DNA of 64,000 bases from a phage, in the NCBI GenBank assembly GCA_012549035.1, contig GCA_012549035.1_4805.1. One strand, 5' to 3'. Positions 1 through 64,000 of the stretch are shown piece after piece. The notes beneath the pieces were generated by a model. The model had not been told where the DNA came from. It did not search any database and saw only the letters and a program-made list of their open reading frames with translations. How positions within the stretch are numbered: position 1 is the first letter of the stretch; every line of letters starts with the position of its first letter. Both the position numbers and the translations under genes were made by a program.

Positions 1-174
1 CAGAGTTTAATCTGACTTTAGTTCCGTCATATTTAATAACATAACATTCACTTAATAATTCAAGTGGAGTTAATATGCTTATCGCATCAACCATTTCAAA
101 CGCGTCTATTGCGCTGAATTGATGTATTTCATAAGTAACTCCAAACAGCTCAATTACTTTATTCTTTCTCATAT

Positions 175-1047
175 TTAGGCCGATGGTGCAACGCCGCCCG
201 TCACCGTAAATATATCATCACGACTTGCTAAATCATATTCAAGTTGCATGATGACAAATGTGGTGTCGTTCAAGCTTGGGTTTAAGACTGATTTGAATTT
301 CACACCTTGGGCAAGCTTCAAATCCGCGTTATACATGCAAGTGAAGTCAGCACCCCACTCGTTCCACATCGGTATTCCGACAAATTCCTCAATCACCGTT
401 ATCTGTTCTGGATTCAGAATTTTGTCTTTATCCTTGACGATGAGCGTATCATCATCGATATATGCCGCAATAGAGTTCCTTTGATAGTTCTGAATCTCAA
501 GCAACAAGGCGGCTGCAACATATGTTGTGCGGCCTGGGTTAACAAGGCGCTGATTGTTAATCGAAGTATCGCATATAACAGTATCAATATCCATTTGCTT
601 TGCCGACCACTCCACAAACTCTTTGAATGTTGGGTTTGACGGTGCAGCTTGAGTGATAAACTTAGTCCTGTTTATCTGGTTGGTGTAGCAAGTGATGCGT
701 ATGACGATGTTCGGCGGCGGCGCTGTTATCTCGACCGTTGTGACTTGCCCCTTGTAGACTAAGTTGCTACTAACAACGTTGCCTTCTCTATATCCAGCTT
801 CAATTGTTACGTTGACATAATTCGCCGCCAATTGGCCTTGATCACGCAGACGTTTGTTGAATGCGGTGAAGTTGGAAAGCAGGTACTCTCTCAAGTACCC
901 TGTCAATCCTGCAACTTCGATTGTGGCCTTATTCTGCACGGAAAGTGCTGCCTTTTTGATTCGGCATCTGAGCATCAATCCTTCATCAAGCACTTGGCTT
1001 GTGCCATCCGGCATAGATAAGGTGACTTTAAGGATTCTCTTTTTCAA
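175..1047 (-). CDS. putative tail/baseplate protein (290 aa)
   Basis: Long ORF directly downstream of the tape-measure gene on the same strand; track start is TTG, first ATG at 1014; no motif recognised. Confidence 0.5.
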   Translation of the reverse strand: MKKRILKVTLSMPDGTSQVLDEGLMLRCRIKKAALSVQNKATIEVAGLTGYLREYLLSNFTAFNKRLRDQGQLAANYVNVTIEAGYREGNVVSSNLVYKGQVTTVEITAPPPNIVIRITCYTNQINRTKFITQAAPSNPTFKEFVEWSAKQMDIDTVICDTSINNQRLVNPGRTTYVAAALLLEIQNYQRNSIAAYIDDDTLIVKDKDKILNPEQITVIEEFVGIPMWNEWGADFTCMYNADLKLAQGVKFKSVLNPSLNDTTFVIMQLEYDLASRDDIFTVTGGVAPSA

Positions 1048-1051
1048 ATTA

Positions 1052-3232
1052 TCACCACTTCAAAGGTGTAGCAGTAAGGTTGTTTATGTCGTTGATATCA
1101 TCTTGTTCAAGCACCCGTTTCGTTTCGAATGCCGTGCTGCGTGGGTCTTGAGCGCCGTTGACGTTGATGACAACGTTTTTCTGACCCATAGTAATATCAC
1201 GCCCACCAGGTCGACTATTCGCGGAAAGGTCGCCGCCATATTTCTGGAATGCTTCAAGCTGGAATGCAGCAAGACGAGCGTTTTTCATCGCTTCGGCTTG
1301 AATGTTCGGTCTTACACCTGGAGTTGAAGCCAGTTGCATGTTTTTAATATAATCCCTTTGCGTGCCAAGCTTAAGGTAAGTTTGAGCAAAGTCAATATCA
1401 CCTTTGTTGACTTGTCCCTGCATCAACTGCTCAACTGGTACGTTCAGGTATCCTGCAATGGCTTCTTGCAATTGCCTGTATTGCACCGTTTGGCGCGATT
1501 GGCCTTGTACTGGTGCATAGCTGCCCTTTGGCGCTTCCGCTCCGCTACCGCTAAGTACTGGAGTAACTGGTGCACCTTGCGGCGCTGCCGTGGCATACTC
1601 ACCATTGGATTGTCGGTCGAGAGCGGCCATGACCTTTCCAGGATAAGCGCGTGTATTCTTGCCCCAGCCGCTGCGGTCGTAGCCACCGTGATACATCGTC
1701 AGCGCAAGATTCCAATCGCCGTTGGCAGCGTTTAAATACTCTTTCAACAGTTGAGCGCCGCCCATAATGTTTTGTCGAGGATCATTGCCATCGGTTATTC
1801 CAAGACCCTTGAAGTTAGAAGGCATTATTTGCATCAAACCAGTCGCGCCTGCTCCGCTCACAGCATTTGGATTGAATCCAGATTCAACTTCAGTCACGGC
1901 CTTCATCATCGCCACAGGTATGCCATAGCGTTTTGAAGCTTCCTCATATATTGAGTCATACGCTGTCGGGTTTCCTGACCCAAGATTATTCCCTATGGTC
2001 GCGCCAGTATTCAATGCAGGCGTTCCAGGCATCGCGGATTGCCCTGCGCTGCGCCCAATTTCACCTGCCCATGCCGCCCAAGCTTGACGCTCATCAATCA
2101 CGCCAGCAAAAGTTGACACGGCGCTTGAAAAAAGATTTATATCACGAGTGAAAAGCGCCTGTGCAGAACGTTGTTCAGCAGCGTTCTGCTCTTGATTCCT
2201 CTGGCGTTTCACATCGCCGTCTGCCATCTGCGTGATCCATCTATCAACGGCACGCTCGTGACGCTCGTTGACAGCGGCCTGCTTGTCGAACGGATGTTTC
2301 AAGTCAGCAATGAAATTGTCGACAAATTCGCTCCATCCGTCAGACATTCTTTGGAACATCATCTGGAATCCTTCGACTGTATCGGCGGTTTTGCTGACAA
2401 GCGTCGAGAATGCAGGCATAACGTTTTCACCGATGACCAGTTCAATACGCCGCCAATCTTCTTGAATTTGCCCCATACTATTTCGTATAGTCTCAAGAGC
2501 AGCTTGCTGTCTTTGCAGCTTCGCGGTTTCTTCGTCACTTATGCGCGTGCTTTCTTTCACAGACTGGTTGCGCTCACGAAGGGCGCGGACTTCATCAGCC
2601 GTGAATCCTGCCAGAGCACCAATGGCACGCGCGGTTTGCTCATTAACACTTCTCAGCTTTGTTCCAATTTCATCAAGCAGCTGATTCGTGTCTTTGATGC
2701 CGCCGTTACTGTTGAAAGGACTTGCCCCCATCTTGTTCAGCAACAAGTTGTCCTTGTTCATCACATCAGGGTTGGTGTATGCATTGAATGCCAAATTAGA
2801 AGCTTTGCTGATTAAATCGCGCGACCCCTGTGCGCCAAGGATGCCCCCTGAACTTTCATTCAACTGTCGTTGTAGTTGTTCGACACCCATTGGAGAGAGT
2901 CCGGCTTCAAAACCAAGCTTTCTTTGCGCTTCGTATTCTTTTCGAACATCAACGATGGATTTGACGACGACGGCCAATCCTGCGACAACAGGAACGAGCG
3001 CGGCAAAACGATATGTCAGCCGCGCAAGGATTCCGTCAATAGACCCCAGTTCAGCTGTGAGAGGCTTCAGCTCACCAAACACATCTTTGAATGCTCCGGT
3101 GAAGTCTTTACCAGCGGCCTTTGCCTTTTTGTTTGTCTGATCAACCTTATCTTGCAATTGCTCAAGACGATTGATGGACTCTTTCAAGTCCACCGTATAT
3201 TGAAGCACAAATTTTTCTAATGAGTCAGACAC
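1052..3232 (-). CDS. tail tape measure protein with soluble lytic transglycosylase (SLT) domain
   Basis: 726 aa; N-terminal coiled-coil-like region and hydrophobic segment AALVPVVAGLAVVV; SLT-like block VTEVESGFNPNAVSGAGATGLMQIMP...AQLLKEY; lies after the tube/assembly genes. Confidence 0.8.
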   Translation of the reverse strand: MSDSLEKFVLQYTVDLKESINRLEQLQDKVDQTNKKAKAAGKDFTGAFKDVFGELKPLTAELGSIDGILARLTYRFAALVPVVAGLAVVVKSIVDVRKEYEAQRKLGFEAGLSPMGVEQLQRQLNESSGGILGAQGSRDLISKASNLAFNAYTNPDVMNKDNLLLNKMGASPFNSNGGIKDTNQLLDEIGTKLRSVNEQTARAIGALAGFTADEVRALRERNQSVKESTRISDEETAKLQRQQAALETIRNSMGQIQEDWRRIELVIGENVMPAFSTLVSKTADTVEGFQMMFQRMSDGWSEFVDNFIADLKHPFDKQAAVNERHERAVDRWITQMADGDVKRQRNQEQNAAEQRSAQALFTRDINLFSSAVSTFAGVIDERQAWAAWAGEIGRSAGQSAMPGTPALNTGATIGNNLGSGNPTAYDSIYEEASKRYGIPVAMMKAVTEVESGFNPNAVSGAGATGLMQIMPSNFKGLGITDGNDPRQNIMGGAQLLKEYLNAANGDWNLALTMYHGGYDRSGWGKNTRAYPGKVMAALDRQSNGEYATAAPQGAPVTPVLSGSGAEAPKGSYAPVQGQSRQTVQYRQLQEAIAGYLNVPVEQLMQGQVNKGDIDFAQTYLKLGTQRDYIKNMQLASTPGVRPNIQAEAMKNARLAAFQLEAFQKYGGDLSANSRPGGRDITMGQKNVVINVNGAQDPRSTAFETKRVLEQDDINDINNLTATPLKW

Positions 3233-3235
3233 AGT

Positions 3236-3652
3236 TTACCCCTTGTTTGGAGTCTCGCCGCTGAGGAATGGCGCGATTAATCGCATCGATTCGCCGATGA
3301 ATGCTGCAGCCATTTCGCCGCCAGCTTGTTCCCAGTAGCCTTCACGCTCGGCGTGAGTATCTGGGTTTATACCGTTCTCCATGAGGACTGCTTCGAAGAC
3401 TTCTTTAAGGTTTTCCCAGTCACCAAGATGGTTGTCAATTAGTGCACCAGTACTTAATGGGATTTCTTGGCCCACATCAAGCTCGACTTTTGCGAAGCTC
3501 AACACTTCCATCGTATACTCTGAACGAAAAGCAGGGTCTTTCGACATTGCAAATTCGACAAAGCGACGCTGAATATTCCAGCCTTCCATCGCAGTCATTT
3601 TGCTGATTTTAATTTCTACTGTACGACCAGTTTGTTTGTTGGTGATCTTCAT
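3236..3652 (-). CDS. hypothetical tail assembly protein (138 aa)
   Basis: ORF packed tightly immediately upstream of the tape-measure gene, same strand. Confidence 0.55.
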   Translation of the reverse strand: MKITNKQTGRTVEIKISKMTAMEGWNIQRRFVEFAMSKDPAFRSEYTMEVLSFAKVELDVGQEIPLSTGALIDNHLGDWENLKEVFEAVLMENGINPDTHAEREGYWEQAGGEMAAAFIGESMRLIAPFLSGETPNKG

Positions 3653-3653
3653 T

Positions 3654-4214
3654 TTATATTCCTACTGTTGATTTTATTTTATTATATAACGAACTCACAG
3701 TTGTAGTCAAACTGACTGGTTCTTTAATAGCAACACCATTTGATGATTCGTCTGCAGATTGTTTAGGGTCGAAGCTTCCTTGAATGCTAAATGACGTTTG
3801 CTCGAAGGTTATTACTATTGAGACTCCATTCAAGTTTTCTTCTGACTGGGTTATTTCAACGTCGGACATCGACATTTTACTGGCAATGATGCTTCGTGAA
3901 GTTATTGAAAATGTGACTTCGTCATCATCAAATGAATTTATGATATTTTCAATTGTAGACTGGTCATTGCAAATTACGTTTAACGCCATATGGGCTGGCA
4001 TTACAACCTTTGTCGCCTGTAAATTGCTTACTGATGACGTGCTTGATACTTCGACAACCTGCATGGCTGTACCAGCAAGAGGGAATTGAGTTGTTTCTGC
4101 TGGGGATGTTATTTCTGCAGAAACAGGTGAAAGCCTTGTCCAGACAGGAAGACCTGTTGACTCATTCGTTATGGTCAAAGATTGACCAGAAAGCAGAATC
4201 GAAACGAAGTCCAT
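3654..4214 (-). CDS. hypothetical tail protein (186 aa)
   Basis: ORF in tail module, 1-nt spacing to neighbours. Confidence 0.55.
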   Translation of the reverse strand: MDFVSILLSGQSLTITNESTGLPVWTRLSPVSAEITSPAETTQFPLAGTAMQVVEVSSTSSVSNLQATKVVMPAHMALNVICNDQSTIENIINSFDDDEVTFSITSRSIIASKMSMSDVEITQSEENLNGVSIVITFEQTSFSIQGSFDPKQSADESSNGVAIKEPVSLTTTVSSLYNKIKSTVGI

Positions 4215-4747
4215 CAGAACATCCCCTTGATACCATTCATCACCTTTGTAGCGACGCCAGTGACGCTGGCAGAAGTTTCTTTTATGTATGCAATGCCGCG
4301 CTCTATTACTGTTGAGTCGCCTGCCTGCGCTGTTTGAATAGACACATCCTGCTGTGTTAATATCTCATGGAAGACCAATTGTATGGGCTGAGACGTTATA
4401 TTGTCAGCGTCCTGGCTGAAGTTGTTATTTTGCAGCACCATACGTTCGAATATTAGACCACGGGAATTAATTGTGTATATAGTCGACCTGTTTTGCAACA
4501 TCTTGGCTATTGCATCTGATGCGCTTTTCGTCTGAGCTATCACGGTGACAGTGAGTATTCGCGGCATCTTTACTCTGCCATCGACAATATAGCTGCCGTC
4601 TTCCCTTTGGTTTTTGAATATCTTCGCTTGGAGTCTTATTTTGACGTTGACTATGGCCCATCCAAGCGTGGATACTTCTCCAAGGTTGAAGCTCTTTATC
4701 GTGAAGCTTCTGTTTGATAGACTATATGACAGTAAATCGATAGCCAT
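4214..4747 (-). CDS. hypothetical tail protein (177 aa)
   Basis: ORF in tail module, overlapping stop/start with neighbours. Confidence 0.55.
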   Translation of the reverse strand: MAIDLLSYSLSNRSFTIKSFNLGEVSTLGWAIVNVKIRLQAKIFKNQREDGSYIVDGRVKMPRILTVTVIAQTKSASDAIAKMLQNRSTIYTINSRGLIFERMVLQNNNFSQDADNITSQPIQLVFHEILTQQDVSIQTAQAGDSTVIERGIAYIKETSASVTGVATKVMNGIKGMF

Positions 4748-5244
4748 TAAATGGACCCCAATATGCTCTGCGCCACGCCCTTGGCAATTTGAGACGTGCT
4801 CTGCGCGCCGCCGTAGCTGGCAAACACAAATGTGTATCGGTTTGTCTTGCGACGGCCTGATTGCTCTATGGAGTCACCAAGCGGACCGCTGATTATTGTT
4901 CCGTTAGAGAATGCCACCCTTCCACCGTCAGGATATGTAATAAGCATTGATGTCACATCCTGAATTGGCAACCACTTGAATCCCCCTTTACGGGCAGATA
5001 ATAAAAGCTTAAGATTTATGTCATCTTCAGTGTTTGGAATGACCGCAATGGATACGCGAACGACGGCGGCTTTGTCGTATATGCAAATGCCGCCGTCGTA
5101 AGTAAGTTGATAACCTACTGATTCAACTTCCTCAATAATTAGCGAATCCTGGTCATCAGACAAAGAACTGATATTCAGCCCAACAGGAAAAGATTGAAGA
5201 GCGACAATTCTAATGCTTGTGCCAAATCCACTAATATTGACCAT
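4747..5244 (-). CDS. tail tube-like protein, paralog of 6195..6662
   Basis: N-terminus MVNISGFGTSIRIVALQSFPVG aligns with MINVSGFGASIRLVASNTFPNG of 6195..6662; further shared blocks along the length. Confidence 0.6.
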   Translation of the reverse strand: MVNISGFGTSIRIVALQSFPVGLNISSLSDDQDSLIIEEVESVGYQLTYDGGICIYDKAAVVRVSIAVIPNTEDDINLKLLLSARKGGFKWLPIQDVTSMLITYPDGGRVAFSNGTIISGPLGDSIEQSGRRKTNRYTFVFASYGGAQSTSQIAKGVAQSILGSI

Positions 5245-5246
5245 GT

Positions 5247-5513
5247 TTACTCCGCAGATGCAGATTTAACTGCAGCAAGAATTTCATCCTTATAAGAAAG
5301 ACCCTTGATGTCGATGCCATTTTCTTTGGCATAAGACTTCAATTCTGAAACGCTCATGGAATCAAAATCGAGTTTTTGTTCAACGGACTTTTCTTCGACC
5401 TGCTCTTTGATTTCTGTAACAGACTCAACCTTCTTATTAAACAGCTCTGATGCGTCTTCAAATTTTTCGCCAAATTTCATGACGCCATTTGCAAAATGAA
5501 TTACTTGTGCCAT
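5247..5513 (-). CDS. hypothetical acidic protein (88 aa)
   Basis: ORF in tail module, tightly packed. Confidence 0.5.
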   Translation of the reverse strand: MAQVIHFANGVMKFGEKFEDASELFNKKVESVTEIKEQVEEKSVEQKLDFDSMSVSELKSYAKENGIDIKGLSYKDEILAAVKSASAE

Positions 5514-5869
5514 TATTGATTACTCACCTTTATACGTTCGCCATAAATAGTCACCACTTCTGCAGTGAATCCAAGGATACCGTTTTGGATGGTGACAGTC
5601 AATGAGTCGATTCCGGCAACGTCTGCTTTCTTCAGAATAGCATCTGCAATCGACTTTCGCGCACCGTCTTCGTCAACGGGCGACTTGAAAACGGTCCCCA
5701 AATAATCGACCCCGTTTTCTATATCGTACAAGTCTTCACCAAGTCGCATCTGATGCGCGGCCTTGATTACTTGCACCATCGCTTTTTCTCCTGAAAGAAT
5801 ATTTAAGTTTCTTCCATCAGGTAGAAAAAGGTCATTATTTTCGTTCACTTCAATGGTTAGAGTTGTCAA
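5513..5869 (-). CDS. hypothetical tail protein (118 aa)
   Basis: ORF in tail module, overlapping start/stop. Confidence 0.5.
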   Translation of the reverse strand: MTTLTIEVNENNDLFLPDGRNLNILSGEKAMVQVIKAAHQMRLGEDLYDIENGVDYLGTVFKSPVDEDGARKSIADAILKKADVAGIDSLTVTIQNGILGFTAEVVTIYGERIKVSNQ

Positions 5870-6195
5870 ATTGCAAACTCCGCTTCAGCAGTGGCCTGGA
5901 ATTCAGCCAACTCAGATTCTGACATGTAATATAGATTACAGCCGCCAGAGTTAAACCTTTCATAATCAGGTACGCTGTCGAAAATGAAATTACCGTACCC
6001 AATCATGAGATACTTATAAGGCACCATTGGGATACCACCAAAACAGCGCACCCCTTGAATCAAAAGTTCACCATTGCGATATACGTCGGCACACATATGC
6101 TCGATAGCGGCAAAAATGTGCAACTGCCAATATGCACCGTCAACGTTAAAGCTGATATTCTGGTTAGGTACGCTGTCAAGTGGTATTTGATACAT
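5866..6195 (-). CDS. hypothetical tail protein (109 aa)
   Basis: ORF in tail module, overlapping start/stop. Confidence 0.5.
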   Translation of the reverse strand: MYQIPLDSVPNQNISFNVDGAYWQLHIFAAIEHMCADVYRNGELLIQGVRCFGGIPMVPYKYLMIGYGNFIFDSVPDYERFNSGGCNLYYMSESELAEFQATAEAEFAI

Positions 6196-6662
6196 TATAA
6201 AATCTCTTGGTTGCTCACGCCAGTTTTGACTACGTTCTCAAACTTGAAGCGATATTGACGTGTTTTCACACGACCTTGAGACTGGATGCCAGGAATTACT
6301 GAACCAGTTGTCAAGGTGCCTTTGTTTAGCGTGATAACCATTCCAGAAGGATAAGTCAGCACAAGTGTGATCACGTCTTTTGCGGAGTTCTTGCGCTTGC
6401 CTACGCGGTTTGCAGCTGCAAGAACGTCCAAGTTGACATCACTTTCAGAAGTAGGGATGATGTTCACACCTACTTCAAGCGGGTTTGCACGGTTCCACAC
6501 TACTAAGTCACCGTTAAGGCCCATTGCAGCCTCAGAGATTTGCAGGTCCGGCGCGTCAATCGGATCAGCATCATCTGCAAAATCAGAAAGGGTCACACCA
6601 TTAGGGAAAGTGTTTGATGCTACCAAACGAATCGAAGCGCCAAAACCGGAAACGTTAATCAT
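6195..6662 (-). CDS. tail tube protein (155 aa)
   Basis: Immediately downstream of the sheath gene; paralogous to 4747..5244. Confidence 0.6.
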   Translation of the reverse strand: MINVSGFGASIRLVASNTFPNGVTLSDFADDADPIDAPDLQISEAAMGLNGDLVVWNRANPLEVGVNIIPTSESDVNLDVLAAANRVGKRKNSAKDVITLVLTYPSGMVITLNKGTLTTGSVIPGIQSQGRVKTRQYRFKFENVVKTGVSNQEIL

Positions 6663-6709
6663 TACAGATTCCTCTCAGAGAGATGGCCGCCAGTTACGGC
6701 GGCAATTAT

Positions 6710-8248
6710 TTAAATAAGAACGTCACGACCTTCAACGCGACGCACAGCATCATCTTTAGAGTAGATTAGCGTGTATGTTGCATAGTATTCGGTGCGGTTA
6801 TCGGAAGTGGTTTCAGTGTCAAAATCGACAGTCAACCAATAACCGATAGTCTCAACCTGCCGCCAAGCAGTGTTATCACCGGAAGTTTGCGTGATGTACT
6901 GTTTCTGGATTTCCGTCAGCGCCTTACCGACAGAGATGGTGCCGTTAACCTTCGCATTGTCAACAGCAACTTGAATCATTGCTTGTACAGTCGCTTTGCC
7001 TTCTTCGTTTGCAGGCACGCGACCAAGATTCAAGAACATGCTGAACAGCTGAGAAGTGATAGCAGATTTAAGCCACATCTCGTTGGCATAAGTGTTCATA
7101 TCAACTGCTGCGGTAGACCCGCCCATCAGAACACCACGCTGGAAGAACGCGAGAGTTTGACCAGCTTGCTGAGTCGCACCGATATAGTTTGCACGGTTTT
7201 GATCAGCAGTATCTGCGCGTGAATCAGTCGATACGGTTACATTTCGCGTTTCAAACTGATAATACATGTAGTTTTGAGTTGCATTTACAGTGTTATAGTT
7301 TGTCGCCGCGAGAATTTCAGCAGGTGCCTGGTCGATGTAATCATTCGCGAGGTTAGTTGCACGGATCATCATACCAACGCCTGAATAACCTTTCAACGCG
7401 GTATAGTATGAGCCGATGTTGGCGAATGCAGTCGAGAACAGATACATGTACATGTTGTTCTGCGAGTGAGTCCAAGCTGCAACGGCTGTGATTTCTTCCA
7501 GCGTTCGGTCTGCTCCAGCGAAAAGGAATGAGCCAAAGTTGTTGGAAATCTCCACAGATGCCGCGATGGCTTCTACCGGACTTGCTACACCCTGGCCAGC
7601 AACCGTAACGGTGCCAGTAGTCGTCCAACCAAGCGCCTGAGATGGGTCTGTAGGTTGGCCTGTGACGTTAATCGAAAGGTTTCCAGCGCCAGCGGTCGAC
7701 GTAGCGGCTTCCAAAGTGAACTGCTGGGTGTTGGCATTCCAATACACTTCTGCATCAGCAAGTGCAGGCACCGACGTGCCACCTTCTGCTGCAAACTTGG
7801 TGTTGATTGCCGTTTCCAAAAGTTCCGCTACGTTGGCAAGGCTTGTTGCCGCTGAAAGGTTGATGGCGTCAGTCAGGTAGTCTGTGCCGTCATAAGTGAT
7901 GCTTAAGATAGCGCCAGTGAATGCCTGGAAAGTGGCAAGTGTTTTAGGCTCAGTGTCGCCGATAACCATTGCAGGAATCGCCGTGGATACAACGCGAGAA
8001 AAGCTGATTGAATCAGGCGAGTTGATTTGCTTGCTGATGAATCCGAAATACAGTGCTGCACGCTTGTATTCTTCGGAAGAAAAACCGAAATATGATCCAA
8101 CGGCATCAGCAGTTGAAAATTCTGCTACAACGCCTGGCGGCAGAACTGTATTGGAAGTCATGATGCGAAGCGACAGTTTGCGAACTGCAACAGCCGCGCC
8201 TGCTCCGACCCCTGATACAATTTTAATATAACGAGATTGACTGATCAC
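6710..8248 (-). CDS. tail sheath protein (512 aa)
   Basis: Size, position upstream of tube, Gly/Thr/Ala-rich composition typical of contractile sheath proteins; family assignment from recollection only. Confidence 0.65.
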   Translation of the reverse strand: MISQSRYIKIVSGVGAGAAVAVRKLSLRIMTSNTVLPPGVVAEFSTADAVGSYFGFSSEEYKRAALYFGFISKQINSPDSISFSRVVSTAIPAMVIGDTEPKTLATFQAFTGAILSITYDGTDYLTDAINLSAATSLANVAELLETAINTKFAAEGGTSVPALADAEVYWNANTQQFTLEAATSTAGAGNLSINVTGQPTDPSQALGWTTTGTVTVAGQGVASPVEAIAASVEISNNFGSFLFAGADRTLEEITAVAAWTHSQNNMYMYLFSTAFANIGSYYTALKGYSGVGMMIRATNLANDYIDQAPAEILAATNYNTVNATQNYMYYQFETRNVTVSTDSRADTADQNRANYIGATQQAGQTLAFFQRGVLMGGSTAAVDMNTYANEMWLKSAITSQLFSMFLNLGRVPANEEGKATVQAMIQVAVDNAKVNGTISVGKALTEIQKQYITQTSGDNTAWRQVETIGYWLTVDFDTETTSDNRTEYYATYTLIYSKDDAVRRVEGRDVLI

Positions 8249-8260
8249 GTCGGTGTCCTC

Positions 8261-8746
8261 TTATTTAATGACTTGGCTGTTGACAGATTGCCACATAAGG
8301 CTGCTGTGAATTAAAGGTTTGTCGAATCCTTTCACACGCACGGTATATCTGGCGTTTCTTTGCCAAGGTCCGTTTTTAATTGATTCGACAATCTTTGCTT
8401 CCATCGCAAGCCCAATCTGACCTAATGCCTGTCTAGCGTCTATTTTACCGGAAAAAATCTTTTTAGCAATTTTATTCTCTATTTCACTGCGATCACTAAC
8501 GAATAATTCATAGGCATATCTCATGAATGGTCTGGGTGGCACTTCTACCCTGACTGGGCCTTGTCCAAAGTTCAAAACGGCTATGTGACCAAATTCATTA
8601 AGCCGCGCGACTTCTGACACCAACATCCCTTCTCCACCAGTTTCTGAAGGGTATCTGGTAGAATCAAACCATCCTGCCTCTACAGTAAGACCCTTCATCG
8701 ATTGAAGCGCCTTTATCTGTTTTTCTATCATTTTTGATTTTGTCAT
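8261..8746 (-). CDS. hypothetical head-tail connector/neck protein (161 aa)
   Basis: ORF between capsid and sheath genes. Confidence 0.5.
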   Translation of the reverse strand: MTKSKMIEKQIKALQSMKGLTVEAGWFDSTRYPSETGGEGMLVSEVARLNEFGHIAVLNFGQGPVRVEVPPRPFMRYAYELFVSDRSEIENKIAKKIFSGKIDARQALGQIGLAMEAKIVESIKNGPWQRNARYTVRVKGFDKPLIHSSLMWQSVNSQVIK

Positions 8747-8747
8747 A

Positions 8748-9329
8748 TCACACCGGAATATCGCCTAAATCGTTATTAACAGCTCTTGCAACAGCAGGCG
8801 TGTCAATTGAAATTGCGTTTCTGTGAAGGATTACCAAATCAAAAGAAGGAAACGATTCAAATTGCGACATGTCGTCATAGAACTTTTCATTGTTGTTCAT
8901 GTCGACTCTATATACTGAAGCTTGATGCTTTTTAAACCAATCTCTCAAATTAGCCTTGTGGGTTATGAATCTTGCTAAATAAGTCAAAACGTCATTAGCC
9001 GTAGGCTTTTCTGGATTGCCAGGGACTTCTGGAAATAAACCGCTAATTTGAAGACGTGTTGCGTATATCTGATCTTCAATATCTTTGAATTTTCCATTAA
9101 CGAATTGAGATTCATCATTGACAAATTCATTCTTTCTCATCGACCAACCGAATGGAACTGAGAATAAAAGGTTAAACCAAATCTGATCACCAGTCGGAAT
9201 GCCCTGTTGAGTCGGTTGGTATTTTTTCTGGACCGGAACAGCAGAAAGGTCTGCACGACTATACGCCGCCAGACCTTCTTCAATTCGCGTTGCCAGCATG
9301 TCAATCAGGTCGACATCTGTCATATACAC
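8748..9329 (-). CDS. hypothetical virion protein (193 aa)
   Basis: ORF in connector region. Confidence 0.5.
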   Translation of the reverse strand: MYMTDVDLIDMLATRIEEGLAAYSRADLSAVPVQKKYQPTQQGIPTGDQIWFNLLFSVPFGWSMRKNEFVNDESQFVNGKFKDIEDQIYATRLQISGLFPEVPGNPEKPTANDVLTYLARFITHKANLRDWFKKHQASVYRVDMNNNEKFYDDMSQFESFPSFDLVILHRNAISIDTPAVARAVNNDLGDIPV

Positions 9330-9330
9330 C

Positions 9331-9717
9331 TCAAGTAGACACTGGAAAGCTTTGTTTTACTTCCACGGCAAGGCAAGACGTCCAACCATCTTGGTCAAAC
9401 CATGTCGTTTCATCTTCCATCTTGTACGTTTTGCCACCAAACACAAAATAGTCGCCGGAAGCGTCGCGGTCAAGGTCAACAATGTCTTTGTCCACCCAGA
9501 TTTTGACATAGTTCTTTTGAAGCTCTAAACCAAGCTCAACGTATTGGTTTCGAAGTACAGCCTGCACCGAAGCAAGTAAGGTGATTGGTTCTTCATATGT
9601 AGTGACATAGTTGCGCATTTTATCAAGGGTGCGCCCCTTGTACATGTAATATTGAATCGGTTGGCGACCGATAACCTTTGTCGCAACTCGATATAAGTTT
9701 ACGCCAGGAATCCTCAC
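9331..9717 (-). CDS. hypothetical virion protein (128 aa)
   Basis: ORF in connector region. Confidence 0.5.
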   Translation of the reverse strand: MRIPGVNLYRVATKVIGRQPIQYYMYKGRTLDKMRNYVTTYEEPITLLASVQAVLRNQYVELGLELQKNYVKIWVDKDIVDLDRDASGDYFVFGGKTYKMEDETTWFDQDGWTSCLAVEVKQSFPVST

Positions 9718-10178
9718 CAGAATACCCCACCAATTTTACGAAATCCTTCGCGCTCTGGAAGACCACCGAATGACAAGCCACCAACGGCCAATGCTTGAAG
9801 AAGCGCCCACAACGCCATGCCATATGGAGTGCTTGATAGCCAGTATTCCCAGCCATCACTCGCAGGCGGCGCGACTTTGTTCACTGTGATGTCACCAATT
9901 GTTGCGCCAGTCACGAAGCCGCCTTGTTCAACTCCGTCACCAGAAGACACAGACACTTGTTGGTCTGCGGCTATGCATAAAAGATGAGCCGTCATATATT
10001 CCAATGCCAGCTCCAATTTACTGCCATTTAAAACACGACAAGGACTGTCTTGTGATTCAATAAATTCACATGCCATGTCATAGAATACTTGAAGTGTTGT
10101 GTCAGGGAATTTAACCTGATCAGCAAACTGTGGAAATTTAATTCTGAACTTTTCGTAATCTAATGACATGGCATTCAC
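9714..10178 (-). CDS. hypothetical virion protein (154 aa)
   Basis: ORF in connector region, 4-nt overlap with downstream gene. Confidence 0.5.
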   Translation of the reverse strand: MNAMSLDYEKFRIKFPQFADQVKFPDTTLQVFYDMACEFIESQDSPCRVLNGSKLELALEYMTAHLLCIAADQQVSVSSGDGVEQGGFVTGATIGDITVNKVAPPASDGWEYWLSSTPYGMALWALLQALAVGGLSFGGLPEREGFRKIGGVFW

Positions 10179-10183
10179 CTTAT

Positions 10184-10648
10184 TTAAACGCGGAATAAAT
10201 CATCTTCTTGGTCGCCGCTCAACTTTACCTTGATGCGCTTGTCAGCAGTTTCGCGCGTCATAGGCGCAAACGGGTCGTCTGACATGCTGCGAACTTCTTT
10301 AGCGACGGCTTTGTGATTGCCAACAATGTCGTGATTTACGACTTTCACCAAACCTTTTTCAAGATGCTGCTTAAACACGTGATGATCTTTCAGATGCTCA
10401 AAATCTGCATCGCTTACAACGGTGACGATTCCTTCAGGAGTCCACAAAGGTGCACCGTCAGCGCCTTTTGCCATTTCACCAAAGCCGGAAGTTGCTGAAG
10501 TAAGACCAGCGCCACCCTTGATCAGAATCTGTTTGCGGATGTTTGGAAGAGCGCCTGAACCAGCTTTTGCATTCGGGTTTTCTTTCACTTCCGTATAGAA
10601 GGTGTAGTTAACTGACATAGACATAGTTGAAACGATGTATTTTGACAT
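10184..10648 (-). CDS. hypothetical head completion protein (154 aa)
   Basis: First ORF downstream of the capsid gene. Confidence 0.5.
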   Translation of the reverse strand: MSKYIVSTMSMSVNYTFYTEVKENPNAKAGSGALPNIRKQILIKGGAGLTSATSGFGEMAKGADGAPLWTPEGIVTVVSDADFEHLKDHHVFKQHLEKGLVKVVNHDIVGNHKAVAKEVRSMSDDPFAPMTRETADKRIKVKLSGDQEDDLFRV

Positions 10649-10709
10649 TTTGTAGTCCTATTTATATAAGCCTCAGATAAGCCCCTACAGCCCTTGAGGT
10701 CTATTGATA

Positions 10710-10737
10710 TGGGGCGAAGCCTTTCGACCACGCCCCA
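10710..10737 (-). other. stem-loop downstream of major capsid gene
   Basis: TGGGGCG-N14-CGCCCCA inverted repeat between capsid gene stop (10764) and next gene; no clean U-tract on minus strand, so possibly an mRNA stabiliser or partial terminator. Confidence 0.35.
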
Positions 10738-10763
10738 TGTGTTTTACTGTGTAATCACAGCAA

Positions 10764-11903
10764 TTAAATACCAGTCATACGGACGACTGCGAAAGGACGC
10801 TTGAGCAAAACGCCTGCTGTTGCGTTTGCGTAGTCTTCAACGTAGCTCTTAGCACGCTTTTCAACGCCCAGAGTCATGAACTTGGTCTGAACCAGCTGAC
10901 TGAATACGGAACCATCATCGCTTGAGCCATCGATTGAGGAATCAATGTGATCAGCGTACAGGTATGCCACGTTCAAGAAAGTCGGGTCACTGCCAAGTGC
11001 GCCGTTGAGTTCCGGTGCAGACTTGATCTTCATCTTCGGATAAGTCTGGGTGATCCAGTCACGTACAGAAATACCGAAGTCAGTGGTGTTGGACAGCCAA
11101 TCGATAGAGTTTGTCGGCAGCGCCAGAGTCATGTCAACCTTCTCTGGATCAATCTGGTCCTGAGAGTTCACACGAATTTGACGAACCATCAAACGGATGT
11201 CTGCAGTCACCTGTTGGAAGGTCGCAGTAGCCCAGCCGGAAGTGGTGTTGGAAGTCATCGCCGCTGGCAGGTTTGGATCATTCAGGAAGCCGAACGTGCG
11301 GTTGTTCCCGTTGTACCAACCATAGAAGCCGATTGCGTTACGCATGATTTCCAGAGATACAGCGGCCTGCTGGCGTTTGGTTTCTGCGGAGTTCAGACGC
11401 ATCGCAGACGCGCGGCCTTCTTCCAGCATACCAACTGCCATGCCCATTTCACCGCGAACGATAGAGCGACGTTCAAAGTTTACGTTCCAGCTTGCCAGAG
11501 GAATAGAGGTGAAATCACCATATTCAACTGCGGTGCCAGCTGGTTCAACGATGCCCTGAACGATTTCTGCATCTTCCCACTGACCAACGGTATCAATACC
11601 AACCAGCTCGTCGATTTTACGAGCAGCCGTCATGATTTTGACGAAGCCAGGCAGCCACTGCTGCAGGAATTGCAACGGGGTCGGGATTGACGGAGTAGTC
11701 TGCGGCGCAGTAAACGCGGCGTCACCTACGCGAAAAGCGCCTGCACGGTTTAAGTGCTCAATCTGATCACGCACAATCGCGGAATCAAACACAATACCGA
11801 TACGAGCAAGCTGGGAAACAGCCGCGTCAGTAACGGATTGCATATCAAAAGGGCGCACCTTGCTCGCTGGGAGGCGAGAGTGTGTTTGGCTAATGCGAGT
11901 CAT
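10764..11903 (-). CDS. major capsid protein (379 aa)
   Basis: Size and position downstream of scaffold-like and 212-aa head genes; conserved three-gene head arrangement. Confidence 0.7.
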
Positions 11904-11917
11904 TATTCACCTGCCTA

Positions 11918-12556
11918 TTAACGAGTCAATTGTACAATGGTATAAGTGGAAGACTGGACGCTTGGGCCGGAAAGGGCAATAGCAGTCGGGTCAATCACGA
12001 TACCGCCTGGAATGGCAACCATGCCAGTTGGCAGTGAGCCAGTGTAGGCGATAATTGCACCGATAGGCAAGTTGTTCGGGTTGTTACCGCTGGAAATGCC
12101 TTTAGGTACATAAGCGAGCAGGTCGCCGTAGTTCAGCGTCTGCGGACTGGTGCTTGGGTTGAATACTTCAACTACGAGGCCCGTGCACATATCGTAGAAC
12201 TCGCCTTCGCTATATTGAGGCAGAACCATGCTGGCGCCCAAAGGACCAGTAGAGTTGCCATACAGAGCGTAACGCTTGCTGTTGCCAAGGATGCCATAGT
12301 AATTGGTGCCGCCCAGTTCAACTTCAAAGTCCTGCGCGCCCAAGGTTTTGGTTTGACCAGTACCCATTAAAGATACGTCATCTTTAAAACCAAACACACG
12401 GCTAATGGCGTTTACGTTTGCACCGTCGTTGGCGCTAACGATTCGGCCTGGCTTCCCACGCTGTGGGCCGTCGCGAACGATGTCGCCAGGAAAGCCAGTT
12501 GTATATTGACGGCCTACACTAGTTTGGAAAGTCATGTTTATTCCCCTTTCAACCAA
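11918..12556 (-). CDS. head structural protein (212 aa)
   Basis: Gly-rich ORF between scaffold-like and capsid genes. Confidence 0.55.
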   Translation of the reverse strand: MVERGINMTFQTSVGRQYTTGFPGDIVRDGPQRGKPGRIVSANDGANVNAISRVFGFKDDVSLMGTGQTKTLGAQDFEVELGGTNYYGILGNSKRYALYGNSTGPLGASMVLPQYSEGEFYDMCTGLVVEVFNPSTSPQTLNYGDLLAYVPKGISSGNNPNNLPIGAIIAYTGSLPTGMVAIPGGIVIDPTAIALSGPSVQSSTYTIVQLTR

Positions 12557-13956
12557 GCTTCAAATGCTTCGTCAGTTGCTGCAGAATCCGCAGCGGCCTT
12601 TTGTTTTGCGACTACACGCTGTTTTTGACCGTGTTCAACGCCGCGCAGATAATTATCCACAACGTCAAACTCAGCACCATCAACGCACTTCAAGCCTAAC
12701 TTTTTAGCGCCATATTTCGCTACGGACTTGGAGTCCATAGTTGCATGATCAAAGGCACCAACAACTTTAGACAGGCGCTGGTAGAGGCTATTCTTACGAG
12801 CAGAATCAGCGTAGAAAGCAGCAACTGCTGAATCAGATGCCATTGAGTGTTCCCCTTTTGCTGGACCTGGCGACGCTTTCGCCGCTTTTGTCGGTTTGTC
12901 ATCTTTTTCGACCGAAGCCCCCTTTACGTTGCTGTTTTGCAGGCCGCTAACCACATCTTCAGCTTTGTCGCAAGGTGATACATCTTCAGCCTTGACTTCA
13001 ACTTCTTCGTCTTTGACTTCGGCTTCAACTTCTTCTTCATCACCTACCGCGCCACCTTTCAGTTTTGCAATAAGTGCTTCGATTTGGCTGATCAATTGCG
13101 GAAGTTCGCCGCCAGCGTGAGATTCAGTTTCAACTTCAAACTTCTCTTCACCTTCTGGGGTTTCTTCTGCTTCTGCCTTGACTTCTGGATCAACCATTAC
13201 TTCTTCACGATTTTCGGTTGAGTCCTTCTCTTCTGCTTTCACTTCAACTTCATCCTGATGAGCAGCTTCAGCACTCTCTTCGTTCAGAAATTGTTCGAGC
13301 GCAGGGATCAGTGATTTCAGCTGTTCAACAGCATTATCACGCGCTTTACCTTTTAACGGTTTTGGCATGTCTAAATCCTCGTTGGATGGTGTTACAGTCG
13401 TCAAACAAAGATGGTCAAAGCAACGACCATCCAGCACCCGTGCACCTGGTACTCGACCAACGTCCACGAGAGCAATGTGGTTGCCGCGAAGAGTTGTCTG
13501 CACCACTTCATACGGCTGCCCGTCAAACTCTCCAGACTGTATGATGAATTCACAGTCATAGCCCAAAGACAAGTCAACCTTTCCAGAATCAATGGCCTTC
13601 TTCAGACGACGGCTAAACACTTTAAGGTCGCCGCGCATCCATGGCTTGTCATAATAAACATTGCCAGTCAGAACGCCATCAACTCCATACTCTTCGGGTG
13701 CTGTGTTATCCTCATCACCTTCAAATCCAGAAAGCATTTCGTGATTGTCGATGAAAGGGATATTTTTGAATGAATCTATCGCTTCGGGGTCTTTCACCGC
13801 TGACTCAGGGCGATAGACTTTTACGATGCGATTCGGATCACCATCAAGACCAACTTGACCAGCAGAATAATCAAAAATGCCAAATGACGAAATTGGACAA
13901 CCCATAATCGTCAAGAATCCATTTTTGTCAATTTCGCGTGCCGTTTGCATTCGCAT
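12538..13956 (-). CDS. scaffolding / prohead protease-like protein (472 aa)
   Basis: First gene of head operon; globular N-terminal half followed by a highly acidic E/K/A-rich C-terminal half typical of scaffold proteins. Confidence 0.6.
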   Translation of the reverse strand: MRMQTAREIDKNGFLTIMGCPISSFGIFDYSAGQVGLDGDPNRIVKVYRPESAVKDPEAIDSFKNIPFIDNHEMLSGFEGDEDNTAPEEYGVDGVLTGNVYYDKPWMRGDLKVFSRRLKKAIDSGKVDLSLGYDCEFIIQSGEFDGQPYEVVQTTLRGNHIALVDVGRVPGARVLDGRCFDHLCLTTVTPSNEDLDMPKPLKGKARDNAVEQLKSLIPALEQFLNEESAEAAHQDEVEVKAEEKDSTENREEVMVDPEVKAEAEETPEGEEKFEVETESHAGGELPQLISQIEALIAKLKGGAVGDEEEVEAEVKDEEVEVKAEDVSPCDKAEDVVSGLQNSNVKGASVEKDDKPTKAAKASPGPAKGEHSMASDSAVAAFYADSARKNSLYQRLSKVVGAFDHATMDSKSVAKYGAKKLGLKCVDGAEFDVVDNYLRGVEHGQKQRVVAKQKAAADSAATDEAFEAWLKGE

Positions 13957-14066
13957 CCACCCTCAAATAAGTATTGTGTATTATATCTAATGAAAAAAAC
14001 TTAGGCAAACAATAATTATGGTTTGAATATGTATAACAACCGATATAGCCGCGCCTTTATTAGTGT

Positions 14067-14346
14067 GATACGGATGATACGGATAAAATGAGGCGTATTT
14101 TTATCCGTATCGGTGTATAAGCCGCGCTATCACTGGTGTGCTACGGATGATACGGATGATACGGATACTTTTCATATATAAGAGTTTATAAAAAAAAATA
14201 AAATTAAATTATATATATAATTTTAAATTAATTTATTTGAATTCCTATATAGTACGGCGGCAACGCGTATCATCCGTATCATCCGTAAGATTCTTTTGAA
14301 AACAATAACTTACTTGATACGTATGATACGTCATTATACGTATAAA
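14067..14346. repeat. iteron-rich intergenic region A (9-bp GATGATACG-type units, AT-rich core)
   Basis: TACGGATGA x3 tandem at 14143-14168; GATACGGATGATACGGATA at 14067-14085; inverted copies TATCATCCG x2 at 14265-14293; AT-rich palindromic core 14170-14250. Confidence 0.7.
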
Positions 14347-14373
14347 ACTCGCGGCAATCCTTTGCCGATGAAT

Positions 14374-14511
14374 TCAGTGGATATTAAATAGCACTCCTGC
14401 AACTAAAACGCCAATCAGCATTGAGTCATAAACAGCCCATTTCCAAGAAAGCAAAGAGTTGCAATTAATATTTCGCACTTTAACATAATGTGACTGAATA
14501 ATCTTTTGCAT
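14374..14511 (-). CDS. small hydrophobic protein (45 aa)
   Basis: ATG at 14511 preceded by GAGGA 4 nt upstream; C-terminal hydrophobic stretch LIGVLVAGVLF; below track length cut-off. Confidence 0.35.
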   Translation of the reverse strand: MQKIIQSHYVKVRNINCNSLLSWKWAVYDSMLIGVLVAGVLFNIH

Positions 14512-14521
14512 AACTTCCTCT

Positions 14522-15442
14522 TTAGTTCAGCTTGATTGCGGTGATCTGTCCGTAAACGGTAGATGTCAATGCCTCTGTGCATTGATAGTTTAGATACACG
14601 TTGCCAGGCGCGGCAAGAGTGATTATCTTTGTTGGAATATTGCCGCCGAAACGACCTGCAGCCCGAATGCCAGCTGACATCGTAAATGCATCATCCGTAA
14701 TATCTGAATCGCTTGTTGACAATTTGGCTGTAATTCCGGTATTCGCTTGAATTCCTGCTGTCGCGACAGTCAACTGACTTGCCGTCACAAGCCACTTTCC
14801 TGCAGGAAGGTTTAAGGTCGCCAGATTAACCAAAGTGGTTGGAGGATTGCTAACACTGTTCGTGGCACTCTGGACGGTGCTTTCCGCTGCGTTAAGCACA
14901 CCGGAACCATCAATTGATAGAGTTGTACCGACCTTTACGCCGCCTAAAGTAGATGCTGACGCAATCGGCAATGAGTATTGAGTAACGCTAATTGTACCGT
15001 CACCTGCGACGCTTATTCCGCTTCCTATTTTGACGCCGCCGAGAACAGAAGCCGTTGCCGCTGGTAACGTGTATTGGTTGCCGCTTGATTTGACCACTTT
15101 AACGGCGACAGCATTCTTTGACCCTCCAGACTCCATTCCTATAATCACTGCTTCTCCAAAAGCGATGGTGATTGTAGATGCAGTTAAACCAGTCTGCACG
15201 TCTGTTATGTTCATTTTGGGAACTGAAAGTGTCAGATTCGGCTTGCTGGTAGAATCGCCATCATTACCGATCATAAAGAATTGACCAACTGAATTGTATC
15301 CAGACGCCAATGGCGGACTCAATGGAACAATCAGGTTTTTATCGGATGTAAATTCTGAAACAATCGCCAAACCGTTAGCATATACAGCAGGCAATACTGG
15401 CGTTTGTCCAGATAGAGGAAACGTGCTGATTGGTATCGTCAT
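14522..15442 (-). CDS. fiber-like protein with tandem repeats
   Basis: Tandem repeat blocks TLPAATASVLGGVKIGSGISVAGDGTISV / SLPIASASTLGGVKVGTTLSIDGSGVLNA; track start is GTG at 15511, preferred ATG at 15442 with GAGGT upstream. Confidence 0.6.
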   Translation of the reverse strand: MTIPISTFPLSGQTPVLPAVYANGLAIVSEFTSDKNLIVPLSPPLASGYNSVGQFFMIGNDGDSTSKPNLTLSVPKMNITDVQTGLTASTITIAFGEAVIIGMESGGSKNAVAVKVVKSSGNQYTLPAATASVLGGVKIGSGISVAGDGTISVTQYSLPIASASTLGGVKVGTTLSIDGSGVLNAAESTVQSATNSVSNPPTTLVNLATLNLPAGKWLVTASQLTVATAGIQANTGITAKLSTSDSDITDDAFTMSAGIRAAGRFGGNIPTKIITLAAPGNVYLNYQCTEALTSTVYGQITAIKLN

Positions 15443-15449
15443 AATGACC

Positions 15450-16301
15450 TCAAATGATTGGTATTTTTCTGCACTTGCAGTGTATTGCCCATCCAGGAGG
15501 ACCGATGTCACCCTTTTTGAACTTCAATTCGCCGCCAACTTCCCATAGGCGCTTGTCATCAAGTTTGAATCTCATTCCGTCGACGTGTTCATGAGAGATT
15601 CGCGGCTCCTTTCCTGCTCCTGAGTGCGCCCACTCAAATTCTTCGACTCCATTCTGGCGCATCCTTTCATCGCTTAGAACGCAATACAATTTGCTTGTCT
15701 GGTCTTTAGCGATCAAGTCGACTCTCTTTGCAGAGAAGTGTTTTACGTTTCGCAATGCCGCCTGAATGCCTGACGTGCCTTGCTGGGCTGGGTCGGGAGA
15801 AGTCAGCGAAAGCATGACTGCTTCGTACACTCTGTTGTGAATATCCTCGCCGACCTTAGTCACTAGAGTCGTGTTAAACTTCTCGCTTGTTCTAAGAGTG
15901 TTCTCAACGAATTTGTTATATGTGGCCTTTGGCGCTTCTATGCCTGCGGACTTAAGGCTTGCGAATGTAGCAGAAGTGGCACCCTTTTCGACCGATTTGA
16001 TAAAATCAGCGGCAATCTTCGACCCAACACGTGCAAACGCCTTTGCCCATTTCAGTTGCAGCCGTTTCATAAGGGTCTGGAATGTCGAATCAGCAGAGTC
16101 TTGCGCAAAAAACTTCTGCACCTGCTTCTTGTCAAGCCATTCTGAAATGCCTGCCTGATAGTCATCAATCATCGCATAGCAAAGACCTTTCATCTCACGA
16201 CGATAGGCCATCGCGATTGCGTTGGATGGGATTATCGGACTGCCGCGCCCGACTCTATCGGGTAAGCGGCGTTCACGTTTTTTCGAAGCTTTAAAAGCCA
16301 T
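15450..16301 (-). CDS. head morphogenesis protein (SPP1 gp7 / Mu F-like)
   Basis: Downstream of portal; C-terminal block HEHVDGMRFKLDD...GPPGWAIHCKCR typical of this family; start taken at ATG 16301 (MAFKASKK). Confidence 0.65.
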   Translation of the reverse strand: MAFKASKKRERRLPDRVGRGSPIIPSNAIAMAYRREMKGLCYAMIDDYQAGISEWLDKKQVQKFFAQDSADSTFQTLMKRLQLKWAKAFARVGSKIAADFIKSVEKGATSATFASLKSAGIEAPKATYNKFVENTLRTSEKFNTTLVTKVGEDIHNRVYEAVMLSLTSPDPAQQGTSGIQAALRNVKHFSAKRVDLIAKDQTSKLYCVLSDERMRQNGVEEFEWAHSGAGKEPRISHEHVDGMRFKLDDKRLWEVGGELKFKKGDIGPPGWAIHCKCRKIPII

Positions 16302-16302
16302 A

Positions 16303-18678
16303 TCAACCTTGCTTCGGTGAATTAGTAGGATTGTTGAGTGCTCCATATGCTTGAGAGCAATCACCCTTCAACCACTCCTTGAATGAGTTTACATCCAATT
16401 CGTGGATTGAGTCAAATCCATTCCAACCGTTACCAAATGATGCTTGATAAGCTTCTTTCGCTTCTTCTGCTGAATCGAATCCAAGCATACATTTGTGTTC
16501 ATCAAACTCGCCAGAGTAGTTATCGTTTTGGTTCACGATAAAAACTTTCGGTGACTTCAGATTTGGACCCACAAAGCAGTCGACTTCATCGCCGTCCGCG
16601 CCCTTGGTGCCCTTGATGAATCCGTAGTGGTGCGGCATCTTGACTGCCCATTCACCGTCAAGGCTGTTTCCTCTACGGATGCTGTTGCGAGGATTCTCAA
16701 TCCCAAGAATCAGTCCATGCAACTTCATCTTAGGTAATGATGCTGCGTCCATCTTTCCAACGTTGTGTCGTAAGTTTACGACATTACCTTTGACGCTTGG
16801 AAGGGTAGACGGTTGCACCGACCGTGAATCTTTTTGAGGGTCAAAATCCACATCCTGACCTTCTTTCAGGTAGTAATCCGCAATACCCTCCAGACCTTCT
16901 TTCAACTGCGTTAGGACATCAACCTGATGGCTTGATTCGTCATCGGTATCGTCCATGTTGATTTCAACAGGTGCTCTGTCAGGGTTTTCCGCCAACTCAC
17001 CACGCGCGGCACCCTCTGGCATAATACCTGTTTCGCTATAGAACTGGCCGCCCATCTTAACGACATCAGCTTTCGCCTGTTCAATATCGGCCTTACCTTG
17101 CAAGACTTCACCAGCAGACTTGCCAAGCAATGCCATATTCTCTGGAGACATCCCTGGGGTTTCTTCTGCTGCGTCTTCCGGCAGACGGTTGTAGCCGCTG
17201 TTTTTGTCGTCTTTGATGCGGTCGCGCTCTTCATCAGGAGAAATGACGCCAGCATCAATAAGAGTTTTGCCAGTGTTGGCTCGCTTATCATTGATTTCTG
17301 CAAGTTGAGTAGCAGTAAGTGAGCCAACTGGTTCCCATGCAACCTTAACATCGACATCCACCCCTTCTGATTTGAGAAGGATTTTGTAATGGCGGTCGAG
17401 AATTTTTGTCAGGTCATGCTGCTGGCACGTTTCCAACTCTTCGTGATAGCTGACCATCTCGAATTCACCAGTGGCATTAAAGCCTTTTGGCGAAGTCCCA
17501 AGCAGTTTGGTCGACGGAACTTTTGCGATTGCGGCCACCAGCTGGTACTGGTTCATGATGATGCTGTCGAAGTCTGACAAGTTGATGTCGAACTGGTCCA
17601 TCTCTTCTTTTTGGCCAAGCACTTTGACTGCATAGTTGTCGCGATACTTGATCCACATCATCAGACGTTCTGCAAAAGACCGCTCATTGGCAATCGCCTT
17701 GTCAACGTCGGTCCGCAGCGTGGTTGTACGCTTGGACATCGCCAGCAATGGCGCTTCGTTAGCGGTACGTTCAGCGGCATAGATGCGTTCATAAATCTGC
17801 TGAGTCAGAGGAATGCCGCCGTAAATATAAGTTGGCTTGAGAATATCAGCTGGCTCATCATTGCGCAAGATGATGAGGTGACTGCGATGATAACGTTGTC
17901 CGCTGATCACCCAGTATTCTGGATCATAGAAGTGCTGTGATGCAGGGTCTGCGGTATTTTCAGACGTCAAAAATGGCATCATCCAATAAGGGTCAACCTG
18001 AATGATTCCCTTGTAAGACCCCTTTGTCACACCATCAATGTTAAAAGGCTTGCTGTAATATTCTGGGTCATCGCTACGCACATCAAATATGATGACGCGG
18101 ATACCAAAAATATTTTTGAATCGTTCGGCTTCAACTAAGTGCTCTTTGATATTAAATTCTTTATCAATTTGCTTTAGGCGTTCGCTTGCCTGCACTGACA
18201 ATTCTGACTCAGAACTGGATTTGACTTCCCAACCTTTACGGACCGCATCGCGGCCTACCATGGAACACGCCTTGTTCACCAGCCAATGCTGTGCGATGAT
18301 GGCACAAGCTTGATAGCCGATGAATGACTGTGACAAATACCAGTTTTGAAGTTGAATAGGTACTGTGTATGGGTTGACCTGCCCTTCTGAACTGATGTTC
18401 TTCAAGGCATTATCCATAACTTTTTTGGATACTGTTGCGGAATCGACTGAACGACCTTTTATGATAGCAACACCGTCGCCATTAATATCAGGCTCATATA
18501 AAGGGAAGTCATCAACCGTTTTAAAGGTCGGTCGATTGCTTTCAGTCTTTTCCCAGCGTTGACCGCTGCCGCGCCTTTCAAGGCGTTCAAACGGTGCCAA
18601 TGGGTCGCCTGGCGGCATCTCCGCTGGTTCGGCTTCTGGTTGCGTCTTCTCCCAGAGTTTTATGCCAAGAATTTTCAT
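16303..18678 (-). CDS. portal protein with C-terminal inorganic pyrophosphatase-like domain
   Basis: Position between terminase and head morphogenesis genes; C-terminal ~130 aa carry YGFIKGTKGADGDEVDCFV and AEEAKEAYQASF, resembling family I PPase signature; track start is TTG 18711, ATG 18678 has an AGGTGG RBS. Confidence 0.7.
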   Translation of the reverse strand: MKILGIKLWEKTQPEAEPAEMPPGDPLAPFERLERRGSGQRWEKTESNRPTFKTVDDFPLYEPDINGDGVAIIKGRSVDSATVSKKVMDNALKNISSEGQVNPYTVPIQLQNWYLSQSFIGYQACAIIAQHWLVNKACSMVGRDAVRKGWEVKSSSESELSVQASERLKQIDKEFNIKEHLVEAERFKNIFGIRVIIFDVRSDDPEYYSKPFNIDGVTKGSYKGIIQVDPYWMMPFLTSENTADPASQHFYDPEYWVISGQRYHRSHLIILRNDEPADILKPTYIYGGIPLTQQIYERIYAAERTANEAPLLAMSKRTTTLRTDVDKAIANERSFAERLMMWIKYRDNYAVKVLGQKEEMDQFDINLSDFDSIIMNQYQLVAAIAKVPSTKLLGTSPKGFNATGEFEMVSYHEELETCQQHDLTKILDRHYKILLKSEGVDVDVKVAWEPVGSLTATQLAEINDKRANTGKTLIDAGVISPDEERDRIKDDKNSGYNRLPEDAAEETPGMSPENMALLGKSAGEVLQGKADIEQAKADVVKMGGQFYSETGIMPEGAARGELAENPDRAPVEINMDDTDDESSHQVDVLTQLKEGLEGIADYYLKEGQDVDFDPQKDSRSVQPSTLPSVKGNVVNLRHNVGKMDAASLPKMKLHGLILGIENPRNSIRRGNSLDGEWAVKMPHHYGFIKGTKGADGDEVDCFVGPNLKSPKVFIVNQNDNYSGEFDEHKCMLGFDSAEEAKEAYQASFGNGWNGFDSIHELDVNSFKEWLKGDCSQAYGALNNPTNSPKQG

Positions 18679-18840
18679 TGTTAACGCCACCTGACAGTGA
18701 AAGGGAATCAATCTATATTATAAATATTCATGTGTTTGTAAGCAAATGATATGTATGGTGATCATAAATAGTTCATAAAATATTTTGCTTTTGTATCATT
18801 TTGAGTTATATTTTAGTTAACCAAACGAAAGGAGATTGAA

Positions 18841-19257
18841 ATGAGCACAACAATTGTATTTGTCGTCTTGCACAACGGCGAAGTCGTTAACGTATGCGAA
18901 TATGAAGAACTGGCAAAGGCCACTGCTGCGCGATACGAAGGTGCTACTATTGACCCGTGGATTTTAGATGCGCGAAACGTCTTGCAGGCGACTTTGGATG
19001 AGTGGTTGTTGGGTCGCAAAGTCTATCCAGTAGACAACATCGACTCAATTCAAGGTGAAACAGTATATTTTGAAGATGAATGCGTTCGCGGCATCGGCAA
19101 ATTTATGGGATTGTGCCCATCTTCATCCAAAAATAAATTTTATCGTATTCAAGTTGAAGAAAACGATATGTTTGACAAAGTTACGCGCTCGATTGTTCCT
19201 GGCGGCGGCACTCCAATATTTATGGCAGAATCAGACATCAAAGGGATTATCAAATGA
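18841..19257 (+). CDS. hypothetical protein (138 aa)
   Basis: Strong RBS AAAGGAGATTGAA-ATG; plus-strand gene between minus-strand portal and terminase. Confidence 0.6.
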   Translation: MSTTIVFVVLHNGEVVNVCEYEELAKATAARYEGATIDPWILDARNVLQATLDEWLLGRKVYPVDNIDSIQGETVYFEDECVRGIGKFMGLCPSSSKNKFYRIQVEENDMFDKVTRSIVPGGGTPIFMAESDIKGIIK

Positions 19258-19493
19258 GAACTTTAACCGAACTCGATGTTTTGAAAGATGTTGCAGCCGC
19301 GCTGGGCGTTGAAGTCTCCGAAAAGTCGACACTGGGTGCACTGCGTCGTGATTTACTCGAAGCCGTCGACCGCAACGATTTTGATCGTAAGTGTTTGCAA
19401 AAGAAGATTCGACAGGCAGTAAGGGCGGGTAAGCGATTCCGTGCCAGGTCGTTTGCCGCAAGAAAACTCGACCTTCAGCACGGAATGCTTTAG
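19254..19493 (+). CDS. hypothetical basic protein (79 aa)
   Basis: ATGA start/stop overlap with upstream gene; ends 4 nt from terminase stop (convergent). Confidence 0.5.
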   Translation: MRTLTELDVLKDVAAALGVEVSEKSTLGALRRDLLEAVDRNDFDRKCLQKKIRQAVRAGKRFRARSFAARKLDLQHGML

Positions 19494-19496
19494 TTG

Positions 19497-20957
19497 TTAA
19501 AGGTTAGAGAAGAAGCCGGATGCTGCAACAATTGGTTTCATCAATGCCATGATTGCGGCGTCCGCTTTGTTAGGCGATTTAACTCCACGCTTTGCCATAT
19601 CCTTTTTCGATTCAACTTTGAACTTACCAAGAACAGACGTGTCTTTGCGCGGCGCTGACATCTCAAAAAGAAACGTCTCAATTTCTTCCGCAGACCAAGC
19701 AGGAATCCCAAGTTCTGGAATGCCGTCTGTGTCGATGGAAATCAACTCATCGGTCGGATATACGGCTTGCCCTGTCGCATACTCATATGTCTTTCTGAAT
19801 CGTTCGGCAATCTCAGTCCATTTTTGCGCTTTTATGTTTGCGAAATGGTCTTTATTGAGTATTTCAACGTGTGGTAACTCAAGGAAAACGTCATCAGGAT
19901 CATCAACAGCACCTTGCGCGTTGAACGCATTAAATTCGATTCTTGGGAATGTTGGATTTTCATGTATTGCATACTCATTGAGCTCATCAAATTTTGAACC
20001 AGCAAATGCACCGACACCGATGGCGTCATAGGTAATTGACGCGCCGAATGTCAATGCGTCTTTCCAAACTCCGCTTGCGGACTTAAGCAATTCATCTTCC
20101 AGACCTTCCCATGTCTTGATGCCACGTAATACGTTGCCTGTGACGAATGCAGTGGCGTTAAGGTCGTCGCCATCGTCCGCTACGTCAAAGCCTATACGGT
20201 TAGACCCTGACAAACTCCATCCCAGCGTAGGGTGCTTGTGGAGGTTAAGCGCAGCCTTAACGAATGCGCGGTTGATTACAGATTTGTCGCCGCCAGTCTT
20301 CGGCACGCCGCCATAAACGTGCTCTGCCTTTTTCGGGTCACGCTCGTACATGCCTGCAATAACGTCCAGCATTGTTTGCGACAAAAATGGATTGTCTTGC
20401 CAGTTTATCTTTTTAACAATGGCATTCTTCGGCGGTCGCATAACAAAGTTTTGGTAGACGAAATCGGCCTCTTCATCAGGGTTAAAGATGATCCATATTT
20501 CGGACCCTTCTTTACGGATTGTCGGCTCAATAATGTCCCACTGTTCTTCAGTAAGCGCGTGCGCTTCTTCCAGCCAAAGGACGTCAACACCTTCTGTTGA
20601 TTTAATTTCATCAACGTTACGTGCGATACCGTAAAATAGAAATTCAGATTTAGTTCTTTTATGTTCAATAGAGTTCTTTAATAAATTGAACTCATCTTTG
20701 AAATCAGAAATCTCTATTTTGTCTTTTAATAGAGTATATACAGATTCAGAAATCTTGTTCTGGAATTGTCGAACGCAAAGGAATTTTAATTTGAAGTTTG
20801 CCGCCAAATAAATAGCAAAACCAGCGGCATCGTGCGATTTGGAAGATGCACGACCGCCGTATATTACTTTGTATCGCGCTTTTGTCTTCCAGACTTCTTT
20901 TAAAGCAGGATTCAACTGGTACATGACTTTCCAATTATGTGTTAATATTTTATTCAT
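19497..20957 (-). CDS. terL: terminase large subunit
   Basis: 486 aa; N-terminal ATPase block KVIYGGRASSKSHDAAGF (Walker A-like) and overall large-terminase architecture. Confidence 0.85.
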   Translation of the reverse strand: MNKILTHNWKVMYQLNPALKEVWKTKARYKVIYGGRASSKSHDAAGFAIYLAANFKLKFLCVRQFQNKISESVYTLLKDKIEISDFKDEFNLLKNSIEHKRTKSEFLFYGIARNVDEIKSTEGVDVLWLEEAHALTEEQWDIIEPTIRKEGSEIWIIFNPDEEADFVYQNFVMRPPKNAIVKKINWQDNPFLSQTMLDVIAGMYERDPKKAEHVYGGVPKTGGDKSVINRAFVKAALNLHKHPTLGWSLSGSNRIGFDVADDGDDLNATAFVTGNVLRGIKTWEGLEDELLKSASGVWKDALTFGASITYDAIGVGAFAGSKFDELNEYAIHENPTFPRIEFNAFNAQGAVDDPDDVFLELPHVEILNKDHFANIKAQKWTEIAERFRKTYEYATGQAVYPTDELISIDTDGIPELGIPAWSAEEIETFLFEMSAPRKDTSVLGKFKVESKKDMAKRGVKSPNKADAAIMALMKPIVAASGFFSNL

Positions 20958-21033
20958 ATTATAGTTTGCTTGTGCAAGCTATATCAAGTAAAATTATGAT
21001 TCCAGCTTAGTAGTGGATAAAGGGTGATCTTTC

Positions 21034-21061
21034 GGCCAGATTCTTTCTGGCCATTTTTTTA
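21034..21061 (+). terminator. intrinsic terminator-like hairpin
   Basis: GGCCAGA-ttctt-TCTGGCC followed by TTTTTTT; lies between divergent terminase and 21075 genes. Confidence 0.5.
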
Positions 21062-21074
21062 TCAGGAGTAAACC

Positions 21075-21305
21075 ATGGCCCTAGTCAACATTCAACTCAC
21101 TCCCTCTTATACTTCCGTAATCTCTGTTGCTGAAAACGTATCAGGAGCACTTATTCAAGTTCGCGGCGGTGCCGCTGAGATTTGTTTTGGGGAAAAGGCC
21201 GATGACAATTTGATCGGAATCGCAGTTGTTGGTACAGTCACAATCCCGCCAGGCGTTGAGATTTTCGCAAAGGGAAGTGGCACATTAATTGCGTCTTCAC
21301 ACTAA
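21075..21305 (+). CDS. hypothetical protein (76 aa)
   Basis: RBS AGGAG 7 nt upstream of ATG. Confidence 0.55.
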   Translation: MALVNIQLTPSYTSVISVAENVSGALIQVRGGAAEICFGEKADDNLIGIAVVGTVTIPPGVEIFAKGSGTLIASSH

Positions 21306-21393
21306 TACGATGCCATGGACGGCATAATTCACAAAAAGTTTGCCTTTCTGAAACTCTGCGTTATAATCATATTAACTCAAAACCGGAGGTAAT

Positions 21394-21609
21394 ATGAAAC
21401 TCATCGACCGTGCCATCAAAGCCATAGATAACCATTCCACAGCTATTGCATTTGTAATGGGATTCTGTTTTACTGCTGCGTTTGGCGACGTTCAAACATT
21501 CAAGTCTGTCATCTTGTGCTGGTCTATCTGGTCCCTCATTTCTCTGGTTTTGATTCTTCCGATGACGTGGCTTGTCCTTACTTGTCTGGAATCTCAAGGT
21601 GAAGACTGA
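21394..21609 (+). CDS. small membrane protein (71 aa)
   Basis: RBS GGAGG; two predicted hydrophobic helices. Confidence 0.55.
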   Translation: MKLIDRAIKAIDNHSTAIAFVMGFCFTAAFGDVQTFKSVILCWSIWSLISLVLILPMTWLVLTCLESQGED

Positions 21610-21830
21610 TGAGACTATCAATCAAAGAGCGGGCAAAACGTCCCAAAAGGAGTGAGCCAAAAGCGAAATATACATGCGTAGGCGGTCCATTCGACGGTCA
21701 AGCGATGTGGCTTTCAAAATCTAATCCATCGACGGTTGAGTTTAGCCTTCATGGAATGCGCGGCAGATACCTGCTAAACAGAGAAACAATCGGCAGCACA
21801 TTTGTGGAGTGGAAAGAAAATGGCAAGTGA
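21609..21830 (+). CDS. hypothetical protein (73 aa)
   Basis: Start overlaps stop of upstream gene. Confidence 0.45.
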   Translation: MRLSIKERAKRPKRSEPKAKYTCVGGPFDGQAMWLSKSNPSTVEFSLHGMRGRYLLNRETIGSTFVEWKENGK

Positions 21831-22053
21831 ATTAACTTTAAAAGTACCAAAAGAAGTGCTAGATAAGGCATATGCAGATTCTGTAAAAGAATTGGCCGTG
21901 GTGCTTGGGATTGAAAATGAATTTAACGTTCAATTGCAATTCCTTAAGGACACGCTTCAAATTAAAGAGAATAGAGAGGCTGGAAGCGGTGCGCCTTTAG
22001 CTCTGGCAATCCTCTATACAGGTCTGATTTTGCAATCTGGAGACGAACTGTGA
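21820..22053 (+). CDS. hypothetical protein (77 aa)
   Basis: In-frame ATG at 21820 (MASELT) chosen to reduce overlap with upstream gene. Confidence 0.4.
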   Translation: MASELTLKVPKEVLDKAYADSVKELAVVLGIENEFNVQLQFLKDTLQIKENREAGSGAPLALAILYTGLILQSGDEL

Positions 22054-22211
22054 ATCGTTGGTGCAGTTGGAAGTTGAAACGACTCGCATGGGCCAATGCC
22101 GCCAATTCTGCTGGCCCAATCACCGCTGGTGTTGGGTCGATATGGGATGGCGAAGGCCGTTGGGACTCTCTGTGTGGCACGCGCCTATTCTTTCGCGTAA
22201 AATAATTATCA

Positions 22212-22232
22212 CCCTTCCCGCTTCGGGAAGGG
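22212..22232 (+). other. GC-rich stem-loop upstream of RBS
   Basis: CCCTTCCCG-ctt-CGGGAAGGG perfect 9-bp stem followed by AATTTAAAGAGG and ATG at 22250. Confidence 0.45.
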
Positions 22233-22249
22233 AATTTAAAGAGGTTATC

Positions 22250-22591
22250 ATGAACAACACTTTATCACAACTGTTAATCTGGACTATCGCCGCTATCATC
22301 GGCACCGTTATTATGATGTCAAGTGCAAAGGCTGAAACGGATATTTGCGGCAGGCTGATTTCTGAAAACGGCGAAATCTATTATGGCAACTCAAAAGGTG
22401 ATTATATATCGCCTGAAGTTTGCGCTCAGAAGAAAGCAGAAATGCAAAAGCAGTATCATGAAGATCAATCTATATCTCAAGCCGCTCTGATTGAATTAAG
22501 TATATCAGCCATCATCTTTCTAATCGTTTTTATGCTCATTATTAAACCAAATAATGGCAGCCACCGTCATATTCCTCTCAAAAGAAATTAA
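22250..22591 (+). CDS. membrane protein (113 aa)
   Basis: RBS AAAGAGG; N- and C-terminal hydrophobic segments; track ORF N-terminal extension rejected. Confidence 0.55.
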   Translation: MNNTLSQLLIWTIAAIIGTVIMMSSAKAETDICGRLISENGEIYYGNSKGDYISPEVCAQKKAEMQKQYHEDQSISQAALIELSISAIIFLIVFMLIIKPNNGSHRHIPLKRN

Positions 22592-22629
22592 GGTTATAAT
22601 ACGGTTGTCGACAAAACGAGGACCGTAAA

Positions 22630-24981
22630 ATGCCAAGGCTAATATTCAAAAACAACTTTGAGGTCGCGCTCGCTCAGCCAACGACGACTTCAGACACCAC
22701 AATCACAATCCGCTCAGGGTCGGGCTTTCCGGCCTTGGGCGCAAACGAGAGTGTAGTGGCGACAATCGTCGACGCTGCAACAGGCCTCCAATTCGAAATC
22801 ATCACAGTAACAGCCGTCGTTGGTGATGTCCTGACCGTTCAGCGTGCACAGGAAGGGACTGCAGCGCGTGCATGGGCTGCTGGTGACATGCTTTCCATTC
22901 GAACAACTGCTGCGACTTTGACGGGTACTGTCCGAAACTTTGGCGTAATTCCTAATGGAGTAAACCTTAACGCGCTGAACGGAAGCTGGTTCGGGCAGTA
23001 TTACCAACTGGCTGATTCTGGGGCATCAATATCACTCAACTATCCTGTCGCACAAGCGGGAATACTTGAAGTTTTACAAACGGGAGTTTCAACGAACGGA
23101 TGTGTTCAGCGATACACACCTTACAACACTAACACTGTATACCAGAGGCTGTATAATGCCATCACATCAACTTGGTCTGATTGGGTTCAAGTTTATAATA
23201 CGCAAAGCGTTATACCAGTCGCAAATGGCGGTACAGGACAAACGACCATCCAAGGGATGAAGTCTGCTTTTGGATTCGGAACGGTCGCTGATCAAAACAT
23301 TGTTCCCACTTCAATGGGCGGTACGGGATCAGCAGACAATGCGCAGGCATGGCTTAACATTCGTCCACAAGGGTCGACTCCGCTGGCTGGCGACCCTGTG
23401 AATGATTATGATGCCGCAACTAAGCGTTGGGTTGAGAACTTAGTAAATACTGGCACCGTTGGCCCAAGCATGAACGGTGTTATGAACTATGGCGTCGGTG
23501 ACTTCCACTTACGCGACAGTCGTGCTTATATTCAACCGTATGAAGTCGTTGCTGATGGGCAGTTGTTAAACCGCGCTGACTGGCCTGAACTTTGGGCGTA
23601 TGCGCAAATGCTTTCTCCTATTGCTGATGCCGACTGGCTTGCCGACCCAGCGAAACGCGGCAAGTATTCACTTGGTAATGGCACAACGACATTCCGTGTG
23701 CCAGACCGTAACGGTATTCAGACGGGATCAATAGATTCTCTTTACGGTCGAGGCGATGGTGGCAATTCAAGTCTCGACGGAACAGTGATTGAATCAGGTG
23801 CACCAGATATTCAAGGTTCCATCCGAACGGTTTCGGCAGCAGCTGTATTTGAAAACTCAGGGCAGAGCGGCGCATTTTACAATCAAGAGGCGACTTATCC
23901 TTATGCAGACCTTGGCAGCATAACTGCGCCAGGCGCTACAACAAATTATCCAAGGCGTGTGAGTTTTTCAGCCAATCGATCAAATTCCGTGTATGGCAGA
24001 ACGACAACCGAAATCCGACCGAAGTCATTCATCGGCGTTTGGGTAATCCGTGCATCTGGTGGGTTCGTGGCGGCGAATACGACTTGGAGCGTTATTAATG
24101 GTGACGCAGTAAAACCTGCAACCGGAACGCTTGTCAGAGGCGGCAGTGTAAAATCTGAATATAAAATTGGCACCAACATTGCGTATCAAGCATTCTTGCA
24201 AGCATACGGTAAGATTGATGGATTAACGTCTGAACAAGGTGCTGTGATATCTAATGGGGTGCAAGAATGGAAGTTTGCGCAAGACGGTACATTTTATTTC
24301 CCTGACTCCATAAATCAAATTGGCACGGAAAGGTCAGACGGGGCGTTGAATGTTAATGCATATCTCAGACCAAAAGACCTTGTTGCGAAACCGTTGAACT
24401 CAGTAGGCGTTTCAGCGTATGAAAGCAACGGCATGAGGATGATAAACTTCAACCAGTCAACACCTGGGTATGTATCATATTTTTCAGGGGATTGGTATGC
24501 TGGCAGTTATACATTCGGAGGCGTTCGAGGCACCGGAGTTGATTTGATGCACGCGCAAATATCCATAAACAATGGGCAAGGCGCTGCAGCAGACTTCAAA
24601 TTTCTACCTGATGGTACTGCTACTGCAGGGAACTGGGTAAGCACGTCTGATGAAAGGGTAAAAACAAATATTCAAAGGATTTCCGACCCGTTAGGAAAGA
24701 TGAGGTTGATCAAGGGTGTGACTTGGGAGCGCCTTGATAAGTCAGAGAAACCGAATGGCATCGGCTTTATAGCTCAAGATGTAGAAGGTGTATTCCCTGA
24801 CGCAGTAAGAACTTTGAAATATTCAAACACGGAACTTAAGGATGGCACGGTTGTAGAGAATATCAAGTCAGTCGACACTTACGGAGTGGCAGCGGCACTG
24901 CACCACGAGGCTATTCTCGCATTGATGGATCAAATAGATGAACTCAAGGCAGAGATAGCCGCGCTGAAAGAAGCGAAATAA
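22630..24981 (+). CDS. tail fiber protein with C-terminal intramolecular chaperone (S74-type) domain
   Basis: 783 aa; C-terminal block SDERVKTNIQ...GVTWERLDKSEKPNGIGFIAQDVEGVFPDAV...LMDQIDELKAEIAALK matches the endosialidase-chaperone auto-cleaving domain. Confidence 0.85.
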   Translation: MPRLIFKNNFEVALAQPTTTSDTTITIRSGSGFPALGANESVVATIVDAATGLQFEIITVTAVVGDVLTVQRAQEGTAARAWAAGDMLSIRTTAATLTGTVRNFGVIPNGVNLNALNGSWFGQYYQLADSGASISLNYPVAQAGILEVLQTGVSTNGCVQRYTPYNTNTVYQRLYNAITSTWSDWVQVYNTQSVIPVANGGTGQTTIQGMKSAFGFGTVADQNIVPTSMGGTGSADNAQAWLNIRPQGSTPLAGDPVNDYDAATKRWVENLVNTGTVGPSMNGVMNYGVGDFHLRDSRAYIQPYEVVADGQLLNRADWPELWAYAQMLSPIADADWLADPAKRGKYSLGNGTTTFRVPDRNGIQTGSIDSLYGRGDGGNSSLDGTVIESGAPDIQGSIRTVSAAAVFENSGQSGAFYNQEATYPYADLGSITAPGATTNYPRRVSFSANRSNSVYGRTTTEIRPKSFIGVWVIRASGGFVAANTTWSVINGDAVKPATGTLVRGGSVKSEYKIGTNIAYQAFLQAYGKIDGLTSEQGAVISNGVQEWKFAQDGTFYFPDSINQIGTERSDGALNVNAYLRPKDLVAKPLNSVGVSAYESNGMRMINFNQSTPGYVSYFSGDWYAGSYTFGGVRGTGVDLMHAQISINNGQGAAADFKFLPDGTATAGNWVSTSDERVKTNIQRISDPLGKMRLIKGVTWERLDKSEKPNGIGFIAQDVEGVFPDAVRTLKYSNTELKDGTVVENIKSVDTYGVAAALHHEAILALMDQIDELKAEIAALKEAK

Positions 24982-24988
24982 TTCACTC

Positions 24989-25016
24989 AAGGCGCTGAAA
25001 AGCGCCTTTACTTTAT
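24989..25016 (+). terminator. intrinsic terminator after tail fiber gene
   Basis: AAGGCGCT-gaaa-AGCGCCTT then T-rich TACTTTAT. Confidence 0.5.
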
Positions 25017-25034
25017 GCGCTATTAAGTTATACT
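25007..25034 (+). promoter_or_regulatory. sigma70-like promoter (TTTACT-N16-TATACT)
   Basis: Same element class as the island promoters; upstream of gene 25065. Confidence 0.35.
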
Positions 25035-25064
25035 CATTATACGTTAACAAGTGAGGTGAATGAA

Positions 25065-25346
25065 ATGAAATTTGAATACATCGATAAGGCCCAAAAAGCA
25101 AAGGCGCTGCCTAAATATGTCATCTGTGGTATTGATCCTGAAGATAACCGCTTGGTCTTCTTAAAGCAAGTTGATAGCAATGAATCTGGCGATGCAGTTA
25201 ATTGGTGCATTCCTTTGTTTGAGACAGCAGAAGAAGCCCAGAAAGTATTGTCAGAAAGCAATCTGCCTAAACACTACAACGTGATTTCACAAGATGACAT
25301 GGCAAAATTAGTGTTTAATTTTATGGATATTGGAGAAAGGTTCTAA
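25065..25346 (+). CDS. hypothetical protein (93 aa)
   Basis: ATG at 25065 with GAGGTG upstream. Confidence 0.5.
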   Translation: MKFEYIDKAQKAKALPKYVICGIDPEDNRLVFLKQVDSNESGDAVNWCIPLFETAEEAQKVLSESNLPKHYNVISQDDMAKLVFNFMDIGERF

Positions 25347-25555
25347 TGGAAATTAAATTATTGTCCGATTTCGTAAAAAGTATTGAATCCAAAGGAATGA
25401 CAATAAAGGCAAAGAAAGGTGGCCTTGTCTGCATCGATAAGCAACAAAGTGATCAGAGTATATCTCTTGATGATATCAAAACTATGCAAAAGCTTAACAA
25501 GAAGGGCGACTTGCACAAGTTCTTAATTGATATTGGGGCGGTGGACAATGGATAA
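25346..25555 (+). CDS. hypothetical protein (69 aa)
   Basis: RBS GGAGAAAGG; 1-nt overlap with upstream stop. Confidence 0.5.
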   Translation: MEIKLLSDFVKSIESKGMTIKAKKGGLVCIDKQQSDQSISLDDIKTMQKLNKKGDLHKFLIDIGAVDNG

Positions 25556-25646
25556 AGAATCACGACGCTTTGCATTTTGGGGCACGGTATGCATCGCCGC
25601 GCTGTTTGGAATCGCTTATGCAATTGTTTACGCTGCAGCGGCATAA
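25548..25646 (+). CDS. small hydrophobic peptide (32 aa)
   Basis: MDKESRRFAFWGTVCIAALFGIAYAIVYAAAA; overlaps stop of upstream gene, ends 2 nt before next ATG; weak RBS. Confidence 0.3.
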   Translation: MDKESRRFAFWGTVCIAALFGIAYAIVYAAAA

Positions 25647-25648
25647 TT

Positions 25649-26044
25649 ATGATCATCGATATTGAAAAGGCTCTCAAGCGCGAATTGACACCAGGTGCGA
25701 CTCCTGGAGAAGAAGCCTACTACCGACCGAAAGCGCAACGCACCAATGAGATTCCGGTTGTGAAGCGGACAGTGAATAAGAACGGTCAGCGGTCGCGACC
25801 ACGCTCTATCCGGTCCGGTGAAAGGCTGAAAACGATTCGCCAGTGTCTACAACGTCTCGAAATAATGGGTTGTCGCGCTTATATCGACCCTGATGGAAAG
25901 GTCATGGTGAGAATTGGCAATAGTACACAGCTACAAGACGGATTGCCCTGCGGCGAATCCAGACCCATAGCCAAGACCGACCGTGTGGCTACTGGTCGCG
26001 AGGTTGAGGAAAGTTGGTTGGGTGCTTTCTTATTAAAATATTGA
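25649..26044 (+). CDS. hypothetical basic protein (131 aa)
   Basis: In-frame ATG at 25649 (MIIDIEK) within track ORF 25577..26044. Confidence 0.5.
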   Translation: MIIDIEKALKRELTPGATPGEEAYYRPKAQRTNEIPVVKRTVNKNGQRSRPRSIRSGERLKTIRQCLQRLEIMGCRAYIDPDGKVMVRIGNSTQLQDGLPCGESRPIAKTDRVATGREVEESWLGAFLLKY

Positions 26045-26051
26045 GGTTAAT

Positions 26052-26246
26052 ATGAATAAAAATGAATCAGTAGCGTTCTTGCAATGGCTGGAAGGCGTGG
26101 TGGAGTATTACGCACCAAAAGACCGCTTCATCTTTCAAGGTAAAAGCTTCAAGCGCAAAGGACAAGCCCAGAAAGCAGCGCGTAAGTACTGGAAGGAAGT
26201 TTATTCAGATTTCTTTCAGCACATCGGCTCAGTTGGTATCGATTGA
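26052..26246 (+). CDS. hypothetical protein (64 aa)
   Basis: RBS TGAGG upstream of ATG. Confidence 0.5.
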   Translation: MNKNESVAFLQWLEGVVEYYAPKDRFIFQGKSFKRKGQAQKAARKYWKEVYSDFFQHIGSVGID

Positions 26247-26341
26247 TGAATCCAATCGTTACAATTAACAAACCGATTTGAATGCCGCGCTATGCGGCTT
26301 TATTATAATTCAAGTTAATCACCCTCATGAAAGGTAATGAT

Positions 26342-26722
26342 ATGTCAAATAAGAATGATTCTATTCACAATACATATACTAAAGGCAGCGGCACTGCTTT
26401 TGGTTCAAGTATCAAACTTGACGCTCCATCTTGCGATTCTGATGGATTGGAAGTCGGCAACCGCGACTTAACATGGGTTTTACGTCGCCAATCCGATTTA
26501 GAAGAGAAGCTGGAAAATATTGAGCGTTCTCTCGAAAGTTTGCGCGACCAGCTTTTTGGCTGTTCTGGAGATGAGTCAAAACCTGGACCATATGCAGCCA
26601 ATCGTGGTTTGATTGATAATATGCTTGCTATTACCGCTCGATCAATTGGTAAGACTGTGTCCATTGAATCATTGATCAGCCAGATTGCGGATGGCTTTGG
26701 TGATGCCCATAAGAGTGAATAG
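26342..26722 (+). CDS. hypothetical protein (126 aa)
   Basis: ATG 26342 preferred over 26327 (AAAGG upstream); TATAAT-like box at 26304-26309. Confidence 0.5.
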   Translation: MSNKNDSIHNTYTKGSGTAFGSSIKLDAPSCDSDGLEVGNRDLTWVLRRQSDLEEKLENIERSLESLRDQLFGCSGDESKPGPYAANRGLIDNMLAITARSIGKTVSIESLISQIADGFGDAHKSE

Positions 26723-26751
26723 TGGGTGTTGCTGATTTAACCGTGAATCGT

Positions 26752-26778
26752 GGGTCGCTGTTGCGGCCCTTTCTTTTG
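26752..26778 (+). terminator. intrinsic terminator
   Basis: GGGTCGC-tgtt-GCGGCCC stem (one G-U pair) followed by TTTCTTTTG. Confidence 0.6.
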
Positions 26779-26995
26779 CCTGCCGCGCAGGAGTGTACTG
26801 CAAAATTCCTGTGGGTACAAAATAGTACGGTACTGTCTAGGGCTTTTTCTTTGAAAAGTTAGTGGACCAAATGTGTCGTATTTTGATTAGTGTACCGCAA
26901 ATTTCATCAAGTACCAAAACGCACCAAAAGACCCATGCCATAAAAACCACACGAACGCAATAATCAATCGCCGTTACAGTTTCCAGCGTTACAAT

Positions 26996-27056
26996 TCGAA
27001 AGCGAATGATTCGACGCATAATAATATGAAGCACAATGATTCGAAAGCGAATGATT
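26996..27056. repeat. direct repeat ATTCGAAAGCGAATGATT x2
   Basis: Two copies about 44 bp apart inside the 600-bp non-coding gap. Confidence 0.6.
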
Positions 27057-27373
27057 GTGTGTAGGATAATATCGGTGGGGATTATTCGAGATGCATGTAA
27101 TTTCGCATGCGTACTATTTTCGGGCGAAGGGTCGGCATATTCCTCGTTTTAGTTCGGAACGAAGGGAAAGTTTTGCGCCTTTATAAAACAACGACTTACG
27201 CGACCCGCCCTAACGGTCCGATATAGGTGTCTATATAAAACAAGGACTTACTCGATGTTCTCCATTTAACGTAATACCTGTTATGCGAACTAAGGCGCAT
27301 CTCGATGAAGATTATGCGACGAAGAAGGGAAGGATAAAGGAGTTTTTTGCGGAGAAGCGCATCGAGATAGGGA

Positions 27374-27401
27374 CGAAGAAAAGCCGCGACTAAGCGCGGC
27401 C
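27374..27401 (-). terminator. intrinsic terminator (minus strand)
   Basis: On minus strand GCCGCG-cttagt-CGCGGC followed by TTTTCTTCG, 26 nt after stop of 27427..27636. Confidence 0.55.
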
Positions 27402-27426
27402 TATTAGTAACGGTGGGTGATTATAA

Positions 27427-27636
27427 TTAAAGGAATAATCCGGCGCGTTTAATTTGCCCAAGGACGTTATCGCGACGGCGACGCATAACCGCGTATTTAA
27501 CTTCTTCTTCGTATCCCCAGCCGCCGATGGATAACATCGCGTTCATATTATCGCATAATTCCTTAAGCTCGCGAAACATATCGATTACGGCGGTGCGATG
27601 GGCGCGCGCGTTAAGAGAGTTATTCATATTAGTCAT
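27427..27636 (-). CDS. hypothetical protein (69 aa)
   Basis: RBS AAGGAG; second gene of a two-gene minus-strand operon; CpG-rich codon usage. Confidence 0.55.
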   Translation of the reverse strand: MTNMNNSLNARAHRTAVIDMFRELKELCDNMNAMLSIGGWGYEEEVKYAVMRRRRDNVLGQIKRAGLFL

Positions 27637-27646
27637 TTTCTTCTCC

Positions 27647-27937
27647 TTAAAGGCTTACGATTTTAAAGTAAGTTACTTCGCCGCCGAGTTGCGGTACAGC
27701 GATATATTCGCCGCCGATTTCGGTGATCGTATAAACGAATCCGTTAATCGTTACGCGGTAGGATACGATGTCCTCGTCGCGATACTTGTAAAGGTCGAGG
27801 AAGTTGATCGGCTCATAAATAGACTCGATAATCGCGTCGACGTTAGAGAGATAAACGCTCTCTAAGGTTTCGCCAAATACGTTAGAGTTTTCGGAAGTTT
27901 CGACGCGAGCGGCGCGGATAGCGGATAAAGTAATCAT
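27647..27937 (-). CDS. hypothetical protein (96 aa)
   Basis: RBS AGGAG 6 nt upstream of ATG; preceded by promoter cassette and leader hairpin. Confidence 0.6.
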   Translation of the reverse strand: MITLSAIRAARVETSENSNVFGETLESVYLSNVDAIIESIYEPINFLDLYKYRDEDIVSYRVTINGFVYTITEIGGEYIAVPQLGGEVTYFKIVSL

Positions 27938-27961
27938 AATATTCTCCTAGTTAGTCGGGAG

Positions 27962-27982
27962 GGTAGCGACCTATTCGCTACC
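27962..27982 (-). promoter_or_regulatory. conserved 5'-UTR hairpin (cassette copy 1)
   Basis: On minus strand GGTAGCGA-atagg-TCGCTACC flanked by GGGA...TCCC; covaries with copy at 28524..28544. Confidence 0.45.
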
Positions 27983-28004
27983 TCATCCCCTCTCGATATA
28001 AAAC

Positions 28005-28033
28005 ATTATAGCCTTAGTGTACGAATAAGTAAA
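28005..28033 (-). promoter_or_regulatory. promoter cassette copy 1 (TTTACT-N17-TATAAT)
   Basis: Minus-strand GCTTTACTTATTCGTACACTAAGGCTATAATGTTTTATATCGAGAGGGG; near-identical to the 28473 and 28403 copies. Confidence 0.5.
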
Positions 28034-28043
28034 GCACTTTTCG

Positions 28044-28346
28044 TTATTTTGCGATAAAATATTTGTAAGCCTTATCGCCTTCTACGTCGATATACTCGAC
28101 GATAATTAATGCTTCGCCGCGCGGCGTAACCGTCTCGATAAGGGTAACGGCTTCGTCGTCGGTCTTCGCGAAGCGGATGGCGCTACGTTCGGCGTACTTG
28201 ATATCGTCGAAGGAAAGACCGACGAAGGCGACCGCGCGGACCTTAATGGCGCTAGATTCTAGTTCGGCGTTAACGGCGGCGATAAGAGAGCGAACGGTTA
28301 AACGGTCTTCGTCGTAAGTAAGGATGGAAGAGATTAAAGTGGTCAT
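28044..28346 (-). CDS. hypothetical protein (100 aa)
   Basis: ATG at 28346 with GGGAG-TTTTATT-ATG arrangement identical to neighbouring genes; track N-terminal TTG extension rejected. Confidence 0.55.
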   Translation of the reverse strand: MTTLISSILTYDEDRLTVRSLIAAVNAELESSAIKVRAVAFVGLSFDDIKYAERSAIRFAKTDDEAVTLIETVTPRGEALIIVEYIDVEGDKAYKYFIAK

Positions 28347-28402
28347 AATAAAACTCCCGATGCTAGTGGAAGGAAGGGCCATCGCCCGTCTCGATATAAA
28401 CA

Positions 28403-28430
28403 AGTATACGTGAGTGTACGAAGAAGTAAA
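28403..28430 (-). promoter_or_regulatory. promoter cassette copy 3 (TTTACT-N16-TATACT)
   Basis: Minus-strand CTTTACTTCTTCGTACACTCACGTATACTTGTTTATATCGAGACGGG. Confidence 0.45.
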
Positions 28431-28472
28431 GAAAAAGATAAATAATTTATCTCATTTTTATCGAAAAAGTGC

Positions 28473-28500
28473 TTTACTTTTTTCTACACTATATTATAAT
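28473..28500 (+). promoter_or_regulatory. promoter cassette copy 2 (TTTACT-N16-TATAAT)
   Basis: GCTTTACTTTTTTCTACACTATATTATAATGTACTCATATCGGGACGGG upstream of gene 28570. Confidence 0.5.
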
Positions 28501-28523
28501 GTACTCATATCGGGACGGGATGA

Positions 28524-28544
28524 GTTGACGAATAGGTCGTTAAC
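28524..28544 (+). promoter_or_regulatory. conserved 5'-UTR hairpin (cassette copy 2)
   Basis: GTTGACGA-atagg-TCGTTAAC with compensatory changes relative to the 27962 copy; followed by CTCCC-AAACT-AGGAG-ATG. Confidence 0.45.
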
Positions 28545-28569
28545 ACTGCTCCCAAACTAGGAGTTTATT

Positions 28570-29208
28570 ATGGCCAGTTTGAATCGTTTCTCCACCAGCG
28601 GCGACGTAATCGCAACCAAGACAGCCGACCTCGTTGCATTCTATAACGAAAATTCAGGCTCAAAGCCGATTAAAAAATTCGCGGACCGCCGGACCGCCGA
28701 GACTCGCGTAATCGCGTTAATCGAGTCCTTAAACGCGCTCGATGAGCCGTCCAACGAATCGCCCATCCCAGACGTGAAGGCGCGTGAGGAAGTGTCCAGC
28801 GATGTAAAAACGCATAAGGCGCGTGCGGTCGTTAAAAAGGCTGAGCCGACCCAGGAAGAACTCGACGCGATGAGTGATGAAGAGTATGAAGCCTTCGTTA
28901 AGAGCAGCCTTAATAGCGCTCCGGTTGGCGCTCCGGTTGGCGCGGATAAAATTGCCAGCCCTTCCCATCGCCGTTCGAATAGCGAAGGTATTGCAAAAAG
29001 TTGGGATAACAAGGAAGTGGCGCAAAAGCGTCTCACCCGTAACGGCGTTATGGTCGAGGGTGTAGGCGAGTTCAAATCGGTCCGCGTAGCGTTCGCCGCG
29101 CTGGGATTACCGGATAGCAAGCACATTCGCTTCCGCATGAAGCTTAAAGAAGCTGGACGCTTGAACTTCGAGTTCGGCAACAAGTCCTACACCTTCCAGA
29201 TTATCTAA
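28570..29208 (+). CDS. hypothetical protein (212 aa)
   Basis: RBS AGGAG; CpG-rich codon usage; Ala/Pro-rich linker APVGAPVGA; terminator directly downstream. Confidence 0.65.
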   Translation: MASLNRFSTSGDVIATKTADLVAFYNENSGSKPIKKFADRRTAETRVIALIESLNALDEPSNESPIPDVKAREEVSSDVKTHKARAVVKKAEPTQEELDAMSDEEYEAFVKSSLNSAPVGAPVGADKIASPSHRRSNSEGIAKSWDNKEVAQKRLTRNGVMVEGVGEFKSVRVAFAALGLPDSKHIRFRMKLKEAGRLNFEFGNKSYTFQII

Positions 29209-29215
29209 TCGAATG

Positions 29216-29237
29216 GCGGCCCTTCGGGGTCGCTTTT
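29216..29237 (+). terminator. intrinsic terminator
   Basis: GCGGCCC-ttcg-GGGTCGC followed by TTTT; mirror image of the stem at 26752. Confidence 0.6.
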
Positions 29238-29258
29238 CATAGTGCAAATTGGTGGCTT

Positions 29259-29522
29259 ATGAATACGCTTATTCTCATCGCTACGTTGTCCATCGGAAGT
29301 GGTCGCACCTTATCCCTTTATGATCATAGTGCAAATTGCGCTTACCCAACGCGCGTTGCGGCGATAGTTAATAGTGCAAATCGAATGCTATTCGAGACTT
29401 GTTGGCGGGTCGATAACGAGAAAGGGCGCATCGTCTTAGGTTATAGTGCAAATCTGCTGGTGGAGTCGTTCGACTGGACGGCGGAAGGTCGTAAATTGTT
29501 ACGTAAAGTGACTAAAAGATGA
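29259..29522 (+). CDS. possible small protein (87 aa) overlapping repeat array
   Basis: ORF with island-type codon usage; three in-frame motif copies each encoding SAN; may be non-coding. Confidence 0.35.
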   Translation: MNTLILIATLSIGSGRTLSLYDHSANCAYPTRVAAIVNSANRMLFETCWRVDNEKGRIVLGYSANLLVESFDWTAEGRKLLRKVTKR

Positions 29523-29583
29523 CTTATAATAATACACTTTCTAACGCGTTTATGGCTGCAGCCTTCCCCGTCGTATTACCGAT

Positions 29584-29624
29584 GGCCCTAGAAGTGGAGA
29601 AAATGTGTTCTAGGGCCGTTTTAT
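29584..29624 (+). terminator. terminator-like inverted repeat
   Basis: GGCCCTAGAA-N14-TTCTAGGGCC followed by GTTTTAT. Confidence 0.45.
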
Positions 29625-29636
29625 AGTGCAAATTGG

Positions 29637-30110
29637 CTAGTGGCGGGAGAATTGCTCACCCTCTTTGGCCGCCTCTCCAAAATCCTTGTAGAAATCGTCC
29701 ATGGAACGGCCCATTTTACTATTGCCATTCTCATCAATCATCGTGATGCCGTAGATGATATTCAGTTCACGAATGGCATTAAGCTTGGCTGATGCCGCGA
29801 CTTCTGGATCACGCACAAGCTTCACTAAATTGTGAATGGAACTCTTTACACTCCACAATTCCTTCAATGGCATCTCTTCCATACGCTTTTTGTAGCGCAT
29901 CTTGTAGTACGGATTGCGTTGCGTGCAGAGGATTCGCTGGCCAGTGTAGTTATCGGTCGCAACCTCCATGCCAAATACTAGTGCAAAAGCTGCGCGCATG
30001 TCATGGCCCTGAATAACAAGGTCAATGAACTCATCGAATAATGCCTGATTATGCTCTGCAAATCGCGGGTCTTCAAAGTCTTCAGGCATTGCTACATAAT
30101 CTTGACTCAT
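29637..30110 (-). CDS. hypothetical protein (157 aa), possible small terminase-like DNA-binding protein
   Basis: ATG at 30110 lies inside a motif copy; track TTG extension to 30305 rejected; weak resemblance to small-terminase N-terminal helix pattern, identity uncertain. Confidence 0.55.
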   Translation of the reverse strand: MSQDYVAMPEDFEDPRFAEHNQALFDEFIDLVIQGHDMRAAFALVFGMEVATDNYTGQRILCTQRNPYYKMRYKKRMEEMPLKELWSVKSSIHNLVKLVRDPEVAASAKLNAIRELNIIYGITMIDENGNSKMGRSMDDFYKDFGEAAKEGEQFSRH

Positions 30111-30338
30111 AGTGCAAATCCCATAGTGCAAATTAATAGTGTGAATTATACAATGATTGAACATTATATTCAAGTGCAGATTGATGTTCAAATTGGCTGT
30201 AAACGTACATAAATCATAGTGCTGAATGAATATCGGACCGTGGTGCGTGGTGTACTGTTTGATACGTATAAAAGAAATCCATCCCTTTCGCCGCTTGTTA
30301 TGCAAATCAATGACTTAGCCGCTGCTGGCTGGTTGAAG

Positions 30339-30612
30339 CGTATCATGACGTATCATCCGTATTGCCGCAAGTCTTTGTTTTTACTTATATCTTACGGATA
30401 ATACGTTAAATATATAAATTAACATAAGTATGAGGATGTAGAAAAAAATTAATTTAAATTAATTCAAAATGGAGTTAATTAATTTTTGAAATAATTCTGG
30501 TTACAATAAGGAAAAATGGCGTATCATCCGTATCATCCGTAAGATTCAGTGTACAAATCCAGGCGCGGCGCACCCTAGCGCCATGATACGGATAAAAACC
30601 TATCCGTAAGAG
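30339..30612. repeat. iteron-rich intergenic region B
   Basis: CGTATCAT(G/C) tandem units at 30339-30364 and 30519-30547; 29-bp segment GCGTATCATCCGTATCATCCGTAAGATTC identical to 14265-14293; AT-rich palindromes at 30410-30490; AATCCAGGCGCGGCGC x2. Confidence 0.7.
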
Positions 30613-30840
30613 TGTACGCTTCAAGCAAAGAATCCAGGCGCGGCGCGGCTTTCGCCACCACACACCACGGTTCACTCTCCAAAATCCGCACACTAAATTC
30701 CAAAATCCAATGCTCATACTCCAAAAATAAATCAAAATTTCCATTTTATTTATTATTTTCATCCACAATATCCTAAATTCTATCCGTATCAACCATGCCT
30801 CAACCCACCACTATTCACGCCACTCACTTCAAAATTTCCA

Positions 30841-30873
30841 TCGAAAACAACAAAAGGTCGCATAAAGCGACCC
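30841..30873 (-). terminator. intrinsic terminator ending the early operon
   Basis: On minus strand GGTCGC-tttat-GCGACC followed by TTTTGTTGTTTT, about 50 nt after stop of 30925..31464. Confidence 0.6.
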
Positions 30874-30924
30874 ATTGCACACATTCCATTATTCAAAACA
30901 CGTAAACGAGTGTTCTTTTATCCA

Positions 30925-31464
30925 CTATAATTTAGGCATCAATCCCTTTTCCGTTCTCCTTTTTATCTCGTCTTCTATCATTTTATTGGTTACTCTATAC
31001 CCAATCCTCTCCAATTCCAGCAATACTTCCTTTTGGTATTTTCTTATTTTTACGATGTCGACCGTATCCCTCCAATAAGATAATACCTTCTTAATGACTG
31101 ACTTTTCCATTTTATATCTGGCTGTCGTCATATATTTCATTTTGAAAATAGAGTTGATGGCATCCGTCTTTAACCATTCCTTTCTTAATTCAGGATGATC
31201 ATCCCAAAGAGCAATGGCGAACTCCTGCGGACTTTTGCACCTGCTTTGAAGCTCCTTTATGTAGTCGACCGTTTTCACTTTTCTATCTAAACGCTCGCGG
31301 CAAACGGTGCACTCTTCCTTGAGCAACCAATCGGCCTTCTTGTCAATTTGCAAAGTTGAATTACCATCCCTTTTATACCTGCCGCAAATGCTTATGCCTT
31401 CATCTTTTAAGAAGTAATGCAACTCTTTAGAGTATTTCGCTTTACGCCAAAAGCCTCCCATCAC
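30925..31464 (-). CDS. hypothetical Cys-rich protein (179 aa)
   Basis: Last gene of minus-strand early operon; CxxC-like pairs (CGRY...CTVC). Confidence 0.55.
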   Translation of the reverse strand: MMGGFWRKAKYSKELHYFLKDEGISICGRYKRDGNSTLQIDKKADWLLKEECTVCRERLDRKVKTVDYIKELQSRCKSPQEFAIALWDDHPELRKEWLKTDAINSIFKMKYMTTARYKMEKSVIKKVLSYWRDTVDIVKIRKYQKEVLLELERIGYRVTNKMIEDEIKRRTEKGLMPKL

Positions 31465-31883
31465 CCCTCCTTAACGACCCGATAAGCAACAATCTTTGCG
31501 CCAGTCGGGCTTGCCACTGCACCCCAGTTCAAATTATCCGAAGGGACGGCCTCTTTTGATTTATAACCGTTGAGTAATTCAAACATGACCATCTTCCCAG
31601 GCACCGGATTATCGCCACCAAACCACACGGTCCACGCTTCTTCCTTTTGTGCGACAGTCTTCTTGCTTTGTTCGATGATGTCACTAAAATTCTTCACTAC
31701 CAGCTCAGCGGCTTTGATGCACTCGTGGTATTGTTCAATCTCTTTTGTTAGAGAATCATTAAGCTTGAGTAGTGATTCATAGTCCTCATATGCAACAAAA
31801 CGTCCTTCGTGACTTTCTGGAACAGGAGTGATGTCGAAATCTTCTGTCGCCACATCGTATGTCAGATCATAACGTTGTATCAT
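31461..31883 (-). CDS. hypothetical protein with shared C-terminal domain (140 aa)
   Basis: C-terminus WTVWFGGDNPVPGK...IVAYRVVKEG paralogous to C-terminus of 33034..33534. Confidence 0.55.
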   Translation of the reverse strand: MIQRYDLTYDVATEDFDITPVPESHEGRFVAYEDYESLLKLNDSLTKEIEQYHECIKAAELVVKNFSDIIEQSKKTVAQKEEAWTVWFGGDNPVPGKMVMFELLNGYKSKEAVPSDNLNWGAVASPTGAKIVAYRVVKEG

Positions 31884-32367
31884 TTAACTTCTCCAAAATT
31901 TCAATAGCGATTTGCGTTTGCTTCTCAAGAGCGATACGCAACATGTCAATTTGCAAGTCACGGTGAGCCAGTTCAGCGGCGATGTCCGACTTGCTGTAAA
32001 GTCCTTCGTGAGTCATGGCATAAATGTGGCGCGTATAATAGCCGCCCTCGTCGAGTTGCTCGATGTCACGTTGCCCGACTGCGTATTGTTTATCGGTTGA
32101 TGGCGCTTGGATTTTGATTGATTCGACTTCTTGAAGAGAATAAATTGATGCTGGTCGGTTCTCTTCAAACGTCTTTACTTGGTCAATGCGCTGACACCAA
32201 GATGATTCACCGATTTCAAATCCCCACTGTCCGTGTGTGCTTACCCATGAAGGTTTCTTCTCATACACCCAAATGCTGCCATTAGAATCGCGCGCAACGA
32301 ATCGTGCACGAGCGTCTATTTCGTATTCTTTACCTTCGAACTTGATGCGCTGTCTATTGTTAGTCAT
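31867..32367 (-). CDS. hypothetical protein (166 aa)
   Basis: ORF in early operon, overlapping start/stop. Confidence 0.5.
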   Translation of the reverse strand: MTNNRQRIKFEGKEYEIDARARFVARDSNGSIWVYEKKPSWVSTHGQWGFEIGESSWCQRIDQVKTFEENRPASIYSLQEVESIKIQAPSTDKQYAVGQRDIEQLDEGGYYTRHIYAMTHEGLYSKSDIAAELAHRDLQIDMLRIALEKQTQIAIEILEKLNDTTL

Positions 32368-32696
32368 GATGCATCCTTAGTTGGATAGAATTTAGGGTTG
32401 TTCTTATAGAATGCCTTGAGCCATGCCTTTGCTTCTGCGATGCTGCTGAACTCTTCCTTGGAGAGTCCGGTGCGGTCCTCGCCTGCGACCTTGAAATGGA
32501 TGCGCACCTTGAGCCGAAGGTTGGTTGCTCTCGCGTAGTGGCCTTCATAGCCGTGATGGTCGAGGCTTACGATTGCGGCAAGCAGCTCGCAGTCTTCTTT
32601 ATCGGGATTGCCGCTGTAACAAGTCGGCCAGCCGCGACGTTGGAATGACCTGTATTGGCCTGTTGGCTCAGGGTCCACGTACCATTTCAATTTCAT
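32364..32696 (-). CDS. hypothetical protein (110 aa)
   Basis: ORF in early operon, 4-nt overlaps. Confidence 0.5.
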   Translation of the reverse strand: MKLKWYVDPEPTGQYRSFQRRGWPTCYSGNPDKEDCELLAAIVSLDHHGYEGHYARATNLRLKVRIHFKVAGEDRTGLSKEEFSSIAEAKAWLKAFYKNNPKFYPTKDAS

Positions 32697-33034
32697 TTAA
32701 CCTTCTCCAATTGGAATCTTGTTTCTGGAAAGCCTGCGACAAACATGTCACGACCCTCGACATCACGCTTCACGAACCAACGCATGCCGTTGACTACCGT
32801 GAAGACAATTTGCCTTCCATCAATAATAAGTCCTTTTGCCTCATAAAGCAAATAAGTCTGACCGACTTTGAAGCTCAATATGTCCTTGCTTGTGCTGGTG
32901 CACTTGAGCCGCCACTGGGTGAGATTGGATTCACTCGCCTCGATGTCAACAACCTTACCGCGCAGCGGCGATGTGCGTTGAATCTCTTTCATTTGCTCGT
33001 CGAACGTTAGCTCACGGCCTTCTTGCTCTTCCAT
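32693..33034 (-). CDS. hypothetical protein (113 aa)
   Basis: ORF in early operon. Confidence 0.5.
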   Translation of the reverse strand: MEEQEGRELTFDEQMKEIQRTSPLRGKVVDIEASESNLTQWRLKCTSTSKDILSFKVGQTYLLYEAKGLIIDGRQIVFTVVNGMRWFVKRDVEGRDMFVAGFPETRFQLEKVK

Positions 33035-33534
33035 TATTCCTCCACGACGCGATAAGCGATGATGTCATCGCCGCTTCCAACGTGCTTCCATCTTACTGAT
33101 TGTGAGCCGTAACACCCGACGGACTTTATCCCGCTTCTCATTTTGTACTTGATAATCTTCCCAGGCACCGGATTCTCGCCTCCAGCCCATTCAATCCAAC
33201 CTTCATGAGACTCTTCGGACTTCTTCAATTGCTCATGCTTCTCACCAATGTGGGCAATTGGTTGGTTGCTGTTGTAAAAGAATCCAAGCGCAACATCGTA
33301 GCACGGATGACTATGAGAAAGACAGATGTCATCACACCAAAGCTCCATGGTGCGCGACTTAAGCGTCATGATATTGGTATACCACTCGATGGTGTAGTGG
33401 TCGTTAAGGTTGCCGACGATGTAGAAGTTGCGACAAAAGTGCGAAGCATCGTCAGACTTCTCGCGGCGATAGCTTTTGATTGCGCCAGCCTTTACAGCCA
33501 TTTCCAGTACTGCTTCGAGTTGTTTGATTTTCAT
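33034..33534 (-). CDS. hypothetical protein with shared C-terminal domain (166 aa)
   Basis: C-terminus WIEWAGGENPVPGK...IIAYRVVEE paralogous to 31461..31883. Confidence 0.55.
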   Translation of the reverse strand: MKIKQLEAVLEMAVKAGAIKSYRREKSDDASHFCRNFYIVGNLNDHYTIEWYTNIMTLKSRTMELWCDDICLSHSHPCYDVALGFFYNSNQPIAHIGEKHEQLKKSEESHEGWIEWAGGENPVPGKIIKYKMRSGIKSVGCYGSQSVRWKHVGSGDDIIAYRVVEE

Positions 33535-33767
33535 TTCTTTACTCCGAGTTCAATTTGATAGCCGATTGACAATTCATTTTCGCCGATGGTAAATGCATCG
33601 ACGGGCTGCGACATCACCGCTTTTAAATATACCTTCTTGCGCCGCTTCGCCTTGTACAAGCAACGGTCGCCGCTGCGGTTGTAAATATTAAGCCAGGTGC
33701 GCTTACTAATCTTATACGGCACATGCGGCTTGATGAATAATAAACGGGCCTTAAGATTTGATGTCAT
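33531..33767 (-). CDS. hypothetical basic protein (78 aa)
   Basis: ORF in early operon, overlapping start/stop. Confidence 0.45.
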   Translation of the reverse strand: MTSNLKARLLFIKPHVPYKISKRTWLNIYNRSGDRCLYKAKRRKKVYLKAVMSQPVDAFTIGENELSIGYQIELGVKK

Positions 33768-34044
33768 AATATTTACCTCCAGCCATATTCTCTTTAATTT
33801 CTTTTAATGCTGCACGACCTGCTTTTGTCATCACCACGGATGAATAGCGCGTCGTGTCTTTCTCACCTGGCATTGCCCAATCAACAAGGCCCAGGCGGAA
33901 TAAGACAGGGATTGATGGCGCATTGATGTCGTGAAATAGTGATGGCCGCTTTTCATAAGCCTTCTTGCGGTCGCCGCGCAGCATGTATGGCGTTCCGTCT
34001 TCCATCCGGTACAATGTTTGAATTTGCGCTAGGCTTAGTCTCAT
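33751..34044 (-). CDS. hypothetical protein (97 aa)
   Basis: ATG 34044 with GGAGAA RBS; track start is TTG at 34059. Confidence 0.5.
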   Translation of the reverse strand: MRLSLAQIQTLYRMEDGTPYMLRGDRKKAYEKRPSLFHDINAPSIPVLFRLGLVDWAMPGEKDTTRYSSVVMTKAGRAALKEIKENMAGGKYYDIKS

Positions 34045-34225
34045 TGTTGTCTTCTCCAAACTGCGTGTAATGTTTTCTGGTCGAACTTGGACAGCGTTTC
34101 ACGCTCCGATGCCTTAAGGAATCGCGTGCCAAAGAATAACATACCTTGCGGCGTTTTAACGAGCGACACGCCTTTGTTACGGTAAAGCTTACCAAGGCTG
34201 ATGCGTTGTGGACTTCGGTACTCAT
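33953..34225 (-). CDS. possible Arg-rich small protein (90 aa), overlapping frame
   Basis: ATG 34225 with AAGGAG RBS right after promoter cassette, but overlaps 33751..34044 by about 90 nt and has low-complexity composition. Confidence 0.3.
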   Translation of the reverse strand: MSTEVHNASALVSFTVTKACRSLKRRKVCYSLARDSLRHRSVKRCPSSTRKHYTQFGEDNNETKPSANSNIVPDGRRNAIHAARRPQEGL

Positions 34226-34253
34226 AATCAGTTCTCCTTTGCTTGATGAACTA

Positions 34254-34281
34254 AGTATAATACAGGCAAATAAAAAGGCAA
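34254..34281 (-). promoter_or_regulatory. early-operon promoter cassette copy 1 (TTGCCT-N16-TATACT)
   Basis: Minus-strand TCAAAAAGGTGAGCTAGATGCTTGCCTTTTTATTTGCCTGTATTATACTTAGTTCATCAAG; near-duplicate at 35514..35542. Confidence 0.45.
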
Positions 34282-34303
34282 GCATCTAGCTCACCTTTTT
34301 GAA

Positions 34304-34564
34304 TTAAATATTCTTCGCCTCTTCGTGGAGGCCGACTGACCTTAGTTTGCGTCGCAAGTAAGCTTTCTTCTCGCTCTCCCGTCCTGCTGGGGTGACTCGC
34401 CAACGTAATGTGTTCTCCAGATTCTTGCGTCGGTTGTGCTCGTCGAGTAGCTCTACCAGTGCCTTTGCATCGTCGAGTGTTAACACCACGGGCCGCGACC
34501 CATTAACGGCTTGTCGAAGCTTCCGCGCGGCAACGGCCAGCTTAGTCATCGGACCCTTGTTCAC
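34304..34564 (-). CDS. hypothetical protein (86 aa)
   Basis: ORF in early operon. Confidence 0.5.
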   Translation of the reverse strand: MNKGPMTKLAVAARKLRQAVNGSRPVVLTLDDAKALVELLDEHNRRKNLENTLRWRVTPAGRESEKKAYLRRKLRSVGLHEEAKNI

Positions 34565-34953
34565 GGCAACTCCTTATTCATCGGCGTTATGGAAAGCACC
34601 TTCACTTCAGTGATGTCACGGTTGTATTCGCGCTTGATTTGTAGAATCTGGGATTGGATGCGCGCGATAAAATGCGGCGTGATTCCTTCCTTAACGTTAA
34701 TCCAGGCCGCAAGCTGCATCGAGTCGATGTCACTTCTCAATGTCGTTGGGCAGTTAATAGCACTTGGTGCACCACTAGCACCGTAAGCAAGTTGCGCGTC
34801 ATAAGCTGAATACTTGAATGACACCAGGAACATTCTTTCTTCAAGCTGACTCTCGCTCTTAGGATTCTTATCACAATTAGTCATGTGCTGCACAAACTCT
34901 TCGTGTGGAAGATGCATCACATCGTGGCAATACGGACAACGTTTCATTCTCAT
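34561..34953 (-). CDS. hypothetical zinc-finger-like protein (130 aa)
   Basis: N-terminal CPYCH...H...C motif. Confidence 0.5.
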   Translation of the reverse strand: MRMKRCPYCHDVMHLPHEEFVQHMTNCDKNPKSESQLEERMFLVSFKYSAYDAQLAYGASGAPSAINCPTTLRSDIDSMQLAAWINVKEGITPHFIARIQSQILQIKREYNRDITEVKVLSITPMNKELP

Positions 34954-35186
34954 TTTGCATACTCCATAGCATATTGCTGCAGCTTAAACGCAGCCTTTTG
35001 TAATTGTTTGTGGCGTTCAAATAACGTCTCACGCTTTTCAGCAGGGCAATCGGCGCGAAGCATTGTTATGGCAACGCTTGACATAGCATTCAATAAAAAC
35101 TGAAAACAAGACACCATTCTCAGCTCATTGCGCTTGTTGAAAGACAACTTACCCAGCGCGGCATTCATAATTGCACCTCGACACAC
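34950..35186 (-). CDS. hypothetical protein (78 aa)
   Basis: ORF in early operon, 4-nt overlap. Confidence 0.45.
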   Translation of the reverse strand: MCRGAIMNAALGKLSFNKRNELRMVSCFQFLLNAMSSVAITMLRADCPAEKRETLFERHKQLQKAAFKLQQYAMEYAK

Positions 35187-35482
35187 GATTCACTAGCCGA
35201 GAATCCCCAGCCTTCCAGACCGACTTCGCCGCAACAGCGCACCTTTGCCCAACCAGTCATGAGCCATTGGCGATACTTTTCGAAGTATGTTGGCTTTTCT
35301 GAATAACAATGAACAAGGCCGTCGTCATCAATGGCCACGTAACGCGTCCAAGGCGCAACGGGTACAACTACGTCGGGGTGCGACTCTGGCCAAGGCTTGA
35401 TGTGTACAGCTGTGTTCAAGTCTACGTTTAACACGCTGCCTAACCGCTCGTCTTGCTCCTGGTCGATGCCTAAGTAAATCAT
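35165..35482 (-). CDS. hypothetical protein (105 aa)
   Basis: ATG 35482 with GAGGTG RBS; track N-terminal extension rejected. Confidence 0.5.
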   Translation of the reverse strand: MIYLGIDQEQDERLGSVLNVDLNTAVHIKPWPESHPDVVVPVAPWTRYVAIDDDGLVHCYSEKPTYFEKYRQWLMTGWAKVRCCGEVGLEGWGFSASESCVEVQL

Positions 35483-35513
35483 AATCACCTCGCTTGTTTG
35501 TCTTGATGAAAAG

Positions 35514-35542
35514 AGTATAAGTATTGATAAAAGAAAAGGCAA
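35514..35542 (-). promoter_or_regulatory. early-operon promoter cassette copy 2 (TTGCCT-N17-TATACT)
   Basis: Minus-strand TCAAAAAGGTGAGCTAAATGCTTGCCTTTTCTTTTATCAATACTTATACTCTTTTCATCAAG. Confidence 0.45.
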
Positions 35543-35566
35543 GCATTTAGCTCACCTTTTTGATAT

Positions 35567-35899
35567 TCATTTTACATAGTGAAGTAGGTCAATCTCTATC
35601 TGTTCACGTGTCCTTGTTATCTTTGTATCACCCGTCCGGTGAGAGAATCGATAGATGGTCAACTCTCCGTCACCTCCTCTATCGAACTTCATGTTGGCTA
35701 GTCGACAAGCATATATTGCATTAAGCTTATTACCATAAGACAAAATGTTAAATGTCAAAACGGTATCGCCCATCCTCACATTCTCTTTTATGCACCTCTT
35801 TAAGAAGTAATAGGACTCGGCAAAGGCGTTGTGCCTTTTCCAGATTTCGTTCACCTTCCTACGCTCATGCGCGGCAAGTATCTGATCACGGGTCATCAC
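35567..35899 (-). CDS. hypothetical protein (110 aa)
   Basis: ORF in early operon. Confidence 0.5.
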   Translation of the reverse strand: MMTRDQILAAHERRKVNEIWKRHNAFAESYYFLKRCIKENVRMGDTVLTFNILSYGNKLNAIYACRLANMKFDRGGDGELTIYRFSHRTGDTKITRTREQIEIDLLHYVK

Positions 35900-36132
35900 T
35901 GCACCTCTGTTATTCCGGTAATTCGAACGATGACGGTGTCATCCAAATTGAACTGCTGCCGCGCGACGCGTTTGATGTCGTCCTTAAGGTCAGAAATCAA
36001 CTCCCTTGTTAACACTGTACGCTCTGAGACGCCATATTGAACGTCAAAGGTATACTCGCCATAAAATACCGCGCCATTGGGAAGTTGAACGACATAGAAT
36101 GCCATATACATGGCGTTAATATAATCTTCCAT
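35896..36132 (-). CDS. hypothetical protein (78 aa)
   Basis: Internal ATG (MEDYINAMY) chosen to avoid overlap with 36132..36479. Confidence 0.4.
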   Translation of the reverse strand: MEDYINAMYMAFYVVQLPNGAVFYGEYTFDVQYGVSERTVLTRELISDLKDDIKRVARQQFNLDDTVIVRITGITEVQ

Positions 36133-36479
36133 CACACATTCTCCACGGGTCGACGAATGAGTTTGCGTAATCCTTCGGGCCAGACCTTCTTGATGACGGC
36201 CTTTGCTGGGCTGGATGAAAGCTTCTTCAGCTTCAATAGGACACATCCTTCATCACCGTTCGGTTGCACCTGGATAACGACTCGCGCTTGTCGGTCGATG
36301 ACCATGACATCGCCAATGCGAATGTCTTTTACCAACACGCCCATCTCCTTCGTGCCGGATACGCCATTGATGTGATCAAAACCTTTTCGCAGCGGCTTCA
36401 TCCTTTCTTCTCCTGCCATTTCTCTGACACGTTTCTTAATCTCTGCGCCAAACAACACTTCGTCTTTAACATGAGCCAT
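36132..36479 (-). CDS. hypothetical protein (115 aa)
   Basis: ORF in early operon. Confidence 0.5.
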   Translation of the reverse strand: MAHVKDEVLFGAEIKKRVREMAGEERMKPLRKGFDHINGVSGTKEMGVLVKDIRIGDVMVIDRQARVVIQVQPNGDEGCVLLKLKKLSSSPAKAVIKKVWPEGLRKLIRRPVENV

Positions 36480-36960
36480 GGTCGAGCACCTTATAAAGAA
36501 TGCAAGAAGGACTGCTGAACTCCCTTAATGCATAAGCCACGTTCAAGCTGCCAGGTTCTTTCTTTGCGTTTGTCACTTCCATGTATTGGCAACCGTTTAT
36601 GCTGTATCGCCTTACTACAACAGCATTGAAAATCTGACTGCCGTAATATACGCAAACAATAACGTCACCAACTTCTATCTTATCAGCCGGAACAGGCTTA
36701 AGGCGCGGCTTTTTATCAACATAAGTTTGAATAGGAACTCTTACGCAACGTGATTGATGGTGAATAGGTCTTGTTGCACCCTTGACGTTTCGCTTCAGTA
36801 ATTCATCGATGGCATAGTCGACATCATCACTTTTAAACTCATTCATGATAAAGTTTCTTACCTTTACACGAATGTTGACATCTGCCTCTGCACGTCTCAA
36901 TGCGTGTAAAATTTCTTCACACTCTTCTTTGTTTAACATTAAAGGGCGATGAATGATCAT
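36466..36960 (-). CDS. hypothetical protein (164 aa)
   Basis: RBS GAGGT 5 nt upstream of ATG. Confidence 0.55.
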   Translation of the reverse strand: MIIHRPLMLNKEECEEILHALRRAEADVNIRVKVRNFIMNEFKSDDVDYAIDELLKRNVKGATRPIHHQSRCVRVPIQTYVDKKPRLKPVPADKIEVGDVIVCVYYGSQIFNAVVVRRYSINGCQYMEVTNAKKEPGSLNVAYALREFSSPSCILYKVLDHGSC

Positions 36961-36962
36961 AA

Positions 36963-37118
36963 TTAACCTCTGATTTGTGACACAAAACGTTTATAGTGTT
37001 CTTTGGCCAGGACGCGTGCGCGCTCTTTCGTATGGCCGCTGGCTTCAAGTACGCGGCGAAGCTGCTTGATTGCGTCTGCCTTACTGATTTTATTATCGCT
37101 AAATTGATATTTATTCAT
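36963..37118 (-). CDS. small protein (51 aa)
   Basis: ATGA overlap with upstream stop and 2-nt gap to downstream ATG; MNKYQFSDNKISKADAIKQLRRVLEASGHTKERARVLAKEHYKRFVSQIRG. Confidence 0.4.
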   Translation of the reverse strand: MNKYQFSDNKISKADAIKQLRRVLEASGHTKERARVLAKEHYKRFVSQIRG

Positions 37119-37336
37119 GCTTCACAAGCCGCCTTAATTTGACGTGTAGTAACGATGACCACTTCACCAACCAGTGACTTGTCATCTTCTTTTACCGTAT
37201 CGATTCGAACGCGGTAGTGATTGCGACCGCGCAAATCGGTAAGGTATTCATCCAGCTCAAGGATGGTGCCTGCTCGCATATGTTGTCCTGATACCCAACG
37301 GATACGGTCGCCAGCCTTAAGGGTTTTCTTGCTCAT
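37115..37336 (-). CDS. hypothetical protein (73 aa)
   Basis: Internal ATG (MSKKTLKAGDRI) avoids overlap with 37344..37622. Confidence 0.45.
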   Translation of the reverse strand: MSKKTLKAGDRIRWVSGQHMRAGTILELDEYLTDLRGRNHYRVRIDTVKEDDKSLVGEVVIVTTRQIKAACEA

Positions 37337-37343
37337 CTTCAAC

Positions 37344-37622
37344 TCACTTATAATATTTAAACATAGCCGCGCAAAAGTCTTGCATGGCATTCTTAATTTG
37401 CTTCTTGAACAACGGATCATGCATCGTTTCAACATTCGTCTTAATCCGAACGTGACCGATAACATCAAACGCAGTCGCTGGCATCGGCTCATAGATTTCA
37501 TGATCGTTCAAGATTATGTCTAGCTTTGACTCAGAAATCACGGGATAATTCTTGCCAGCAGTAAATTGGTCATCAATAGATGATATGCACTTGACAAAGA
37601 ATACTTTGTATGTAGTAATCAT
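37344..37622 (-). CDS. hypothetical protein (92 aa)
   Basis: ORF in early operon. Confidence 0.5.
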   Translation of the reverse strand: MITTYKVFFVKCISSIDDQFTAGKNYPVISESKLDIILNDHEIYEPMPATAFDVIGHVRIKTNVETMHDPLFKKQIKNAMQDFCAAMFKYYK

Positions 37623-37828
37623 AGAGAATCCTTCGGGCCGCAGTAGCGCCCGTCCAGGTAGCGGTCGTATTGGATTAAAGCGAATGTTTTCAATGAAAGG
37701 TTACGGCGCTTAAACAGGTGACCCGTTGATGGATTCCGCTCGTGCGCCGTTGGATAAAGGCGTGTCAGGTAGTGGATGAGGACTTGTAAAGCCCTACGTT
37801 GCTTTGTTATTCTCCCTTGTGTATTCAT
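37619..37828 (-). CDS. hypothetical basic protein (69 aa)
   Basis: ATGA overlap with downstream gene start; lies in GC-rich, possibly structured region. Confidence 0.35.
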   Translation of the reverse strand: MNTQGRITKQRRALQVLIHYLTRLYPTAHERNPSTGHLFKRRNLSLKTFALIQYDRYLDGRYCGPKDSL

Positions 37829-38018
37829 GGCTGAATCTACCCTCTGTCAATATCCGGTCATGGATAACTATACCAGTACAGCGCAGGCGGTTGGCATTGC
37901 TTCTCGCCTTTGCTGCTTGATGAGGATTGAACAAGCCAAACAAACTAGCCTTAAACGCAAACTGGTAATATTTGATTAAGGTACTAAGTGCTAACTCAAT
38001 CCTGTCTAAATTAATCAT
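37794..38018 (-). CDS. hypothetical protein (74 aa)
   Basis: RBS GAGGTG 6 nt upstream of ATG 38018. Confidence 0.45.
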   Translation of the reverse strand: MINLDRIELALSTLIKYYQFAFKASLFGLFNPHQAAKARSNANRLRCTGIVIHDRILTEGRFSHEYTRENNKAT

Positions 38019-38057
38019 AATATCACCTCGTCAGAAAAGCAAATATTTTGATGATAA

Positions 38058-38705
38058 TTATCCTGTGGCCTGCATATTGCGTACATACTTCTGCTCTAAT
38101 GAATAGATGAAGTCGGCGACAGTCAATCCCTTCGTGTGCCATTCATACATGGTGAAGCCTGTATTCAGGAAATAGCCGCGCACCTTGTCCATCGCTTCAG
38201 CTTCCTCCATTGAAGCCATCAGCGCGGCGACGTTGTCATAAGAAGGCACAAATCCCTTCTTGCGTAGCGCATTGCGCAAATCTTTAGTTCTGAAGCCAAT
38301 CTTGCAAGGGTCATCGCGGCCCGTGGATGATGCAACCTTTGGAAGAGCAAGGAACTCTTTGAGGAACATTGCAATGTTCAAGTCGCCTGCATCATCAAGC
38401 TTCTGGATTCGGTTGCGACCGCGACCCTTGAATTCACTCGCACGAGGGTGAGCGCCAAAACAGTGCGCCCCTTCCAGTTTAGGGTCAATGATCATCACAT
38501 CTTTCCCAATGCGCAGCTCTACGTAGTAAAGATAAGACTCATCGACAAGCTTTGTGCGCTTGCAAGTGATTGAGTCCTTATCATAACCAAAGCCGCGCAA
38601 CACGGTTGAGATCATTCGGTTCATTTCTTCGCCGTGAACGTCACTTTCTTTGTTCAGTTCACCAAGATGTTGAAAGAATTTAGCGATGTTGATTGCTTTA
38701 TTCAT
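38058..38705 (-). CDS. hypothetical protein (215 aa)
   Basis: 1-nt overlap with helicase gene stop. Confidence 0.55.
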   Translation of the reverse strand: MNKAINIAKFFQHLGELNKESDVHGEEMNRMISTVLRGFGYDKDSITCKRTKLVDESYLYYVELRIGKDVMIIDPKLEGAHCFGAHPRASEFKGRGRNRIQKLDDAGDLNIAMFLKEFLALPKVASSTGRDDPCKIGFRTKDLRNALRKKGFVPSYDNVAALMASMEEAEAMDKVRGYFLNTGFTMYEWHTKGLTVADFIYSLEQKYVRNMQATG

Positions 38706-40375
38706 CAGAATTCATCCTTATCTCTTCCCAAAGAACGTTTACGCTCAATAACCTTCTTCAAGAATTCAATATCTTCAGGGTCAGACTCATCGCGGATAAG
38801 ATACGCTAAGATGGTCATCAAATCAGAAATGTATTCTCCTGCTTCATTCTTAATCAGCGGCGTAAAGTACCCGCGCTGGTTGCGATAGGTTGCAGGCTCA
38901 AAACCAAGCTTCGACATGTGCGGCGCAAGGGTACGAGAGAAAGGCGACTTGCCACACTTCGCTCTGAATCCCATAGCAATAGCGCCACTGGTGATGTGCC
39001 AGCGTCCGCTGTGATGTCGGTCATAAGGCGCGGTGATGACGACTTCAACAAGGTCGTTGTCGACCATCTCATCACGGATAACGCCGCGCGCACGTTCCAT
39101 TTCGTTCTTGCTGAACTCAGTAAGCATGCGAGATGTTTCACCAACAAACGCGTTATAGCCTGCTTCGCCGTGCTTCTCCATCCACGCAGCGCACTCAGCC
39201 ATAAGCTGCCAAACGTCTTCTTTCAAAGTGGAAAGGTCGGCTTGGAAGTCCTTAGACCAGTTCGGTTGCCCGTCCTTGTCAGCGAGTTGGCCAACAAAGA
39301 TAGGGTACACACGACGGTTGCCCGTGTCGTCACGCTGCATGCCTGCGTATTCGTTGCCGTCCATGATCGCAATCCACTGGCGTGGTTTAACCTGCGTATC
39401 TTCAAATTTGAAGTCCAGGTCATCTTCCGTCTTAGTCAGGAATGCTTTCATGTTTTCGATGTCGGCCTTTTTAAAGCCTGTCATCTCGCCAACGTTCGCG
39501 ATAATTGAGCGACCCGTGATAGCTCGCAAGAACGGGTTGAAGTTTTGCGCGGCTAAGTTCAACGGAATCGGTGTTGCGTGGCGGTCGTTCATAATAGCTT
39601 CGCAAAGCAGCTTGCTAAAATAACTCTTCCCTGCGTTCTGGCCGCCGATGAGCGCAATGGAGATTGGCGCTTGACAGCCAGGGTTGGTCAGGCGGTTGTA
39701 GAGCGATAGCCAAAAATACACACCGATTTGTCGGTTTAACTCTGTATCGAACGGTCGGAATAGCTCGATAAGGTATTTCTCGATGCGCGCAGTACCGTCC
39801 CATTCAGGCAGCTTCTTGTAGAAGAAGTCCATCAGGTCGTCGCGCTGATAACGCATGGCCCATTCCTTATAGGATTGAGCGACCTGACGTGAGTTTGGGT
39901 TGGACAACCCTGCTGCGTCGACAGCGGCAACTATCTCTGTGACTTCCAAGGTACGGTCAGTGAATGTTTCGCCGCGATGGTCGACTAAGCGCCCACGAAA
40001 AGTATCTTTGTGAGGGAATGGAACAACGCCACTTCCCTTATCAAACAACGCGTCGAACACCGCATAACGGTTCATGTCACTCGTCCGGTCTGCCTGTAGA
40101 ACGAAGTCATCTTTAGTCGGCTTGTAGTGAGGGAACTTGATTACCTGAAGTGAGGCGAGCAAGCGTGCTCTTTCAACCAAGTCTTCTTCACCGTAGCATT
40201 CCATGCGCTCTGAATCTTTTTCAACGGCTTTATGTTGAAGGCTGATTTTAGCTCTGGTGCCTTGCTGCTCTGCTGCCTGCATTTCTTCCGAAACACCTGC
40301 ATCTTGAATTTCGTCAAAGATTGCACCAAATTCATCACCTGTATCCTCTGGAAGATTGTCATTATTAATTGACAT
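38705..40375 (-). CDS. SF3-type NTPase / helicase (VirE / D5-like primase-associated)
   Basis: 556 aa; Walker A IALIGGQNAGKS and downstream architecture typical of phage/plasmid primase C-terminal helicase domains. Confidence 0.7.
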   Translation of the reverse strand: MSINNDNLPEDTGDEFGAIFDEIQDAGVSEEMQAAEQQGTRAKISLQHKAVEKDSERMECYGEEDLVERARLLASLQVIKFPHYKPTKDDFVLQADRTSDMNRYAVFDALFDKGSGVVPFPHKDTFRGRLVDHRGETFTDRTLEVTEIVAAVDAAGLSNPNSRQVAQSYKEWAMRYQRDDLMDFFYKKLPEWDGTARIEKYLIELFRPFDTELNRQIGVYFWLSLYNRLTNPGCQAPISIALIGGQNAGKSYFSKLLCEAIMNDRHATPIPLNLAAQNFNPFLRAITGRSIIANVGEMTGFKKADIENMKAFLTKTEDDLDFKFEDTQVKPRQWIAIMDGNEYAGMQRDDTGNRRVYPIFVGQLADKDGQPNWSKDFQADLSTLKEDVWQLMAECAAWMEKHGEAGYNAFVGETSRMLTEFSKNEMERARGVIRDEMVDNDLVEVVITAPYDRHHSGRWHITSGAIAMGFRAKCGKSPFSRTLAPHMSKLGFEPATYRNQRGYFTPLIKNEAGEYISDLMTILAYLIRDESDPEDIEFLKKVIERKRSLGRDKDEF

Positions 40376-40511
40376 TTAATCCTCCTGATACGGCTTTGTT
40401 ATATTGTTGCATGGATATATCCTTTCAGGGTGCGGTAAATAAACGCCAGAAATCTGGCGTTGTATATTAATATAGTAAAACTCAATTTAAAGCAATATAA
40501 CTGGTGAACTA

Positions 40512-40802
40512 TCAGCAAGGAAATTGGTTGGCGTATGCCTTTCTCAATTTGTTTACTGATTGAACAGCATGAAGGTATTGGCAATCGGTGAAGATGCGGC
40601 GCAAATGATCCATAGAAGACAGGTCATCGTTAGTAACCACCAGAATCTCTTCCGAAGGACAGCCAGCCTCTTTGGCAATCTCATTGAGATTTGCGCCACT
40701 AATTTCTTCAACACGTTTCACCTCATCGATACCGTAAACATCAACGGCAACTTCGATGTCGTCATCGCTGATATTTTCACCATAAAGAATTACAATATTC
40801 AT
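40512..40802 (-). CDS. hypothetical acidic protein (96 aa)
   Basis: ORF in replication-proximal part of minus operon. Confidence 0.45.
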   Translation of the reverse strand: MNIVILYGENISDDDIEVAVDVYGIDEVKRVEEISGANLNEIAKEAGCPSEEILVVTNDDLSSMDHLRRIFTDCQYLHAVQSVNKLRKAYANQFPC

Positions 40803-40921
40803 CCGCTCACCCCTGCCAAATAATATGCCATATCCAATACATATAATAGCCCCAGGATGATGACAAGGGAAATGATTAATGTGTATTTCTTTACGGCTTT
40901 CATAAGTATCTATACCTAAAT

Positions 40922-41185
40922 TTACTGTTGAGGATCACCAATGGAGTCTGTTGCATCCCATTCAACGCGTGCTGTACGTTCTGCTGGTGGACAACCTTCG
41001 CCAGCGTAAAGTTCCACAACACCTTCATGAGAGCGGCACTGGCACTCTACAAGGTCGCCATCCTCCCAGGCGCCTTCCTCCGCGTTGCGATGTTGCCGCA
41101 CCTTGATAACATCGCTCGCACAGTTAGGACAAGTCGAGAGATTGCTGGTAACGTTCCAGATGAACTCGTTACGGAAAGCACCCAT
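40922..41185 (-). CDS. hypothetical zinc-ribbon protein (87 aa)
   Basis: ATG 41185 with GAGGTG RBS; CPNC...CQC motif. Confidence 0.45.
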   Translation of the reverse strand: MGAFRNEFIWNVTSNLSTCPNCASDVIKVRQHRNAEEGAWEDGDLVECQCRSHEGVVELYAGEGCPPAERTARVEWDATDSIGDPQQ

Positions 41186-41186
41186 G

Positions 41187-41477
41187 CTACACCTCTTGAT
41201 CTCTTTGCTGTTGAATCGCGACTGAAGCTTCGTCAAAATTGACTGGCTCAACAGTGAACGTTGCGCTGACGGTAAGGTCTTTAATAGTCAGAAGTGTGTT
41301 GAATCGCTCGGCCTGAAGATTCATAGCGACATGCGTTGATACGTTAAGGATTGCACCAACAACTTCCTCCACTGCGTAGCCTGCAAACAAGGGGAGAATC
41401 TGGTTGACAAGCTTAAGCTCGTTTTCAACACGAAGCTTTTGTGCTTCTTCAACGGTCATCATTTTTGGTTCGTTCAT
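41187..41477 (-). CDS. hypothetical protein (96 aa)
   Basis: ATG 41477 with AAGGAA RBS. Confidence 0.45.
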   Translation of the reverse strand: MNEPKMMTVEEAQKLRVENELKLVNQILPLFAGYAVEEVVGAILNVSTHVAMNLQAERFNTLLTIKDLTVSATFTVEPVNFDEASVAIQQQRDQEV

Positions 41478-41481
41478 TTTT

Positions 41482-41628
41482 TTATTCCTTAACAAATTCA
41501 GAGTAGTGTTTGGCCGCAGCCGCTTGATGGTGAGCCATGACTCCTTGAAGGGTCGGAAGCTCTGCTGGTTTAGGTTCTAACGACTTTAACAGACATTCAA
41601 CCTCGATGTTCAATTCTTCGCTTTGCAT
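41482..41628 (-). CDS. small protein (48 aa)
   Basis: RBS AGAGGTG; stop overlaps RBS of downstream gene. Confidence 0.35.
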   Translation of the reverse strand: MQSEELNIEVECLLKSLEPKPAELPTLQGVMAHHQAAAAKHYSEFVKE

Positions 41629-41686
41629 GAATCACCTCTGCTTCAGTTCATAAAATGATTATAGTTGCTATGAAAATAAAAGCAAA

Positions 41687-42769
41687 CTATTTTATGCCAC
41701 CTGCACGACGATTTATCATGTCAAGTTGATTCTCAATATAAGGCATGACGATTGCTTCAACAAAAGCAGTCCAACCTTTCTTGCCTTCCCCTTTCCGGTG
41801 ACAGTCGTGGGCGCAACCGAACACAAATTCATGTTCTGCACCAGGGATAGGGCCGCGAAAGTAAGCGCCATACGGGTCGCCGTTGGTGTGCTCTTCACCC
41901 CAAGGACAGATTATGCGGCACTTGCCTGACATATTCTCGATGACGTCGCCATCAGACCCTTCACCCATCTTGTTGCGCGCTAGAATTTGCTGGGCTATTT
42001 TATACCAAACGGCATCATACTTGTATTCATCGACGTCAATTTGAATCTCACGCTTTTGCGGCATGACGACGTGAAAGCCAAATGCCTGACAAATGTCTTC
42101 GATGGTGTAGCGCAAGGAGTAGTCTGCATGGACAAGTCGGCAGCGGAACGGGTCGCCGTTCTCATCGACATATTTATAGGGGCCGTCGTGAGTCACACGC
42201 TTGTTATTGATGCACCCAGGAACACGGCCCACGCGCGTTACGTCTTTAATCGTGTTGTCGCCGCCCTTCTTGAGTACCATGTTAACGAAAGACCCAAGGA
42301 ACGCTTTGAACTGAATAAGATGGTCAATCGGTTCTTTAAAGAAGTACCAAAGCTGGTGGTTGTTCGGTGAAGTCTCGACGATGACAGTCGGCTTCAGTCG
42401 CTCAAAAAAGAATTCCAAATCTAAATCGCCTTTGGACCCTTTACCGTGACCGATGTCGTCGACCATCATCGCCATACCGTGACCAAAGGCCGACTCTGTA
42501 CGCCAGTATCGCATCTCACCCGTCTTTGGGTTGGGAGACTTACGCATTGAACTGATGCAAGCATAGCCGTTTTGGTGCTGCATGAGCGGCTTGCCCAACT
42601 TCCAAGGCTTAGGCCAGAAGCTGCTGTTAATCTTCTTGCCGCGCTCGTCAGTCTGCACCGTTGCTTCAGGAGCAAACACCGTCATGACGCGCTCATCTTC
42701 TGGGATGCCTCTTTGGAGTTCTGTTAAAAACTCTTCAATTATTTTTGCTTCTTCTCTTAAACTAGCCAT
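41687..42769 (-). CDS. putative DNA primase (primase-polymerase-like) with C-terminal zinc-binding motif
   Basis: 360 aa; motif VETSPNNHQLWYFF resembles the sGxGxH motif of archaeo-eukaryotic-type primases; C-terminal C/H cluster; upstream of SF3 helicase. Confidence 0.5.
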   Translation of the reverse strand: MASLREEAKIIEEFLTELQRGIPEDERVMTVFAPEATVQTDERGKKINSSFWPKPWKLGKPLMQHQNGYACISSMRKSPNPKTGEMRYWRTESAFGHGMAMMVDDIGHGKGSKGDLDLEFFFERLKPTVIVETSPNNHQLWYFFKEPIDHLIQFKAFLGSFVNMVLKKGGDNTIKDVTRVGRVPGCINNKRVTHDGPYKYVDENGDPFRCRLVHADYSLRYTIEDICQAFGFHVVMPQKREIQIDVDEYKYDAVWYKIAQQILARNKMGEGSDGDVIENMSGKCRIICPWGEEHTNGDPYGAYFRGPIPGAEHEFVFGCAHDCHRKGEGKKGWTAFVEAIVMPYIENQLDMINRRAGGIK

Positions 42770-42862
42770 CTTTCTTTCCTTTGGTGATCAATACCTGCAG
42801 TATAATATTGAGTGATACAAAGTCAACAATATTTACCATTTAGTTCACAATTTCGATTTACT

Positions 42863-42891
42863 TTGCTTTATACTATATCTGCAATTATACT
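42863..42891 (+). promoter_or_regulatory. sigma70-like promoter (TTGCTT-N17-TATACT)
   Basis: In AT-rich divergent region between primase-like (minus) and 42930 (plus) genes. Confidence 0.35.
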
Positions 42892-42929
42892 ATCAGAAAA
42901 TATTTCCGCACTAACAAAGGTCGCCTGAA

Positions 42930-43256
42930 ATGAACGAAAAAGAGACGAAGCAACGCGAACGTGCAACACACGTCGGAATCGTTGAGTCCTTCCTTAATAC
43001 AAGATTGAATTCAAGCCTAACAATCATGCGATTCCTGGGTCAACCAGACAGAATCAAATTTATTTTTGCCGCAAATCCGGTATCGCTGTACATCCCTGTT
43101 GAATCCATGGCGTACTTAGTGCGCGACGAGAAAGGATGGAAGATACCAAACACAACTGTTTTCTTCAGCCATGTTGATGGTGAGATGTTTGAACGAAAAG
43201 AAGATTGCCATTTTATTCCAGTATATCTGGACCTTGAAAGCGTAGTGGAGTTATAA
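42930..43256 (+). CDS. hypothetical protein (108 aa)
   Basis: First gene of plus-strand replication module. Confidence 0.55.
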   Translation: MNEKETKQRERATHVGIVESFLNTRLNSSLTIMRFLGQPDRIKFIFAANPVSLYIPVESMAYLVRDEKGWKIPNTTVFFSHVDGEMFERKEDCHFIPVYLDLESVVEL

Positions 43257-44440
43257 TGAACATTCCAGAATTTAATGATGAGCCAGTGATTCAGTTTAAC
43301 GCGCAACAAATCGACGCCATCGAGAAAGCCGTTGCATGGTACAAGCGATTGCAGGACGGTAAAACGACGAAGCGCGTGTTTTTCATCGCTGGCTATGCAG
43401 GAACTGGTAAAACCTCTATTGCTCGCGAGATTGTGCGCCGTTGTGTCGGTGAGTATGGAGCTATCTATATTGCGCCGACCGGAAAGGCTGCAAGCCGATT
43501 AAAGCAAAAAGGCTGTCGTGGCGCTAAGACCCTTCACCAGTTCATCTATAACGTGCGCGGCGTAAATGACGACAATGAGCCAATCTTTTCGAGAAAGTCA
43601 AAGCTGGATGAAAGGCCGCACCTTGTTGTACTCGATGAAGCGTCGATGGTTGGCGAGTGGGACACAGAGCGCCTTCTTGATCACCGCATCCCTGTCCTGG
43701 CATTAGGCGACATTGGACAAGTCCCTCCGGTAAAAGCCGCCGCCTACTTTACTGAAGATGCCGTTGACGTACTGTTAACAGAAATCATGCGGCAAGGGAA
43801 AGAGTCCAATATAATCCGCGCCTCCTTCTTCGTGCGCCAAGGCAACCGCCTTCCTCCGCGTGAATACGATGACGTCAAAGTATTGGCAGAATCGCCGCGC
43901 GTTACTGCATTGAAGAAATTCATGGGCGAAGATGATCAAATTATTTGCTCCTATAATAGCACCAAAGATAAATGGAATTCATTATTACGGCAAGTGAGCG
44001 GACGTATAACGCCAATGCCAGGAATCGGCGAGAAAGTTATTTGCACCTTCAACCAGCACGGGCCAGGATTCTGTAATGGCGAGCAAGGGATTGTTATTAG
44101 CTATGAGCCAGTGCCGGACTTTGAAAGGGATGAAGATGAGTCGAATGAAATAATGTATGTCAACTTGCGTTCATTGACTGATGGTAAAGATATAAAGGTA
44201 AAGATTAATCCTCTTTCCTTCTCTACTGATCAGGAAGTGCGCAAAGAAGCGCAACGTGCTGTTGGCGGGATGGACTACGGCTATGTCATCACGGTGCACA
44301 AATCGCAAGGCAGCGAGTGGGACAATGTGTGCGTGCTGGAAGAAATCTTGCGCGGCGTTCCGTACTCCAAGATGATGTACACCGCTATCACCCGTGCTAA
44401 GAAGAATCTGACCGTGTACCGTGATTTGAAAGCGCGTTAA
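43256..44440 (+). CDS. SF1 DNA helicase (Dda / RecD-like)
   Basis: 394 aa; Walker A FIAGYAGTGKTS, DEAS box VVLDEASMV, and C-terminal ITVHKSQGSEWD motif. Confidence 0.75.
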   Translation: MNIPEFNDEPVIQFNAQQIDAIEKAVAWYKRLQDGKTTKRVFFIAGYAGTGKTSIAREIVRRCVGEYGAIYIAPTGKAASRLKQKGCRGAKTLHQFIYNVRGVNDDNEPIFSRKSKLDERPHLVVLDEASMVGEWDTERLLDHRIPVLALGDIGQVPPVKAAAYFTEDAVDVLLTEIMRQGKESNIIRASFFVRQGNRLPPREYDDVKVLAESPRVTALKKFMGEDDQIICSYNSTKDKWNSLLRQVSGRITPMPGIGEKVICTFNQHGPGFCNGEQGIVISYEPVPDFERDEDESNEIMYVNLRSLTDGKDIKVKINPLSFSTDQEVRKEAQRAVGGMDYGYVITVHKSQGSEWDNVCVLEEILRGVPYSKMMYTAITRAKKNLTVYRDLKAR

Positions 44441-44593
44441 TGTTGACGTAAATTTACGAAAAATAAAACTGAAAATCAGTTTAATTAAAGTGGCATTGCC
44501 GCCATAGTTTTTAGTTGCTACTGGCGGCAACTGAAGGCATAATTAAGTTATCCCAAACGGGGAATATAAAATAAACTAATTTATTTAAGGACT

Positions 44594-45439
44594 GTGAATA
44601 TGGCCGAAGCAATCAAAGTATTATCTAAAGAAGAAAAACAAGCAGCCGCAGCAGAACGTCGTCGCGTGGCTGAAGAAAAACGCCTGGCTAAAAAGAAAGA
44701 AGCCGAAGAGAAACGCCAGAAGCGTGAGCAGGAAAAACAAGCCAAGCGTGAAGAAGCTGCGCTGAAACGCAAGCAGGCTGCTGATGAGAAGGCTCAGAAG
44801 CGTGCTGAAGAAGCAGCTAAGAAAGCTAAAGAGCGTGCAGAAAAGGCTGCTGCTAAGAAAGCAGAGCGTGAAGCCGCTAAAGCAGCAAAAGAAATCGAAA
44901 AGGCAAAGGCTAAAGAAGAAGCCAAGCGCCTGAAAGCTGAGCAGGCTGCGGCCAAGAAAGCAGAGCGTGATCAAGCCCGTGCTGCAGCGAAGGCCGAAAA
45001 AGAGAAGGCCAAAGAAGAAGCTAAAGCGAAACGCAAGGCAGAGCGTGAAGCTGCTAAGATTGCGGCGAAAGAAGCTGCAGAACAGCAGAAAGAACAGCGT
45101 AAGAAAGAAGCTGAAGAACGTCGCAAAGCCATCGCAGAACGTAAGGCTGCTAAAAAGGCAAACGGTCAGCGTCGTGCAAAAGCCACTCACTTCATCTACA
45201 CTGGCAATGGCCTGAGCCAGCCGCAAGAGCATTCCACTCGTGGACGCGTTCTGGCGGCGATCAAAGAAGGCGAAGTTGGCGTGGCGCAGTCTATCGATGA
45301 GCTGGGCGAAAAAGTTAAAGATCAACTGTTTGGCGCTTCCGTTCGCTCCTACCTGAGCAAGCTGGAAGAGATGGGCCACATCGAGTTTGTCGATGTTGAA
45401 TCCAACGACGATGCTGAAGACGGTGATCAAGCGGAATAA
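44594..45439 (+). CDS. K/E/A/R-rich charged-helix protein with globular C-terminal domain (281 aa)
   Basis: About 190 aa of AEEKR/AKKAE-type low complexity, then about 80-aa C-terminal domain; host-optimal codons. Confidence 0.6.
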   Translation: MNMAEAIKVLSKEEKQAAAAERRRVAEEKRLAKKKEAEEKRQKREQEKQAKREEAALKRKQAADEKAQKRAEEAAKKAKERAEKAAAKKAEREAAKAAKEIEKAKAKEEAKRLKAEQAAAKKAERDQARAAAKAEKEKAKEEAKAKRKAEREAAKIAAKEAAEQQKEQRKKEAEERRKAIAERKAAKKANGQRRAKATHFIYTGNGLSQPQEHSTRGRVLAAIKEGEVGVAQSIDELGEKVKDQLFGASVRSYLSKLEEMGHIEFVDVESNDDAEDGDQAE

Positions 45440-45467
45440 CCTGTAGGACGGTTATATAGCGGTAATT

Positions 45468-45494
45468 GACCCACACTTGTTGTGGGTCTTTTTT
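45468..45494 (+). terminator. intrinsic terminator
   Basis: GACCCACA-cttgt-TGTGGGTC followed by TTTTTT. Confidence 0.65.
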
Positions 45495-45573
45495 CGTCTG
45501 TACTAAATAGAAATGACTTGTTGCTGTAAAATAATTTAGCTATTATACTTCTCATATCACCCACAAAGGACAA

Positions 45574-46569
45574 ATGAACATGAAACAACATGTAATGATT
45601 ATCGGCGGCGGTTTGGCAGGACTTATTACCGCGTGTCACTTCCCGAACTCTATTGTGTACGAAGCAGGGGAGCGAGCGCAGCAGCACAAGGCGTTGCTAC
45701 GCTTTCGCGGCGAAGAAGTAAGCCGTATTACCGGAATCCCTTTTAAGGCCGTGACAGTTGACAAGGCTGTGTATTTTCGCGGCAACTACTACCACGACCA
45801 TTGCCCAATCAACCTTGCCAATATGTATTCCATGAAGGTCACCAATCAATTCGGTAGCCGCTCAATTATGAAGCTTAAAACTGCAACGCGTTATATTGCG
45901 CCTGATGACTTTTATGATCAGCTTGTCGACAAACTGGGTGACCGCATATTCTTTAACACTCCTGTTGATACGCTTTGCGGCTATAGCGAGACGCCAATCA
46001 TCAACACGTCGCCGCTGCCAGTCATGATGAAGCTTGCTGGGATTGATCAAAAGATTGATTTCTCATTCGATAAGGCGAACATTCGTGTTTACCGCTTTAA
46101 GATTAAACGCAAGTGTGAACTGTATCAAACCATTTACTTCCCTGACTACTCCGTCAGAACTTACCGCGCATCAATCACTGGCGACACATTGATCATCGAA
46201 ACAATTCCTTTGGTTAGCGTAAGTGAAGCTGCAGTTGAAGCCGCTGGCGGCATTACTCGTTACCGTGACATTAAGTTGCGTGCAGAAGTTGACGAAGTGT
46301 TGACAGCCTTTGGCCTCTCATGGAGTGACATTACTCTTGAAGAAGTTGAAAAGGTCGACCAGAAATATGGCAAGATTGTCGACATTCCGAAGGACTTGCG
46401 ACACGCCCTACTCCTGCAGCTGACTATGGATTTGAACGTGTTTAGTGTCGGTCGATTTGCTACCTGGCGCAACATTTTGCTTGATGATGTCGCTCATGAC
46501 CTTGTTGAAGTTGAAAAACTCATCAAAGCAAATAACTATCAAAAATTTGCTTATATTGCTAATAAATAA
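45574..46569 (+). CDS. FAD/NAD(P)-binding oxidoreductase-like protein (331 aa)
   Basis: N-terminal Rossmann dinucleotide-binding motif MIIGGGLAGL. Confidence 0.55.
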   Translation: MNMKQHVMIIGGGLAGLITACHFPNSIVYEAGERAQQHKALLRFRGEEVSRITGIPFKAVTVDKAVYFRGNYYHDHCPINLANMYSMKVTNQFGSRSIMKLKTATRYIAPDDFYDQLVDKLGDRIFFNTPVDTLCGYSETPIINTSPLPVMMKLAGIDQKIDFSFDKANIRVYRFKIKRKCELYQTIYFPDYSVRTYRASITGDTLIIETIPLVSVSEAAVEAAGGITRYRDIKLRAEVDEVLTAFGLSWSDITLEEVEKVDQKYGKIVDIPKDLRHALLLQLTMDLNVFSVGRFATWRNILLDDVAHDLVEVEKLIKANNYQKFAYIANK

Positions 46570-46634
46570 TTTGCTTTCTGCTTCAATGGGCGTATACTTT
46601 AATCATTGAAGCAGAACTCATAGAGGAAACGAAA

Positions 46635-47081
46635 ATGAAACGAATCACTGGAATCGCGCTTGCCGCAACCGCTATTCTCGGCACCATGTATATGGAAGCT
46701 ACTGAAGCGGCTGTCCGCACTTCCGATTCAGTAGCTGTGTATGATTGCGAAGCGATGGACGGTAAAACCGCAGCAGCCACTGGCGCAACTATCACGGCTT
46801 ACATCGGCGTGAACGAGCAAGAAGGTCTGAATATTCAGATTCAAGGATTCACAGGCAAAGGTGCCAACCGCACTCCTTGGATGCAACGTTTCACTTTCGT
46901 TCAGCCTCGTTCAACTGGCGGCTTTATCAACCTGATTGGTGAAAATCGTTCTGGTGCAGAAATCTTTACATCAATGAGTTCTAATAATGAACCAAAGAAA
47001 AGTTTTCAGTTGCTTTATAACGCACAATTCGTTTATCATTGCACCTTCTCTGGTGATCAGCAACTAGTAAATTACCGTTAA
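46635..47081 (+). CDS. secreted/periplasmic protein (148 aa)
   Basis: N-terminal signal-peptide-like MKRITGIALAATAILG. Confidence 0.55.
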   Translation: MKRITGIALAATAILGTMYMEATEAAVRTSDSVAVYDCEAMDGKTAAATGATITAYIGVNEQEGLNIQIQGFTGKGANRTPWMQRFTFVQPRSTGGFINLIGENRSGAEIFTSMSSNNEPKKSFQLLYNAQFVYHCTFSGDQQLVNYR

Positions 47082-47094
47082 TAGGATAATTAAA

Positions 47095-47904
47095 ATGAAA
47101 GTTGAATTAATTCGATACACCCAAGATGCACTTGACCTTTTGCTGGAAACAAAGAACACGCGCATGACTGGTAAGCCTGTCTCTGAGATGACGGAATCAG
47201 AGAAGCAAGAGCATTGGCGCTACATGCTTGACACCATCAAGTCGCCTTTTGACTTTGTGGACTATATCTTTGACATCACCGCTGTATCAAAGAATATGAC
47301 TCATCAGATGGTACGCACACGCACAGGTGCATATCAAGAACGCACCAGCCGCGCTCAGGAATCTTCTGCATTTGATGCGATTCGTCCGAAGGCATTCGAG
47401 CACCCTTCTGACTGCAATGATGAAAATGCATTTGATGATGTGCACATAAGACATCACTCATTGGCAGAGAAATGGGATGATGCAATGGCGACTATCGATG
47501 CTTTGTATCAAGAACTTCGCGCGGCTGGCGCAGAGATTCAAGATGCACGTGCCGTGTTGCCTTCTAATATGCAAACGCATATCATGGCAAAGTTCAACTT
47601 GCGCACCCTGCAACAAATGGCTTCCAACCGCTTGTGTACGCGCACCCAAGGCGAGTATCAGGAAGTTTTCCGTGCGATGGTAGCGGAAGTCCTCAAGGTG
47701 CACCCGTGGGCTAATCCTTTACTACAGCCGCAATGCATCGGTATGGGCAAGTGCGCATTCCCTCGCCATGGCAAGGCCCATTGCCCTTGGTATCGTGATT
47801 GGATGGATACCACTGCACAGCAAGAAGAGTTGCGCATCCAGTTTTGGGATGCCGCGCCAATCACCAATAATCCAGTTGCTAAAGATGGAGTATCAAAAGG
47901 ATGA
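47095..47904 (+). CDS. ThyX-like (flavin-dependent thymidylate synthase family) protein with RTR in place of RHR
   Basis: N-terminus MKVELIRYT and block ARAVLPSNMQTHIMAKFNLRTLQQMASNR resemble ThyX; signature region reads VRTRTGAYQERTS. Confidence 0.6.
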   Translation: MKVELIRYTQDALDLLLETKNTRMTGKPVSEMTESEKQEHWRYMLDTIKSPFDFVDYIFDITAVSKNMTHQMVRTRTGAYQERTSRAQESSAFDAIRPKAFEHPSDCNDENAFDDVHIRHHSLAEKWDDAMATIDALYQELRAAGAEIQDARAVLPSNMQTHIMAKFNLRTLQQMASNRLCTRTQGEYQEVFRAMVAEVLKVHPWANPLLQPQCIGMGKCAFPRHGKAHCPWYRDWMDTTAQQEELRIQFWDAAPITNNPVAKDGVSKG

Positions 47905-48773
47905 GCATTAAAAACAGCGAAATCTTAAACGTATTCGACCTTGACGGAACGCTGTTTGATGACCGTTGGCGCTTAGACCGCATCAAGGTGGCAGGTCCGT
48001 TGTCAGACTATGATGACTATCACAGCGGTATTGGTTATGATCAGTTCTATCCTCACATTGCATCAGCAGTAGAGTCGGCATCTCTTCGCGGTGAGGCGGT
48101 TGAATATTGGACTGCAAGGCCAGAAAAATACAGACAAGTGACTTTTGAACGTCTGGACAATGTTTTCCCTTTTGATGAATTTACAATCAAGATGAGAGAC
48201 TATGGCGACAAACGTCCATCAACTATTATGAAATCTGCATGGCTATCGCACGCTTTGCGGCACGGCGATTATCGAATCATCAATGTATTCGACGACCGAC
48301 AAGACGTACTCGCGCGGATGCAAGATGAAGCATTGTATTATAACTCCGTTGCTCAAAATAAAATCGCTTTTACATTTAATCTTTGCAAAGCAGGTGAAGT
48401 GGTGCAACAATTAGCAATTGATCCAAGCGCAACAGGGCAAGAAGAGACTAAGGCTGTGGAAGTTGAACAATCTCCGGCAACTGCCGCCGATATTCTTGAT
48501 GCGATGGCCGCGACCTTCCGTGAGCGCAATGCCGTTTATGGCGATAACGCTGTGATGGTAGGTCAGGTTATGCAGGTGTTGTTCCCTAATGGCGTAACTT
48601 TGAAGACACCGGAAGACTACCACATGTGGCATCTGTTCGAGCTTAAGATTGTCAAGCTTACACGCTTCGCAATCAGCGGCCTGAAGCACGAAGACTCAAT
48701 ACGCGACGATGGTGTTTATAGCGCCATGTGTGAACGTCTTGTAAACACCCATAATATTAATTTCAATAAATAG
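47901..48773 (+). CDS. HAD-superfamily phosphatase fused to C-terminal domain of unknown function
   Basis: HAD motif I VFDLDGTLFDD and motif IV-like NVFDDRQD; about 140-aa unknown C-terminal domain. Confidence 0.55.
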   Translation: MSIKNSEILNVFDLDGTLFDDRWRLDRIKVAGPLSDYDDYHSGIGYDQFYPHIASAVESASLRGEAVEYWTARPEKYRQVTFERLDNVFPFDEFTIKMRDYGDKRPSTIMKSAWLSHALRHGDYRIINVFDDRQDVLARMQDEALYYNSVAQNKIAFTFNLCKAGEVVQQLAIDPSATGQEETKAVEVEQSPATAADILDAMAATFRERNAVYGDNAVMVGQVMQVLFPNGVTLKTPEDYHMWHLFELKIVKLTRFAISGLKHEDSIRDDGVYSAMCERLVNTHNINFNK

Positions 48774-48838
48774 TTTACTTGTGCGTTTCGATGAGTTATA
48801 TTTACCTCATCGAAACGAAGTCCAAAAAGGATAAATAA

Positions 48839-49522
48839 ATGAAAAAAGTAATTGTTGTAACAGGTTCCAATTCCGGTCTTGGTAAATCTATTTTTGACAC
48901 CCTTGGCGCTTACGGTCATAACGTGCTTGGCATCGATTCAGCATACGGATATGACGTCCGCGATGCTAAACAGATGAAAGAAATTTTAAGCCCATGTGAT
49001 GTTGAAGGCTTGATCAACTGTGCTGGTGTCAACTCTAACAATTGGTTTGAAGATGTAAACTATGAAGAGTTTAACCGCGTTATGCACACCAACGCATTCT
49101 CTTTCGTTAACACGACTCAGGCTGCGCTGAAAAGTCTTATCGACAACAAAGGCTTTGTGATCAACATCGTTTCCAACGCTGCGCATATTCCTATGACGTC
49201 CAGCTTGTGTTATAATGCATCCAAGGCCGCTGCGCTTATGATCAGCAAGCAGATGGCTCACGAACTTACGCCTAAGTACGGCATCACGGTATTCTCTATT
49301 AGTCCTAACAAGTTGCGCGGCACTGGCATGTCTAAACAGATTGAAGATGCCGTTTGCGCGACTCGCGGCTGGACTCCTGAATACGCTGCTGAATACCAGA
49401 AAAAGGCATTGATGAATGGATTGGAAACTGAGCCGCAAGTAATTGCTGACTTCATTCGCCATATCTTAATTACGGGCGCATGGCGCTTTATGTCTGGCAC
49501 TGATATTCCATTTGGTAAATAA
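48839..49522 (+). CDS. short-chain dehydrogenase/reductase (SDR) family protein
   Basis: TGSNSGLG cofactor motif and YNASK catalytic motif. Confidence 0.65.
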   Translation: MKKVIVVTGSNSGLGKSIFDTLGAYGHNVLGIDSAYGYDVRDAKQMKEILSPCDVEGLINCAGVNSNNWFEDVNYEEFNRVMHTNAFSFVNTTQAALKSLIDNKGFVINIVSNAAHIPMTSSLCYNASKAAALMISKQMAHELTPKYGITVFSISPNKLRGTGMSKQIEDAVCATRGWTPEYAAEYQKKALMNGLETEPQVIADFIRHILITGAWRFMSGTDIPFGK

Positions 49523-49614
49523 CAAACATTTGAAGTTGTCACACCCGCTCCTGAAAAGAAACAGGACGAAGACAACACAGTAATTAATCAATAATATTTA
49601 ATTAAGGAAACAAA

Positions 49615-50166
49615 ATGCCACATTTTAAAATTGAACAAATCGCCCTGTCAATTCCAGATGCTCAGCGCGCACAGGATTTCTTGGCTAAAATCGGCCTGAC
49701 AGAATGGTTCCATGATCATGTTGTTGCTACTGGTCGCGTATTTGAAGCTGATGACTTTAAAGGTCGTCGCGACGATTGCACCAATGAAGCTGACTTGCGC
49801 TTCAACTATCAGGCTGGCAACGGTACTGATGGTGGCGCTGGTAAGCCTCTTGAGCTTGAAATCCTTGACTACACAATGGGCTGCAACTGGATTAACGAAA
49901 ACATCGAATATATCGATGCGCATGACAATCAGGTCAGCCATCTTGGCATGCACGTAACTGCCGCTGAACTTGCTGAATGGCGTAAGTTCTTTAGCGAAGA
50001 AGGCATTCAGGTTGCACAGGAAGTTGTAACTGACTCTCATACCAACCCGAACATTGCTGGTCAACGTCGTTACAACTATGTGATCTTTGATACGCGTGAA
50101 ATCATCGGTGTTGATTTGAAGTTTATCGTGCGCTTGAATCAAGACGGTACTCCGTACACTGTATAA
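49615..50166 (+). CDS. hypothetical protein (183 aa), possibly VOC/glyoxalase-like
   Basis: ORF with good context; fold assignment speculative. Confidence 0.5.
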   Translation: MPHFKIEQIALSIPDAQRAQDFLAKIGLTEWFHDHVVATGRVFEADDFKGRRDDCTNEADLRFNYQAGNGTDGGAGKPLELEILDYTMGCNWINENIEYIDAHDNQVSHLGMHVTAAELAEWRKFFSEEGIQVAQEVVTDSHTNPNIAGQRRYNYVIFDTREIIGVDLKFIVRLNQDGTPYTV

Positions 50167-50220
50167 CGAATCGTGAATCTGTGGCCGTCCTAATGGGCGG
50201 CCTTTTTGTAGGAGGCCAAT

Positions 50221-50763
50221 GTGTTATTTCTCCCTTATGACTTCGAAACAACCGGATTAACCGTGCACCCGAAAGCGCCGCTTGGAATGCAGCCGCGCCC
50301 TATTGAATTTGCAGGCTTGCTGACAGACGGCAAAGAGATTCTTGAAACGTTTGAATTCATAATTAATCCTGAAATCGTGATCGAAGAAATCATCACAAAG
50401 ATTACCGGATTAACAAATGAAGACCTTGAGTGCAATCCACCGTTCATCAATTTCGTCCCGCAGCTAAAAGAAATCCTCAAGAAGACTGATGCAACTATCG
50501 CGCACAACCATGCGTTCGATAAAAACATTCTTGATTATGCACTACAGCGCGAAGGACTTACGCTTGATGATGTTAATTTTCCAGAAATAAACATATGTAC
50601 AGTTGAGCAAACCTTGCCTATTTTTGGCCGAAGAGTTAAGCTTCAAGAGCTGTATGAATTATATTTCGGAAAATATGAACAGAAGCACCGTGCATTAGAC
50701 GACGTAATATTACTGCACAAAGTCTGCCAACAAATTGGCGTATATGACATCTGGAGTAAATAA
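50221..50763 (+). CDS. DnaQ-like 3'-5' exonuclease (DEDDh)
   Basis: Exo I YDFETTGL, Exo II HNHAFDKNIL, Exo III HRALDD motifs. Confidence 0.7.
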   Translation: MLFLPYDFETTGLTVHPKAPLGMQPRPIEFAGLLTDGKEILETFEFIINPEIVIEEIITKITGLTNEDLECNPPFINFVPQLKEILKKTDATIAHNHAFDKNILDYALQREGLTLDDVNFPEINICTVEQTLPIFGRRVKLQELYELYFGKYEQKHRALDDVILLHKVCQQIGVYDIWSK

Positions 50764-53660
50764 TGTTTCCACAATTGAGAGTTCGCAGCGGTTACACGTT
50801 CAAAGAAGTTTATGGACGGCATCCTGAAATTATAGCACGGCTCAAAGAGTTGGGCTGCGAAGTCGCGGCATTAGTTGATAACAACACATGGGGTCACGTT
50901 CGCTGGGAAAAGGAATGCCAGAAAAATGATATTAAGCCTATGTTTGGAATGGAGATTCCAATCATCGACCCTGATGCGGACCCTAAAAAGGGATTCAAAC
51001 CGAAGGCTTGGATATTGGCCCTTGACTTAAAATCTTTTTACAACGCTACAACACTTTCAACGCAGCGCGGTGGACTTACCCGTTCAGAGTTCGGTGCGCT
51101 CGATGGCGTCGTTAAATTCTGTGGCGGTGCCGTGGAGTTGCTGCGGCCAGAGGACTACGACTATATAGACGTCAACCCATCATCGTTCCTTTTGGCAAAG
51201 CGCCAGGCATTGGCTCATCGTAGCAGTGGAAGGCCGCTGGTTTTAACCGGATACAACCACATGCCTTCACCTGAGCACGTTGACTTTGCTTATGCGTGGG
51301 AAGTGCGCGACACGGTCAAGCCGCACTGCATCGTTGACGCGGAAGACTTGCGCAAACAGCTTAAAGGCATCTTGACTGAAGATGAGCTCAATCAGGCAAC
51401 GGCCAATGCTGTTGACATAGCAAACGGCATAGTCGGACTTGACCTGAAATTACGCAAGGCACCGATTATTCACCTTGCTGGTGACATGGTAAAGCTTGCT
51501 CGCGAGGGTATGGAGTACCGTCTAAAAGCAGGTCACATCAAAGAATGGACTCAGGAATACGAGGACCGCTTCAACGAAGAAATTCACCAGATTCAGCTGA
51601 AAGATTTCGACTCATACTTTCTGGTGGTAGCGGACCTTGTACGATTCGCAAAAACAAAAATGCTCGTCGGTCCTGCGCGCGGCTCATCGGCTGGTTCACT
51701 TGTTTGCTATTGCCTCGGCATCACGGAAGTGGACCCAATCCCGTATAAGCTGCTGTTTGCCCGATTCATCGACGTAAGCCGCGCCGACCTTCCTGACATC
51801 GACATCGACTTTGAAGATACCAAACGCTATATGGTGTTTGATTATCTTAAAGAGAAATACGGCGAAATGAACGTTGCAAAGCTTGGCAACATCAACACGC
51901 TTAAGGCCAACTCAGTAATGGCTCAAGTTGGTAAGAAGTTCAACATTGGATACCACGAAACAGCCAACATTAAAAACGCACTGCTTGAATACTCATCCGG
52001 TGACGCCCGTTATGGTCACGGCCTGGAGGATACCTTTGCAACAACGACCACGGGTCAAGAGTTCGTGGCTAAATATCCCGATGCCGCGCGATGCATGGGT
52101 GACCTTGAGATTCACCCTTCCCACACTGGCGTTCACGCAGCGGGAATCATCGTGTGTAATGACCCAATCTCTGATTACTGTACTGTAACTGCAGAAGGGA
52201 TTGCGCAAATCGATAAGCCTGACAGCGAATACCTCAACCTTTTGAAGCTTGATGCACTGGGCCTTCGTACTCTCGGCATCATTTCTGATACAGGCGTCAT
52301 TGATGCTGAAACGCTGTACGGAATCAAGCTTGATGATCAAAGTGTCCTTGACATTCTTAATGAAAACAAAATGTCAGGCATCTTCCAGTTTGAAGGTGAT
52401 GCTGTACGCTCAGTAACAAACTTTGTGCACGTCGATAACTTTAACAAAATCGACAACCTGACGGCGTTGGGTCGACCTGGACCATTGTCATCCGGTATGG
52501 CCCAGAAATACATTGAACGCGCGGCAGGGCGTGCGCCGATTGAGTACGACGTGCCGCAGCTTGAGCCGTACTTGAAAGAGACTTACGGCGTGTTTCTTTA
52601 CCAAGAGCAAATCATGGCCGTGGTTAAAGAGATTGGTTCATTTGACTGGGCGAAAACATCCGCTGTACGTAAGGCGATGTCAGGCCGTAAGGGTGAGGAA
52701 TACTTTAACAAGCTTGGCGAAGACTTCGTTGCAGGCGCAATAAATAATGGCGTGCCGGAAGCGGATGCAAGAAAGCTTTGGCAGGCGATGGCGACGTTCG
52801 GGTCATGGGGCTTTAACAAGTCACACTCCGTGTCATACGCGGTCGTGACCTACTGGACCTTGTGGCTTAAACGACACTACCCGTTGGAATTTGCCGCTGC
52901 TTGCTTACGCGCTGCTAAGGACGAAGACCAGACGATTGCGATATTACGTGAACTTGCGAAGGAAGGCGTGGATTATGTGCCAATCGATCCTGATCACTCT
53001 TCAATGAACTGGACCATCGCTAACGGAAAGCTAATCGGCGGCATCATGAACGCTAAAGGGTACGGAATGGTGAAGGCGATGAAGTACATCGAAGCACGTG
53101 AAGCCGGAACCTTAACGCAAAAGCAGAAGGATGCATTGGCCAATGCTGAAGTCAAATACGGCGACCTTACAGAGATGCACACCAAGTTCGGCTGGGCATA
53201 TAATGACCCATATCTTATTGGCGTCACTTCCGGCGCTTCAATACGCCAGATGAAGGAAGTAGGCGATGATGAGCGTGCAATAGTAATCGGCAAGTTGACA
53301 AAGAAAGTGCTTGCGGACGAGAATGAAGCAACACGCATCCGTAAACGACTTGAGCGCGGCATCTATACAAAGCACGGCAAGCTTAAAAAGGGTCTTCAAG
53401 CTGATGGCCGCTACGCAGAGTTTGACCAGTACGGGAACAAGCTTGAGACTCAGTTCATCGACCTTATGTGCAAAGACGACTCGACCGACTCGCCAATGCG
53501 ATTCAGGATTCGTCCAGAGAAGTTCCAGAAGTACGGGAAGTACATCGCTGAAAACGTCGGGAACGGCGCATTCTTCCTGATGAAAGGTCGTAAGCTTGAA
53601 GGCATTGACATGTTCATTGTTGACGTGATCAAACAGGTGTACCCAGATGGCAACAAATAA
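50763..53660 (+). CDS. DnaE-type DNA polymerase III alpha-like catalytic subunit
   Basis: 965 aa; N-terminal PHP-like start and PDIDIDF polymerase active-site motif. Confidence 0.75.
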   Translation: MFPQLRVRSGYTFKEVYGRHPEIIARLKELGCEVAALVDNNTWGHVRWEKECQKNDIKPMFGMEIPIIDPDADPKKGFKPKAWILALDLKSFYNATTLSTQRGGLTRSEFGALDGVVKFCGGAVELLRPEDYDYIDVNPSSFLLAKRQALAHRSSGRPLVLTGYNHMPSPEHVDFAYAWEVRDTVKPHCIVDAEDLRKQLKGILTEDELNQATANAVDIANGIVGLDLKLRKAPIIHLAGDMVKLAREGMEYRLKAGHIKEWTQEYEDRFNEEIHQIQLKDFDSYFLVVADLVRFAKTKMLVGPARGSSAGSLVCYCLGITEVDPIPYKLLFARFIDVSRADLPDIDIDFEDTKRYMVFDYLKEKYGEMNVAKLGNINTLKANSVMAQVGKKFNIGYHETANIKNALLEYSSGDARYGHGLEDTFATTTTGQEFVAKYPDAARCMGDLEIHPSHTGVHAAGIIVCNDPISDYCTVTAEGIAQIDKPDSEYLNLLKLDALGLRTLGIISDTGVIDAETLYGIKLDDQSVLDILNENKMSGIFQFEGDAVRSVTNFVHVDNFNKIDNLTALGRPGPLSSGMAQKYIERAAGRAPIEYDVPQLEPYLKETYGVFLYQEQIMAVVKEIGSFDWAKTSAVRKAMSGRKGEEYFNKLGEDFVAGAINNGVPEADARKLWQAMATFGSWGFNKSHSVSYAVVTYWTLWLKRHYPLEFAAACLRAAKDEDQTIAILRELAKEGVDYVPIDPDHSSMNWTIANGKLIGGIMNAKGYGMVKAMKYIEAREAGTLTQKQKDALANAEVKYGDLTEMHTKFGWAYNDPYLIGVTSGASIRQMKEVGDDERAIVIGKLTKKVLADENEATRIRKRLERGIYTKHGKLKKGLQADGRYAEFDQYGNKLETQFIDLMCKDDSTDSPMRFRIRPEKFQKYGKYIAENVGNGAFFLMKGRKLEGIDMFIVDVIKQVYPDGNK

Positions 53661-54069
53661 CCGTGAGCAGAAATACATATTCGTCCCATTGAAGAAGCAT
53701 TCGGAATCAATATTGAAGCTTCAACGAATCGAGTCAATGACGGGCGATGGCGTGCCGGACGTAATCGGCACCAACCGGAAAGGGCGCGGCTTTTGGCTTG
53801 AAATGAAGTTCTTTGAATCGTGGCCTGCAAGGGCCACCACTGCACCTTTCAGAAATGCATTTGAGAAAGGCCAATGCAGCTTTCTTTCTTCGTGGAATGA
53901 TTGGAAATACCCATCATTTGTTCTGCTTAAGGTTGATTCTGAGAAGATGTTTTATTTAGTCCACCCTTCTATTGAATTAAAGCGTTATAATACTGCAGAC
54001 GTTCAACGTGAGATAATCGTGAAGGGAACTATTCATCACATCATCAAGTATTTAGAGGAATTGTCATGA
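53647..54069 (+). CDS. VRR-NUC domain nuclease
   Basis: GDGVPDVIGTNRKGRGFWLEMK matches the D...E.K nuclease core. Confidence 0.6.
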   Translation: MATNNREQKYIFVPLKKHSESILKLQRIESMTGDGVPDVIGTNRKGRGFWLEMKFFESWPARATTAPFRNAFEKGQCSFLSSWNDWKYPSFVLLKVDSEKMFYLVHPSIELKRYNTADVQREIIVKGTIHHIIKYLEELS

Positions 54070-55589
54070 AAACACAAGGAATGCGCCACCAATTATTGGC
54101 GCTTGATAAAGCAGGCCGCAGAAAATACTTTGCTTATTTCATGGAGCAGGGTCTTGGTAAAACCTGGACTGCTTTGGCAGAGTTTGAAAAGCATTTCACC
54201 GCTGGCGCATTTGACGCCATGGTTGTCATCGCTCCTAATGGTGTACACTCAAACTGGATTCGTCGTGAAGCGCCAGAGCACCTTTCCATCAAGTGGATTG
54301 GGCATTACTGGCGCGGCAATGACAAGATGAAAACTAAAAAGGGCAAAGCAATTTGGGAGAAGATGTTTGCTGATCACTATCCTGAAGGTGAAGTGCCTGC
54401 GCGCATCTTCTCATTCAACATTGACACGGTGAATACGCCAGTCGGTTATCAACACATTGAGTCCGTACTGAAGAAGTACCGCTGTTTGATGATCATTGAT
54501 GAATCGACGCGTATCAAAAATAACACAGCCAAGCGTTCCATCAAGGTTGTGGAATTGGGACGGCTGGCAAAGGCCCGTCGAATCCTTTCCGGTACGCCGC
54601 TGCCGCGCTCGCCTGCTGATATTTACATGCAGTATCACTTCCTTGAAGCTGGCTTGCTTGGCACCAAATCGTTCCGTGCATTCAATTCTGAATTCACGGT
54701 GCTGCTTGAAGCGCACGACCCAGAGATGCAGGCCATTCTCAAGAAAATCGGCGGCAACGGTTATGGCATTCCGCAAGTGCCGCGCAAAGACCAGTTTGGC
54801 CGACCGATGTATAAAAACCTTGACAAGCTTATCCGGCTGATGGAGCCGCACTATTTCCGCGCGACAAAAGCGGAATACCTGCCGGAACTTCCAGAGAAGG
54901 TGTACAAGTTTATCGACTTCGAGTTGTCGCCTAAGCAGCGCGATGTCTATGATGAACTCAAGAATGAGTACAACTATCTGATGGAGTATAAAGGCGAAGA
55001 AGAAAACGTTAAGTTTGAGATGATCGCATCTCGCACTAAGATGAAGCAGGTGACATCAGGCTTTGTTAAGGTGTATGATGAGATGGTCTACATGGAAGAT
55101 AACCCACGATTCACGGCCTTTAAGGACTATGTTGAAGGGGTGTTGGAAGATGACCCAGAGCGCAAATTCATTGTGTGGGCAATCTTTAAGGAAGAGATGA
55201 ACCAGATTAAGGATTGGCTTGAGTCTGAAGGCGTGGTCACTGGTGTGTACAACGGTGAAACGTCAAAAGAGCAGCGCGAGTTCTTGATTGATGACTTCCA
55301 GAAAAACACAGTCGAGAACGGTGGGACGCAAGTCTTAGTTTGTCACGCTGCAGCGGCAGGCATCGGAATCACGCTTACCGCCGCCGACTTGGCAATCTAT
55401 TATTCTTGCAACTATGACAACGAGTTGCGCAAGCAATCCGAAGACCGAAATCACCGCATCGGCACCAAATCAAGCGTGTTGTATGTTGATTTTATTGGGG
55501 TTGATACCATCGACGAAGAAATTCAGCGTTCATTGAGTATGAAGTCTATGCTTGCTGATCACATCCTCGACGGCAAAAAGATGAATTAA
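54066..55589 (+). CDS. SNF2-family helicase
   Basis: Walker A GLGKT, DExx box LMIIDESTR, conserved C-terminal helicase motifs. Confidence 0.75.
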   Translation: MKTQGMRHQLLALDKAGRRKYFAYFMEQGLGKTWTALAEFEKHFTAGAFDAMVVIAPNGVHSNWIRREAPEHLSIKWIGHYWRGNDKMKTKKGKAIWEKMFADHYPEGEVPARIFSFNIDTVNTPVGYQHIESVLKKYRCLMIIDESTRIKNNTAKRSIKVVELGRLAKARRILSGTPLPRSPADIYMQYHFLEAGLLGTKSFRAFNSEFTVLLEAHDPEMQAILKKIGGNGYGIPQVPRKDQFGRPMYKNLDKLIRLMEPHYFRATKAEYLPELPEKVYKFIDFELSPKQRDVYDELKNEYNYLMEYKGEEENVKFEMIASRTKMKQVTSGFVKVYDEMVYMEDNPRFTAFKDYVEGVLEDDPERKFIVWAIFKEEMNQIKDWLESEGVVTGVYNGETSKEQREFLIDDFQKNTVENGGTQVLVCHAAAAGIGITLTAADLAIYYSCNYDNELRKQSEDRNHRIGTKSSVLYVDFIGVDTIDEEIQRSLSMKSMLADHILDGKKMN

Positions 55590-55663
55590 TATCAAAAATA
55601 ATTTGACTTGTCACGGAAGATGAGTCATAATTACTTCATCGAAACGAAACAGAGGAATACAAA

Positions 55664-55927
55664 ATGGTACGCATCCTTGAACGTTACAAAAATGAAGCTA
55701 CTGGAGTAATCGCTTTCAAACGTCTTTTGGTCAAAGAAATTGACGGAATGTTCCGCGTTGTTAAAGAGTTTGATTATGGCAACGGTGCTGGGGTGAATAC
55801 CGTTATTATGCCTGGCATCAAGGCATATAAAACCTTAAAAGGCGCTGAGAAGGCTTTGGCGGCTTGGAAACCTGAACGTTATCAAATGACCCGTGTTGAA
55901 GGGCTAATGCAAGAAGGTAAAATATGA
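55664..55927 (+). CDS. hypothetical protein (87 aa)
   Basis: ORF with RBS-like GAGGAA upstream. Confidence 0.5.
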   Translation: MVRILERYKNEATGVIAFKRLLVKEIDGMFRVVKEFDYGNGAGVNTVIMPGIKAYKTLKGAEKALAAWKPERYQMTRVEGLMQEGKI

Positions 55928-56481
55928 GCAATATTAATTGGGAAGATGATTTGCCGCAGGTTGCTCCTGAGAGCATTCAAGAGCGCCTTGCGCGCTTAGT
56001 ATCTGAACTGGCAGAACGCCAAGAAGCTTTGACGGAGCTTGAAGATGAAGCTGATATGCAAAAGCAGCGCATCAGTGAAATCAAAACTGTTCTGCTTCCT
56101 GGCGTTATGGATGAGCTTGGTGTGTCTGAAATCAAGCTTGAGGACAAGACCAAAATCAAGGTCGAGTCAAAGGTGAATGCTTCAATCAAGAAAGAAAACG
56201 AATTAAAAGTTTTCGATTGGCTTGTCAACAACGGTTACGGCGGCTTGATCAAGTCCAGCGTCACGGCTGAGTTCGGTCGCGAAGAAATCGAACAGGCGCA
56301 AGAGATTGTTGCCGCGCTGCGTGAAGATGGTGTTGAAGCCACGTTGAAACAAGGCGTTCACTCTGCTACACTGAAGTCGTTTGTAAAAGAACAGCTGGAA
56401 GCGGGCAATCCAGTTAGTGAAGATATTAGCGTTTTTGAATACAAAGAAGCTAAAATAACCTTGCCTAAAAGCAAAAAGTAA
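55924..56481 (+). CDS. hypothetical acidic protein (185 aa)
   Basis: ATGA overlap with upstream gene. Confidence 0.5.
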   Translation: MSNINWEDDLPQVAPESIQERLARLVSELAERQEALTELEDEADMQKQRISEIKTVLLPGVMDELGVSEIKLEDKTKIKVESKVNASIKKENELKVFDWLVNNGYGGLIKSSVTAEFGREEIEQAQEIVAALREDGVEATLKQGVHSATLKSFVKEQLEAGNPVSEDISVFEYKEAKITLPKSKK

Positions 56482-56540
56482 TTTAACCTTTATCTTGAAA
56501 TCAGGTTGCCACGAAACTTGATACTATAGGAAAATATCAA

Positions 56541-57401
56541 ATGTCTAAGAAAGAAACTACCGAAGTTGCAGTGAAAAACACCCAGATGTCCGCTATGGCT
56601 GATTTTGTCGACATGACCGATTTTGGCGCTGGTTTTGAAGGTGCCGATGCCGATGCGTATGCCATTCCTTTTATCGTCGTACTGCAGAAGATGTCTCCTA
56701 TGGTCGACGAAGATGATCCAAAACACGTTCCTGGCGCAAAAGCTGGCATGCTTTACAACACCGTTACTGGTGAGTTGTATGACGGCAAGAAAGGCGTGCA
56801 GATCATCCCTTGCGCATTCAAACGCACCTTCATTCTTTGGGGCGGTCGCGAGTCCGACGATAAAGGCTTTAAAGGTGAATTCACCAAAGAGCACGTTGAT
56901 GCAGAAGTCGCGGCAGGCCGCGCTGTTGAGATCAACGGTAAGGTATTCGTGCCGGACGAAAACGGCAAGGTGCACGAGAAGAAATCTCCTTACTACGCAG
57001 ATACACGCAACCACTTCGTAATTCTGTTGAACGAAGAAACTGGTGAATTTGGTAGCGCAATGCTGTCTCTGACTTCTTCCATGATCAAGCCGTCTCGCAT
57101 GCTGATGACCGCTCTGCAGCAGAAGAAAGTTCAGACTCCGCAGGGTCTGAAAACGCCGCCGACCTTTATGAACATCGTTCGCATGGGTACTGCATCCCAG
57201 TCCAAAGACGGCAACACCTGGTCTGTTCTGAAGTTTGAGCTGGAAGGTCTGGTGCAGGACAAAGGCCTGTACGAAGTCGCCAAGGCATTCCACAACGACG
57301 TAGTTGGCGGTAACGTTAACATCGACCGCAGCAAGCAGGAAGAAGCAAGCGGTGCCGCTGGTCCTGTCAATGAAACTCCGACCGACGCAGAAGAGTTTTA
57401 A
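56541..57401 (+). CDS. ssDNA-binding protein-like
   Basis: 286 aa; acidic C-terminal tail ending in DAEEF (terminal Phe as in T7 gp2.5 and bacterial SSB); in replication module. Confidence 0.45.
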   Translation: MSKKETTEVAVKNTQMSAMADFVDMTDFGAGFEGADADAYAIPFIVVLQKMSPMVDEDDPKHVPGAKAGMLYNTVTGELYDGKKGVQIIPCAFKRTFILWGGRESDDKGFKGEFTKEHVDAEVAAGRAVEINGKVFVPDENGKVHEKKSPYYADTRNHFVILLNEETGEFGSAMLSLTSSMIKPSRMLMTALQQKKVQTPQGLKTPPTFMNIVRMGTASQSKDGNTWSVLKFELEGLVQDKGLYEVAKAFHNDVVGGNVNIDRSKQEEASGAAGPVNETPTDAEEF

Positions 57402-57458
57402 TCGACAATCAAATCAACAAGGCTGCCGATTGGCGGCCTTTTATTTATCTGGTGCATC

Positions 57459-57977
57459 ATGATAGAAAGAATTGTACCGCTCCTGAAGATTCTGGCCCTT
57501 GTTGGCGCGTTTGCCGCTGGATCATACGTTGAAGAACTGCAGCAAACCAACGCATCACTGGCCAAGGATAACCAATATCTGACATCGCTGAATGAGCGTA
57601 AGGACAAGATAAATGCACTCGAAGAGCAAATTGCATCTTTACAGGTTGAATCGGCATCGGCATATGAGAAAGGTCGCCAGGAAGCGCAACTGGTTGCTGA
57701 TGACACTATTGCTCGTTACAAGTCTGGGAATATCAAGCTGCGCGCGCAACTCAGCTGCTCCCGTGAGTTACTCAGGAGTGTGCCCGACTCTGCGACCACT
57801 GGACGCCTCTCTGTCCCAGAAGGAAACTGTGGACTATCAGAAGAGGATGTCAGATTTCTTGTTCAGTTCGCCGCAGAAACAAATCGATTAAAAGAGAAAG
57901 TTAATAGCTTGATTGATACTTATAATCAGGCTAAAATAAAAATCGATCAATTCAATGCATCAAAGGAAAATAAATGA
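57459..57977 (+). CDS. i-spanin (Rz-like)
   Basis: N-terminal transmembrane helix IVPLLKILALVGAFAAG then coiled-coil-prone domain; contains embedded +1 lipoprotein ORF. Confidence 0.5.
   Translation: MIERIVPLLKILALVGAFAAGSYVEELQQTNASLAKDNQYLTSLNERKDKINALEEQIASLQVESASAYEKGRQEAQLVADDTIARYKSGNIKLRAQLSCSRELLRSVPDSATTGRLSVPEGNCGLSEEDVRFLVQFAAETNRLKEKVNSLIDTYNQAKIKIDQFNASKENK
57700..57891 (+). CDS. o-spanin (Rz1-like) lipoprotein, embedded
   Basis: +1 frame ORF inside Rz-like gene; MTLLLVTSLGISSC lipobox-type signal, Pro-containing mature region. Confidence 0.45.
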   Translation: MTLLLVTSLGISSCARNSAAPVSYSGVCPTLRPLDASLSQKETVDYQKRMSDFLFSSPQKQID

Positions 57978-58597
57978 AACAGATTTATGCAAACATTCGC
58001 CAGTGGGCTTCTGACCGTAACATCATCCAAGGTTGCGACCTTAAGGACCAATACCCGAAGCTTATCAGCGAGTTCGGGGAGTTAACCGACCACGTTGATC
58101 AACTCCATGACCTTGTGTTCTTCGACCCTGAAATTGGATATACAGAGCAAGCCATCTGTGACTTGCAGGCAGCAATTAAGGACGACATCGGCGATTGCCT
58201 TGTTGTGTTGACCATCCTGGCAGCGCAAAACGGTACTGAAATCGAAAACATTAATGGCGGCGGTTGCGCTGATAAAGGTGCTCACCCTCATTCATTTATC
58301 CTTCGCCTGGCAAAGACCCTTGGACGACTTGGTGATGCAATCGCTAAGAATCAGACCATGGATATTGACGTGACCATCATGGCCGCAGCCGATTACCTTT
58401 CCGGCGTAGCTCATGATTATGGCCTTCGCTTATCCGACTGTGCGCAAGCGGCCTACGAAGACATTAAAGACCGAAAAGGTGTCATGTACAACGGCACATT
58501 CATCAAATCGACTGATCCAGCTTATGAGCACTCCTGCAAAATGGTAAAGAAGCTGGAACTTGAAGACCGTGTGATCAGAGAAGTTACAGGACAATAA
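57974..58597 (+). CDS. MazG-like nucleotide pyrophosphohydrolase
   Basis: ISEFGELTDH and DIGDCLVVL resemble MazG EExxE/D metal-binding helices. Confidence 0.5.
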   Translation: MKQIYANIRQWASDRNIIQGCDLKDQYPKLISEFGELTDHVDQLHDLVFFDPEIGYTEQAICDLQAAIKDDIGDCLVVLTILAAQNGTEIENINGGGCADKGAHPHSFILRLAKTLGRLGDAIAKNQTMDIDVTIMAAADYLSGVAHDYGLRLSDCAQAAYEDIKDRKGVMYNGTFIKSTDPAYEHSCKMVKKLELEDRVIREVTGQ

Positions 58598-58599
58598 TT

Positions 58600-59562
58600 A
58601 TGACAGCATTAAAACCAATGAAGGGTTGCCAACGTAAGCAAATAATCGAGCGCGGCGAGGACGTGCCGCTGCCTTGCGGACTGTCATTCAAGGTCGATGG
58701 CATACGTGCAATGGCGTATGACAACTTGCCAATGGGCACTTCCGGCATGCCGTTGCGCAACGTTCAAATCAAAAAAGAGTTCCTCTTCTTGGGTGAATTA
58801 ATTCACGGACTTGATGGAGAGCTAATCGACGGCAATCCGAATGACAAGAACGTCATGCAACAGGCCTATACTGCATGCATGAATACTGATGCAATCACTA
58901 ACTTTACATGGTGGGTGTTTGATGACTTCAGTGACCCTGATTTGCCTTTTGAAAAGCGTTATGCAAACTATCGAGCTAGAGTTGCTGAGGTCAATCAGCA
59001 TCTCATCAACCATGGTCGACGCCCATTCCTTCGCGCTCTCGAATATCGAAACATCGAAAATATGGAACAGTACGCGGCGATGCAAATCGAAGCAGACCAG
59101 CTTGGATATGAAGGCTTGTATGGCAAGTCTTGGACGGGCAAATACAAGCATGGCCGCGCAACGCCAAAGTCACGTGATGTATGGAAGGATAAGCCGTGGA
59201 CGGATGAAGAAGGATTGATCATAGACTTCGTTGAGATGATGGAGAACAACAACGAAGCATTCATTGACGAATTGGGTCGCACCAAGCGTTCAAAAGAGGC
59301 TGAAGGTTTAGTTGCGAAAGGATACCTTGGCTCATTTGTAGTCGTCAATCCAAAATATGTTGATGAGAAAGGTGAAATGATTCCTTTCCGCGTTTCAGCT
59401 GGTTCGATGCCTATGGCAGAGCGTAAAATGCTTTGGGAGAATCGCGAGAACTATCGCGATAAATATCTAACGTATAAATTCTTTAACTTTGGCATCGTTG
59501 ATGTGCCGCGCTCTGCTTTGTATAAATGCTTCCGTGATATTACCGATATGGAGTATTTTTAA
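58600..59562 (+). CDS. ATP-dependent DNA ligase
   Basis: Motif I LSFKVDGIR (KxDGxR adenylation lysine). Confidence 0.7.
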   Translation: MTALKPMKGCQRKQIIERGEDVPLPCGLSFKVDGIRAMAYDNLPMGTSGMPLRNVQIKKEFLFLGELIHGLDGELIDGNPNDKNVMQQAYTACMNTDAITNFTWWVFDDFSDPDLPFEKRYANYRARVAEVNQHLINHGRRPFLRALEYRNIENMEQYAAMQIEADQLGYEGLYGKSWTGKYKHGRATPKSRDVWKDKPWTDEEGLIIDFVEMMENNNEAFIDELGRTKRSKEAEGLVAKGYLGSFVVVNPKYVDEKGEMIPFRVSAGSMPMAERKMLWENRENYRDKYLTYKFFNFGIVDVPRSALYKCFRDITDMEYF

Positions 59563-59636
59563 GACACTAGATAAATAATTGGTGCGGATAATCTATCGCG
59601 TCGTTTTATAGAATTTAATATACAGTGTATACATAA

Positions 59637-59662
59637 AGCCGGAAATCTCCGGCTTTTCTTTT
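59637..59662 (+). terminator. intrinsic terminator
   Basis: AGCCGGA-aatc-TCCGGCT followed by TTTCTTTT. Confidence 0.6.
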
Positions 59663-59738
59663 ATTTACCTTTCGCCTTATTTACTTTCAAAACCTTCGGC
59701 CTATACTATTAATATTCGTAATCAAAAGGTGAATTATA

Positions 59739-60281
59739 ATGAAATCGAAAACTTTAAAGATTGTTTTGATCACCATCATGGCTATGCTGACAGTCTTGTT
59801 CTTCACCAAAAGTGCAGCGGCTGAAAGTATGTTTACGCCGCCAAATAGTAATGCCAAAGTGTTAACGAGATATTTTAACAACGGCCAATCGTTCGAATTT
59901 TGCTGGAACAAATATGATGTGATAAAGGAAAGGTTTGATAAGGAAAAGATGTGCGTAATGAATGATCGCGGTCGCCAAGTCGTTTCGTTTGTGTTCGGAA
60001 TGTCAATTGCAAAAGTTGATGCCGCTGAAATCGTTGTCAGGTATAATACATTGGACAGCGGCCTTGTCGACAAGACATACCCTGTTGCAGTAGACAGCAG
60101 GACAGGCGGCGCACTCATACTCACTCCAGAAGATAAATCAGATGTCGTTAACATGCTCATCAACAGCAAAGACGTAATCGTGTTTTATCATGTTGAAGGC
60201 GTATCAGACTACCAAATGGCCTACTATCCACTGCCCTTAAGAGATGCTTCAGGTAATGTTAAGACACAGGAAGTGCGTTGA
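59739..60281 (+). CDS. secreted protein (180 aa)
   Basis: Signal-peptide-like N-terminus IVLITIMAMLTVLFFTKSAAA. Confidence 0.55.
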   Translation: MKSKTLKIVLITIMAMLTVLFFTKSAAAESMFTPPNSNAKVLTRYFNNGQSFEFCWNKYDVIKERFDKEKMCVMNDRGRQVVSFVFGMSIAKVDAAEIVVRYNTLDSGLVDKTYPVAVDSRTGGALILTPEDKSDVVNMLINSKDVIVFYHVEGVSDYQMAYYPLPLRDASGNVKTQEVR

Positions 60282-60508
60282 CATGGGTGGTAGTTATGCA
60301 GAAAGATTTGGAAGAAAACAAAAGGCTGAAAAAGGCTTTGACGTCTCAAATCTTGTCCCTGTTGGTAAAGCTTATTGGGGAGTCAATCAGCAACAAGGTG
60401 GCACGGGCTGCGATTGTTGGCGTGATTGGCATGGCGGGGTATTACTTCGACTTGCCAGACATTGATACAAGTTCCGCGTCGCCTGTCCAGGTTGAAGCCG
60501 TAAAATAA
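60278..60508 (+). CDS. small membrane protein (76 aa)
   Basis: ATGA overlap with upstream gene; hydrophobic segment AAIVGVIGMAGYYF. Confidence 0.45.
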   Translation: MTWVVVMQKDLEENKRLKKALTSQILSLLVKLIGESISNKVARAAIVGVIGMAGYYFDLPDIDTSSASPVQVEAVK

Positions 60509-60533
60509 ACAAAGGCCCATATGGGCCTTTTTC

Positions 60534-61178
60534 TTACATGACTGCTAGTGCATCCTTGTAACGCTTCCGTCGCAAATCCCCATGGTTAGCCGTATTCGGC
60601 GCGACCCCGTTAATCCGCTTCACGGTCGAATCAAATGCACCCGCATCGGCAAGTGGAATGCAACCGCTGTTCTTGAAGAACCACGCCGCGCTGTCAGCGA
60701 TGTATTTCGGCTCAGTCAAAATGTCAGGGTTATTCAATGCGTCATACCCTGATTGCTTTGAATACTCTGCATAGTTAGCCTTTCCAGTCAGCTGAATGGC
60801 ACCACGGCCACGGTACTTCCAACCGTCGCCAGATGCTACCGAACCATTTCCCATTCGGTTTGCATATGTATTATTGGCGATTTCCATTGGTTTACGGGCA
60901 ATCGACAATGCCAAGGCGTTTGGTGCGCCACCGAAACGACCGCTGGCGCTGTAACGGCTAGGCCACGTATTAGCAAGACCTTGAGCGGAATAATTCAGGT
61001 TTTCCACAAAGGTCTTCAGGCTGCCTGTTTCCACTCCTACGTTTGCAAGCAGCGCCGCGATGGCATTCTTGCTTTTGATTCCGTAGTGCTCACAAGCCTG
61101 CTTGAAGGGGTCGACCCATTTTTCAGCAACATCCATGCTGCATCCGGTCCCTTTAGATATTACGTTTGCATTAATCAT
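60534..61178 (-). CDS. endolysin, glycoside hydrolase family 19-like
   Basis: Blocks VGVETGSL, YRGRGAIQLTGKANY and AAWFF resemble GH19 chitinase/lysozyme signatures. Confidence 0.65.
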   Translation of the reverse strand: MINANVISKGTGCSMDVAEKWVDPFKQACEHYGIKSKNAIAALLANVGVETGSLKTFVENLNYSAQGLANTWPSRYSASGRFGGAPNALALSIARKPMEIANNTYANRMGNGSVASGDGWKYRGRGAIQLTGKANYAEYSKQSGYDALNNPDILTEPKYIADSAAWFFKNSGCIPLADAGAFDSTVKRINGVAPNTANHGDLRRKRYKDALAVM

Positions 61179-61186
61179 AAATCACC

Positions 61187-62974
61187 TTATGCGCTTCTGT
61201 ACCAGCCGTTCAAGACGACATATCGCGGCAGAGTTGAAACAGCCGTTGGGACGGACTGCCCTGCATCGCCAGTGTTACCGACCACATCGTGAGTGTGAGC
61301 GGGGAGGGTATATCCATGGCTGTGATTGCCAGCGTAATTTATATTCAACCCATGAGTGTGTGACCCAGAAGATTGAATATTGTGAACGTGGTTGCCGTTA
61401 GTTGAGGTGTTGTATTTATAGTTGTCCCAGTCGCCGCCCTTTCGACTTCCGAAGTTGTTGTGCGTCCCATCATACACGCCATACCGCGCATCATTCGTAT
61501 TTGCTTCACCCCAGCTACTGTCATGGTGGTGGTTGCCTGCTGAATCCATTCCGTGCACGTGAGCACCGTTTTGACTGGTATCGCCTGTGTGGTTATGGTT
61601 GCCTGCGTCTCCAGTGGTATTGGACCATGGACCACTCTGTCGCGTAGTTATGTTCACGCTGTGATTGTGCAGAGGAAGCATGGCGGCGGTAAGAGTAACA
61701 GAGTCTGCACCTCCAGTGTCAAGACCGTTTCTTGCCGTGCCAGACGTCCTGATGACCATGTTATCAGGCAACCTGGTCCATACCTGACCGTAAGCGCCCA
61801 GTTTAGTATTTGGGTTAGTGCCATTAGTCAAGAATCGAGTCTCACCGACTTCGAATACATCACCCATAGTTATCAACTTCGCGGCCAAAGCATCGAGTTG
61901 GCGCTTTGTAACAAACTGTTGCGGCTCACTAGCATCGACACCGATTTGCGCCGCGCCGAATGCTTGAAGAAGACGCCAAACGGTGCCGTCATAAATAATA
62001 GTAAAAGGAAGAAGCCCGACGATGGACCCTGCTGGCAGCTCGCCGCCGTCGAATCCAAGGACTGCAACTTTGTTTGCACCAATGGTCACGGTAACAGGTC
62101 CGGTAGTCGTGACATCATTGACAATTGTCAGGCGACTACCTGCTGACGGCGGCCATGCATAACCTGCCGGAACGGTAAGGATTATATCTTGTGCACCTTT
62201 ACCTGATGCAAGATTCGGCGTGCCGATTTGCACGTCTTGAACAGTTGCATTTTGAATCCAAGCACTCCAAGCACCAGACGTATAAGAGCGGGTGAAAACA
62301 TATCCGTTCATTGACGTGTATTGTTGCAGGGCGAAAGTCTGCGCATCAACCTGCCAAGCGCAAACCTGGAGACGACCTGCAACCTTCGTCGCACCAACCG
62401 CGTTCGGGATGTTAGAGCAGAGAGCGGCAACGGTGTCAGATTGAATGACAATAGTTGTGGAAGTCGTGATATTATCAAAGTCCACAAAGTTTGAAATCAG
62501 TCCGCGAACAAAATACGGGTTTTGCGCATCGCCGCCAGCAGGCATAGGAATATATTTTCGCGCTTCGCTAGGCAGCGTCAATTCCTGCCAAGATTCCGTT
62601 TCGCCGTTAGCTGGGACTGCGCTGGTGTTGCCGTCAACCACGCTCTGGAAAATGCGCCATTCAGGCGCTGAAGGAGTTCCAGAGTTGCTTACTACGATGG
62701 CGTTTTTTGGGTATCCATCCGGCTTCAAGTCAGACGAGAAATACTGTTGAGCGCCGTGGTCCTGGATGAACATAAGGTTGTCGGTGATCAGATTCAACAA
62801 CCAGTTCATCGACTCACGTTCAACTGCTTTCGCGGCGACATTTCCGGCTTCCAGCGCAAGTGCATAGTCAGGGGTGTAGCCGCGCTGGAAGTTCACATAA
62901 CCGCTTGGACTTGCATCCGGCACCACGGATACATCACCGCTTTGCGCGAAAGGTCTGTTAATAAGTGTTGGCAT
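61187..62974 (-). CDS. tail fiber protein with collar-type motif and His-rich C-terminus
   Basis: TLTAAMLPLHNHSV collar-like motif; C-terminal HxH-rich repeats (NHNHTG, HVHG, HHHD, HTHG, HSHG); start taken at ATG 62974. Confidence 0.65.
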   Translation of the reverse strand: MPTLINRPFAQSGDVSVVPDASPSGYVNFQRGYTPDYALALEAGNVAAKAVERESMNWLLNLITDNLMFIQDHGAQQYFSSDLKPDGYPKNAIVVSNSGTPSAPEWRIFQSVVDGNTSAVPANGETESWQELTLPSEARKYIPMPAGGDAQNPYFVRGLISNFVDFDNITTSTTIVIQSDTVAALCSNIPNAVGATKVAGRLQVCAWQVDAQTFALQQYTSMNGYVFTRSYTSGAWSAWIQNATVQDVQIGTPNLASGKGAQDIILTVPAGYAWPPSAGSRLTIVNDVTTTGPVTVTIGANKVAVLGFDGGELPAGSIVGLLPFTIIYDGTVWRLLQAFGAAQIGVDASEPQQFVTKRQLDALAAKLITMGDVFEVGETRFLTNGTNPNTKLGAYGQVWTRLPDNMVIRTSGTARNGLDTGGADSVTLTAAMLPLHNHSVNITTRQSGPWSNTTGDAGNHNHTGDTSQNGAHVHGMDSAGNHHHDSSWGEANTNDARYGVYDGTHNNFGSRKGGDWDNYKYNTSTNGNHVHNIQSSGSHTHGLNINYAGNHSHGYTLPAHTHDVVGNTGDAGQSVPTAVSTLPRYVVLNGWYRSA

Positions 62975-62984
62975 TGCCGTTCCT

Positions 62985-63980
62985 CTACACGATGTATTTA
63001 ATTTTTGATAAAAGGGTTGATGCCCAATCACCAGTTAAGTCAGTTATGTTCATGCTTGAAACATAACCACCAGCAGCACTTCTCGGAAAGTTTACTGTTG
63101 CTACAACATCACCATTAGAAGCAATCAATTGAACTCCAGTGGCAAGTGATCCTGGGTTTTTGATGTATATAGAAGTCGCAGTTTTCTTTGCGAAATCTTC
63201 GCTTGTTGAAATTGCAAGCGCATTCATCGTACTACCAGACACAAGCATCAAGCTTAAAATATCAAGTTCAAGAGTCGTACCAACTTCGGTCGGCAAGTCT
63301 TTCCCTGATATCAAACCGATGCTGATGCCGCCTGTTGATCCATCCCAGGTAGCGCCTTCAACAATCTCAGCGGCAAGGTCAATTTCGATACGTTGCAAAT
63401 CACCTGCGCCTATGTTGTAGAATTTAGGGATATAGCCACCCATCCCATCCGGTACAGTTACAAAAAGTTTTTGACCGTTAACCGTGTTGTTTTTGACTAT
63501 TGCGATAAATGACAAAGGGCCAGTCAGGGTGCCAGTGTATTTAGTAGCAAGTACAGCGCGTGCATAACCGGATGCTGGCACAGTCCCTATTGTAGCGGAA
63601 AGCTTGAATGATGGGAACTGGTTGGGCACACCGCTGATTGGCGTCGCTGTTACAGTGTTTGTGCCATCCTCAATTATATTGCCAAAAGATGTACCGTCAT
63701 TTGGCTGTGTGTAGCGCCAATAGTTAGTGATTGCCGTGCGTGGTATTTCACGACCAAAGTCATCTCTTGATGCTTTTGAGATTGAATAGTCGTTGACAAG
63801 CGCGCCGTCGACGACCTGGTTTACACCTTTCAAAGATTCAAGCTGGCGTATCACACCGTTGAAGTTGTTCAGCGGCCACTCGTTAATGCCGCCAACTCTG
63901 ATGATACCGTCAGTGTTAATCCACGCAACACCTTCCGTTTCAAATCCTACGCGCGTGTCTGTTATGTCGCTGACAGTCAA
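62985..63980 (-). CDS. tail fiber / baseplate-associated protein
   Basis: 331-aa ORF upstream of fiber gene; true start may lie nearer the window edge. Confidence 0.5.
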   Translation of the reverse strand: MTVSDITDTRVGFETEGVAWINTDGIIRVGGINEWPLNNFNGVIRQLESLKGVNQVVDGALVNDYSISKASRDDFGREIPRTAITNYWRYTQPNDGTSFGNIIEDGTNTVTATPISGVPNQFPSFKLSATIGTVPASGYARAVLATKYTGTLTGPLSFIAIVKNNTVNGQKLFVTVPDGMGGYIPKFYNIGAGDLQRIEIDLAAEIVEGATWDGSTGGISIGLISGKDLPTEVGTTLELDILSLMLVSGSTMNALAISTSEDFAKKTATSIYIKNPGSLATGVQLIASNGDVVATVNFPRSAAGGYVSSMNITDLTGDWASTLLSKIKYIV

Positions 63981-64000
63981 ATCGATATCAGATAAGTCTG

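Follow-up and report, generated by a model that had tools for sequence, protein, structure and literature searches.

Paired repeat elements and a candidate packaging-initiation site at the predicted genome end of a Wifcevirus phage

Two related repeat elements among the terminase and head genes

We analyzed a stretch of phage DNA of 64,000 nucleotides, hereafter the window, and in particular an intergenic region, region B, upstream of the gene for the small terminase subunit (terS). Twenty-nine phage records in GenBank have matches to region B and its surroundings, and every one of them is from an Escherichia or Shigella phage assigned to Wifcevirus. RCIP0319 is the best match, with 98% identity over positions 30100–30950, and on sequence similarity the source phage is an E. 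coli Wifcevirus. The terS gene (29637–30110, minus strand) lies downstream of region B and starts 360 nucleotides from the predicted packaging cut at 30470. Its product of 157 amino acids matches the solved TerS decamer of the Pbunavirus E217 (PDB 7UXE; E=9e-33), and the orthologue in phage Mansfield, gp002, is annotated as terminase small subunit. Other genes that bear on the analysis encode TerL (19497–20957), the portal (16303–18711, minus strand), a VapE-like SF3 NTPase/helicase (38705–40375), a RepB-like primase (RepB_primase; 41687–42769) and an SF1 helicase (43256–44440). Residues ~660–790 of the portal form a C-terminal extension matching domains of large DarB-like and other virion-injected proteins, and the portal of one relative (L030) carries Pfam InPase.

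A first-pass annotation had described region B as the second copy of an iteron-like, AT-rich element. The other copy, element A, sits 16 kb away among the head genes. The alignment of the two bears out the description, with local scores of 117 (direct) and 145 (inverted) compared with 27 ± 4 for shuffled sequences. The element is quasi-palindromic. In both copies, repeat units follow one another head to tail every 9 bp in short arrays, which occur in either orientation around an AT-rich core (97 nucleotides and 84% AT in A, 113 nucleotides and 83% AT in B), so that the clustered short repeats adjoining an AT-rich element that characterize iteron origins are present in each. The iteron repeat CGTATCAT has 12 matches in the window where 1.78 are expected, a number reached by none of 100 shuffles, and eleven of the twelve fall in A and B (six at 14074–14330 and five at 30339–30590). 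The shorter core ATCCGTA is found 22 times compared with 5.1 expected, including 8 matches in A and 7 in B.

The remaining repeats that had been proposed for region B fared unequally. The GC-rich 16-mer AATCCAGGCGCGGCGC indeed occurs exactly twice, at 30556 and 30631 (0.07 expected), and both copies are part of a tandem unit of ~75 nucleotides composed of ATCCGTAAGA, GTGTAC and a GC box. The palindromes AATTAATTT are confined to A and B, but their significance is borderline, since 2 of 100 shuffles reach six copies; in B they form a perfect 11-nucleotide inverted repeat (30444–30454 and 30477–30487). Three copies of (C/T)TCCAAAAT had also been reported. The region holds only two exact copies, and the total for the window is reached in 16 of 100 shuffles; of the claimed repeats, these CCAAAAT ones alone are no more frequent than chance would give.

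The AT-rich core of element B occupies 30407–30519 and contains the predicted packaging cut. This cut, where the left physical end of the genome and the beginning of the direct terminal repeat (DTR) are predicted, is placed between 30470 and 30471 by homology to the ends of relatives, at the plus-strand junction AAAAT/GGAGTT (the slash marks the cut), or in a longer reading AAAAT/GGAGTTAATT. The genome runs leftwards from 30470 on the minus strand. The arms of the perfect inverted repeat, AAAAATTAATT and AATTAATTTTT (30444–30487 in all), are separated by a 22-nucleotide spacer with the cut, in the middle of the core. On the outer side, array R1 (CGTATCATC, 2.5 units with a 9-bp period; 30520–30544, plus strand) lies 50 nucleotides outside the terminus. 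It is followed by GTGTAC with GC box 1 (30548–30571, plus strand), arrays R2 and R3 (30583–30611), which consist of the inverted unit ATGATACGGATAA and the direct unit CTATCCGTAAGA, and GC box 2 (30631–30646, plus strand), which belongs to the second copy of the tandem unit. Within the terminal repeat are array L1 (30392–30406, minus strand), formed by 1.5 degenerate, inverted units of TTACGGATAATACGT, and array L2 (GCGTATCATGACGTATCATCCGTAT; 30338–30362, plus strand). An outer inverted repeat encloses all of these, with its left arm ACCGTGGTGCGTGGTG (30237–30252) being 94% complementary to its right arm CACCACACACCACGGT (30656–30671).

Element A (14048–14345) lies between a head-fiber-like gene (14522–15511, minus strand) and the prohead protease gene (12538–13956, minus strand). 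The order on the minus strand is portal, MuF-like head protein, head-fiber-like gene, element A, prohead protease, cement-like protein and major capsid protein. Its arrays are at 14065–14086 (minus), 14101–14112 (plus), 14141–14168 (minus), 14266–14290 (plus) and 14314–14343 (minus), its AT core spans 14169–14265, and GC motifs are present at 14048 and 14121. The GGAG cut context specific to B is absent from A, and none of the record starts examined opens at A or gives any sign of its cleavage. Region A is 94–99% identical across 29 of 29 records and is better conserved than B. Every genome examined carries a full A paralogue, so that the element is not limited to one site per genome unit.

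Both copies had been noted to lie upstream of minus-strand transcription units, which holds, as each has an intrinsic-terminator-like hairpin on one side and, on the other, a strong sigma-70-like promoter. In the case of B, the hairpin (30855–30873, minus strand) ends the upstream, early minus-strand operon and the promoter TTGAAC-17-TATAAT (30163–30191, minus strand) precedes terS. Downstream of A, the promoter TTGCCT-17-TATAAT (13980–14008, minus strand) precedes the prohead protease operon, and equivalent promoters follow element A in relatives. Separately, we observed seven copies of ATAGTGCAAAT (TGCACTAT on the minus strand) at window positions 29239–30133, all on one strand, compared with 2.3 expected. 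These copies flank terS, two of them directly at its start codon, and GCACTAT copies are kept just upstream of the terS ATG in two relatives (L026 and L028). The role of this motif may be that of an operator, a leader or a promoter-like element.

Mapped genome ends and conservation across the junction

Termini have been determined in relatives of this phage and were placed in the window by homology. The Mansfield record opens at a direct terminal repeat of 3,673 bp predicted by PhageTerm (PMC6753283). The deposited sequences of WFC and WFH include exact terminal repeats, of 3,784 bp in the former and 3,701 bp in the latter, given in print as 'about 3.7 kb' (PMC6563267). All three records share a first base, homologous to window position 30470, and have terS from position 361. 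Because they begin at this homologue within the AT core, we take region B to be the concatemer junction and left DTR end. A physical terminus therefore lies inside the element by homology for region B in Mansfield, WFC and WFH, and likewise for its counterparts in the phages Kyle, MTx and JG024 described below.

The right boundary of the DTR maps to window position 26927 in WFH and Mansfield but to 26846 in WFC, 81 nucleotides apart in homologous coordinates. Following the mapping from WFH and Mansfield, the DTR of the present phage would extend over 26927–30470 (3544 nucleotides, minus strand). Arrays of 9-mers of the type seen in A and B were sought at this right boundary (26927 or 26846) and none are there, and a candidate right-boundary motif, GATTYARTGTAC, had no significance. 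Several other sequences recur in this part of the genome. The motif CAGTACACTAATCA is located 33–36 nucleotides beyond the right DTR boundary in WFH, Mansfield and Kyle. AGTGTAC is present nine times in the window compared with 3.9 expected, and six of these sites are on the plus strand in or adjoining the DTR (26792, 26889, 28016, 28413, 30548 and 30611), with pairs just outside both DTR boundaries. A motif of ~45 nucleotides, TCTCGATATAAA...AGTGTACGAA.AAGTAAAG, appears twice inside the DTR (~27990–28035 and ~28385–28430), and the two copies may be promoters of plus-strand small genes.

We compared 12 Wifcevirus genomes on both sides of the junction as a phylogenetic footprint. The cut junction is exact in 11 of the 12, with a single mismatch in the remaining one. 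On the DTR side (30210–30470) mean column conservation is 0.95 and 215 of 261 columns are invariant, whereas on the outer side (30471–30930) the mean is 0.51 and at least four sequence types are present. The break in conservation falls within ~10 nucleotides of the terminus. Outside the terminus, three elements are invariant or nearly so, namely the GGAGTT-ATT sequence of the cut site, an array of ATCCGTATCA (+44 to +66) and CCAG-CGCGGC; inverted GATACG units also survive in this divergent half. Array R1 is invariant across all Wifcevirus sequence types. The GC box 1 core CCAG-CGCGGC is kept in all types as well as in L028, a relative with 45% TerS identity, and both arms of the outer inverted repeat are retained in most types. 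The sequence-specific repeat shared by A and B, which the first-pass annotation had proposed, is thus kept in all 12 genomes despite diverged surrounding DNA. As an observation in its own right, the unique right genome end is a hot spot of mosaicism, where at least four unrelated sequence types occur and the small annotated ORFs differ.

The paired elements in other lineages

A search of IMG/VR with TerS returned close Wifcevirus relatives only. Relatives beyond the genus were found by their TerS and protease homologues, with the distant ones coming from a protein database and GenBank phage records. In every lineage examined the same two-copy layout is present, with a repeat motif that is particular to the lineage and common to its own A and B. 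Beyond Wifcevirus, a sister copy A is present in four lineages, namely Kylevirus, Myosmarvirus, Pbunavirus and one unclassified contig. The Logan contig SRR26188688_3650, with a TerS 70% identical, has ACGTATCA/GATGCGGAT arrays in its B and A and an identical AATTAACTCC/ATTTTGAA site (again divided at the cut). Among the other relatives, the motif is TTATCCGCAAG in L030, the 8-bp tandem TTATCCGC in L032, TTATCCGT in L027 and TTCCGTATC in L028, where the GC box is retained.

In Pantoea phage Kyle (Kylevirus), the record has a repeat of 3,603 bp with terS at 357, and A and B both carry GGAATAACC arrays around nearly identical AT cores. Serratia phage MTx (Myosmarvirus) has ACTTTTCG arrays in both copies and a PhageTerm repeat of 3,566 bp, the left end of which is in the centre of B. 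In the Pbunavirus JG024, where both copies contain GTAATTTGG arrays, a long-read study placed the starts of 36 of its 161 reads at 59,376 ± 5 and proposed a pac site there (PMC10913387). This position is 616 nucleotides upstream of terS, inside element B of JG024. The records of Pa193, Ab27, Ab29 and Pa204 place terS at 616–618, which implies the same opening base. In MTx and JG024 a gene for an SF3-type helicase/primase is located just upstream of B and ends ~370 nucleotides from the cut. Across four lineages the cut lies in the core of B, ~30–50 nucleotides from the outer array, while the sequence at the cut differs.

The two copies are far more similar to each other within a genome than to their counterparts in another genus. 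In a matrix of local alignments, A–B pairs within a genome score 104–195, whereas A–A, B–B and A–B pairs between genera score 23–68, which is at the level of shuffled sequences (31 ± 7). The sole cross-lineage similarity is in the close pair Wifcevirus/SRR26188688 (A–A 217, B–B 150). This pattern indicates that the two copies evolve together in each genome, and hence that they share a reader encoded by the phage, undergo recurrent gene conversion, or both. A repeat that is specific to the lineage and yet matches between A and B suggests that one trans-acting factor, encoded by the phage, serves the two copies. The phage proteins all diverge in parallel between lineages, and we found no informative mosaic genome that would separate TerS from the helicase/primase as the array binder.

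The orientation of the copies differs between lineages. The A–B alignment is best when inverted in the Wifcevirus lineage (145 compared with 117) but is clearly direct in Kyle, MTx and JG024; the inverted fit could mean that one copy has been inverted, or it could simply stem from the element being quasi-palindromic. We also noted that in most lineages the AT cores are bordered by inverted GCGGCA/TGCCGC sequences, at 2–8 per kb compared with a background of 1–1.7. These sequences are seen in A and B of the window, L026, L029, L030 and L033–L036 despite differing array motifs, and may represent a second, more conserved recognition element. Finally, two metagenomic contigs with TerS relatives (L028 and the P0006 contig from Logan) are 3,983 and 3,755 nucleotides long and start 350–520 nucleotides upstream of terS. 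They are approximately the size of the terminal repeat, which may therefore have assembled separately because of its double coverage.

Packaging, replication and comparison with known systems

We propose, with a confidence somewhat better than even, that region B is the packaging-initiation site of Wifcevirus, that is, the place in the concatemer junction which terminase recognizes and cleaves, and that the arrays of region B are bound by a phage-encoded protein. Such a sequence-specific protein would bind the 9-bp arrays (CGTATCATC) that flank the AT core of ~113 nucleotides in both orientations. TerS is the most likely reader of these arrays, presumably as the small terminase decamer whose gene is 360 nucleotides downstream. 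The large terminase would then cut inside the core at 30470/30471, and the cut would produce the left virion DNA end and the start of a DTR of ~3.5 kb running leftwards through terS. Element A, as a paralogue of the module, would probably be bound by the array-binding protein as well, but would not be a major site of cleavage.

The observations in support of the packaging-site proposal are the mapped termini, the layout shared across genera, the footprint, the fixed distance of the cut and the true TerS homologue that adjoins the site. A cut position that is fixed relative to the arrays, with a variable sequence at the cut itself, fits a nuclease positioned by array-bound proteins, and it is on this pattern, as in the pac sites of SPP1 or P1, that we read B as a terminase site. 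Several points count against the proposal. The second copy, A, is the better conserved of the two, which is unexpected for a packaging site. In addition, tandem periods of 8–9 bp do not match the helical turn predicted for a simple wrap around a TerS ring, and an AT core with inverted short repeats is also the classic appearance of a replication origin. Furthermore, appreciable binding of DNA by the TerS of the related phage E217 was not seen in vitro (PMC9611059).

The origin-like appearance suggests that A and B together might form a replication-origin module, with iteron-like arrays and an AT-rich unwinding element, bound by the SF3-type helicase and/or the RepB-like primase. The terminase might then cut within or beside origin B or take the origin complex as a landmark. 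This reading would account for the two copies, the cores of 83–84% AT and the inverted flanking arrays, and it fits the VapE-like and RepB_primase genes, the helicase/primase gene near the cut in MTx and JG024, a phage-encoded binder as implied by the lineage-specific motifs common to A and B, and the in vitro behaviour of E217 TerS. An origin role for the AT-rich pac region of SCUT-S1 was likewise raised, as a speculation, in the paper on that phage (PMC6521218). Nonetheless, we regard this reading as possible rather than probable. The cumulative GC skew of the window tracks gene orientation and provides no independent signal; its sign changes near 30 kb, where gene orientation changes too, so that skew is confounded as an indicator of an origin. 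In the Pbunavirus Banzai the reported skew minima (42,280 and 52,360) are away from terS at 58,218, and an origin alone leaves unexplained why the cut is fixed relative to the arrays in four lineages. The near-consensus promoter that follows each element also allows the arrays to be viewed as operator or enhancer sites for a phage transcription factor controlling the terS and prohead protease promoters, the terminus being coincidental. Each element is placed between a terminator-like hairpin and such a promoter, relatives have equivalent promoters after element A, and both downstream units comprise head or packaging genes. However, elements of ~300 nucleotides with 4–5 array clusters and an AT core of ~100 nucleotides are far larger than typical operators, the promoters are 60–170 nucleotides beyond the arrays, and a terminus at the centre of the core in four lineages would go unexplained. 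We consider regulation of this kind improbable as the function of the arrays.

It is very improbable that the repeats are clusters of host DnaA boxes, even though we take TTATCCGTA and TCATCCGTA to fit a relaxed DnaA-box consensus. The resemblance is seen in the window, L030 and L032, and the TTATCCGCA of relatives is one base from TTATCCACA. DnaA specificity is conserved across enterobacterial hosts, but the motif is wholly different in phages of such hosts (GGAATAACC in Kyle and ACTTTTCG in MTx), and we saw no cluster of the canonical TTATNCACA in A or B. The turnover of motifs between lineages (CGTATCATC, TTATCCGC, GGAATAACC, ACTTTTCG and GTAATTTGG) is a strong argument against this reading, which we rejected; co-evolving, lineage-specific motifs argue against any host factor with conserved specificity such as DnaA. 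Least credible is that region B contains a protein-coding gene, small or degenerated, or gives rise to a structured RNA. An ORF at 30475–30792 (minus strand, TTG start) does read through the region, and RCIP0319 has a hypothetical protein annotated there. As had been suspected, this ORF is most likely spurious: it has no significant family match, its translation has an odd composition rich in W, R and I, and the underlying DNA diverges among close relatives to types that cannot be aligned, with only the DNA motifs being fixed. Similarly, the 52-amino-acid ORF at 30188–30346 matched no protein family, and scans of the whole window gave no Rfam match at the gathering score and no tRNA. Conservation of the motifs and not of the ORF disfavours a degenerate gene, and the repeats are shared with related phages.

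Packaging and replication need not be separate functions. A tentative model, possible rather than probable, is that PB1-like phages (Pbunavirus, Wifcevirus, Kylevirus and Myosmarvirus) have a two-copy, origin-like module whose copies are kept identical within a genome by concerted evolution, one of them doubling as the terminase landmark. Replication initiation and end formation might then be coupled in one nucleoprotein complex, and A would be a second origin or else a crr-like or synapsis partner.

The terminal repeat of ~3.7 kb and its start position in Wifcevirus (GenBank and two papers) and the location of the Pbunavirus pac in an AT-rich region are already known. In the literature searched, we found no mention of the repeat grammar or arrays around the cut, of the paralogous copy A upstream of the prohead protease gene, or of the recurrence of this pair in Pbunavirus, Wifcevirus, Kylevirus and Myosmarvirus with motifs that co-vary and are specific to each lineage. 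Of the phages applied in Pseudomonas therapy, Pbunaviruses are among the most used, and the BASEL collection on E. coli K-12 now makes Wifceviruses available. Accounts in print of the genome ends of these phages contradict one another (PMC12390725). A defined cis-acting site with a clear repeat grammar would be a target for genome engineering, rebooting, and the prediction of termini from sequence alone, and region B allows a direct test of what the E217-type TerS, silent in vitro, recognizes. Copy A co-evolves with B in every lineage examined and must be under selection, yet it is needed by no current packaging model.

In P1 pac, hexamer repeats flank the cut. In SPP1, binding sites flank the cut at pac (PMC9611059). 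Like SPP1 pacL-pacC-pacR and P1 pac, region B has short repeated motifs, here putatively protein-binding, on either side of a cleavage region, adjoins the small-terminase gene, and marks the start of the packaging series. Unlike these systems, Wifcevirus, Kylevirus and Myosmarvirus have a fixed DTR of ~3.5 kb rather than headful permutation (their Pbunavirus relatives appear headful, like SPP1 and P1), the core is an AT-rich tract of ~110 nucleotides, and a second full copy is present 16 kb away. Moreover, TerS binding is putative here, and that of E217 did not bind DNA in vitro. The putative pac of Pbunavirus (position 59,376 of JG024 and the 'AT-rich region' of SCUT-S1) is equivalent to region B in position; it is also upstream of terS and has an AT core, lineage-specific arrays and a paralogue upstream of the prohead protease gene. 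However, the motif there is GTAATTTGG rather than CGTATCATC, and headful, permuted packaging is reported for that genus in place of terminal repeats.

Two further systems combine some of these features. In T7 the terminal repeat is flanked by short repeat arrays, and the secondary origins phiOL and phiOR are needed for maturation, which makes T7 a precedent for end-proximal elements that serve both replication and DNA maturation. The concatemer junction of T7 resembles region B in that the genome has a DTR and arrays of short repeats adjoin the repeat boundary. In contrast, the terminal repeat is ~20 times longer here, there is no promoter for a phage RNA polymerase, the arrays are at the left boundary only, and T7 has nothing of the same form as the paralogous internal copy A. 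Two-site origins are known from P4, where ori and crr are bound by the alpha primase-helicase, and from SPP1 (oriL and oriR). Like these, A and B are separate loci with the same direct and inverted iterons beside AT-rich DNA, in a phage that encodes an SF3/VapE-type helicase and a primase. They differ in that one copy coincides with the predicted packaging cut and in that the whole module of ~300 nucleotides evolves in concert, and the origin role that would complete the parallel is a putative one suggested by sequence.

Follow-up and report, generated by a model that had tools for sequence, protein, structure and literature searches.

The C-terminal module shared by two small proteins of an E. 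coli Wifcevirus myophage was found to be an autonomous all-β domain of approximately 55–60 residues, which is shuffled among genes and genomes. Its family, spread over phages and prophages, is very large and is named by no curated library. The two proteins, taken from the list of open reading frames of the window (the whole stretch of phage DNA analyzed, 64,000 nucleotides), are encoded by gene A (31461..31883; 140 aa) and gene B (33034..33534; 166 aa). These and all other features given below lie on the minus strand.

The gene A product consists of a variable head, a helical/coiled-coil segment and one C-terminal module (31464..31652, residues 78–140), which was placed by BLASTP and by a profile match (E 6e-16, profile positions 3–61). 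It matched phrog_1378 at residues 9–57 and module PHROGs at residues 58–138, and its orthologues are mosaics of three segments. The gene B product consists of a Wifcevirus-specific α+β N-terminal domain, seen only in contigs of Wifcevirus size (33223..33534, residues 1–104), a disordered linker and a C-terminal module (33037..33222, residues 105–166; profile E 1e-22). Residues 1–103 matched phrog_21861 over profile positions 1–103 of 104 (E 1.2e-49), and N-terminal domains of this type were present in 53 Wifcevirus clusters. The AF2 model of the full-length gene B product (pLDDT 83) contained two domains and a flexible linker with pLDDT <50 (33205..33228, residues 103–110), whose identity among orthologues was only 53%. 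Both are part of a block of small ORFs that follows the RepB-like and VapE-like primase genes in the same direction, with the helicase and Pol III α genes opposite. A consensus scan placed a terminator-like hairpin at the end of this leftward block (30855..30873), and a sigma70-like promoter was located in the divergent region (42826..42799). Judging from position only, A and B may be early genes.

When the two proteins were compared by BLASTP, only residues 71–139 of A and 101–166 of B aligned, with 30 of 69 positions identical (43%), 43 positives and an E value of 4e-16. The Smith-Waterman score was 144, compared to 28.9 ± 4.9 (maximum 65) for shuffled B sequences, and none of 5000 shuffles reached 144. 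No BLASTP alignment was obtained between the N-termini, which match different PHROG families. These findings bear out the initial annotation, in which a common C-terminal module had been seen behind unrelated N-termini. The motif that it described was present in both copies, but with incorrect spacing, the correct form being W-x-x-W-x-G-G-[DE]-N-P-V-P-G-K (WTVWFGG and WIEWAGG in the two copies) and not W-x-W-x-GG. Module profiles run with filters off against all six-frame ORFs found exactly two copies in the window, and the next-best match had an E value of 0.29. The term "duplicated", which implies a duplication within this genome, is not supported, as the copies are only 43% identical and each belongs to its own reassorting allele series.

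An exhaustive profile search recovered 4609 representatives with E ≤ 1e-3, of which 403 had E ≤ 1e-10. A word-index search with the sequence of the B module alone found only four relatives, and a narrow-alignment profile search of genome contigs found four proteobacterial loci. The hosts of the family are alpha-, beta- and gamma-proteobacteria, including high-GC sequences, with differing codons and neighbors, and no conserved gene neighborhood was seen around module relatives in look-ups. Among the best 150 of the 4609, a ranking that favors multi-copy proteins, one, two, three and four copies were present in 50, 81, 18 and 3 proteins, respectively, and the module was N-terminal, internal or C-terminal. 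Across the family it is fused to many unrelated partners. It also occurs as stand-alone proteins of 57–62 aa, indicating that it can be a whole protein and not merely a targeting appendage.

The family consensus is GWIeWxGGe[CN]PVPgxxVeVxlRdG-(8 variable)-A-(4)-WxH-(5 variable)-DI[VI]AYRVV. When the B module was modeled in isolation with AF2, the pLDDT was 88.9 and the pTM 0.71, a prediction showing that the module would fold on its own, with predicted strands at positions 9–11, 23–28 and 54–61. In 271 instances, the conserved positions included W8 (91%), W11 (96%), G13 (95%), P17 (98%), W44 (98%), I53 (91%), Y56 (94%) and R57 (90%), and the polar residues R28, H46, D52 and R57 were strongly conserved. 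In the same instances, the entropy at positions 31–38 and 45–51 was approximately 4 bits. Such variable segments could be merely unconstrained loops family-wide, and the conserved polar residues, instead of these segments, could mark a ligand site. The module is acidic, with a mean net charge of −3 and 79% of instances negative, which favors a protein over a nucleic acid as the binding target.

Exchange of the module was seen directly among Wifcevirus genomes. In gene B orthologues (approximately 45–50 clusters), identity was 0.90 in the N-terminus, 0.81 and 0.94 in the flanks, and 0.41 in the core of the module, which falls into about 11 discrete, long-diverged alleles at 70% identity. Core DNA identity drops to approximately 40% in genes that are 90–100% identical elsewhere. 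One module allele was carried by gene A in seven genomes and by gene B in ECML-117 and P0309, the gene A of ECO71P1 contains two modules in tandem, and the alleles of the two genes are reassorted across 19 genomes. The module was missing from gene B in AV128, Mansfield, P0317 and P0321, the loss being clean and entire in AV128 and Mansfield, and it was frameshifted in P0281, P0319 and P0320. These findings show that the module can go while the gene stays. Together with the allele series and the allele common to A-type and B-type N-termini, the tandem copies and module-less B genes establish the domain shuffling that the initial annotation had proposed. Within allele b2, dN/dS was 0.17 for the core and 0.15 for the N-terminus, both values coming from few, non-independent pairs, and on this estimate purifying selection appears to keep the core within an allele. 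A diversity-generating retroelement target was considered and rejected, since the alleles differ by block replacement (approximately 40% DNA identity), and a search for a template repeat found as the only module DNA repeat within the window a 20-nt junction.

This junction, AATCCGGTGCCTGGGAAGAT, is an exact match between the two copies that codes for NPVPGK (31591..31610 in A and 33155..33174 in B); the expected count in shuffles was 0.01. It is a candidate recombination junction, and B orthologues diverge abruptly immediately downstream. At the other end of the module, the final codons of the B copy (VVEE) include GGAGGA (33038..33043); the ATG of the following gene comes 3 nt later and overlaps the gene B stop (TAATG). 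The counterpart in A is AAGGAGG (31466..31472), within the codons for VVKEG that close the module and a short distance upstream of the following gene, whose start overlaps as well. Both are putative Shine-Dalgarno sequences of the downstream genes. In both A and B, the conserved 3′ flank would thus contain the ribosome-binding site for the gene that follows, and part of its conservation in Wifcevirus may act at the DNA level.

Searches of domain and structure libraries gave the module relatives but no function. The B module matched phrog_9174 (2.5e-13), phrog_26870 (4.6e-11), phrog_11995 (5.7e-10) and phrog_16943 (1.6e-8), and the A module matched phrog_11995 (2.5e-8) and phrog_9174 (3.1e-5); phrog_9174 was matched by 147 of the 148 top relatives. 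All module-bearing PHROG families matched are labeled "unknown function". The catalogued phage clusters containing the module (PHROGs 9174, 26870, 16943, 11995, 27780 and 13874) are whole-protein clusters and not a domain definition; the module is placed differently in each profile, none of them carries a name or a structure, and with A and B the match is confined to the module. In a Pfam copy that predates the newest models, neither module copy had a match at E ≤ 0.1 and none of 10 isolated modules had one at E ≤ 10; there was no NCBIfam match for the module, and PADLOC, which covers defense systems, matched neither A and B nor seven relatives. In Foldseek against BFVD, only uncharacterized phage proteins carrying the same domain were found, and no library or structure match gave the module a function. 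Precomputed newer Pfam annotations gave PF26207 only, sitting on a partner domain. PF26207, which was reported on four relatives, was rejected as a name for the module: phiTE_015, when translated, has the N-terminal domain but no module, showing that the N-terminal partner is what PF26207 describes. Three relatives bear the PHROG label "endolysin; inhibits RNA polymerase", which had no Pfam support, and phmmer with an approximate T7 lysozyme sequence gave no match. In the literature on PF26207, DUF3310, DUF6378, Ea22-like proteins, and shuffling and anti-defense, nothing was found on the module domain.

The sole match in a PDB profile search with the module was the WW domain of Salvador (2ysb), with a non-significant E value of 0.09. 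The WW domain (PF00397) resembles the module in being a small β domain with a signature Trp and a Pro-containing turn, often in tandem and plugged into other proteins for interaction. In contrast, the spacing from W11 to W44 in the module is 33 residues compared to 20–23 in WW, the module has approximately 57 aa compared to 35, and its predicted strands form no three-stranded WW meander. Identity with the WW domain was rejected on this spacing, the PDB E value of 0.09 and the lack of a Pfam match at E ≤ 10. SH3-like and Tudor barrels (SH3b, Tudor_Coilin PF23086) share the size and all-β nature of the module, which, like them, has a long loop following its first strand and, ahead of its last strand, a short 3-10 turn. 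Superposition of the module on known structures of SH3, Tudor or KOW domains gave no convincing score. Among the Pfam families reported for the 148 relatives there was no candidate for the module apart from Tudor_Coilin, which matched two of them (E 2.3e-5, unplaced in the protein); A, B and eight other modules had no such match.

The explanation that we tentatively prefer, at low confidence, is that this swappable autonomous β domain has an accessory, variable target-binding role. It may serve to bind a host or phage macromolecule, with a target specificity that changes from allele to allele. The conserved Trp, Tyr, Ile and Val positions would then form the scaffold, and profile positions 31–38 and 40–51 the recognition surface. 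The module might act alone, or multivalently in arrays or via the oligomerizing coiled coil of gene A; alternatively, it might bring the N-terminal domain to the target. Its function would be accessory and non-essential. Tail-fiber receptor-binding cassettes show a similar pattern of a conserved N-terminus, a short conserved junction, diverged C-terminal alleles and horizontal reassortment, and such cassette exchange has been described for the T-shaped fiber of Wifcevirus (PMC11990801). A and B differ from tail fibers in that they are small, lie in a replication and small-ORF operon and are not virion genes, and the exchanged unit is approximately 30 residues within a 57-aa domain. We regard as unlikely the more specific proposal that the module works inside the cell as a hypervariable recognition cassette with allele-specific binding of polymorphic host proteins, for example immunity or abortive-infection components. 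Phages would then shuffle a shared pool of specificities across genes and genomes, as they do with tail-fiber receptor-binding domains, with the targets inside the cell. If this is true, the family of >4600 clusters would be a major unrecognized class of phage proteins that bind targets for counter-defense or host takeover, and their fold would be one so far absent from the PDB.

An improbable alternative is that the module binds a nucleotide or small molecule as a sensor, regulator or sponge, with a Trp/Tyr/Arg/His/Asp pocket and variable loops that are irrelevant. It draws on 13 of the 148 top relatives, in which the module is joined to a MazG-like domain of the nucleotide-pyrophosphohydrolase type (DUF3310 in 5, dGTP_diPhyd_N in 4, DUF6378 in 3 and dATP-dGTP_PPHyd in 1), on partner PHROG labels including "nucleotide kinase" and "dATP/dGTP pyrophosphohydrolase", and on Bcep43 gp62, which combines DUF6378 with the module, and the HN03 ORF52 fusion, both of which adjoin DNA polymerase genes. 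The strong conservation of the four polar residues would also fit, and the stand-alone 57-aa forms suit a sponge. However, a nucleotide-enzyme partner is missing from approximately 90% of the relatives inspected, and no MazG-like, DUF3310 or DUF6378 NTP-PPase-type domain is present in A or B. No structural similarity of the module to known nucleotide-binding folds was found, and discrete alleles with purifying selection on the core are unexpected for a conserved small ligand. Nucleic-acid binding in the manner of KOW, SH3-like or OB-like β domains, with a role in replication or transcription, would suit a small all-β module encoded in the operon of the primase genes, facing the helicase and Pol III α genes, and some relatives adjoin DNA polymerase genes; given the acidic composition noted above, we consider it very improbable. 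Still less credible is a role as a repeat that binds cell walls or carbohydrates, as the SH3b, GW and choline-binding modules of lysins do.

Variation among alleles might also reflect escape, if a host abortive-infection or defense system senses the module or its carrier protein and alleles are swapped or lost to evade it. Discrete alleles, free reassortment and clean loss in AV128 and Mansfield would be expected, and some relatives are fused to SaV-like DUF3310; SaV is a lactococcal phage protein linked to AbiV sensitivity. This explanation, which we consider doubtful, leaves unexplained why the domain is kept, has spread over 4609 clusters and is multiplied in tandem arrays, and purifying selection within an allele points to a positive function of the module. 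To our knowledge, no defense system senses the module. Wifcevirus phages were reported to lyse many strains on which they formed no plaques (PMC11990801), an observation that would also favor escape. Finally, the module could be a stable filler or oligomerization domain with no specific function, spread by ends convenient for recombination and translational coupling (the NPVPGK and AYRVVEE codons). The 20-nt exact junction, the Shine-Dalgarno-like sequences inside the last module codons of A and B, and the dispensability of the module in some phages are in line with this. A filler is nevertheless quite unlikely, as the protein motif is kept across thousands of clusters despite differing codons, hosts and neighbors, stand-alone ORFs exist, and the core dN/dS is 0.17 within an allele.

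In their build, A and B resemble the lambdoid nin/ea accessory ORFs (Ea22-like, NinX neighbors, DUF551, PF26207), which are small non-essential mosaics of mini-domains; the gene A head, its "YEDY" junction and its coiled coil are like those of nin/ea-region proteins. The module differs in belonging to none of these families, and DUF551 was found in one relative only, as a separate domain. Many relatives consist of a PF26207-type "FExW...WxAW" N-terminal domain plus the module, a motif that is absent from A and B. In a Herbaspirillum prophage, a stand-alone module adjoins NinX.

The initial annotation proposed that two early proteins, A (31461..31883, minus strand, 140 aa) and B (33034..33534, minus strand, 166 aa), carry a shuffled C-terminal domain of ~55 residues, here called the module. 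A BLAST-type alignment was confined to the two C-termini (30/69 identical, E 4e-16), and the local alignment score was 144 compared to 28.9 +/- 4.9 (maximum 65) in 5000 shuffles. The proposed motif was present in both proteins, but its tryptophan spacing is one residue longer than had been written, giving W-x-x-W-x-GG-[DE]-NPVPGK ... W ... (I/V)AYRVV. When the window was searched in six frames with profiles built from the A and B copies, or from 96 diverse relatives, just these two copies were found. The NPVPGK codons formed a 20-nt exact DNA match between them. The module is shown to be a domain that is both autonomous and truly homologous. A 24-aa match (E 3.6e-4) also links the antisense frames 33106..33555 (+) and 31578..31748 (+); it is a by-product of the DNA common to the modules and does not represent a gene.

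The DNA at 30500-35500 was 85-95% identical to that of 29 Wifcevirus phages of Escherichia and Shigella, including RCIP0319, Ro157lw, ECO71P1, WFC, WFH, FEC19, vB_Eco4M-7 and Bas98-101, in which all matching genes are annotated 'hypothetical protein'. A and B lie within a long run of closely packed small ORFs, which comes after the RepB-like (41687..42769) and VapE-like primase/helicase (38705..40375) genes on the same minus strand and ends at a terminator-like hairpin (30873..30855). The helicase (43256..44440) and Pol III alpha (50763..53660) genes are on the opposite strand, past a divergent promoter-like region. The location of A and B behind the primase genes makes their early status plausible by position only. 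Both module genes have stops that overlap the next start (TAATG at 33032..33043 and GTGATG at 31459..31472, both minus strand) and Shine-Dalgarno-like sequences in the final module codons at the same sites (GGAGGA and AAGGAGG, respectively), which suggests translational coupling to the next genes. The embedded site probably adds a DNA-level constraint to the 3' flank ('AYRVVEE/KEG' end).

Among 45 complete orthologue clusters of B, mean amino-acid identity was 0.90 in the N-terminal domain, 0.81 in the 5' flank (GWIEWAGGxNPVPG) and 0.94 in the 3' flank (DIIAYRVVEE), compared to 0.41 in the module core, which fell into 11 clusters at 70% identity. Core DNA identity was ~40% between genes elsewhere 90-100% identical, and the drop began right after the NPVPGK codons. 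In AV128 and Mansfield, B was cleanly without the module (108 aa) and the next gene still abutted; P0317 and P0321 also lacked it, and it was frameshifted in three more clusters. These results show that the module is dispensable. A second mosaic patch was observed within the otherwise conserved N-terminal domain at 33265..33325 (B codons ~70-90; LSHSHPCYDVALGFFYNSNQPI versus LSNTHPSYDVALAFYYGSRQPV), with 60-66% DNA identity to RCIP0319, WFC and Bas99 and 100% to ECO71P1.

Gene A was found to be a mosaic with three variants of the head, a 'YEDY' junction, two variants of the helical segment and five alleles of the module. The allele E[IM]VEYKLRNGGDKVLSRLSDHLHWGHIGALKGSD was present on A in AV128, Bas100, Bas101, CWP003, FEC19, Ro157lw and ECO71P1 and on B in ECML-117 and P0309, indicating that modules moved between both genes. 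The A and B alleles reassorted freely across 19 genomes, and A of ECO71P1 carried two tandem modules. These findings show cassette-like exchange of module alleles within the genus, including between A and B, and give direct comparative support to the domain shuffling originally proposed. The helical segment was duplicated in CWP003 and kaset, whose A proteins (191 aa and 222 aa, respectively) contained internal duplications or insertions delimited by an 'EDYAALEAKY' junction. In the A orthologues of related phage records (L005, L006, L007, L015, L024-L033), segments were bounded by the short conserved junctions '[FWV][VI]xYEDY' and 'EEAWTVW', and every pairing of head and coiled coil was found.

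The module was found by tblastn in 230 phage records, with hosts including Escherichia (Wifcevirus and rV5-like phages), Klebsiella, Burkholderia, Sinorhizobium, Rhizobium, Caulobacter, Aeromonas, Edwardsiella and Pseudomonas. When 1.84 billion cluster representatives were searched exhaustively with HMMER, 4609 proteins passed a cut-off of E<=1e-3 and 403 passed E<=1e-10. Among the best 150 matches, a ranking biased toward multi-copy proteins, one, two, three and four copies occurred in 50, 81, 18 and 3 proteins, respectively; placement was N-terminal, internal or C-terminal, and protein length ranged from 57 to 1031 aa. Stand-alone proteins of 57-62 aa exist, indicating that the module can be an entire gene product. 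Three records named 'Campylobacter phage' (MG065666.1, MG065682.1 and MG065674.1; hits H34, H76 and H83; about 135-141 kb) had the same module matches as rV5-like Escherichia phages (Vequintavirinae), and their host label may be questionable.

Neither A nor B matched Pfam at E<=0.1, ten isolated modules had no match even at E<=10, and the Pfam families of 148 relatives held no module candidate save Tudor_Coilin, unplaced along the 2 proteins carrying it. These negatives may overlook the newest families, since the Pfam copy used seems to lack PF26207 and PF27050, both present in precomputed annotations. NCBIfam and PADLOC gave no match to the module, nothing in the analysis tied A or B to a defence system, and in PHROGs the module lies inside several 'unknown function' clusters at differing profile positions. 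It is thus named in no curated library, and its family is shown to be both huge and unnamed. PF26207 (Phage_phiTE_015), found on four relatives, was ruled out as its name because phiTE_015 lacks the module; PF26207 is an 'FExW...WxAW' N-terminal partner domain. In Pectobacterium phage phiTE (locus L035, 4970..5648), phiTE_015 immediately precedes a Lar-like restriction-alleviation gene, with a NinX-like gene close by.

The module joins promiscuously with other domains. Recognisable Pfam partners among the 148 relatives were few: DUF3310/SaV-like (n=5), dGTP_diPhyd_N (n=4), DUF6378 (n=3), and dATP-dGTP_PPHyd, Lar, DUF551 and RHH (n=1 each). Bcep43 gp62 consists of DUF6378 plus the module and adjoins the DNA polymerase gene. 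The gene neighbourhoods inspected had no conserved context: a Herbaspirillum prophage copy adjoins NinX, a second was flanked by head and tail genes, a third belonged to a small-ORF block, and a fourth sat between the terminase and portal genes.

AlphaFold2 (96-sequence alignment) confidently predicted a small all-beta fold for the B module (pLDDT 88.9, pTM 0.71), with main strands at 9-11, 23-28 and 54-61 and a short turn at 40-42. Over 271 instances, W8, W11, G13, G14, P17, V23, R28, G30, W44, H46, D52, I53, A55, Y56 and R57 were conserved, positions 31-38, 40-43 and 45-51 were almost free, and composition was mostly acidic (mean net charge -3; negative in 79%). The conserved aromatic scaffold would hold a variable, allele-defining segment. 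In a module that is also mostly acidic, flexibly tethered and multivalent in arrays, this pattern is best fitted, tentatively, by a protein-binding recognition domain whose alleles differ in specificity.

Binding of a nucleotide or small molecule would agree with the MazG-type fusions and the conserved polar residues, and is unlikely; variation that serves escape from host sensing is about equally so. The module alleles are under purifying selection: within b2, one of the B alleles, Nei-Gojobori dN/dS was 0.15 in the N-terminus, 0.13 in the flanks and 0.17 in the core (7 genomes, 21 non-independent pairs). These low values indicate that each allele is a maintained functional variant rather than a loop in decay or free drift, and a function-less junction or filler domain appears rather more doubtful. 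Binding to nucleic acid is improbable, and binding to the cell wall highly improbable.

Two further small proteins of the A/B block, 31867..32367 and 35165..35542 (both minus strand), have a 27-residue motif in common, R[FY]VA-D--G----Y-[EK]KP------QW (10/27 identical, E 7e-5 in a single comparison), which could represent another shuffled mini-module; two distinct regions of the former protein together matched five different PHROGs. In the apparent structural-gene part of the window, the ORFs 4750..5265 and 6198..6674 (both minus strand) are paralogous, with 33% identity over 141 aa (E 1.7e-25).

Follow-up and report, generated by a model that had tools for sequence, protein, structure and literature searches.

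Comparison with described systems

KfrA of IncP plasmids joins a winged-HTH DNA-binding domain (KfrA_N, PF11740) to a long Ala/Glu/Lys/Arg-rich helical tail, described as a coiled coil, and linker histone H1, an abundant and stoichiometric protein, joins a winged-helix globular domain to a long Lys/Ala-rich polycationic segment. Classical ER/K single alpha-helices (myosin VI/X, caldesmon) are near-neutral, with charge blocks wrapping round the helix. Phages have genome-organising proteins, such as phi29 p6 and SPO1 TF1, and acidic-tailed DNA-binding proteins, such as T4 gp32 and T7 gp2.5; in the latter two, as in HMGB proteins, the acidic tail tunes DNA binding.

In a window of 64,000 nucleotides (the whole stretch of DNA analysed) from a Wifcevirus coliphage, we studied an abundant cytoplasmic phage protein encoded directly after a Dda-like helicase gene. 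The gene and the parts of its product are:

44600..45439, + strand: coding sequence, 279 aa, 31.1 kDa, pI 9.6; phrog_4765; annotated in seven Wifcevirus records
44627..45160, + strand: single long alpha-helix (codons 10-187), predicted by AlphaFold2; net charge +25, with a continuous basic stripe
45161..45394, + strand: basic junction arm (GQRRAKATH) and compact winged-helix-like domain (codons 188-265), predicted by AlphaFold2
45395..45436, + strand: acidic tail ESNDDAEDGDQAE (codons 266-279), net charge -7, predicted to be disordered

The protein resembles KfrA in that a small HTH-type domain appears to be fused to a charged Ala-rich helix of more than 100 residues, in an apparently non-enzymatic protein of a mobile replicon, encoded near replication and maintenance genes. 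However, the order is reversed, the helix being N-terminal and the globular domain C-terminal; there is neither a match to PF11740 nor a plasmid homologue (tblastn against a collection of 72,556 plasmids), and the helix has a one-sided basic stripe and no heptad signal. With histone H1 it shares abundance and a winged-helix-like domain joined to a long polycationic segment, but this segment is 22% acidic, contains no proline and is predicted to be a rigid helix instead of a disordered tail; the module order is again reversed, an acidic tail is added and the match in fold falls short of significance (E about 3-4). The long, E/K/R-rich, Gly/Pro-free helix, with nearly no hydrophobic seam, with opposite-charge spacing and predicted to be single, recalls the ER/K helices, from which it differs by 30% Ala, a net charge of +25 and K/R on one face. 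As with phi29 p6, SPO1 TF1, T4 gp32 and T7 gp2.5, we are dealing with an abundant, apparently non-enzymatic protein encoded with replication genes and ending in an acidic C-terminal tail, although it has no OB fold, HU fold or Pfam match. The first 50 kb of Bas99, replication module included, contain no annotated SSB, and the other high-CAI ORFs that we scanned are not SSB-like; the idea that the protein substitutes for an SSB was dropped, nothing in it resembling an OB fold, and is kept only as the analogy of the acidic tail.

In ECML-117, FEC19, vB_Eco4M-7, MTx, BcepF1 and some Pseudomonas phages, the protein is annotated as a homologue of TolA, the envelope-spanning protein of Tol-Pal type. 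Besides the record names, the likeness lies in the A/K/E-rich composition of TolA domain II, from which the database name derives, both being long, A/K/E/D-rich, helical and of low complexity. Nevertheless, a composition-adjusted BLASTP comparison with E. coli TolA reaches only E = 0.17, and this in domain II alone; E. coli TolA matches PF06519 (TolA C-terminal, domain III) at 2e-38, whereas our protein has no Pfam match at E <= 0.1; its N-terminus (MAEAIKVLSKEEKQ) is not a hydrophobic anchor, there being no hydrophobic stretch in aa 1-195; and TolA domain II lacks the 3.7-aa basic periodicity described below. The chance of true TolA homology is thus close to nil, we regard it as ruled out, and the label is, judging by these sequence comparisons, an artefact of composition.

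We propose, with a probability of about 0.4 and hence tentatively, that the protein has an architectural role, associating with nucleic acid stoichiometrically and without enzymatic activity, as a phage 'chromatin' or genome-organising factor; the initial annotation had put forward no function. Our literature search returned neither a functional study nor a report of nucleic-acid binding for any family member. New here are the basic stripe, the C-terminal domain as the marker of a phage-only family, and the gene's own conserved promoter and terminator, both predicted. This is a core gene of PB1-like lytic myoviruses, including Pbunavirus phages used in therapy, whose product belongs to no Pfam/NCBIfam family, has no significant match among solved structures and carries a misleading 'TolA' or 'structural protein' label, so that, at minimum, the annotation of the public records should be corrected. 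Should it organise or protect phage DNA, it would represent a new class of phage genome-associated proteins; otherwise, it would still interest protein engineers, as a very long, natural single alpha-helix that is apparently stable and whose charge pattern looks designed.

Reading frame and family

The initial annotation started the gene at GTG 44594, only 2 nt past the ribosome-binding sequence:

44587..44591, + strand: Shine-Dalgarno AAGGA, read from the sequence, 8 nt before the ATG

Since the in-frame ATG 44600 is well spaced from AAGGA (8 nt) and is the annotated start in all seven Wifcevirus records examined, we take 44600-45439 as the coding sequence. The gene is real and strongly conserved: 54 of the 58 sites that vary among seven Wifcevirus genomes are synonymous in the sense frame and four are non-synonymous, and in the part that encodes the helix, 39 of 40 variable nucleotides are silent, with one amino-acid change. 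The intact ORF and this substitution pattern exclude a frameshifted remnant. A long reading frame lies opposite:

44621..45430, - strand: antisense ORF of 269 aa, in the codon-aligned reverse frame of the sense gene; non-coding artefact

It stays open because the sense frame contains a single codon of TTA/CTA/TCA type (TTA at 44621). In the antisense frame, 50 of the 58 variable sites would be non-synonymous, versus four in the sense frame, which rules out an antisense gene and agrees with the earlier view that this ORF is an artefact.

The protein matches the phrog_4765 profile with E = 2.4e-84 (aa 1-279 against profile positions 14-271 of 294). This PHROG, of unknown function, is the helicase-adjacent 'TolA-like / putative structural protein' family of PB1-like phages. 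Its conserved C-terminal block (RR..ATH ... PQ..S.RG ... VRSYLSKLEEMGH), present in our protein, was found by tblastn in 357 phage records, and an HMM search of 1.84 billion representatives returned 38 clusters, with the block always at the C-terminus. The exhaustive search was needed because word-indexed searches with the C-terminal domain, or with its alignment, gave only 4-7 fragments. On these sequence criteria, a small family confined to phages (Pbunavirus, Wifcevirus, Kylevirus and others) can be recognised by its C-terminal domain.

The gene belongs to a module for DNA replication and nucleotide metabolism, where it immediately follows the Dda-like helicase gene and precedes phrog_4828 and ThyX; the order helicase, studied gene, terminator, phrog_4828, ThyX is found in seven phage genera; BcepF1 keeps the helicase and lacks phrog_4828. 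The C-terminal domain (56-68% identity) and the helicase (50-65%) are equally conserved. One distant positional orthologue, also in the replication module, does not adjoin a helicase, and distant positional orthologues lack the helix altogether. As helix length also varies across the family (58 to 188 residues), the core function of the C-terminal domain does not require the helix.

A long helix with a basic stripe

About 93% of residues 9-195 are A/E/K/R/Q (85-100% in 20-aa sliding windows over aa 11-190), which bears out the low-complexity stretch of about 190 residues that had been noticed at the outset; the composition of the whole protein is 23% A, 18% K, 18% E, 9% R and 6% Q. Residues 9-187 include no Gly or Pro and only seven bulky hydrophobics in 179 aa. 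Apart from one 2-copy 15-mer, the gene contains no DNA tandem repeats, and therefore the low complexity is compositional and a recent repeat expansion was discarded as its source.

With an alignment of 19 sequences, AlphaFold2 models aa 10-187 as one unbroken helix (pLDDT 78-98), which would measure about 27 nm if fully extended. Neither Ala nor hydrophobic residues have a heptad (3.5-aa) periodicity, the power for Ala being 0.05 against a null 95th percentile of 1.6. A single charged helix or a coiled coil had both been considered by the initial annotation: the absence of a heptad apolar signal makes the canonical coiled coil unlikely, and the single helix, which AlphaFold2 also predicts, is favoured.

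The basic residues, on the other hand, recur with a period of 3.7 aa (Fourier power 3.6, null 95th percentile 1.6; lag-11 autocorrelation z = 4.2), which is absent from both E. coli TolA domain II and an idealised (E4K4)n control, whose period is 8. K/R thus line one helix face with a period of about 11/3 residues, leaving the other faces to E/D, Ala and Gln; of the 65 K/R, 41 fall within a single 120-degree sector, against 1 of the 40 D/E. Opposite charges are enriched at i+3, i+4 and i+5 (K-to-E at i+4, z = 3.3; E-to-K at i+3, z = 1.7). A period of 3.65-3.7, with acidic residues approximately 180 degrees opposite, is present in nearly all family members, and the helix is net positive in 17 of 19. 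As modelled, this helix is neither a coiled coil nor of the classical ER/K type, the one-sided basic stripe being the new point. Its presence across the family leads to a concrete hypothesis, electrostatic binding to a linear polyanion: the polycationic face, together with the basic arm (RR..ATH), would bind DNA electrostatically over tens of bp, 27 nm corresponding to about 80 bp.

C-terminal domain and acidic tail

Structure prediction supports the compact C-terminal domain already suspected in the initial annotation: it is modelled by AlphaFold2 with pLDDT 91-97 as a strand (197-200), a helix (213-222), a strand (229-231), two helices (232-243 and 248-257) and a strand (261-264), and the models contain the winged-HTH topology H1-strand-H2-H3-strand(-strand). 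Eleven residues are invariant in eight phage genera (R191, R192, T196, H197, P208, Q209, S212, R214, R249, K254 and L255).

Three Foldseek searches returned no significant structural match outside the family. The best match in the PDB is the insert domain of MetAP2/Ebp1/Arx1 (E = 0.2-0.5), and weak matches include Fur/Zur/PerR, the histone H1 globular domain (1uss, E about 3-4), Z-alpha, RPA32C and MotA. PDB searches with the single sequence and with a profile found no match, nor did NCBIfam. In bacterial genomes, the only match is a LexA with the motif YLSKLEEMG. The winged helix of Sporomusa LexA, which was chosen by scanning for the shared 8-residue motif YLSKLE[EI]M, aligns in hhalign with 96.5% probability and in register (H1, H2, H3, wing); E. 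coli LexA, an unselected control, aligns in the same register with a non-significant E = 0.22, and membership of the LexA family is accordingly not claimed.

In the proposed architectural role, the conserved winged-helix-like head of 70 aa would make a further contact, with DNA or with a conserved partner in replication. Nearly all family members end in an acidic tail, 2-42 aa long (charge -1 to -13), and, by analogy with HMGB, T4 gp32 and T7 gp2.5, the tail may tune binding by competing with DNA for the basic face.

The charge of the winged-helix-like core, -4 here and -6 to +1 in the family, is atypical of a DNA-binding winged helix and, as far as sequence can tell, fits protein-protein recognition better. 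The protein could then be a scaffold or spacer of the replication machinery, which we consider possible but rather unlikely: the C-terminal domain would dock on a conserved phage protein (such as the adjacent Dda-like helicase, the primase or the DnaE-type polymerase) or on a host protein, and the rigid helix would serve as a long spacer or tether. Besides the acidity of both core and tail (-4 and -7; -6 to +1 and -1 to -13 in the family), winged-helix folds that bind proteins, such as RPA32C, are among the weak matches, and phages with widely differing hosts and genome GC have a nearly invariant putative 'recognition helix' (SVRSYLSKLEEMGH), a constancy that a conserved protein partner explains more easily than a conserved DNA site. 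The gene also consistently adjoins that of the helicase, but its predicted transcription is separate and the distant orthologue mentioned above has no helicase next to it. Expression at the level of a major structural protein exceeds what an adaptor of a catalytic complex needs, one face with a net charge of +25 would hardly stay unneutralised amid cellular nucleic acid, and the variable length of the helix argues against a molecular ruler. In another form of the scaffold, molecules would assemble side by side, basic against acidic stripe, into bundles or sheets that organise a replication compartment; the two stripes share the 11/3 period and are offset by 180 degrees, which would make lateral charge-complementary packing possible.

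Expression and detection in phage preparations

Codon adaptation was calculated against 30 E. coli K-12 genes (ribosomal-protein genes, EF-Tu, EF-G and rpoA). With a CAI of 0.688, our gene is the highest of the 91 ORFs of the window (median 0.374; flanking genes 0.382 and 0.419), and the value expected from amino-acid composition and phage-wide codon usage is 0.461 (z = 6.8). After this correction it ranks third, behind the major head protein gene and the ORF at 56541-57401. The bias comes mainly from Arg (25 of 25 codons CGT or CGC, p = 0.001), Leu (9 of 10 CTG, p = 3e-6), Ile and Ser. The host-like codon usage described initially therefore stands overall, whereas GAA, AAA and GCT, which had been singled out, are individually only trends (p = 0.09-0.33).

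Published mass spectrometry detected orthologues in CsCl-purified phage (PMC7048862). In vB_Eco4M-7, the orthologue was found with seven peptides and a score of 1197.6, sixth of 33 proteins and above the portal, capsid and sheath proteins; in ECML-117, it was found with two peptides and a weak score of 3.2, near the detection limit (PMC7048862). These orthologues are near-identical to our gene at the DNA level (98.7% and 96.8%), the C-terminal 89 aa of ECML-117 being identical, and so the protein is made. The high expression put forward in the initial annotation thus agrees with the codon bias, the conserved sigma-70-like promoter and strong terminator presented below, and the peptides themselves, which exclude a silent ORF; by codon usage and published virion-preparation proteomics, this is among the most strongly expressed non-structural genes.

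Its detection in purified particles of two Wifcevirus phages also raises an improbable but distinct reading, that of a virion-internal protein packaged and injected with the genome, as P1 Dar or the T4 internal proteins are, and whose role would be charge neutralisation in the capsid or the protection of incoming DNA, by coating it, from host nucleases. Many Pbunavirus and Carpasinavirus records label the orthologues '(putative) structural protein', yet such labels may be copied between records, and the KTN6 and JG024 papers do not mention the gene. Pbunavirus SCUT-S1 'ghost' particles made with LiCl/DNase, which are free of DNA, lack the homologue ORF69, and this absence fits a protein that leaves with the DNA. 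Wifcevirus phages showed considerable restriction resistance in K-12 in the BASEL work (PMC11990801), as an injected protective protein would lead one to expect. Against this reading, the gene belongs to the replication module, behind a sigma-70-like promoter, and not to the late structural genes, the ECML-117 signal is marginal, and the homologue gp68 receives no mention in the text of the cryo-EM paper on the E217 virion, in which 19 gene products of the virion are built. Moreover, the other non-structural proteins in the same preparations (glyoxalase-like, FabG-like, Pam3 gp33/gp34-like and traces of the helicase) are exactly the products of the other high-CAI genes, so the association with virions may be carry-over of abundant proteins.

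An architectural, DNA-bound protein could account for these observations too: it is abundant, some of it may accompany packaged DNA or virions and so turn up in CsCl-purified phage, and the absence of ORF69 from ghosts would fit. At its most far-reaching, and here we see only a slim chance, the proposal would describe a new type of phage 'chromatin' protein, in which a rigid 27-nm helix lies along or bridges phage DNA, the winged-helix-like head anchors it and the acidic tail regulates it. Made in near-structural amounts, such a protein would coat replicating genomes and be partly co-packaged and co-injected, shielding the incoming DNA from restriction and nucleases and adding to the very fast infection cycle and restriction tolerance reported for Wifcevirus. 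If true, this would mean that the PB1-like therapy phages bind DNA on a new principle and have a new anti-restriction strategy based on a protein.

Transcription signals

Three elements were identified around the gene:

44496..44530, + strand: inverted repeat TTGCCGCCA-N17-TGGCGGCAA in the intergenic region between the helicase and the studied gene, read from the sequence
44515..44543, + strand: predicted sigma-70-like promoter, -35 TTGCTA, 17-nt spacer, -10 CATAAT, from a consensus scan
45468..45497, + strand: intrinsic terminator with an 8-bp GC-rich stem, a 5-nt loop and a T6 run; annotated in WFC and WFH

The position of the predicted promoter is kept across five genera, the aligned equivalents being TTGCTT-17-GATAAT in Kyle, TTGCCT-17-GATAAT in MTx, TTCCCT-17-GATAAT in 14-1 and TTGCCT-17-TAATAT in Gekk3-15, and equivalent terminators are annotated in KTN6, MTx and XcP1. 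With this conserved promoter and a strong intrinsic terminator, both predicted, the gene forms a transcription unit of its own, with a predicted start near 44550 and end near 45495. The 159-nt intergenic region has only 1-3 differences among Wifcevirus genomes.

The loop and the 3' arm of the inverted repeat overlap the -35 hexamer, a scan for terminator-like sequences flags 44490-44505, and each relative has a different inverted repeat at the same intergenic place. The repeat could be a weak terminator of the upstream operon, or an operator.

The mRNA leader has small hairpins (3-4 bp) in four of five genera, with a stability that does not exceed that of shuffled sequences.

Gene structure and transcription

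The gene is real, strongly constrained and highly expressed, and probably forms its own transcription unit; it lies in the phage's module for replication and nucleotide metabolism, in a region with 97-99% identity to the Wifcevirus coliphages vB_EcoM_WFC, TH35, Bas99, vB_Eco4M-7, FEC19 and ECML-117. The initial annotation, correct in its finding and supported in its overall interpretation, placed the ORF at 44594-45439; the reading frame is genuine, but the GTG at 44594, only 2 nt past the Shine-Dalgarno sequence, is not its start. The in-frame ATG at 44600 is the annotated start in seven independent Wifcevirus records and gives a product of 279 residues (31.1 kDa, pI 9.6). The locus contains:

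43256-44440, Dda-like helicase gene, directly before the gene in gene order
44496-44530, 9-bp inverted repeat (TTGCCGCCA-N17-TGGCGGCAA), straddling the -35 hexamer of the promoter
44515-44543, predicted sigma-70-like promoter (TTGCTA-17-CATAAT), with aligned equivalents in relatives
44587-44591, Shine-Dalgarno sequence AAGGA, 8-nt spacing to the ATG
44600-45439 (+), the gene
45468-45497, terminator (8-bp GC-rich hairpin and T6), 3' of the stop codon

The aligned promoter equivalents are found in Kylevirus, Myosmarvirus, Pbunavirus 14-1 and Aeromonas phage Gekk3-15, several relatives' records annotate an equivalent hairpin as terminator, and the 159-nt upstream intergenic region shows only 1-3 differences among Wifcevirus genomes. 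The predicted promoter, the terminator and the conserved upstream region suggest that the gene is most likely a monocistronic unit, transcribed from this promoter by the host RNA polymerase.

Among Wifcevirus genomes, this intergenic region varies less than do the gene's synonymous sites. The inverted repeat could be a terminator of the helicase operon or an operator, and in Kyle, MTx, BcepF1 and Gekk3-15 the corresponding site holds an inverted repeat that differs from phage to phage. A 3-4-bp hairpin was also predicted at about 44551-44564 and in the equivalent leaders of three related phage loci (L003, L007 and L010), in four of five genera, about 15 nt or less from the presumed transcription start and with different stems (CCC/GGG, GGGG/CCCC, GGC/GCC and GGCC/GGCC); such a stem-loop might stabilise the mRNA at its 5' end, but its folding energies were no better than those of shuffled sequences.

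Codon usage and coding constraint

Relative adaptiveness was derived from 30 E. coli K-12 ribosomal-protein, rpoA, tufA and fusA genes (5,185 codons). None of the other 91 window ORFs counted with it has a codon adaptation index (CAI) as high as the gene's 0.688 (91 ORFs in all); the median is 0.374, and the two neighbours have 0.382 and 0.419. Since CAI is inflated in Glu- and Lys-rich proteins, each gene was compared with the value expected from its own amino acid composition and the phage-wide synonymous usage; so corrected, the gene is third (z = 6.8), and only the major head protein gene (10764-11903) and ORF 56541-57401 rank above it. The bias is present in both halves (helix, z = 5.3; C-terminal part, z = 4.3) and comes mainly from Arg, Leu, Ile and Ser codons. 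Among the codons initially considered host-like, CGT and CTG hold (all 25 Arg codons are CGT or CGC, and nine of ten Leu codons CTG), whereas GAA, AAA and GCT are only mildly enriched.

Across seven Wifcevirus genomes, 56 of the 58 variable sites are at third codon positions and 54 are synonymous. The antisense ORF (44621-45430, minus strand) was rightly regarded as an artefact: 50 of the same 58 sites would change amino acids in its codon-aligned frame, which is open because the sense gene has a single TTA/CTA/TCA codon (TTA at 44621). Within the low-complexity helix, 40 variable nucleotides produce one amino acid change, and therefore its exact sequence, beyond its composition, is under purifying selection.

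The charged helix

In the model, the product consists of a single helix with a basic stripe, then a winged-helix-like domain, then an acidic tail. Low complexity was evident as described, with A/E/K/R/Q accounting for 85-100% of every 20-residue window between residues 9 and 195; residues 9-187 include no Gly or Pro and just seven bulky hydrophobic residues, and no DNA tandem repeat was found in the gene beyond a two-copy 15-mer. Of the two structures proposed, a single charged helix or a coiled coil, AlphaFold2 favours the former (residues 10-187, about 27 nm at 1.5 Å per residue), and a canonical coiled coil is unlikely, since a 3.5-residue apolar periodicity is absent.

Basic residues follow a sharp 3.7-residue period (power 3.6; shuffled 95th percentile, 1.6), with autocorrelation peaks at lags 7, 11 (z = 4.2), 18, 22 and 26. 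In a 3.68-residue frame, one 120-degree sector contains 41 of 65 Lys/Arg and one of 40 Asp/Glu residues, the acidic residues being centred about 180 degrees away. The 3.65-3.7 period and this phase relation are common to almost every family member, but are found neither in E. coli TolA domain II nor in an idealised (E4K4)n helix. Pairs of opposite charge are over-represented at i+3, i+4 and i+5, as would be seen in a single helix stabilised by salt bridges along the edges of the stripe.

Public records of the gene are numerous and call its product hypothetical, 'TolA' or 'structural protein'. TolA homology is excluded: the composition-adjusted BLASTP match to E. coli TolA (E = 0.17) is confined to domain II, the defining C-terminal domain (PF06519), detected in the E. 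coli TolA control, is missing, and so is a membrane anchor. Low complexity accounts for the name, which is an artefact.

C-terminal domain and possible function

A compact C-terminal domain, as first proposed, was predicted by AlphaFold2 (pLDDT 91-97), with strand 197-200, helix 213-222, strand 229-231, helices 232-243 and 248-257, and strand 261-264, followed by a disordered tail. The full-length run (19-sequence alignment) had a mean pLDDT of 87.9, and the run on the C-terminal 104 residues (6-sequence alignment) a core pLDDT of about 88. The predicted topology is winged-helix-like and is placed in no known family. A PDB structure search gave no significant match (best E 0.2-0.5: the insert domain of type-2 methionine aminopeptidases, Ebp1 and Arx1; weaker still, Fur/Zur/PerR, RPA32C, H1 globular domain and Z-alpha), PDB sequence searches gave zero matches, and BFVD returned family members only. 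When 185,579 bacterial genomes were scanned for a motif, one relative emerged, a LexA (PF01726), whose winged helix aligns in register with the family profile (96.5% probability); given that this LexA was picked by the shared motif and that the unselected control, E. coli LexA, gave E = 0.22, we use only 'winged-helix-like', without a known-family assignment.

The helix and the junction arm are net basic (+25 and +3), the winged-helix core and the tail net acidic (-4 and -7). We propose, with a probability of about 0.4, that the protein associates with DNA in stoichiometric amounts and has an architectural role: nucleic acid would be bound by the polycationic face and the basic arm, with the acidic tail adjusting the interaction, and some of the protein would accompany packaged DNA. 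The acidic core, together with a putative recognition helix that is near-invariant despite very different phage GC contents, argues instead for a protein-protein scaffold or self-assembling rod, the main rival, which we consider rather unlikely. Our literature search found no functional study of any family member.

Detection in phage preparations

The protein is present in CsCl-purified phage preparations. When CsCl-gradient-purified vB_Eco4M-7 and ECML-117 were examined by LC-MS/MS, the 31.1-kDa 'TolA protein' vB_Eco4M-7_83 was detected by 7 peptides (25.8% coverage) with a score of 1197.6, sixth of 33 proteins and higher than portal, capsid and sheath, and PI34_gp81 by 2 peptides (Necel et al., 2020; PMC7048862). 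These detections rule out a lack of expression, which would have counted against the initial suggestion, from codon usage, of high expression. Trypsin digests the Lys/Arg-rich helix to very small fragments, so that theoretical coverage without missed cleavages reaches only about 43% at most.

Abundance and carry-over, not true packaging, may account for the detection: the other non-structural proteins in these preparations (glyoxalase-like, FabG-like and Pam3 gp33/gp34-like) coincide exactly with the other high-CAI genes. A dedicated virion-internal or injected protein seems improbable. In Pbunavirus SCUT-S1, the homologue ORF69 is missing from LiCl/DNase ghost particles, in which its neighbours ORF70 and ORF72 were seen. 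For E217, the abstract gives de novo structures for 19 gene products, and the homologue gp68 is unmentioned in the paper.

Across the 91 ORFs, corrected CAI approximately recovers the MS-detected proteins of purified Wifcevirus preparations, matched by size and map position, and codon bias seems a good predictor of protein abundance in this phage. The top 12 apparently comprise head, sheath, protease and other structural genes and high-CAI non-structural ones, including one primase gene apparently without MS detection. Second in corrected rank is a Pam3_Gp34-like protein (56541-57401 (+), PF23977, 286 residues; CAI 0.666, z = 7.9), next to a Pam3 gp33-like DUF7307 protein (55924-56481 (+)); by size (31.2 and 20.7 kDa) and position, they appear to be the MS-detected vB_Eco4M-7_70 and _71. 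A 183-residue ORF (49615-50166 (+); CAI 0.591, z = 4.7) with a weak Glyoxalase_4 match fits the size of the MS-detected 20.8-kDa 'glyoxalase family protein' vB_Eco4M-7_77, has its own terminator in WFC, and has a glyoxalase-like counterpart at the same position in L017, a distant metagenomic phage contig (Ga0484961_0002537).

Family and conserved gene order

The protein has no Pfam or NCBIfam family and belongs to phrog_4765 ('unknown function'). tblastn with the C-terminal 89 residues matched 357 phage records, 293 from Pseudomonas (Pbunavirus) and the remainder from Escherichia/Shigella Wifcevirus, Serratia, Burkholderia, Xanthomonas, Pantoea and Aeromonas phages; a plasmid search gave zero matches. 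When 1.84 billion cluster representatives were searched exhaustively by HMM, only 38 clusters were retrieved; in all of them the domain lies at the C-terminus, and in nearly every case an E/K/A/R-rich helix (58-188 residues) comes before it. Judged by sequence identity to Kyle, MTx and 14-1, the domain (56-68%) is as conserved as the helicase (50-65%). The analysis newly shows that the 'TolA' and 'structural protein' labels lack foundation; also new are the recognition of a conserved basic stripe along one side of the helix and of a small family, restricted to phages, whose place in the replication module is fixed.

In this module the genes run in the order Dda-like helicase, the gene itself, phrog_4828 protein, 148-residue ORF, ThyX, polynucleotide kinase, FabG-like reductase, glyoxalase-like ORF, DnaQ-like exonuclease and DnaE-type polymerase; helicase, gene, terminator, phrog_4828 and ThyX keep this order in seven genera. 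Five distant members (P0035-P0039) have a different N-terminal region in place of the charged helix, and one occupies the corresponding position on a metagenomic phage contig, ahead of phrog_4828-like, ThyX, PNKP, FabG-like, glyoxalase-like, DnaQ and DnaE genes. Since distant members keep domain and position without the charged helix, the C-terminal domain is the ancestral, position-conserved element; the helix with its basic stripe characterises the PB1-like branch. We also observed that P0035-P0039 and L017 6001-6594 retain the domain and gene position, the N-terminal form in distant members being '..ATYNALTGKSIKKFENR..', which weakly matches phrog_4730 (unknown function) and leads into a Pro/Ala/Glu-rich linker.

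The downstream phrog_4828 neighbour (45574-46569 (+), 331 residues) has no Pfam or NCBIfam match and is annotated as 'oxidoreductase' in Kyle. It adjoins the gene, just upstream of ThyX, in six genera and one distant metagenomic phage, and, with its N-terminal Rossmann-type dinucleotide-binding motif (MIIGGGLAGL), may be a flavin or NAD(P) enzyme partnering the flavin-dependent thymidylate synthase.
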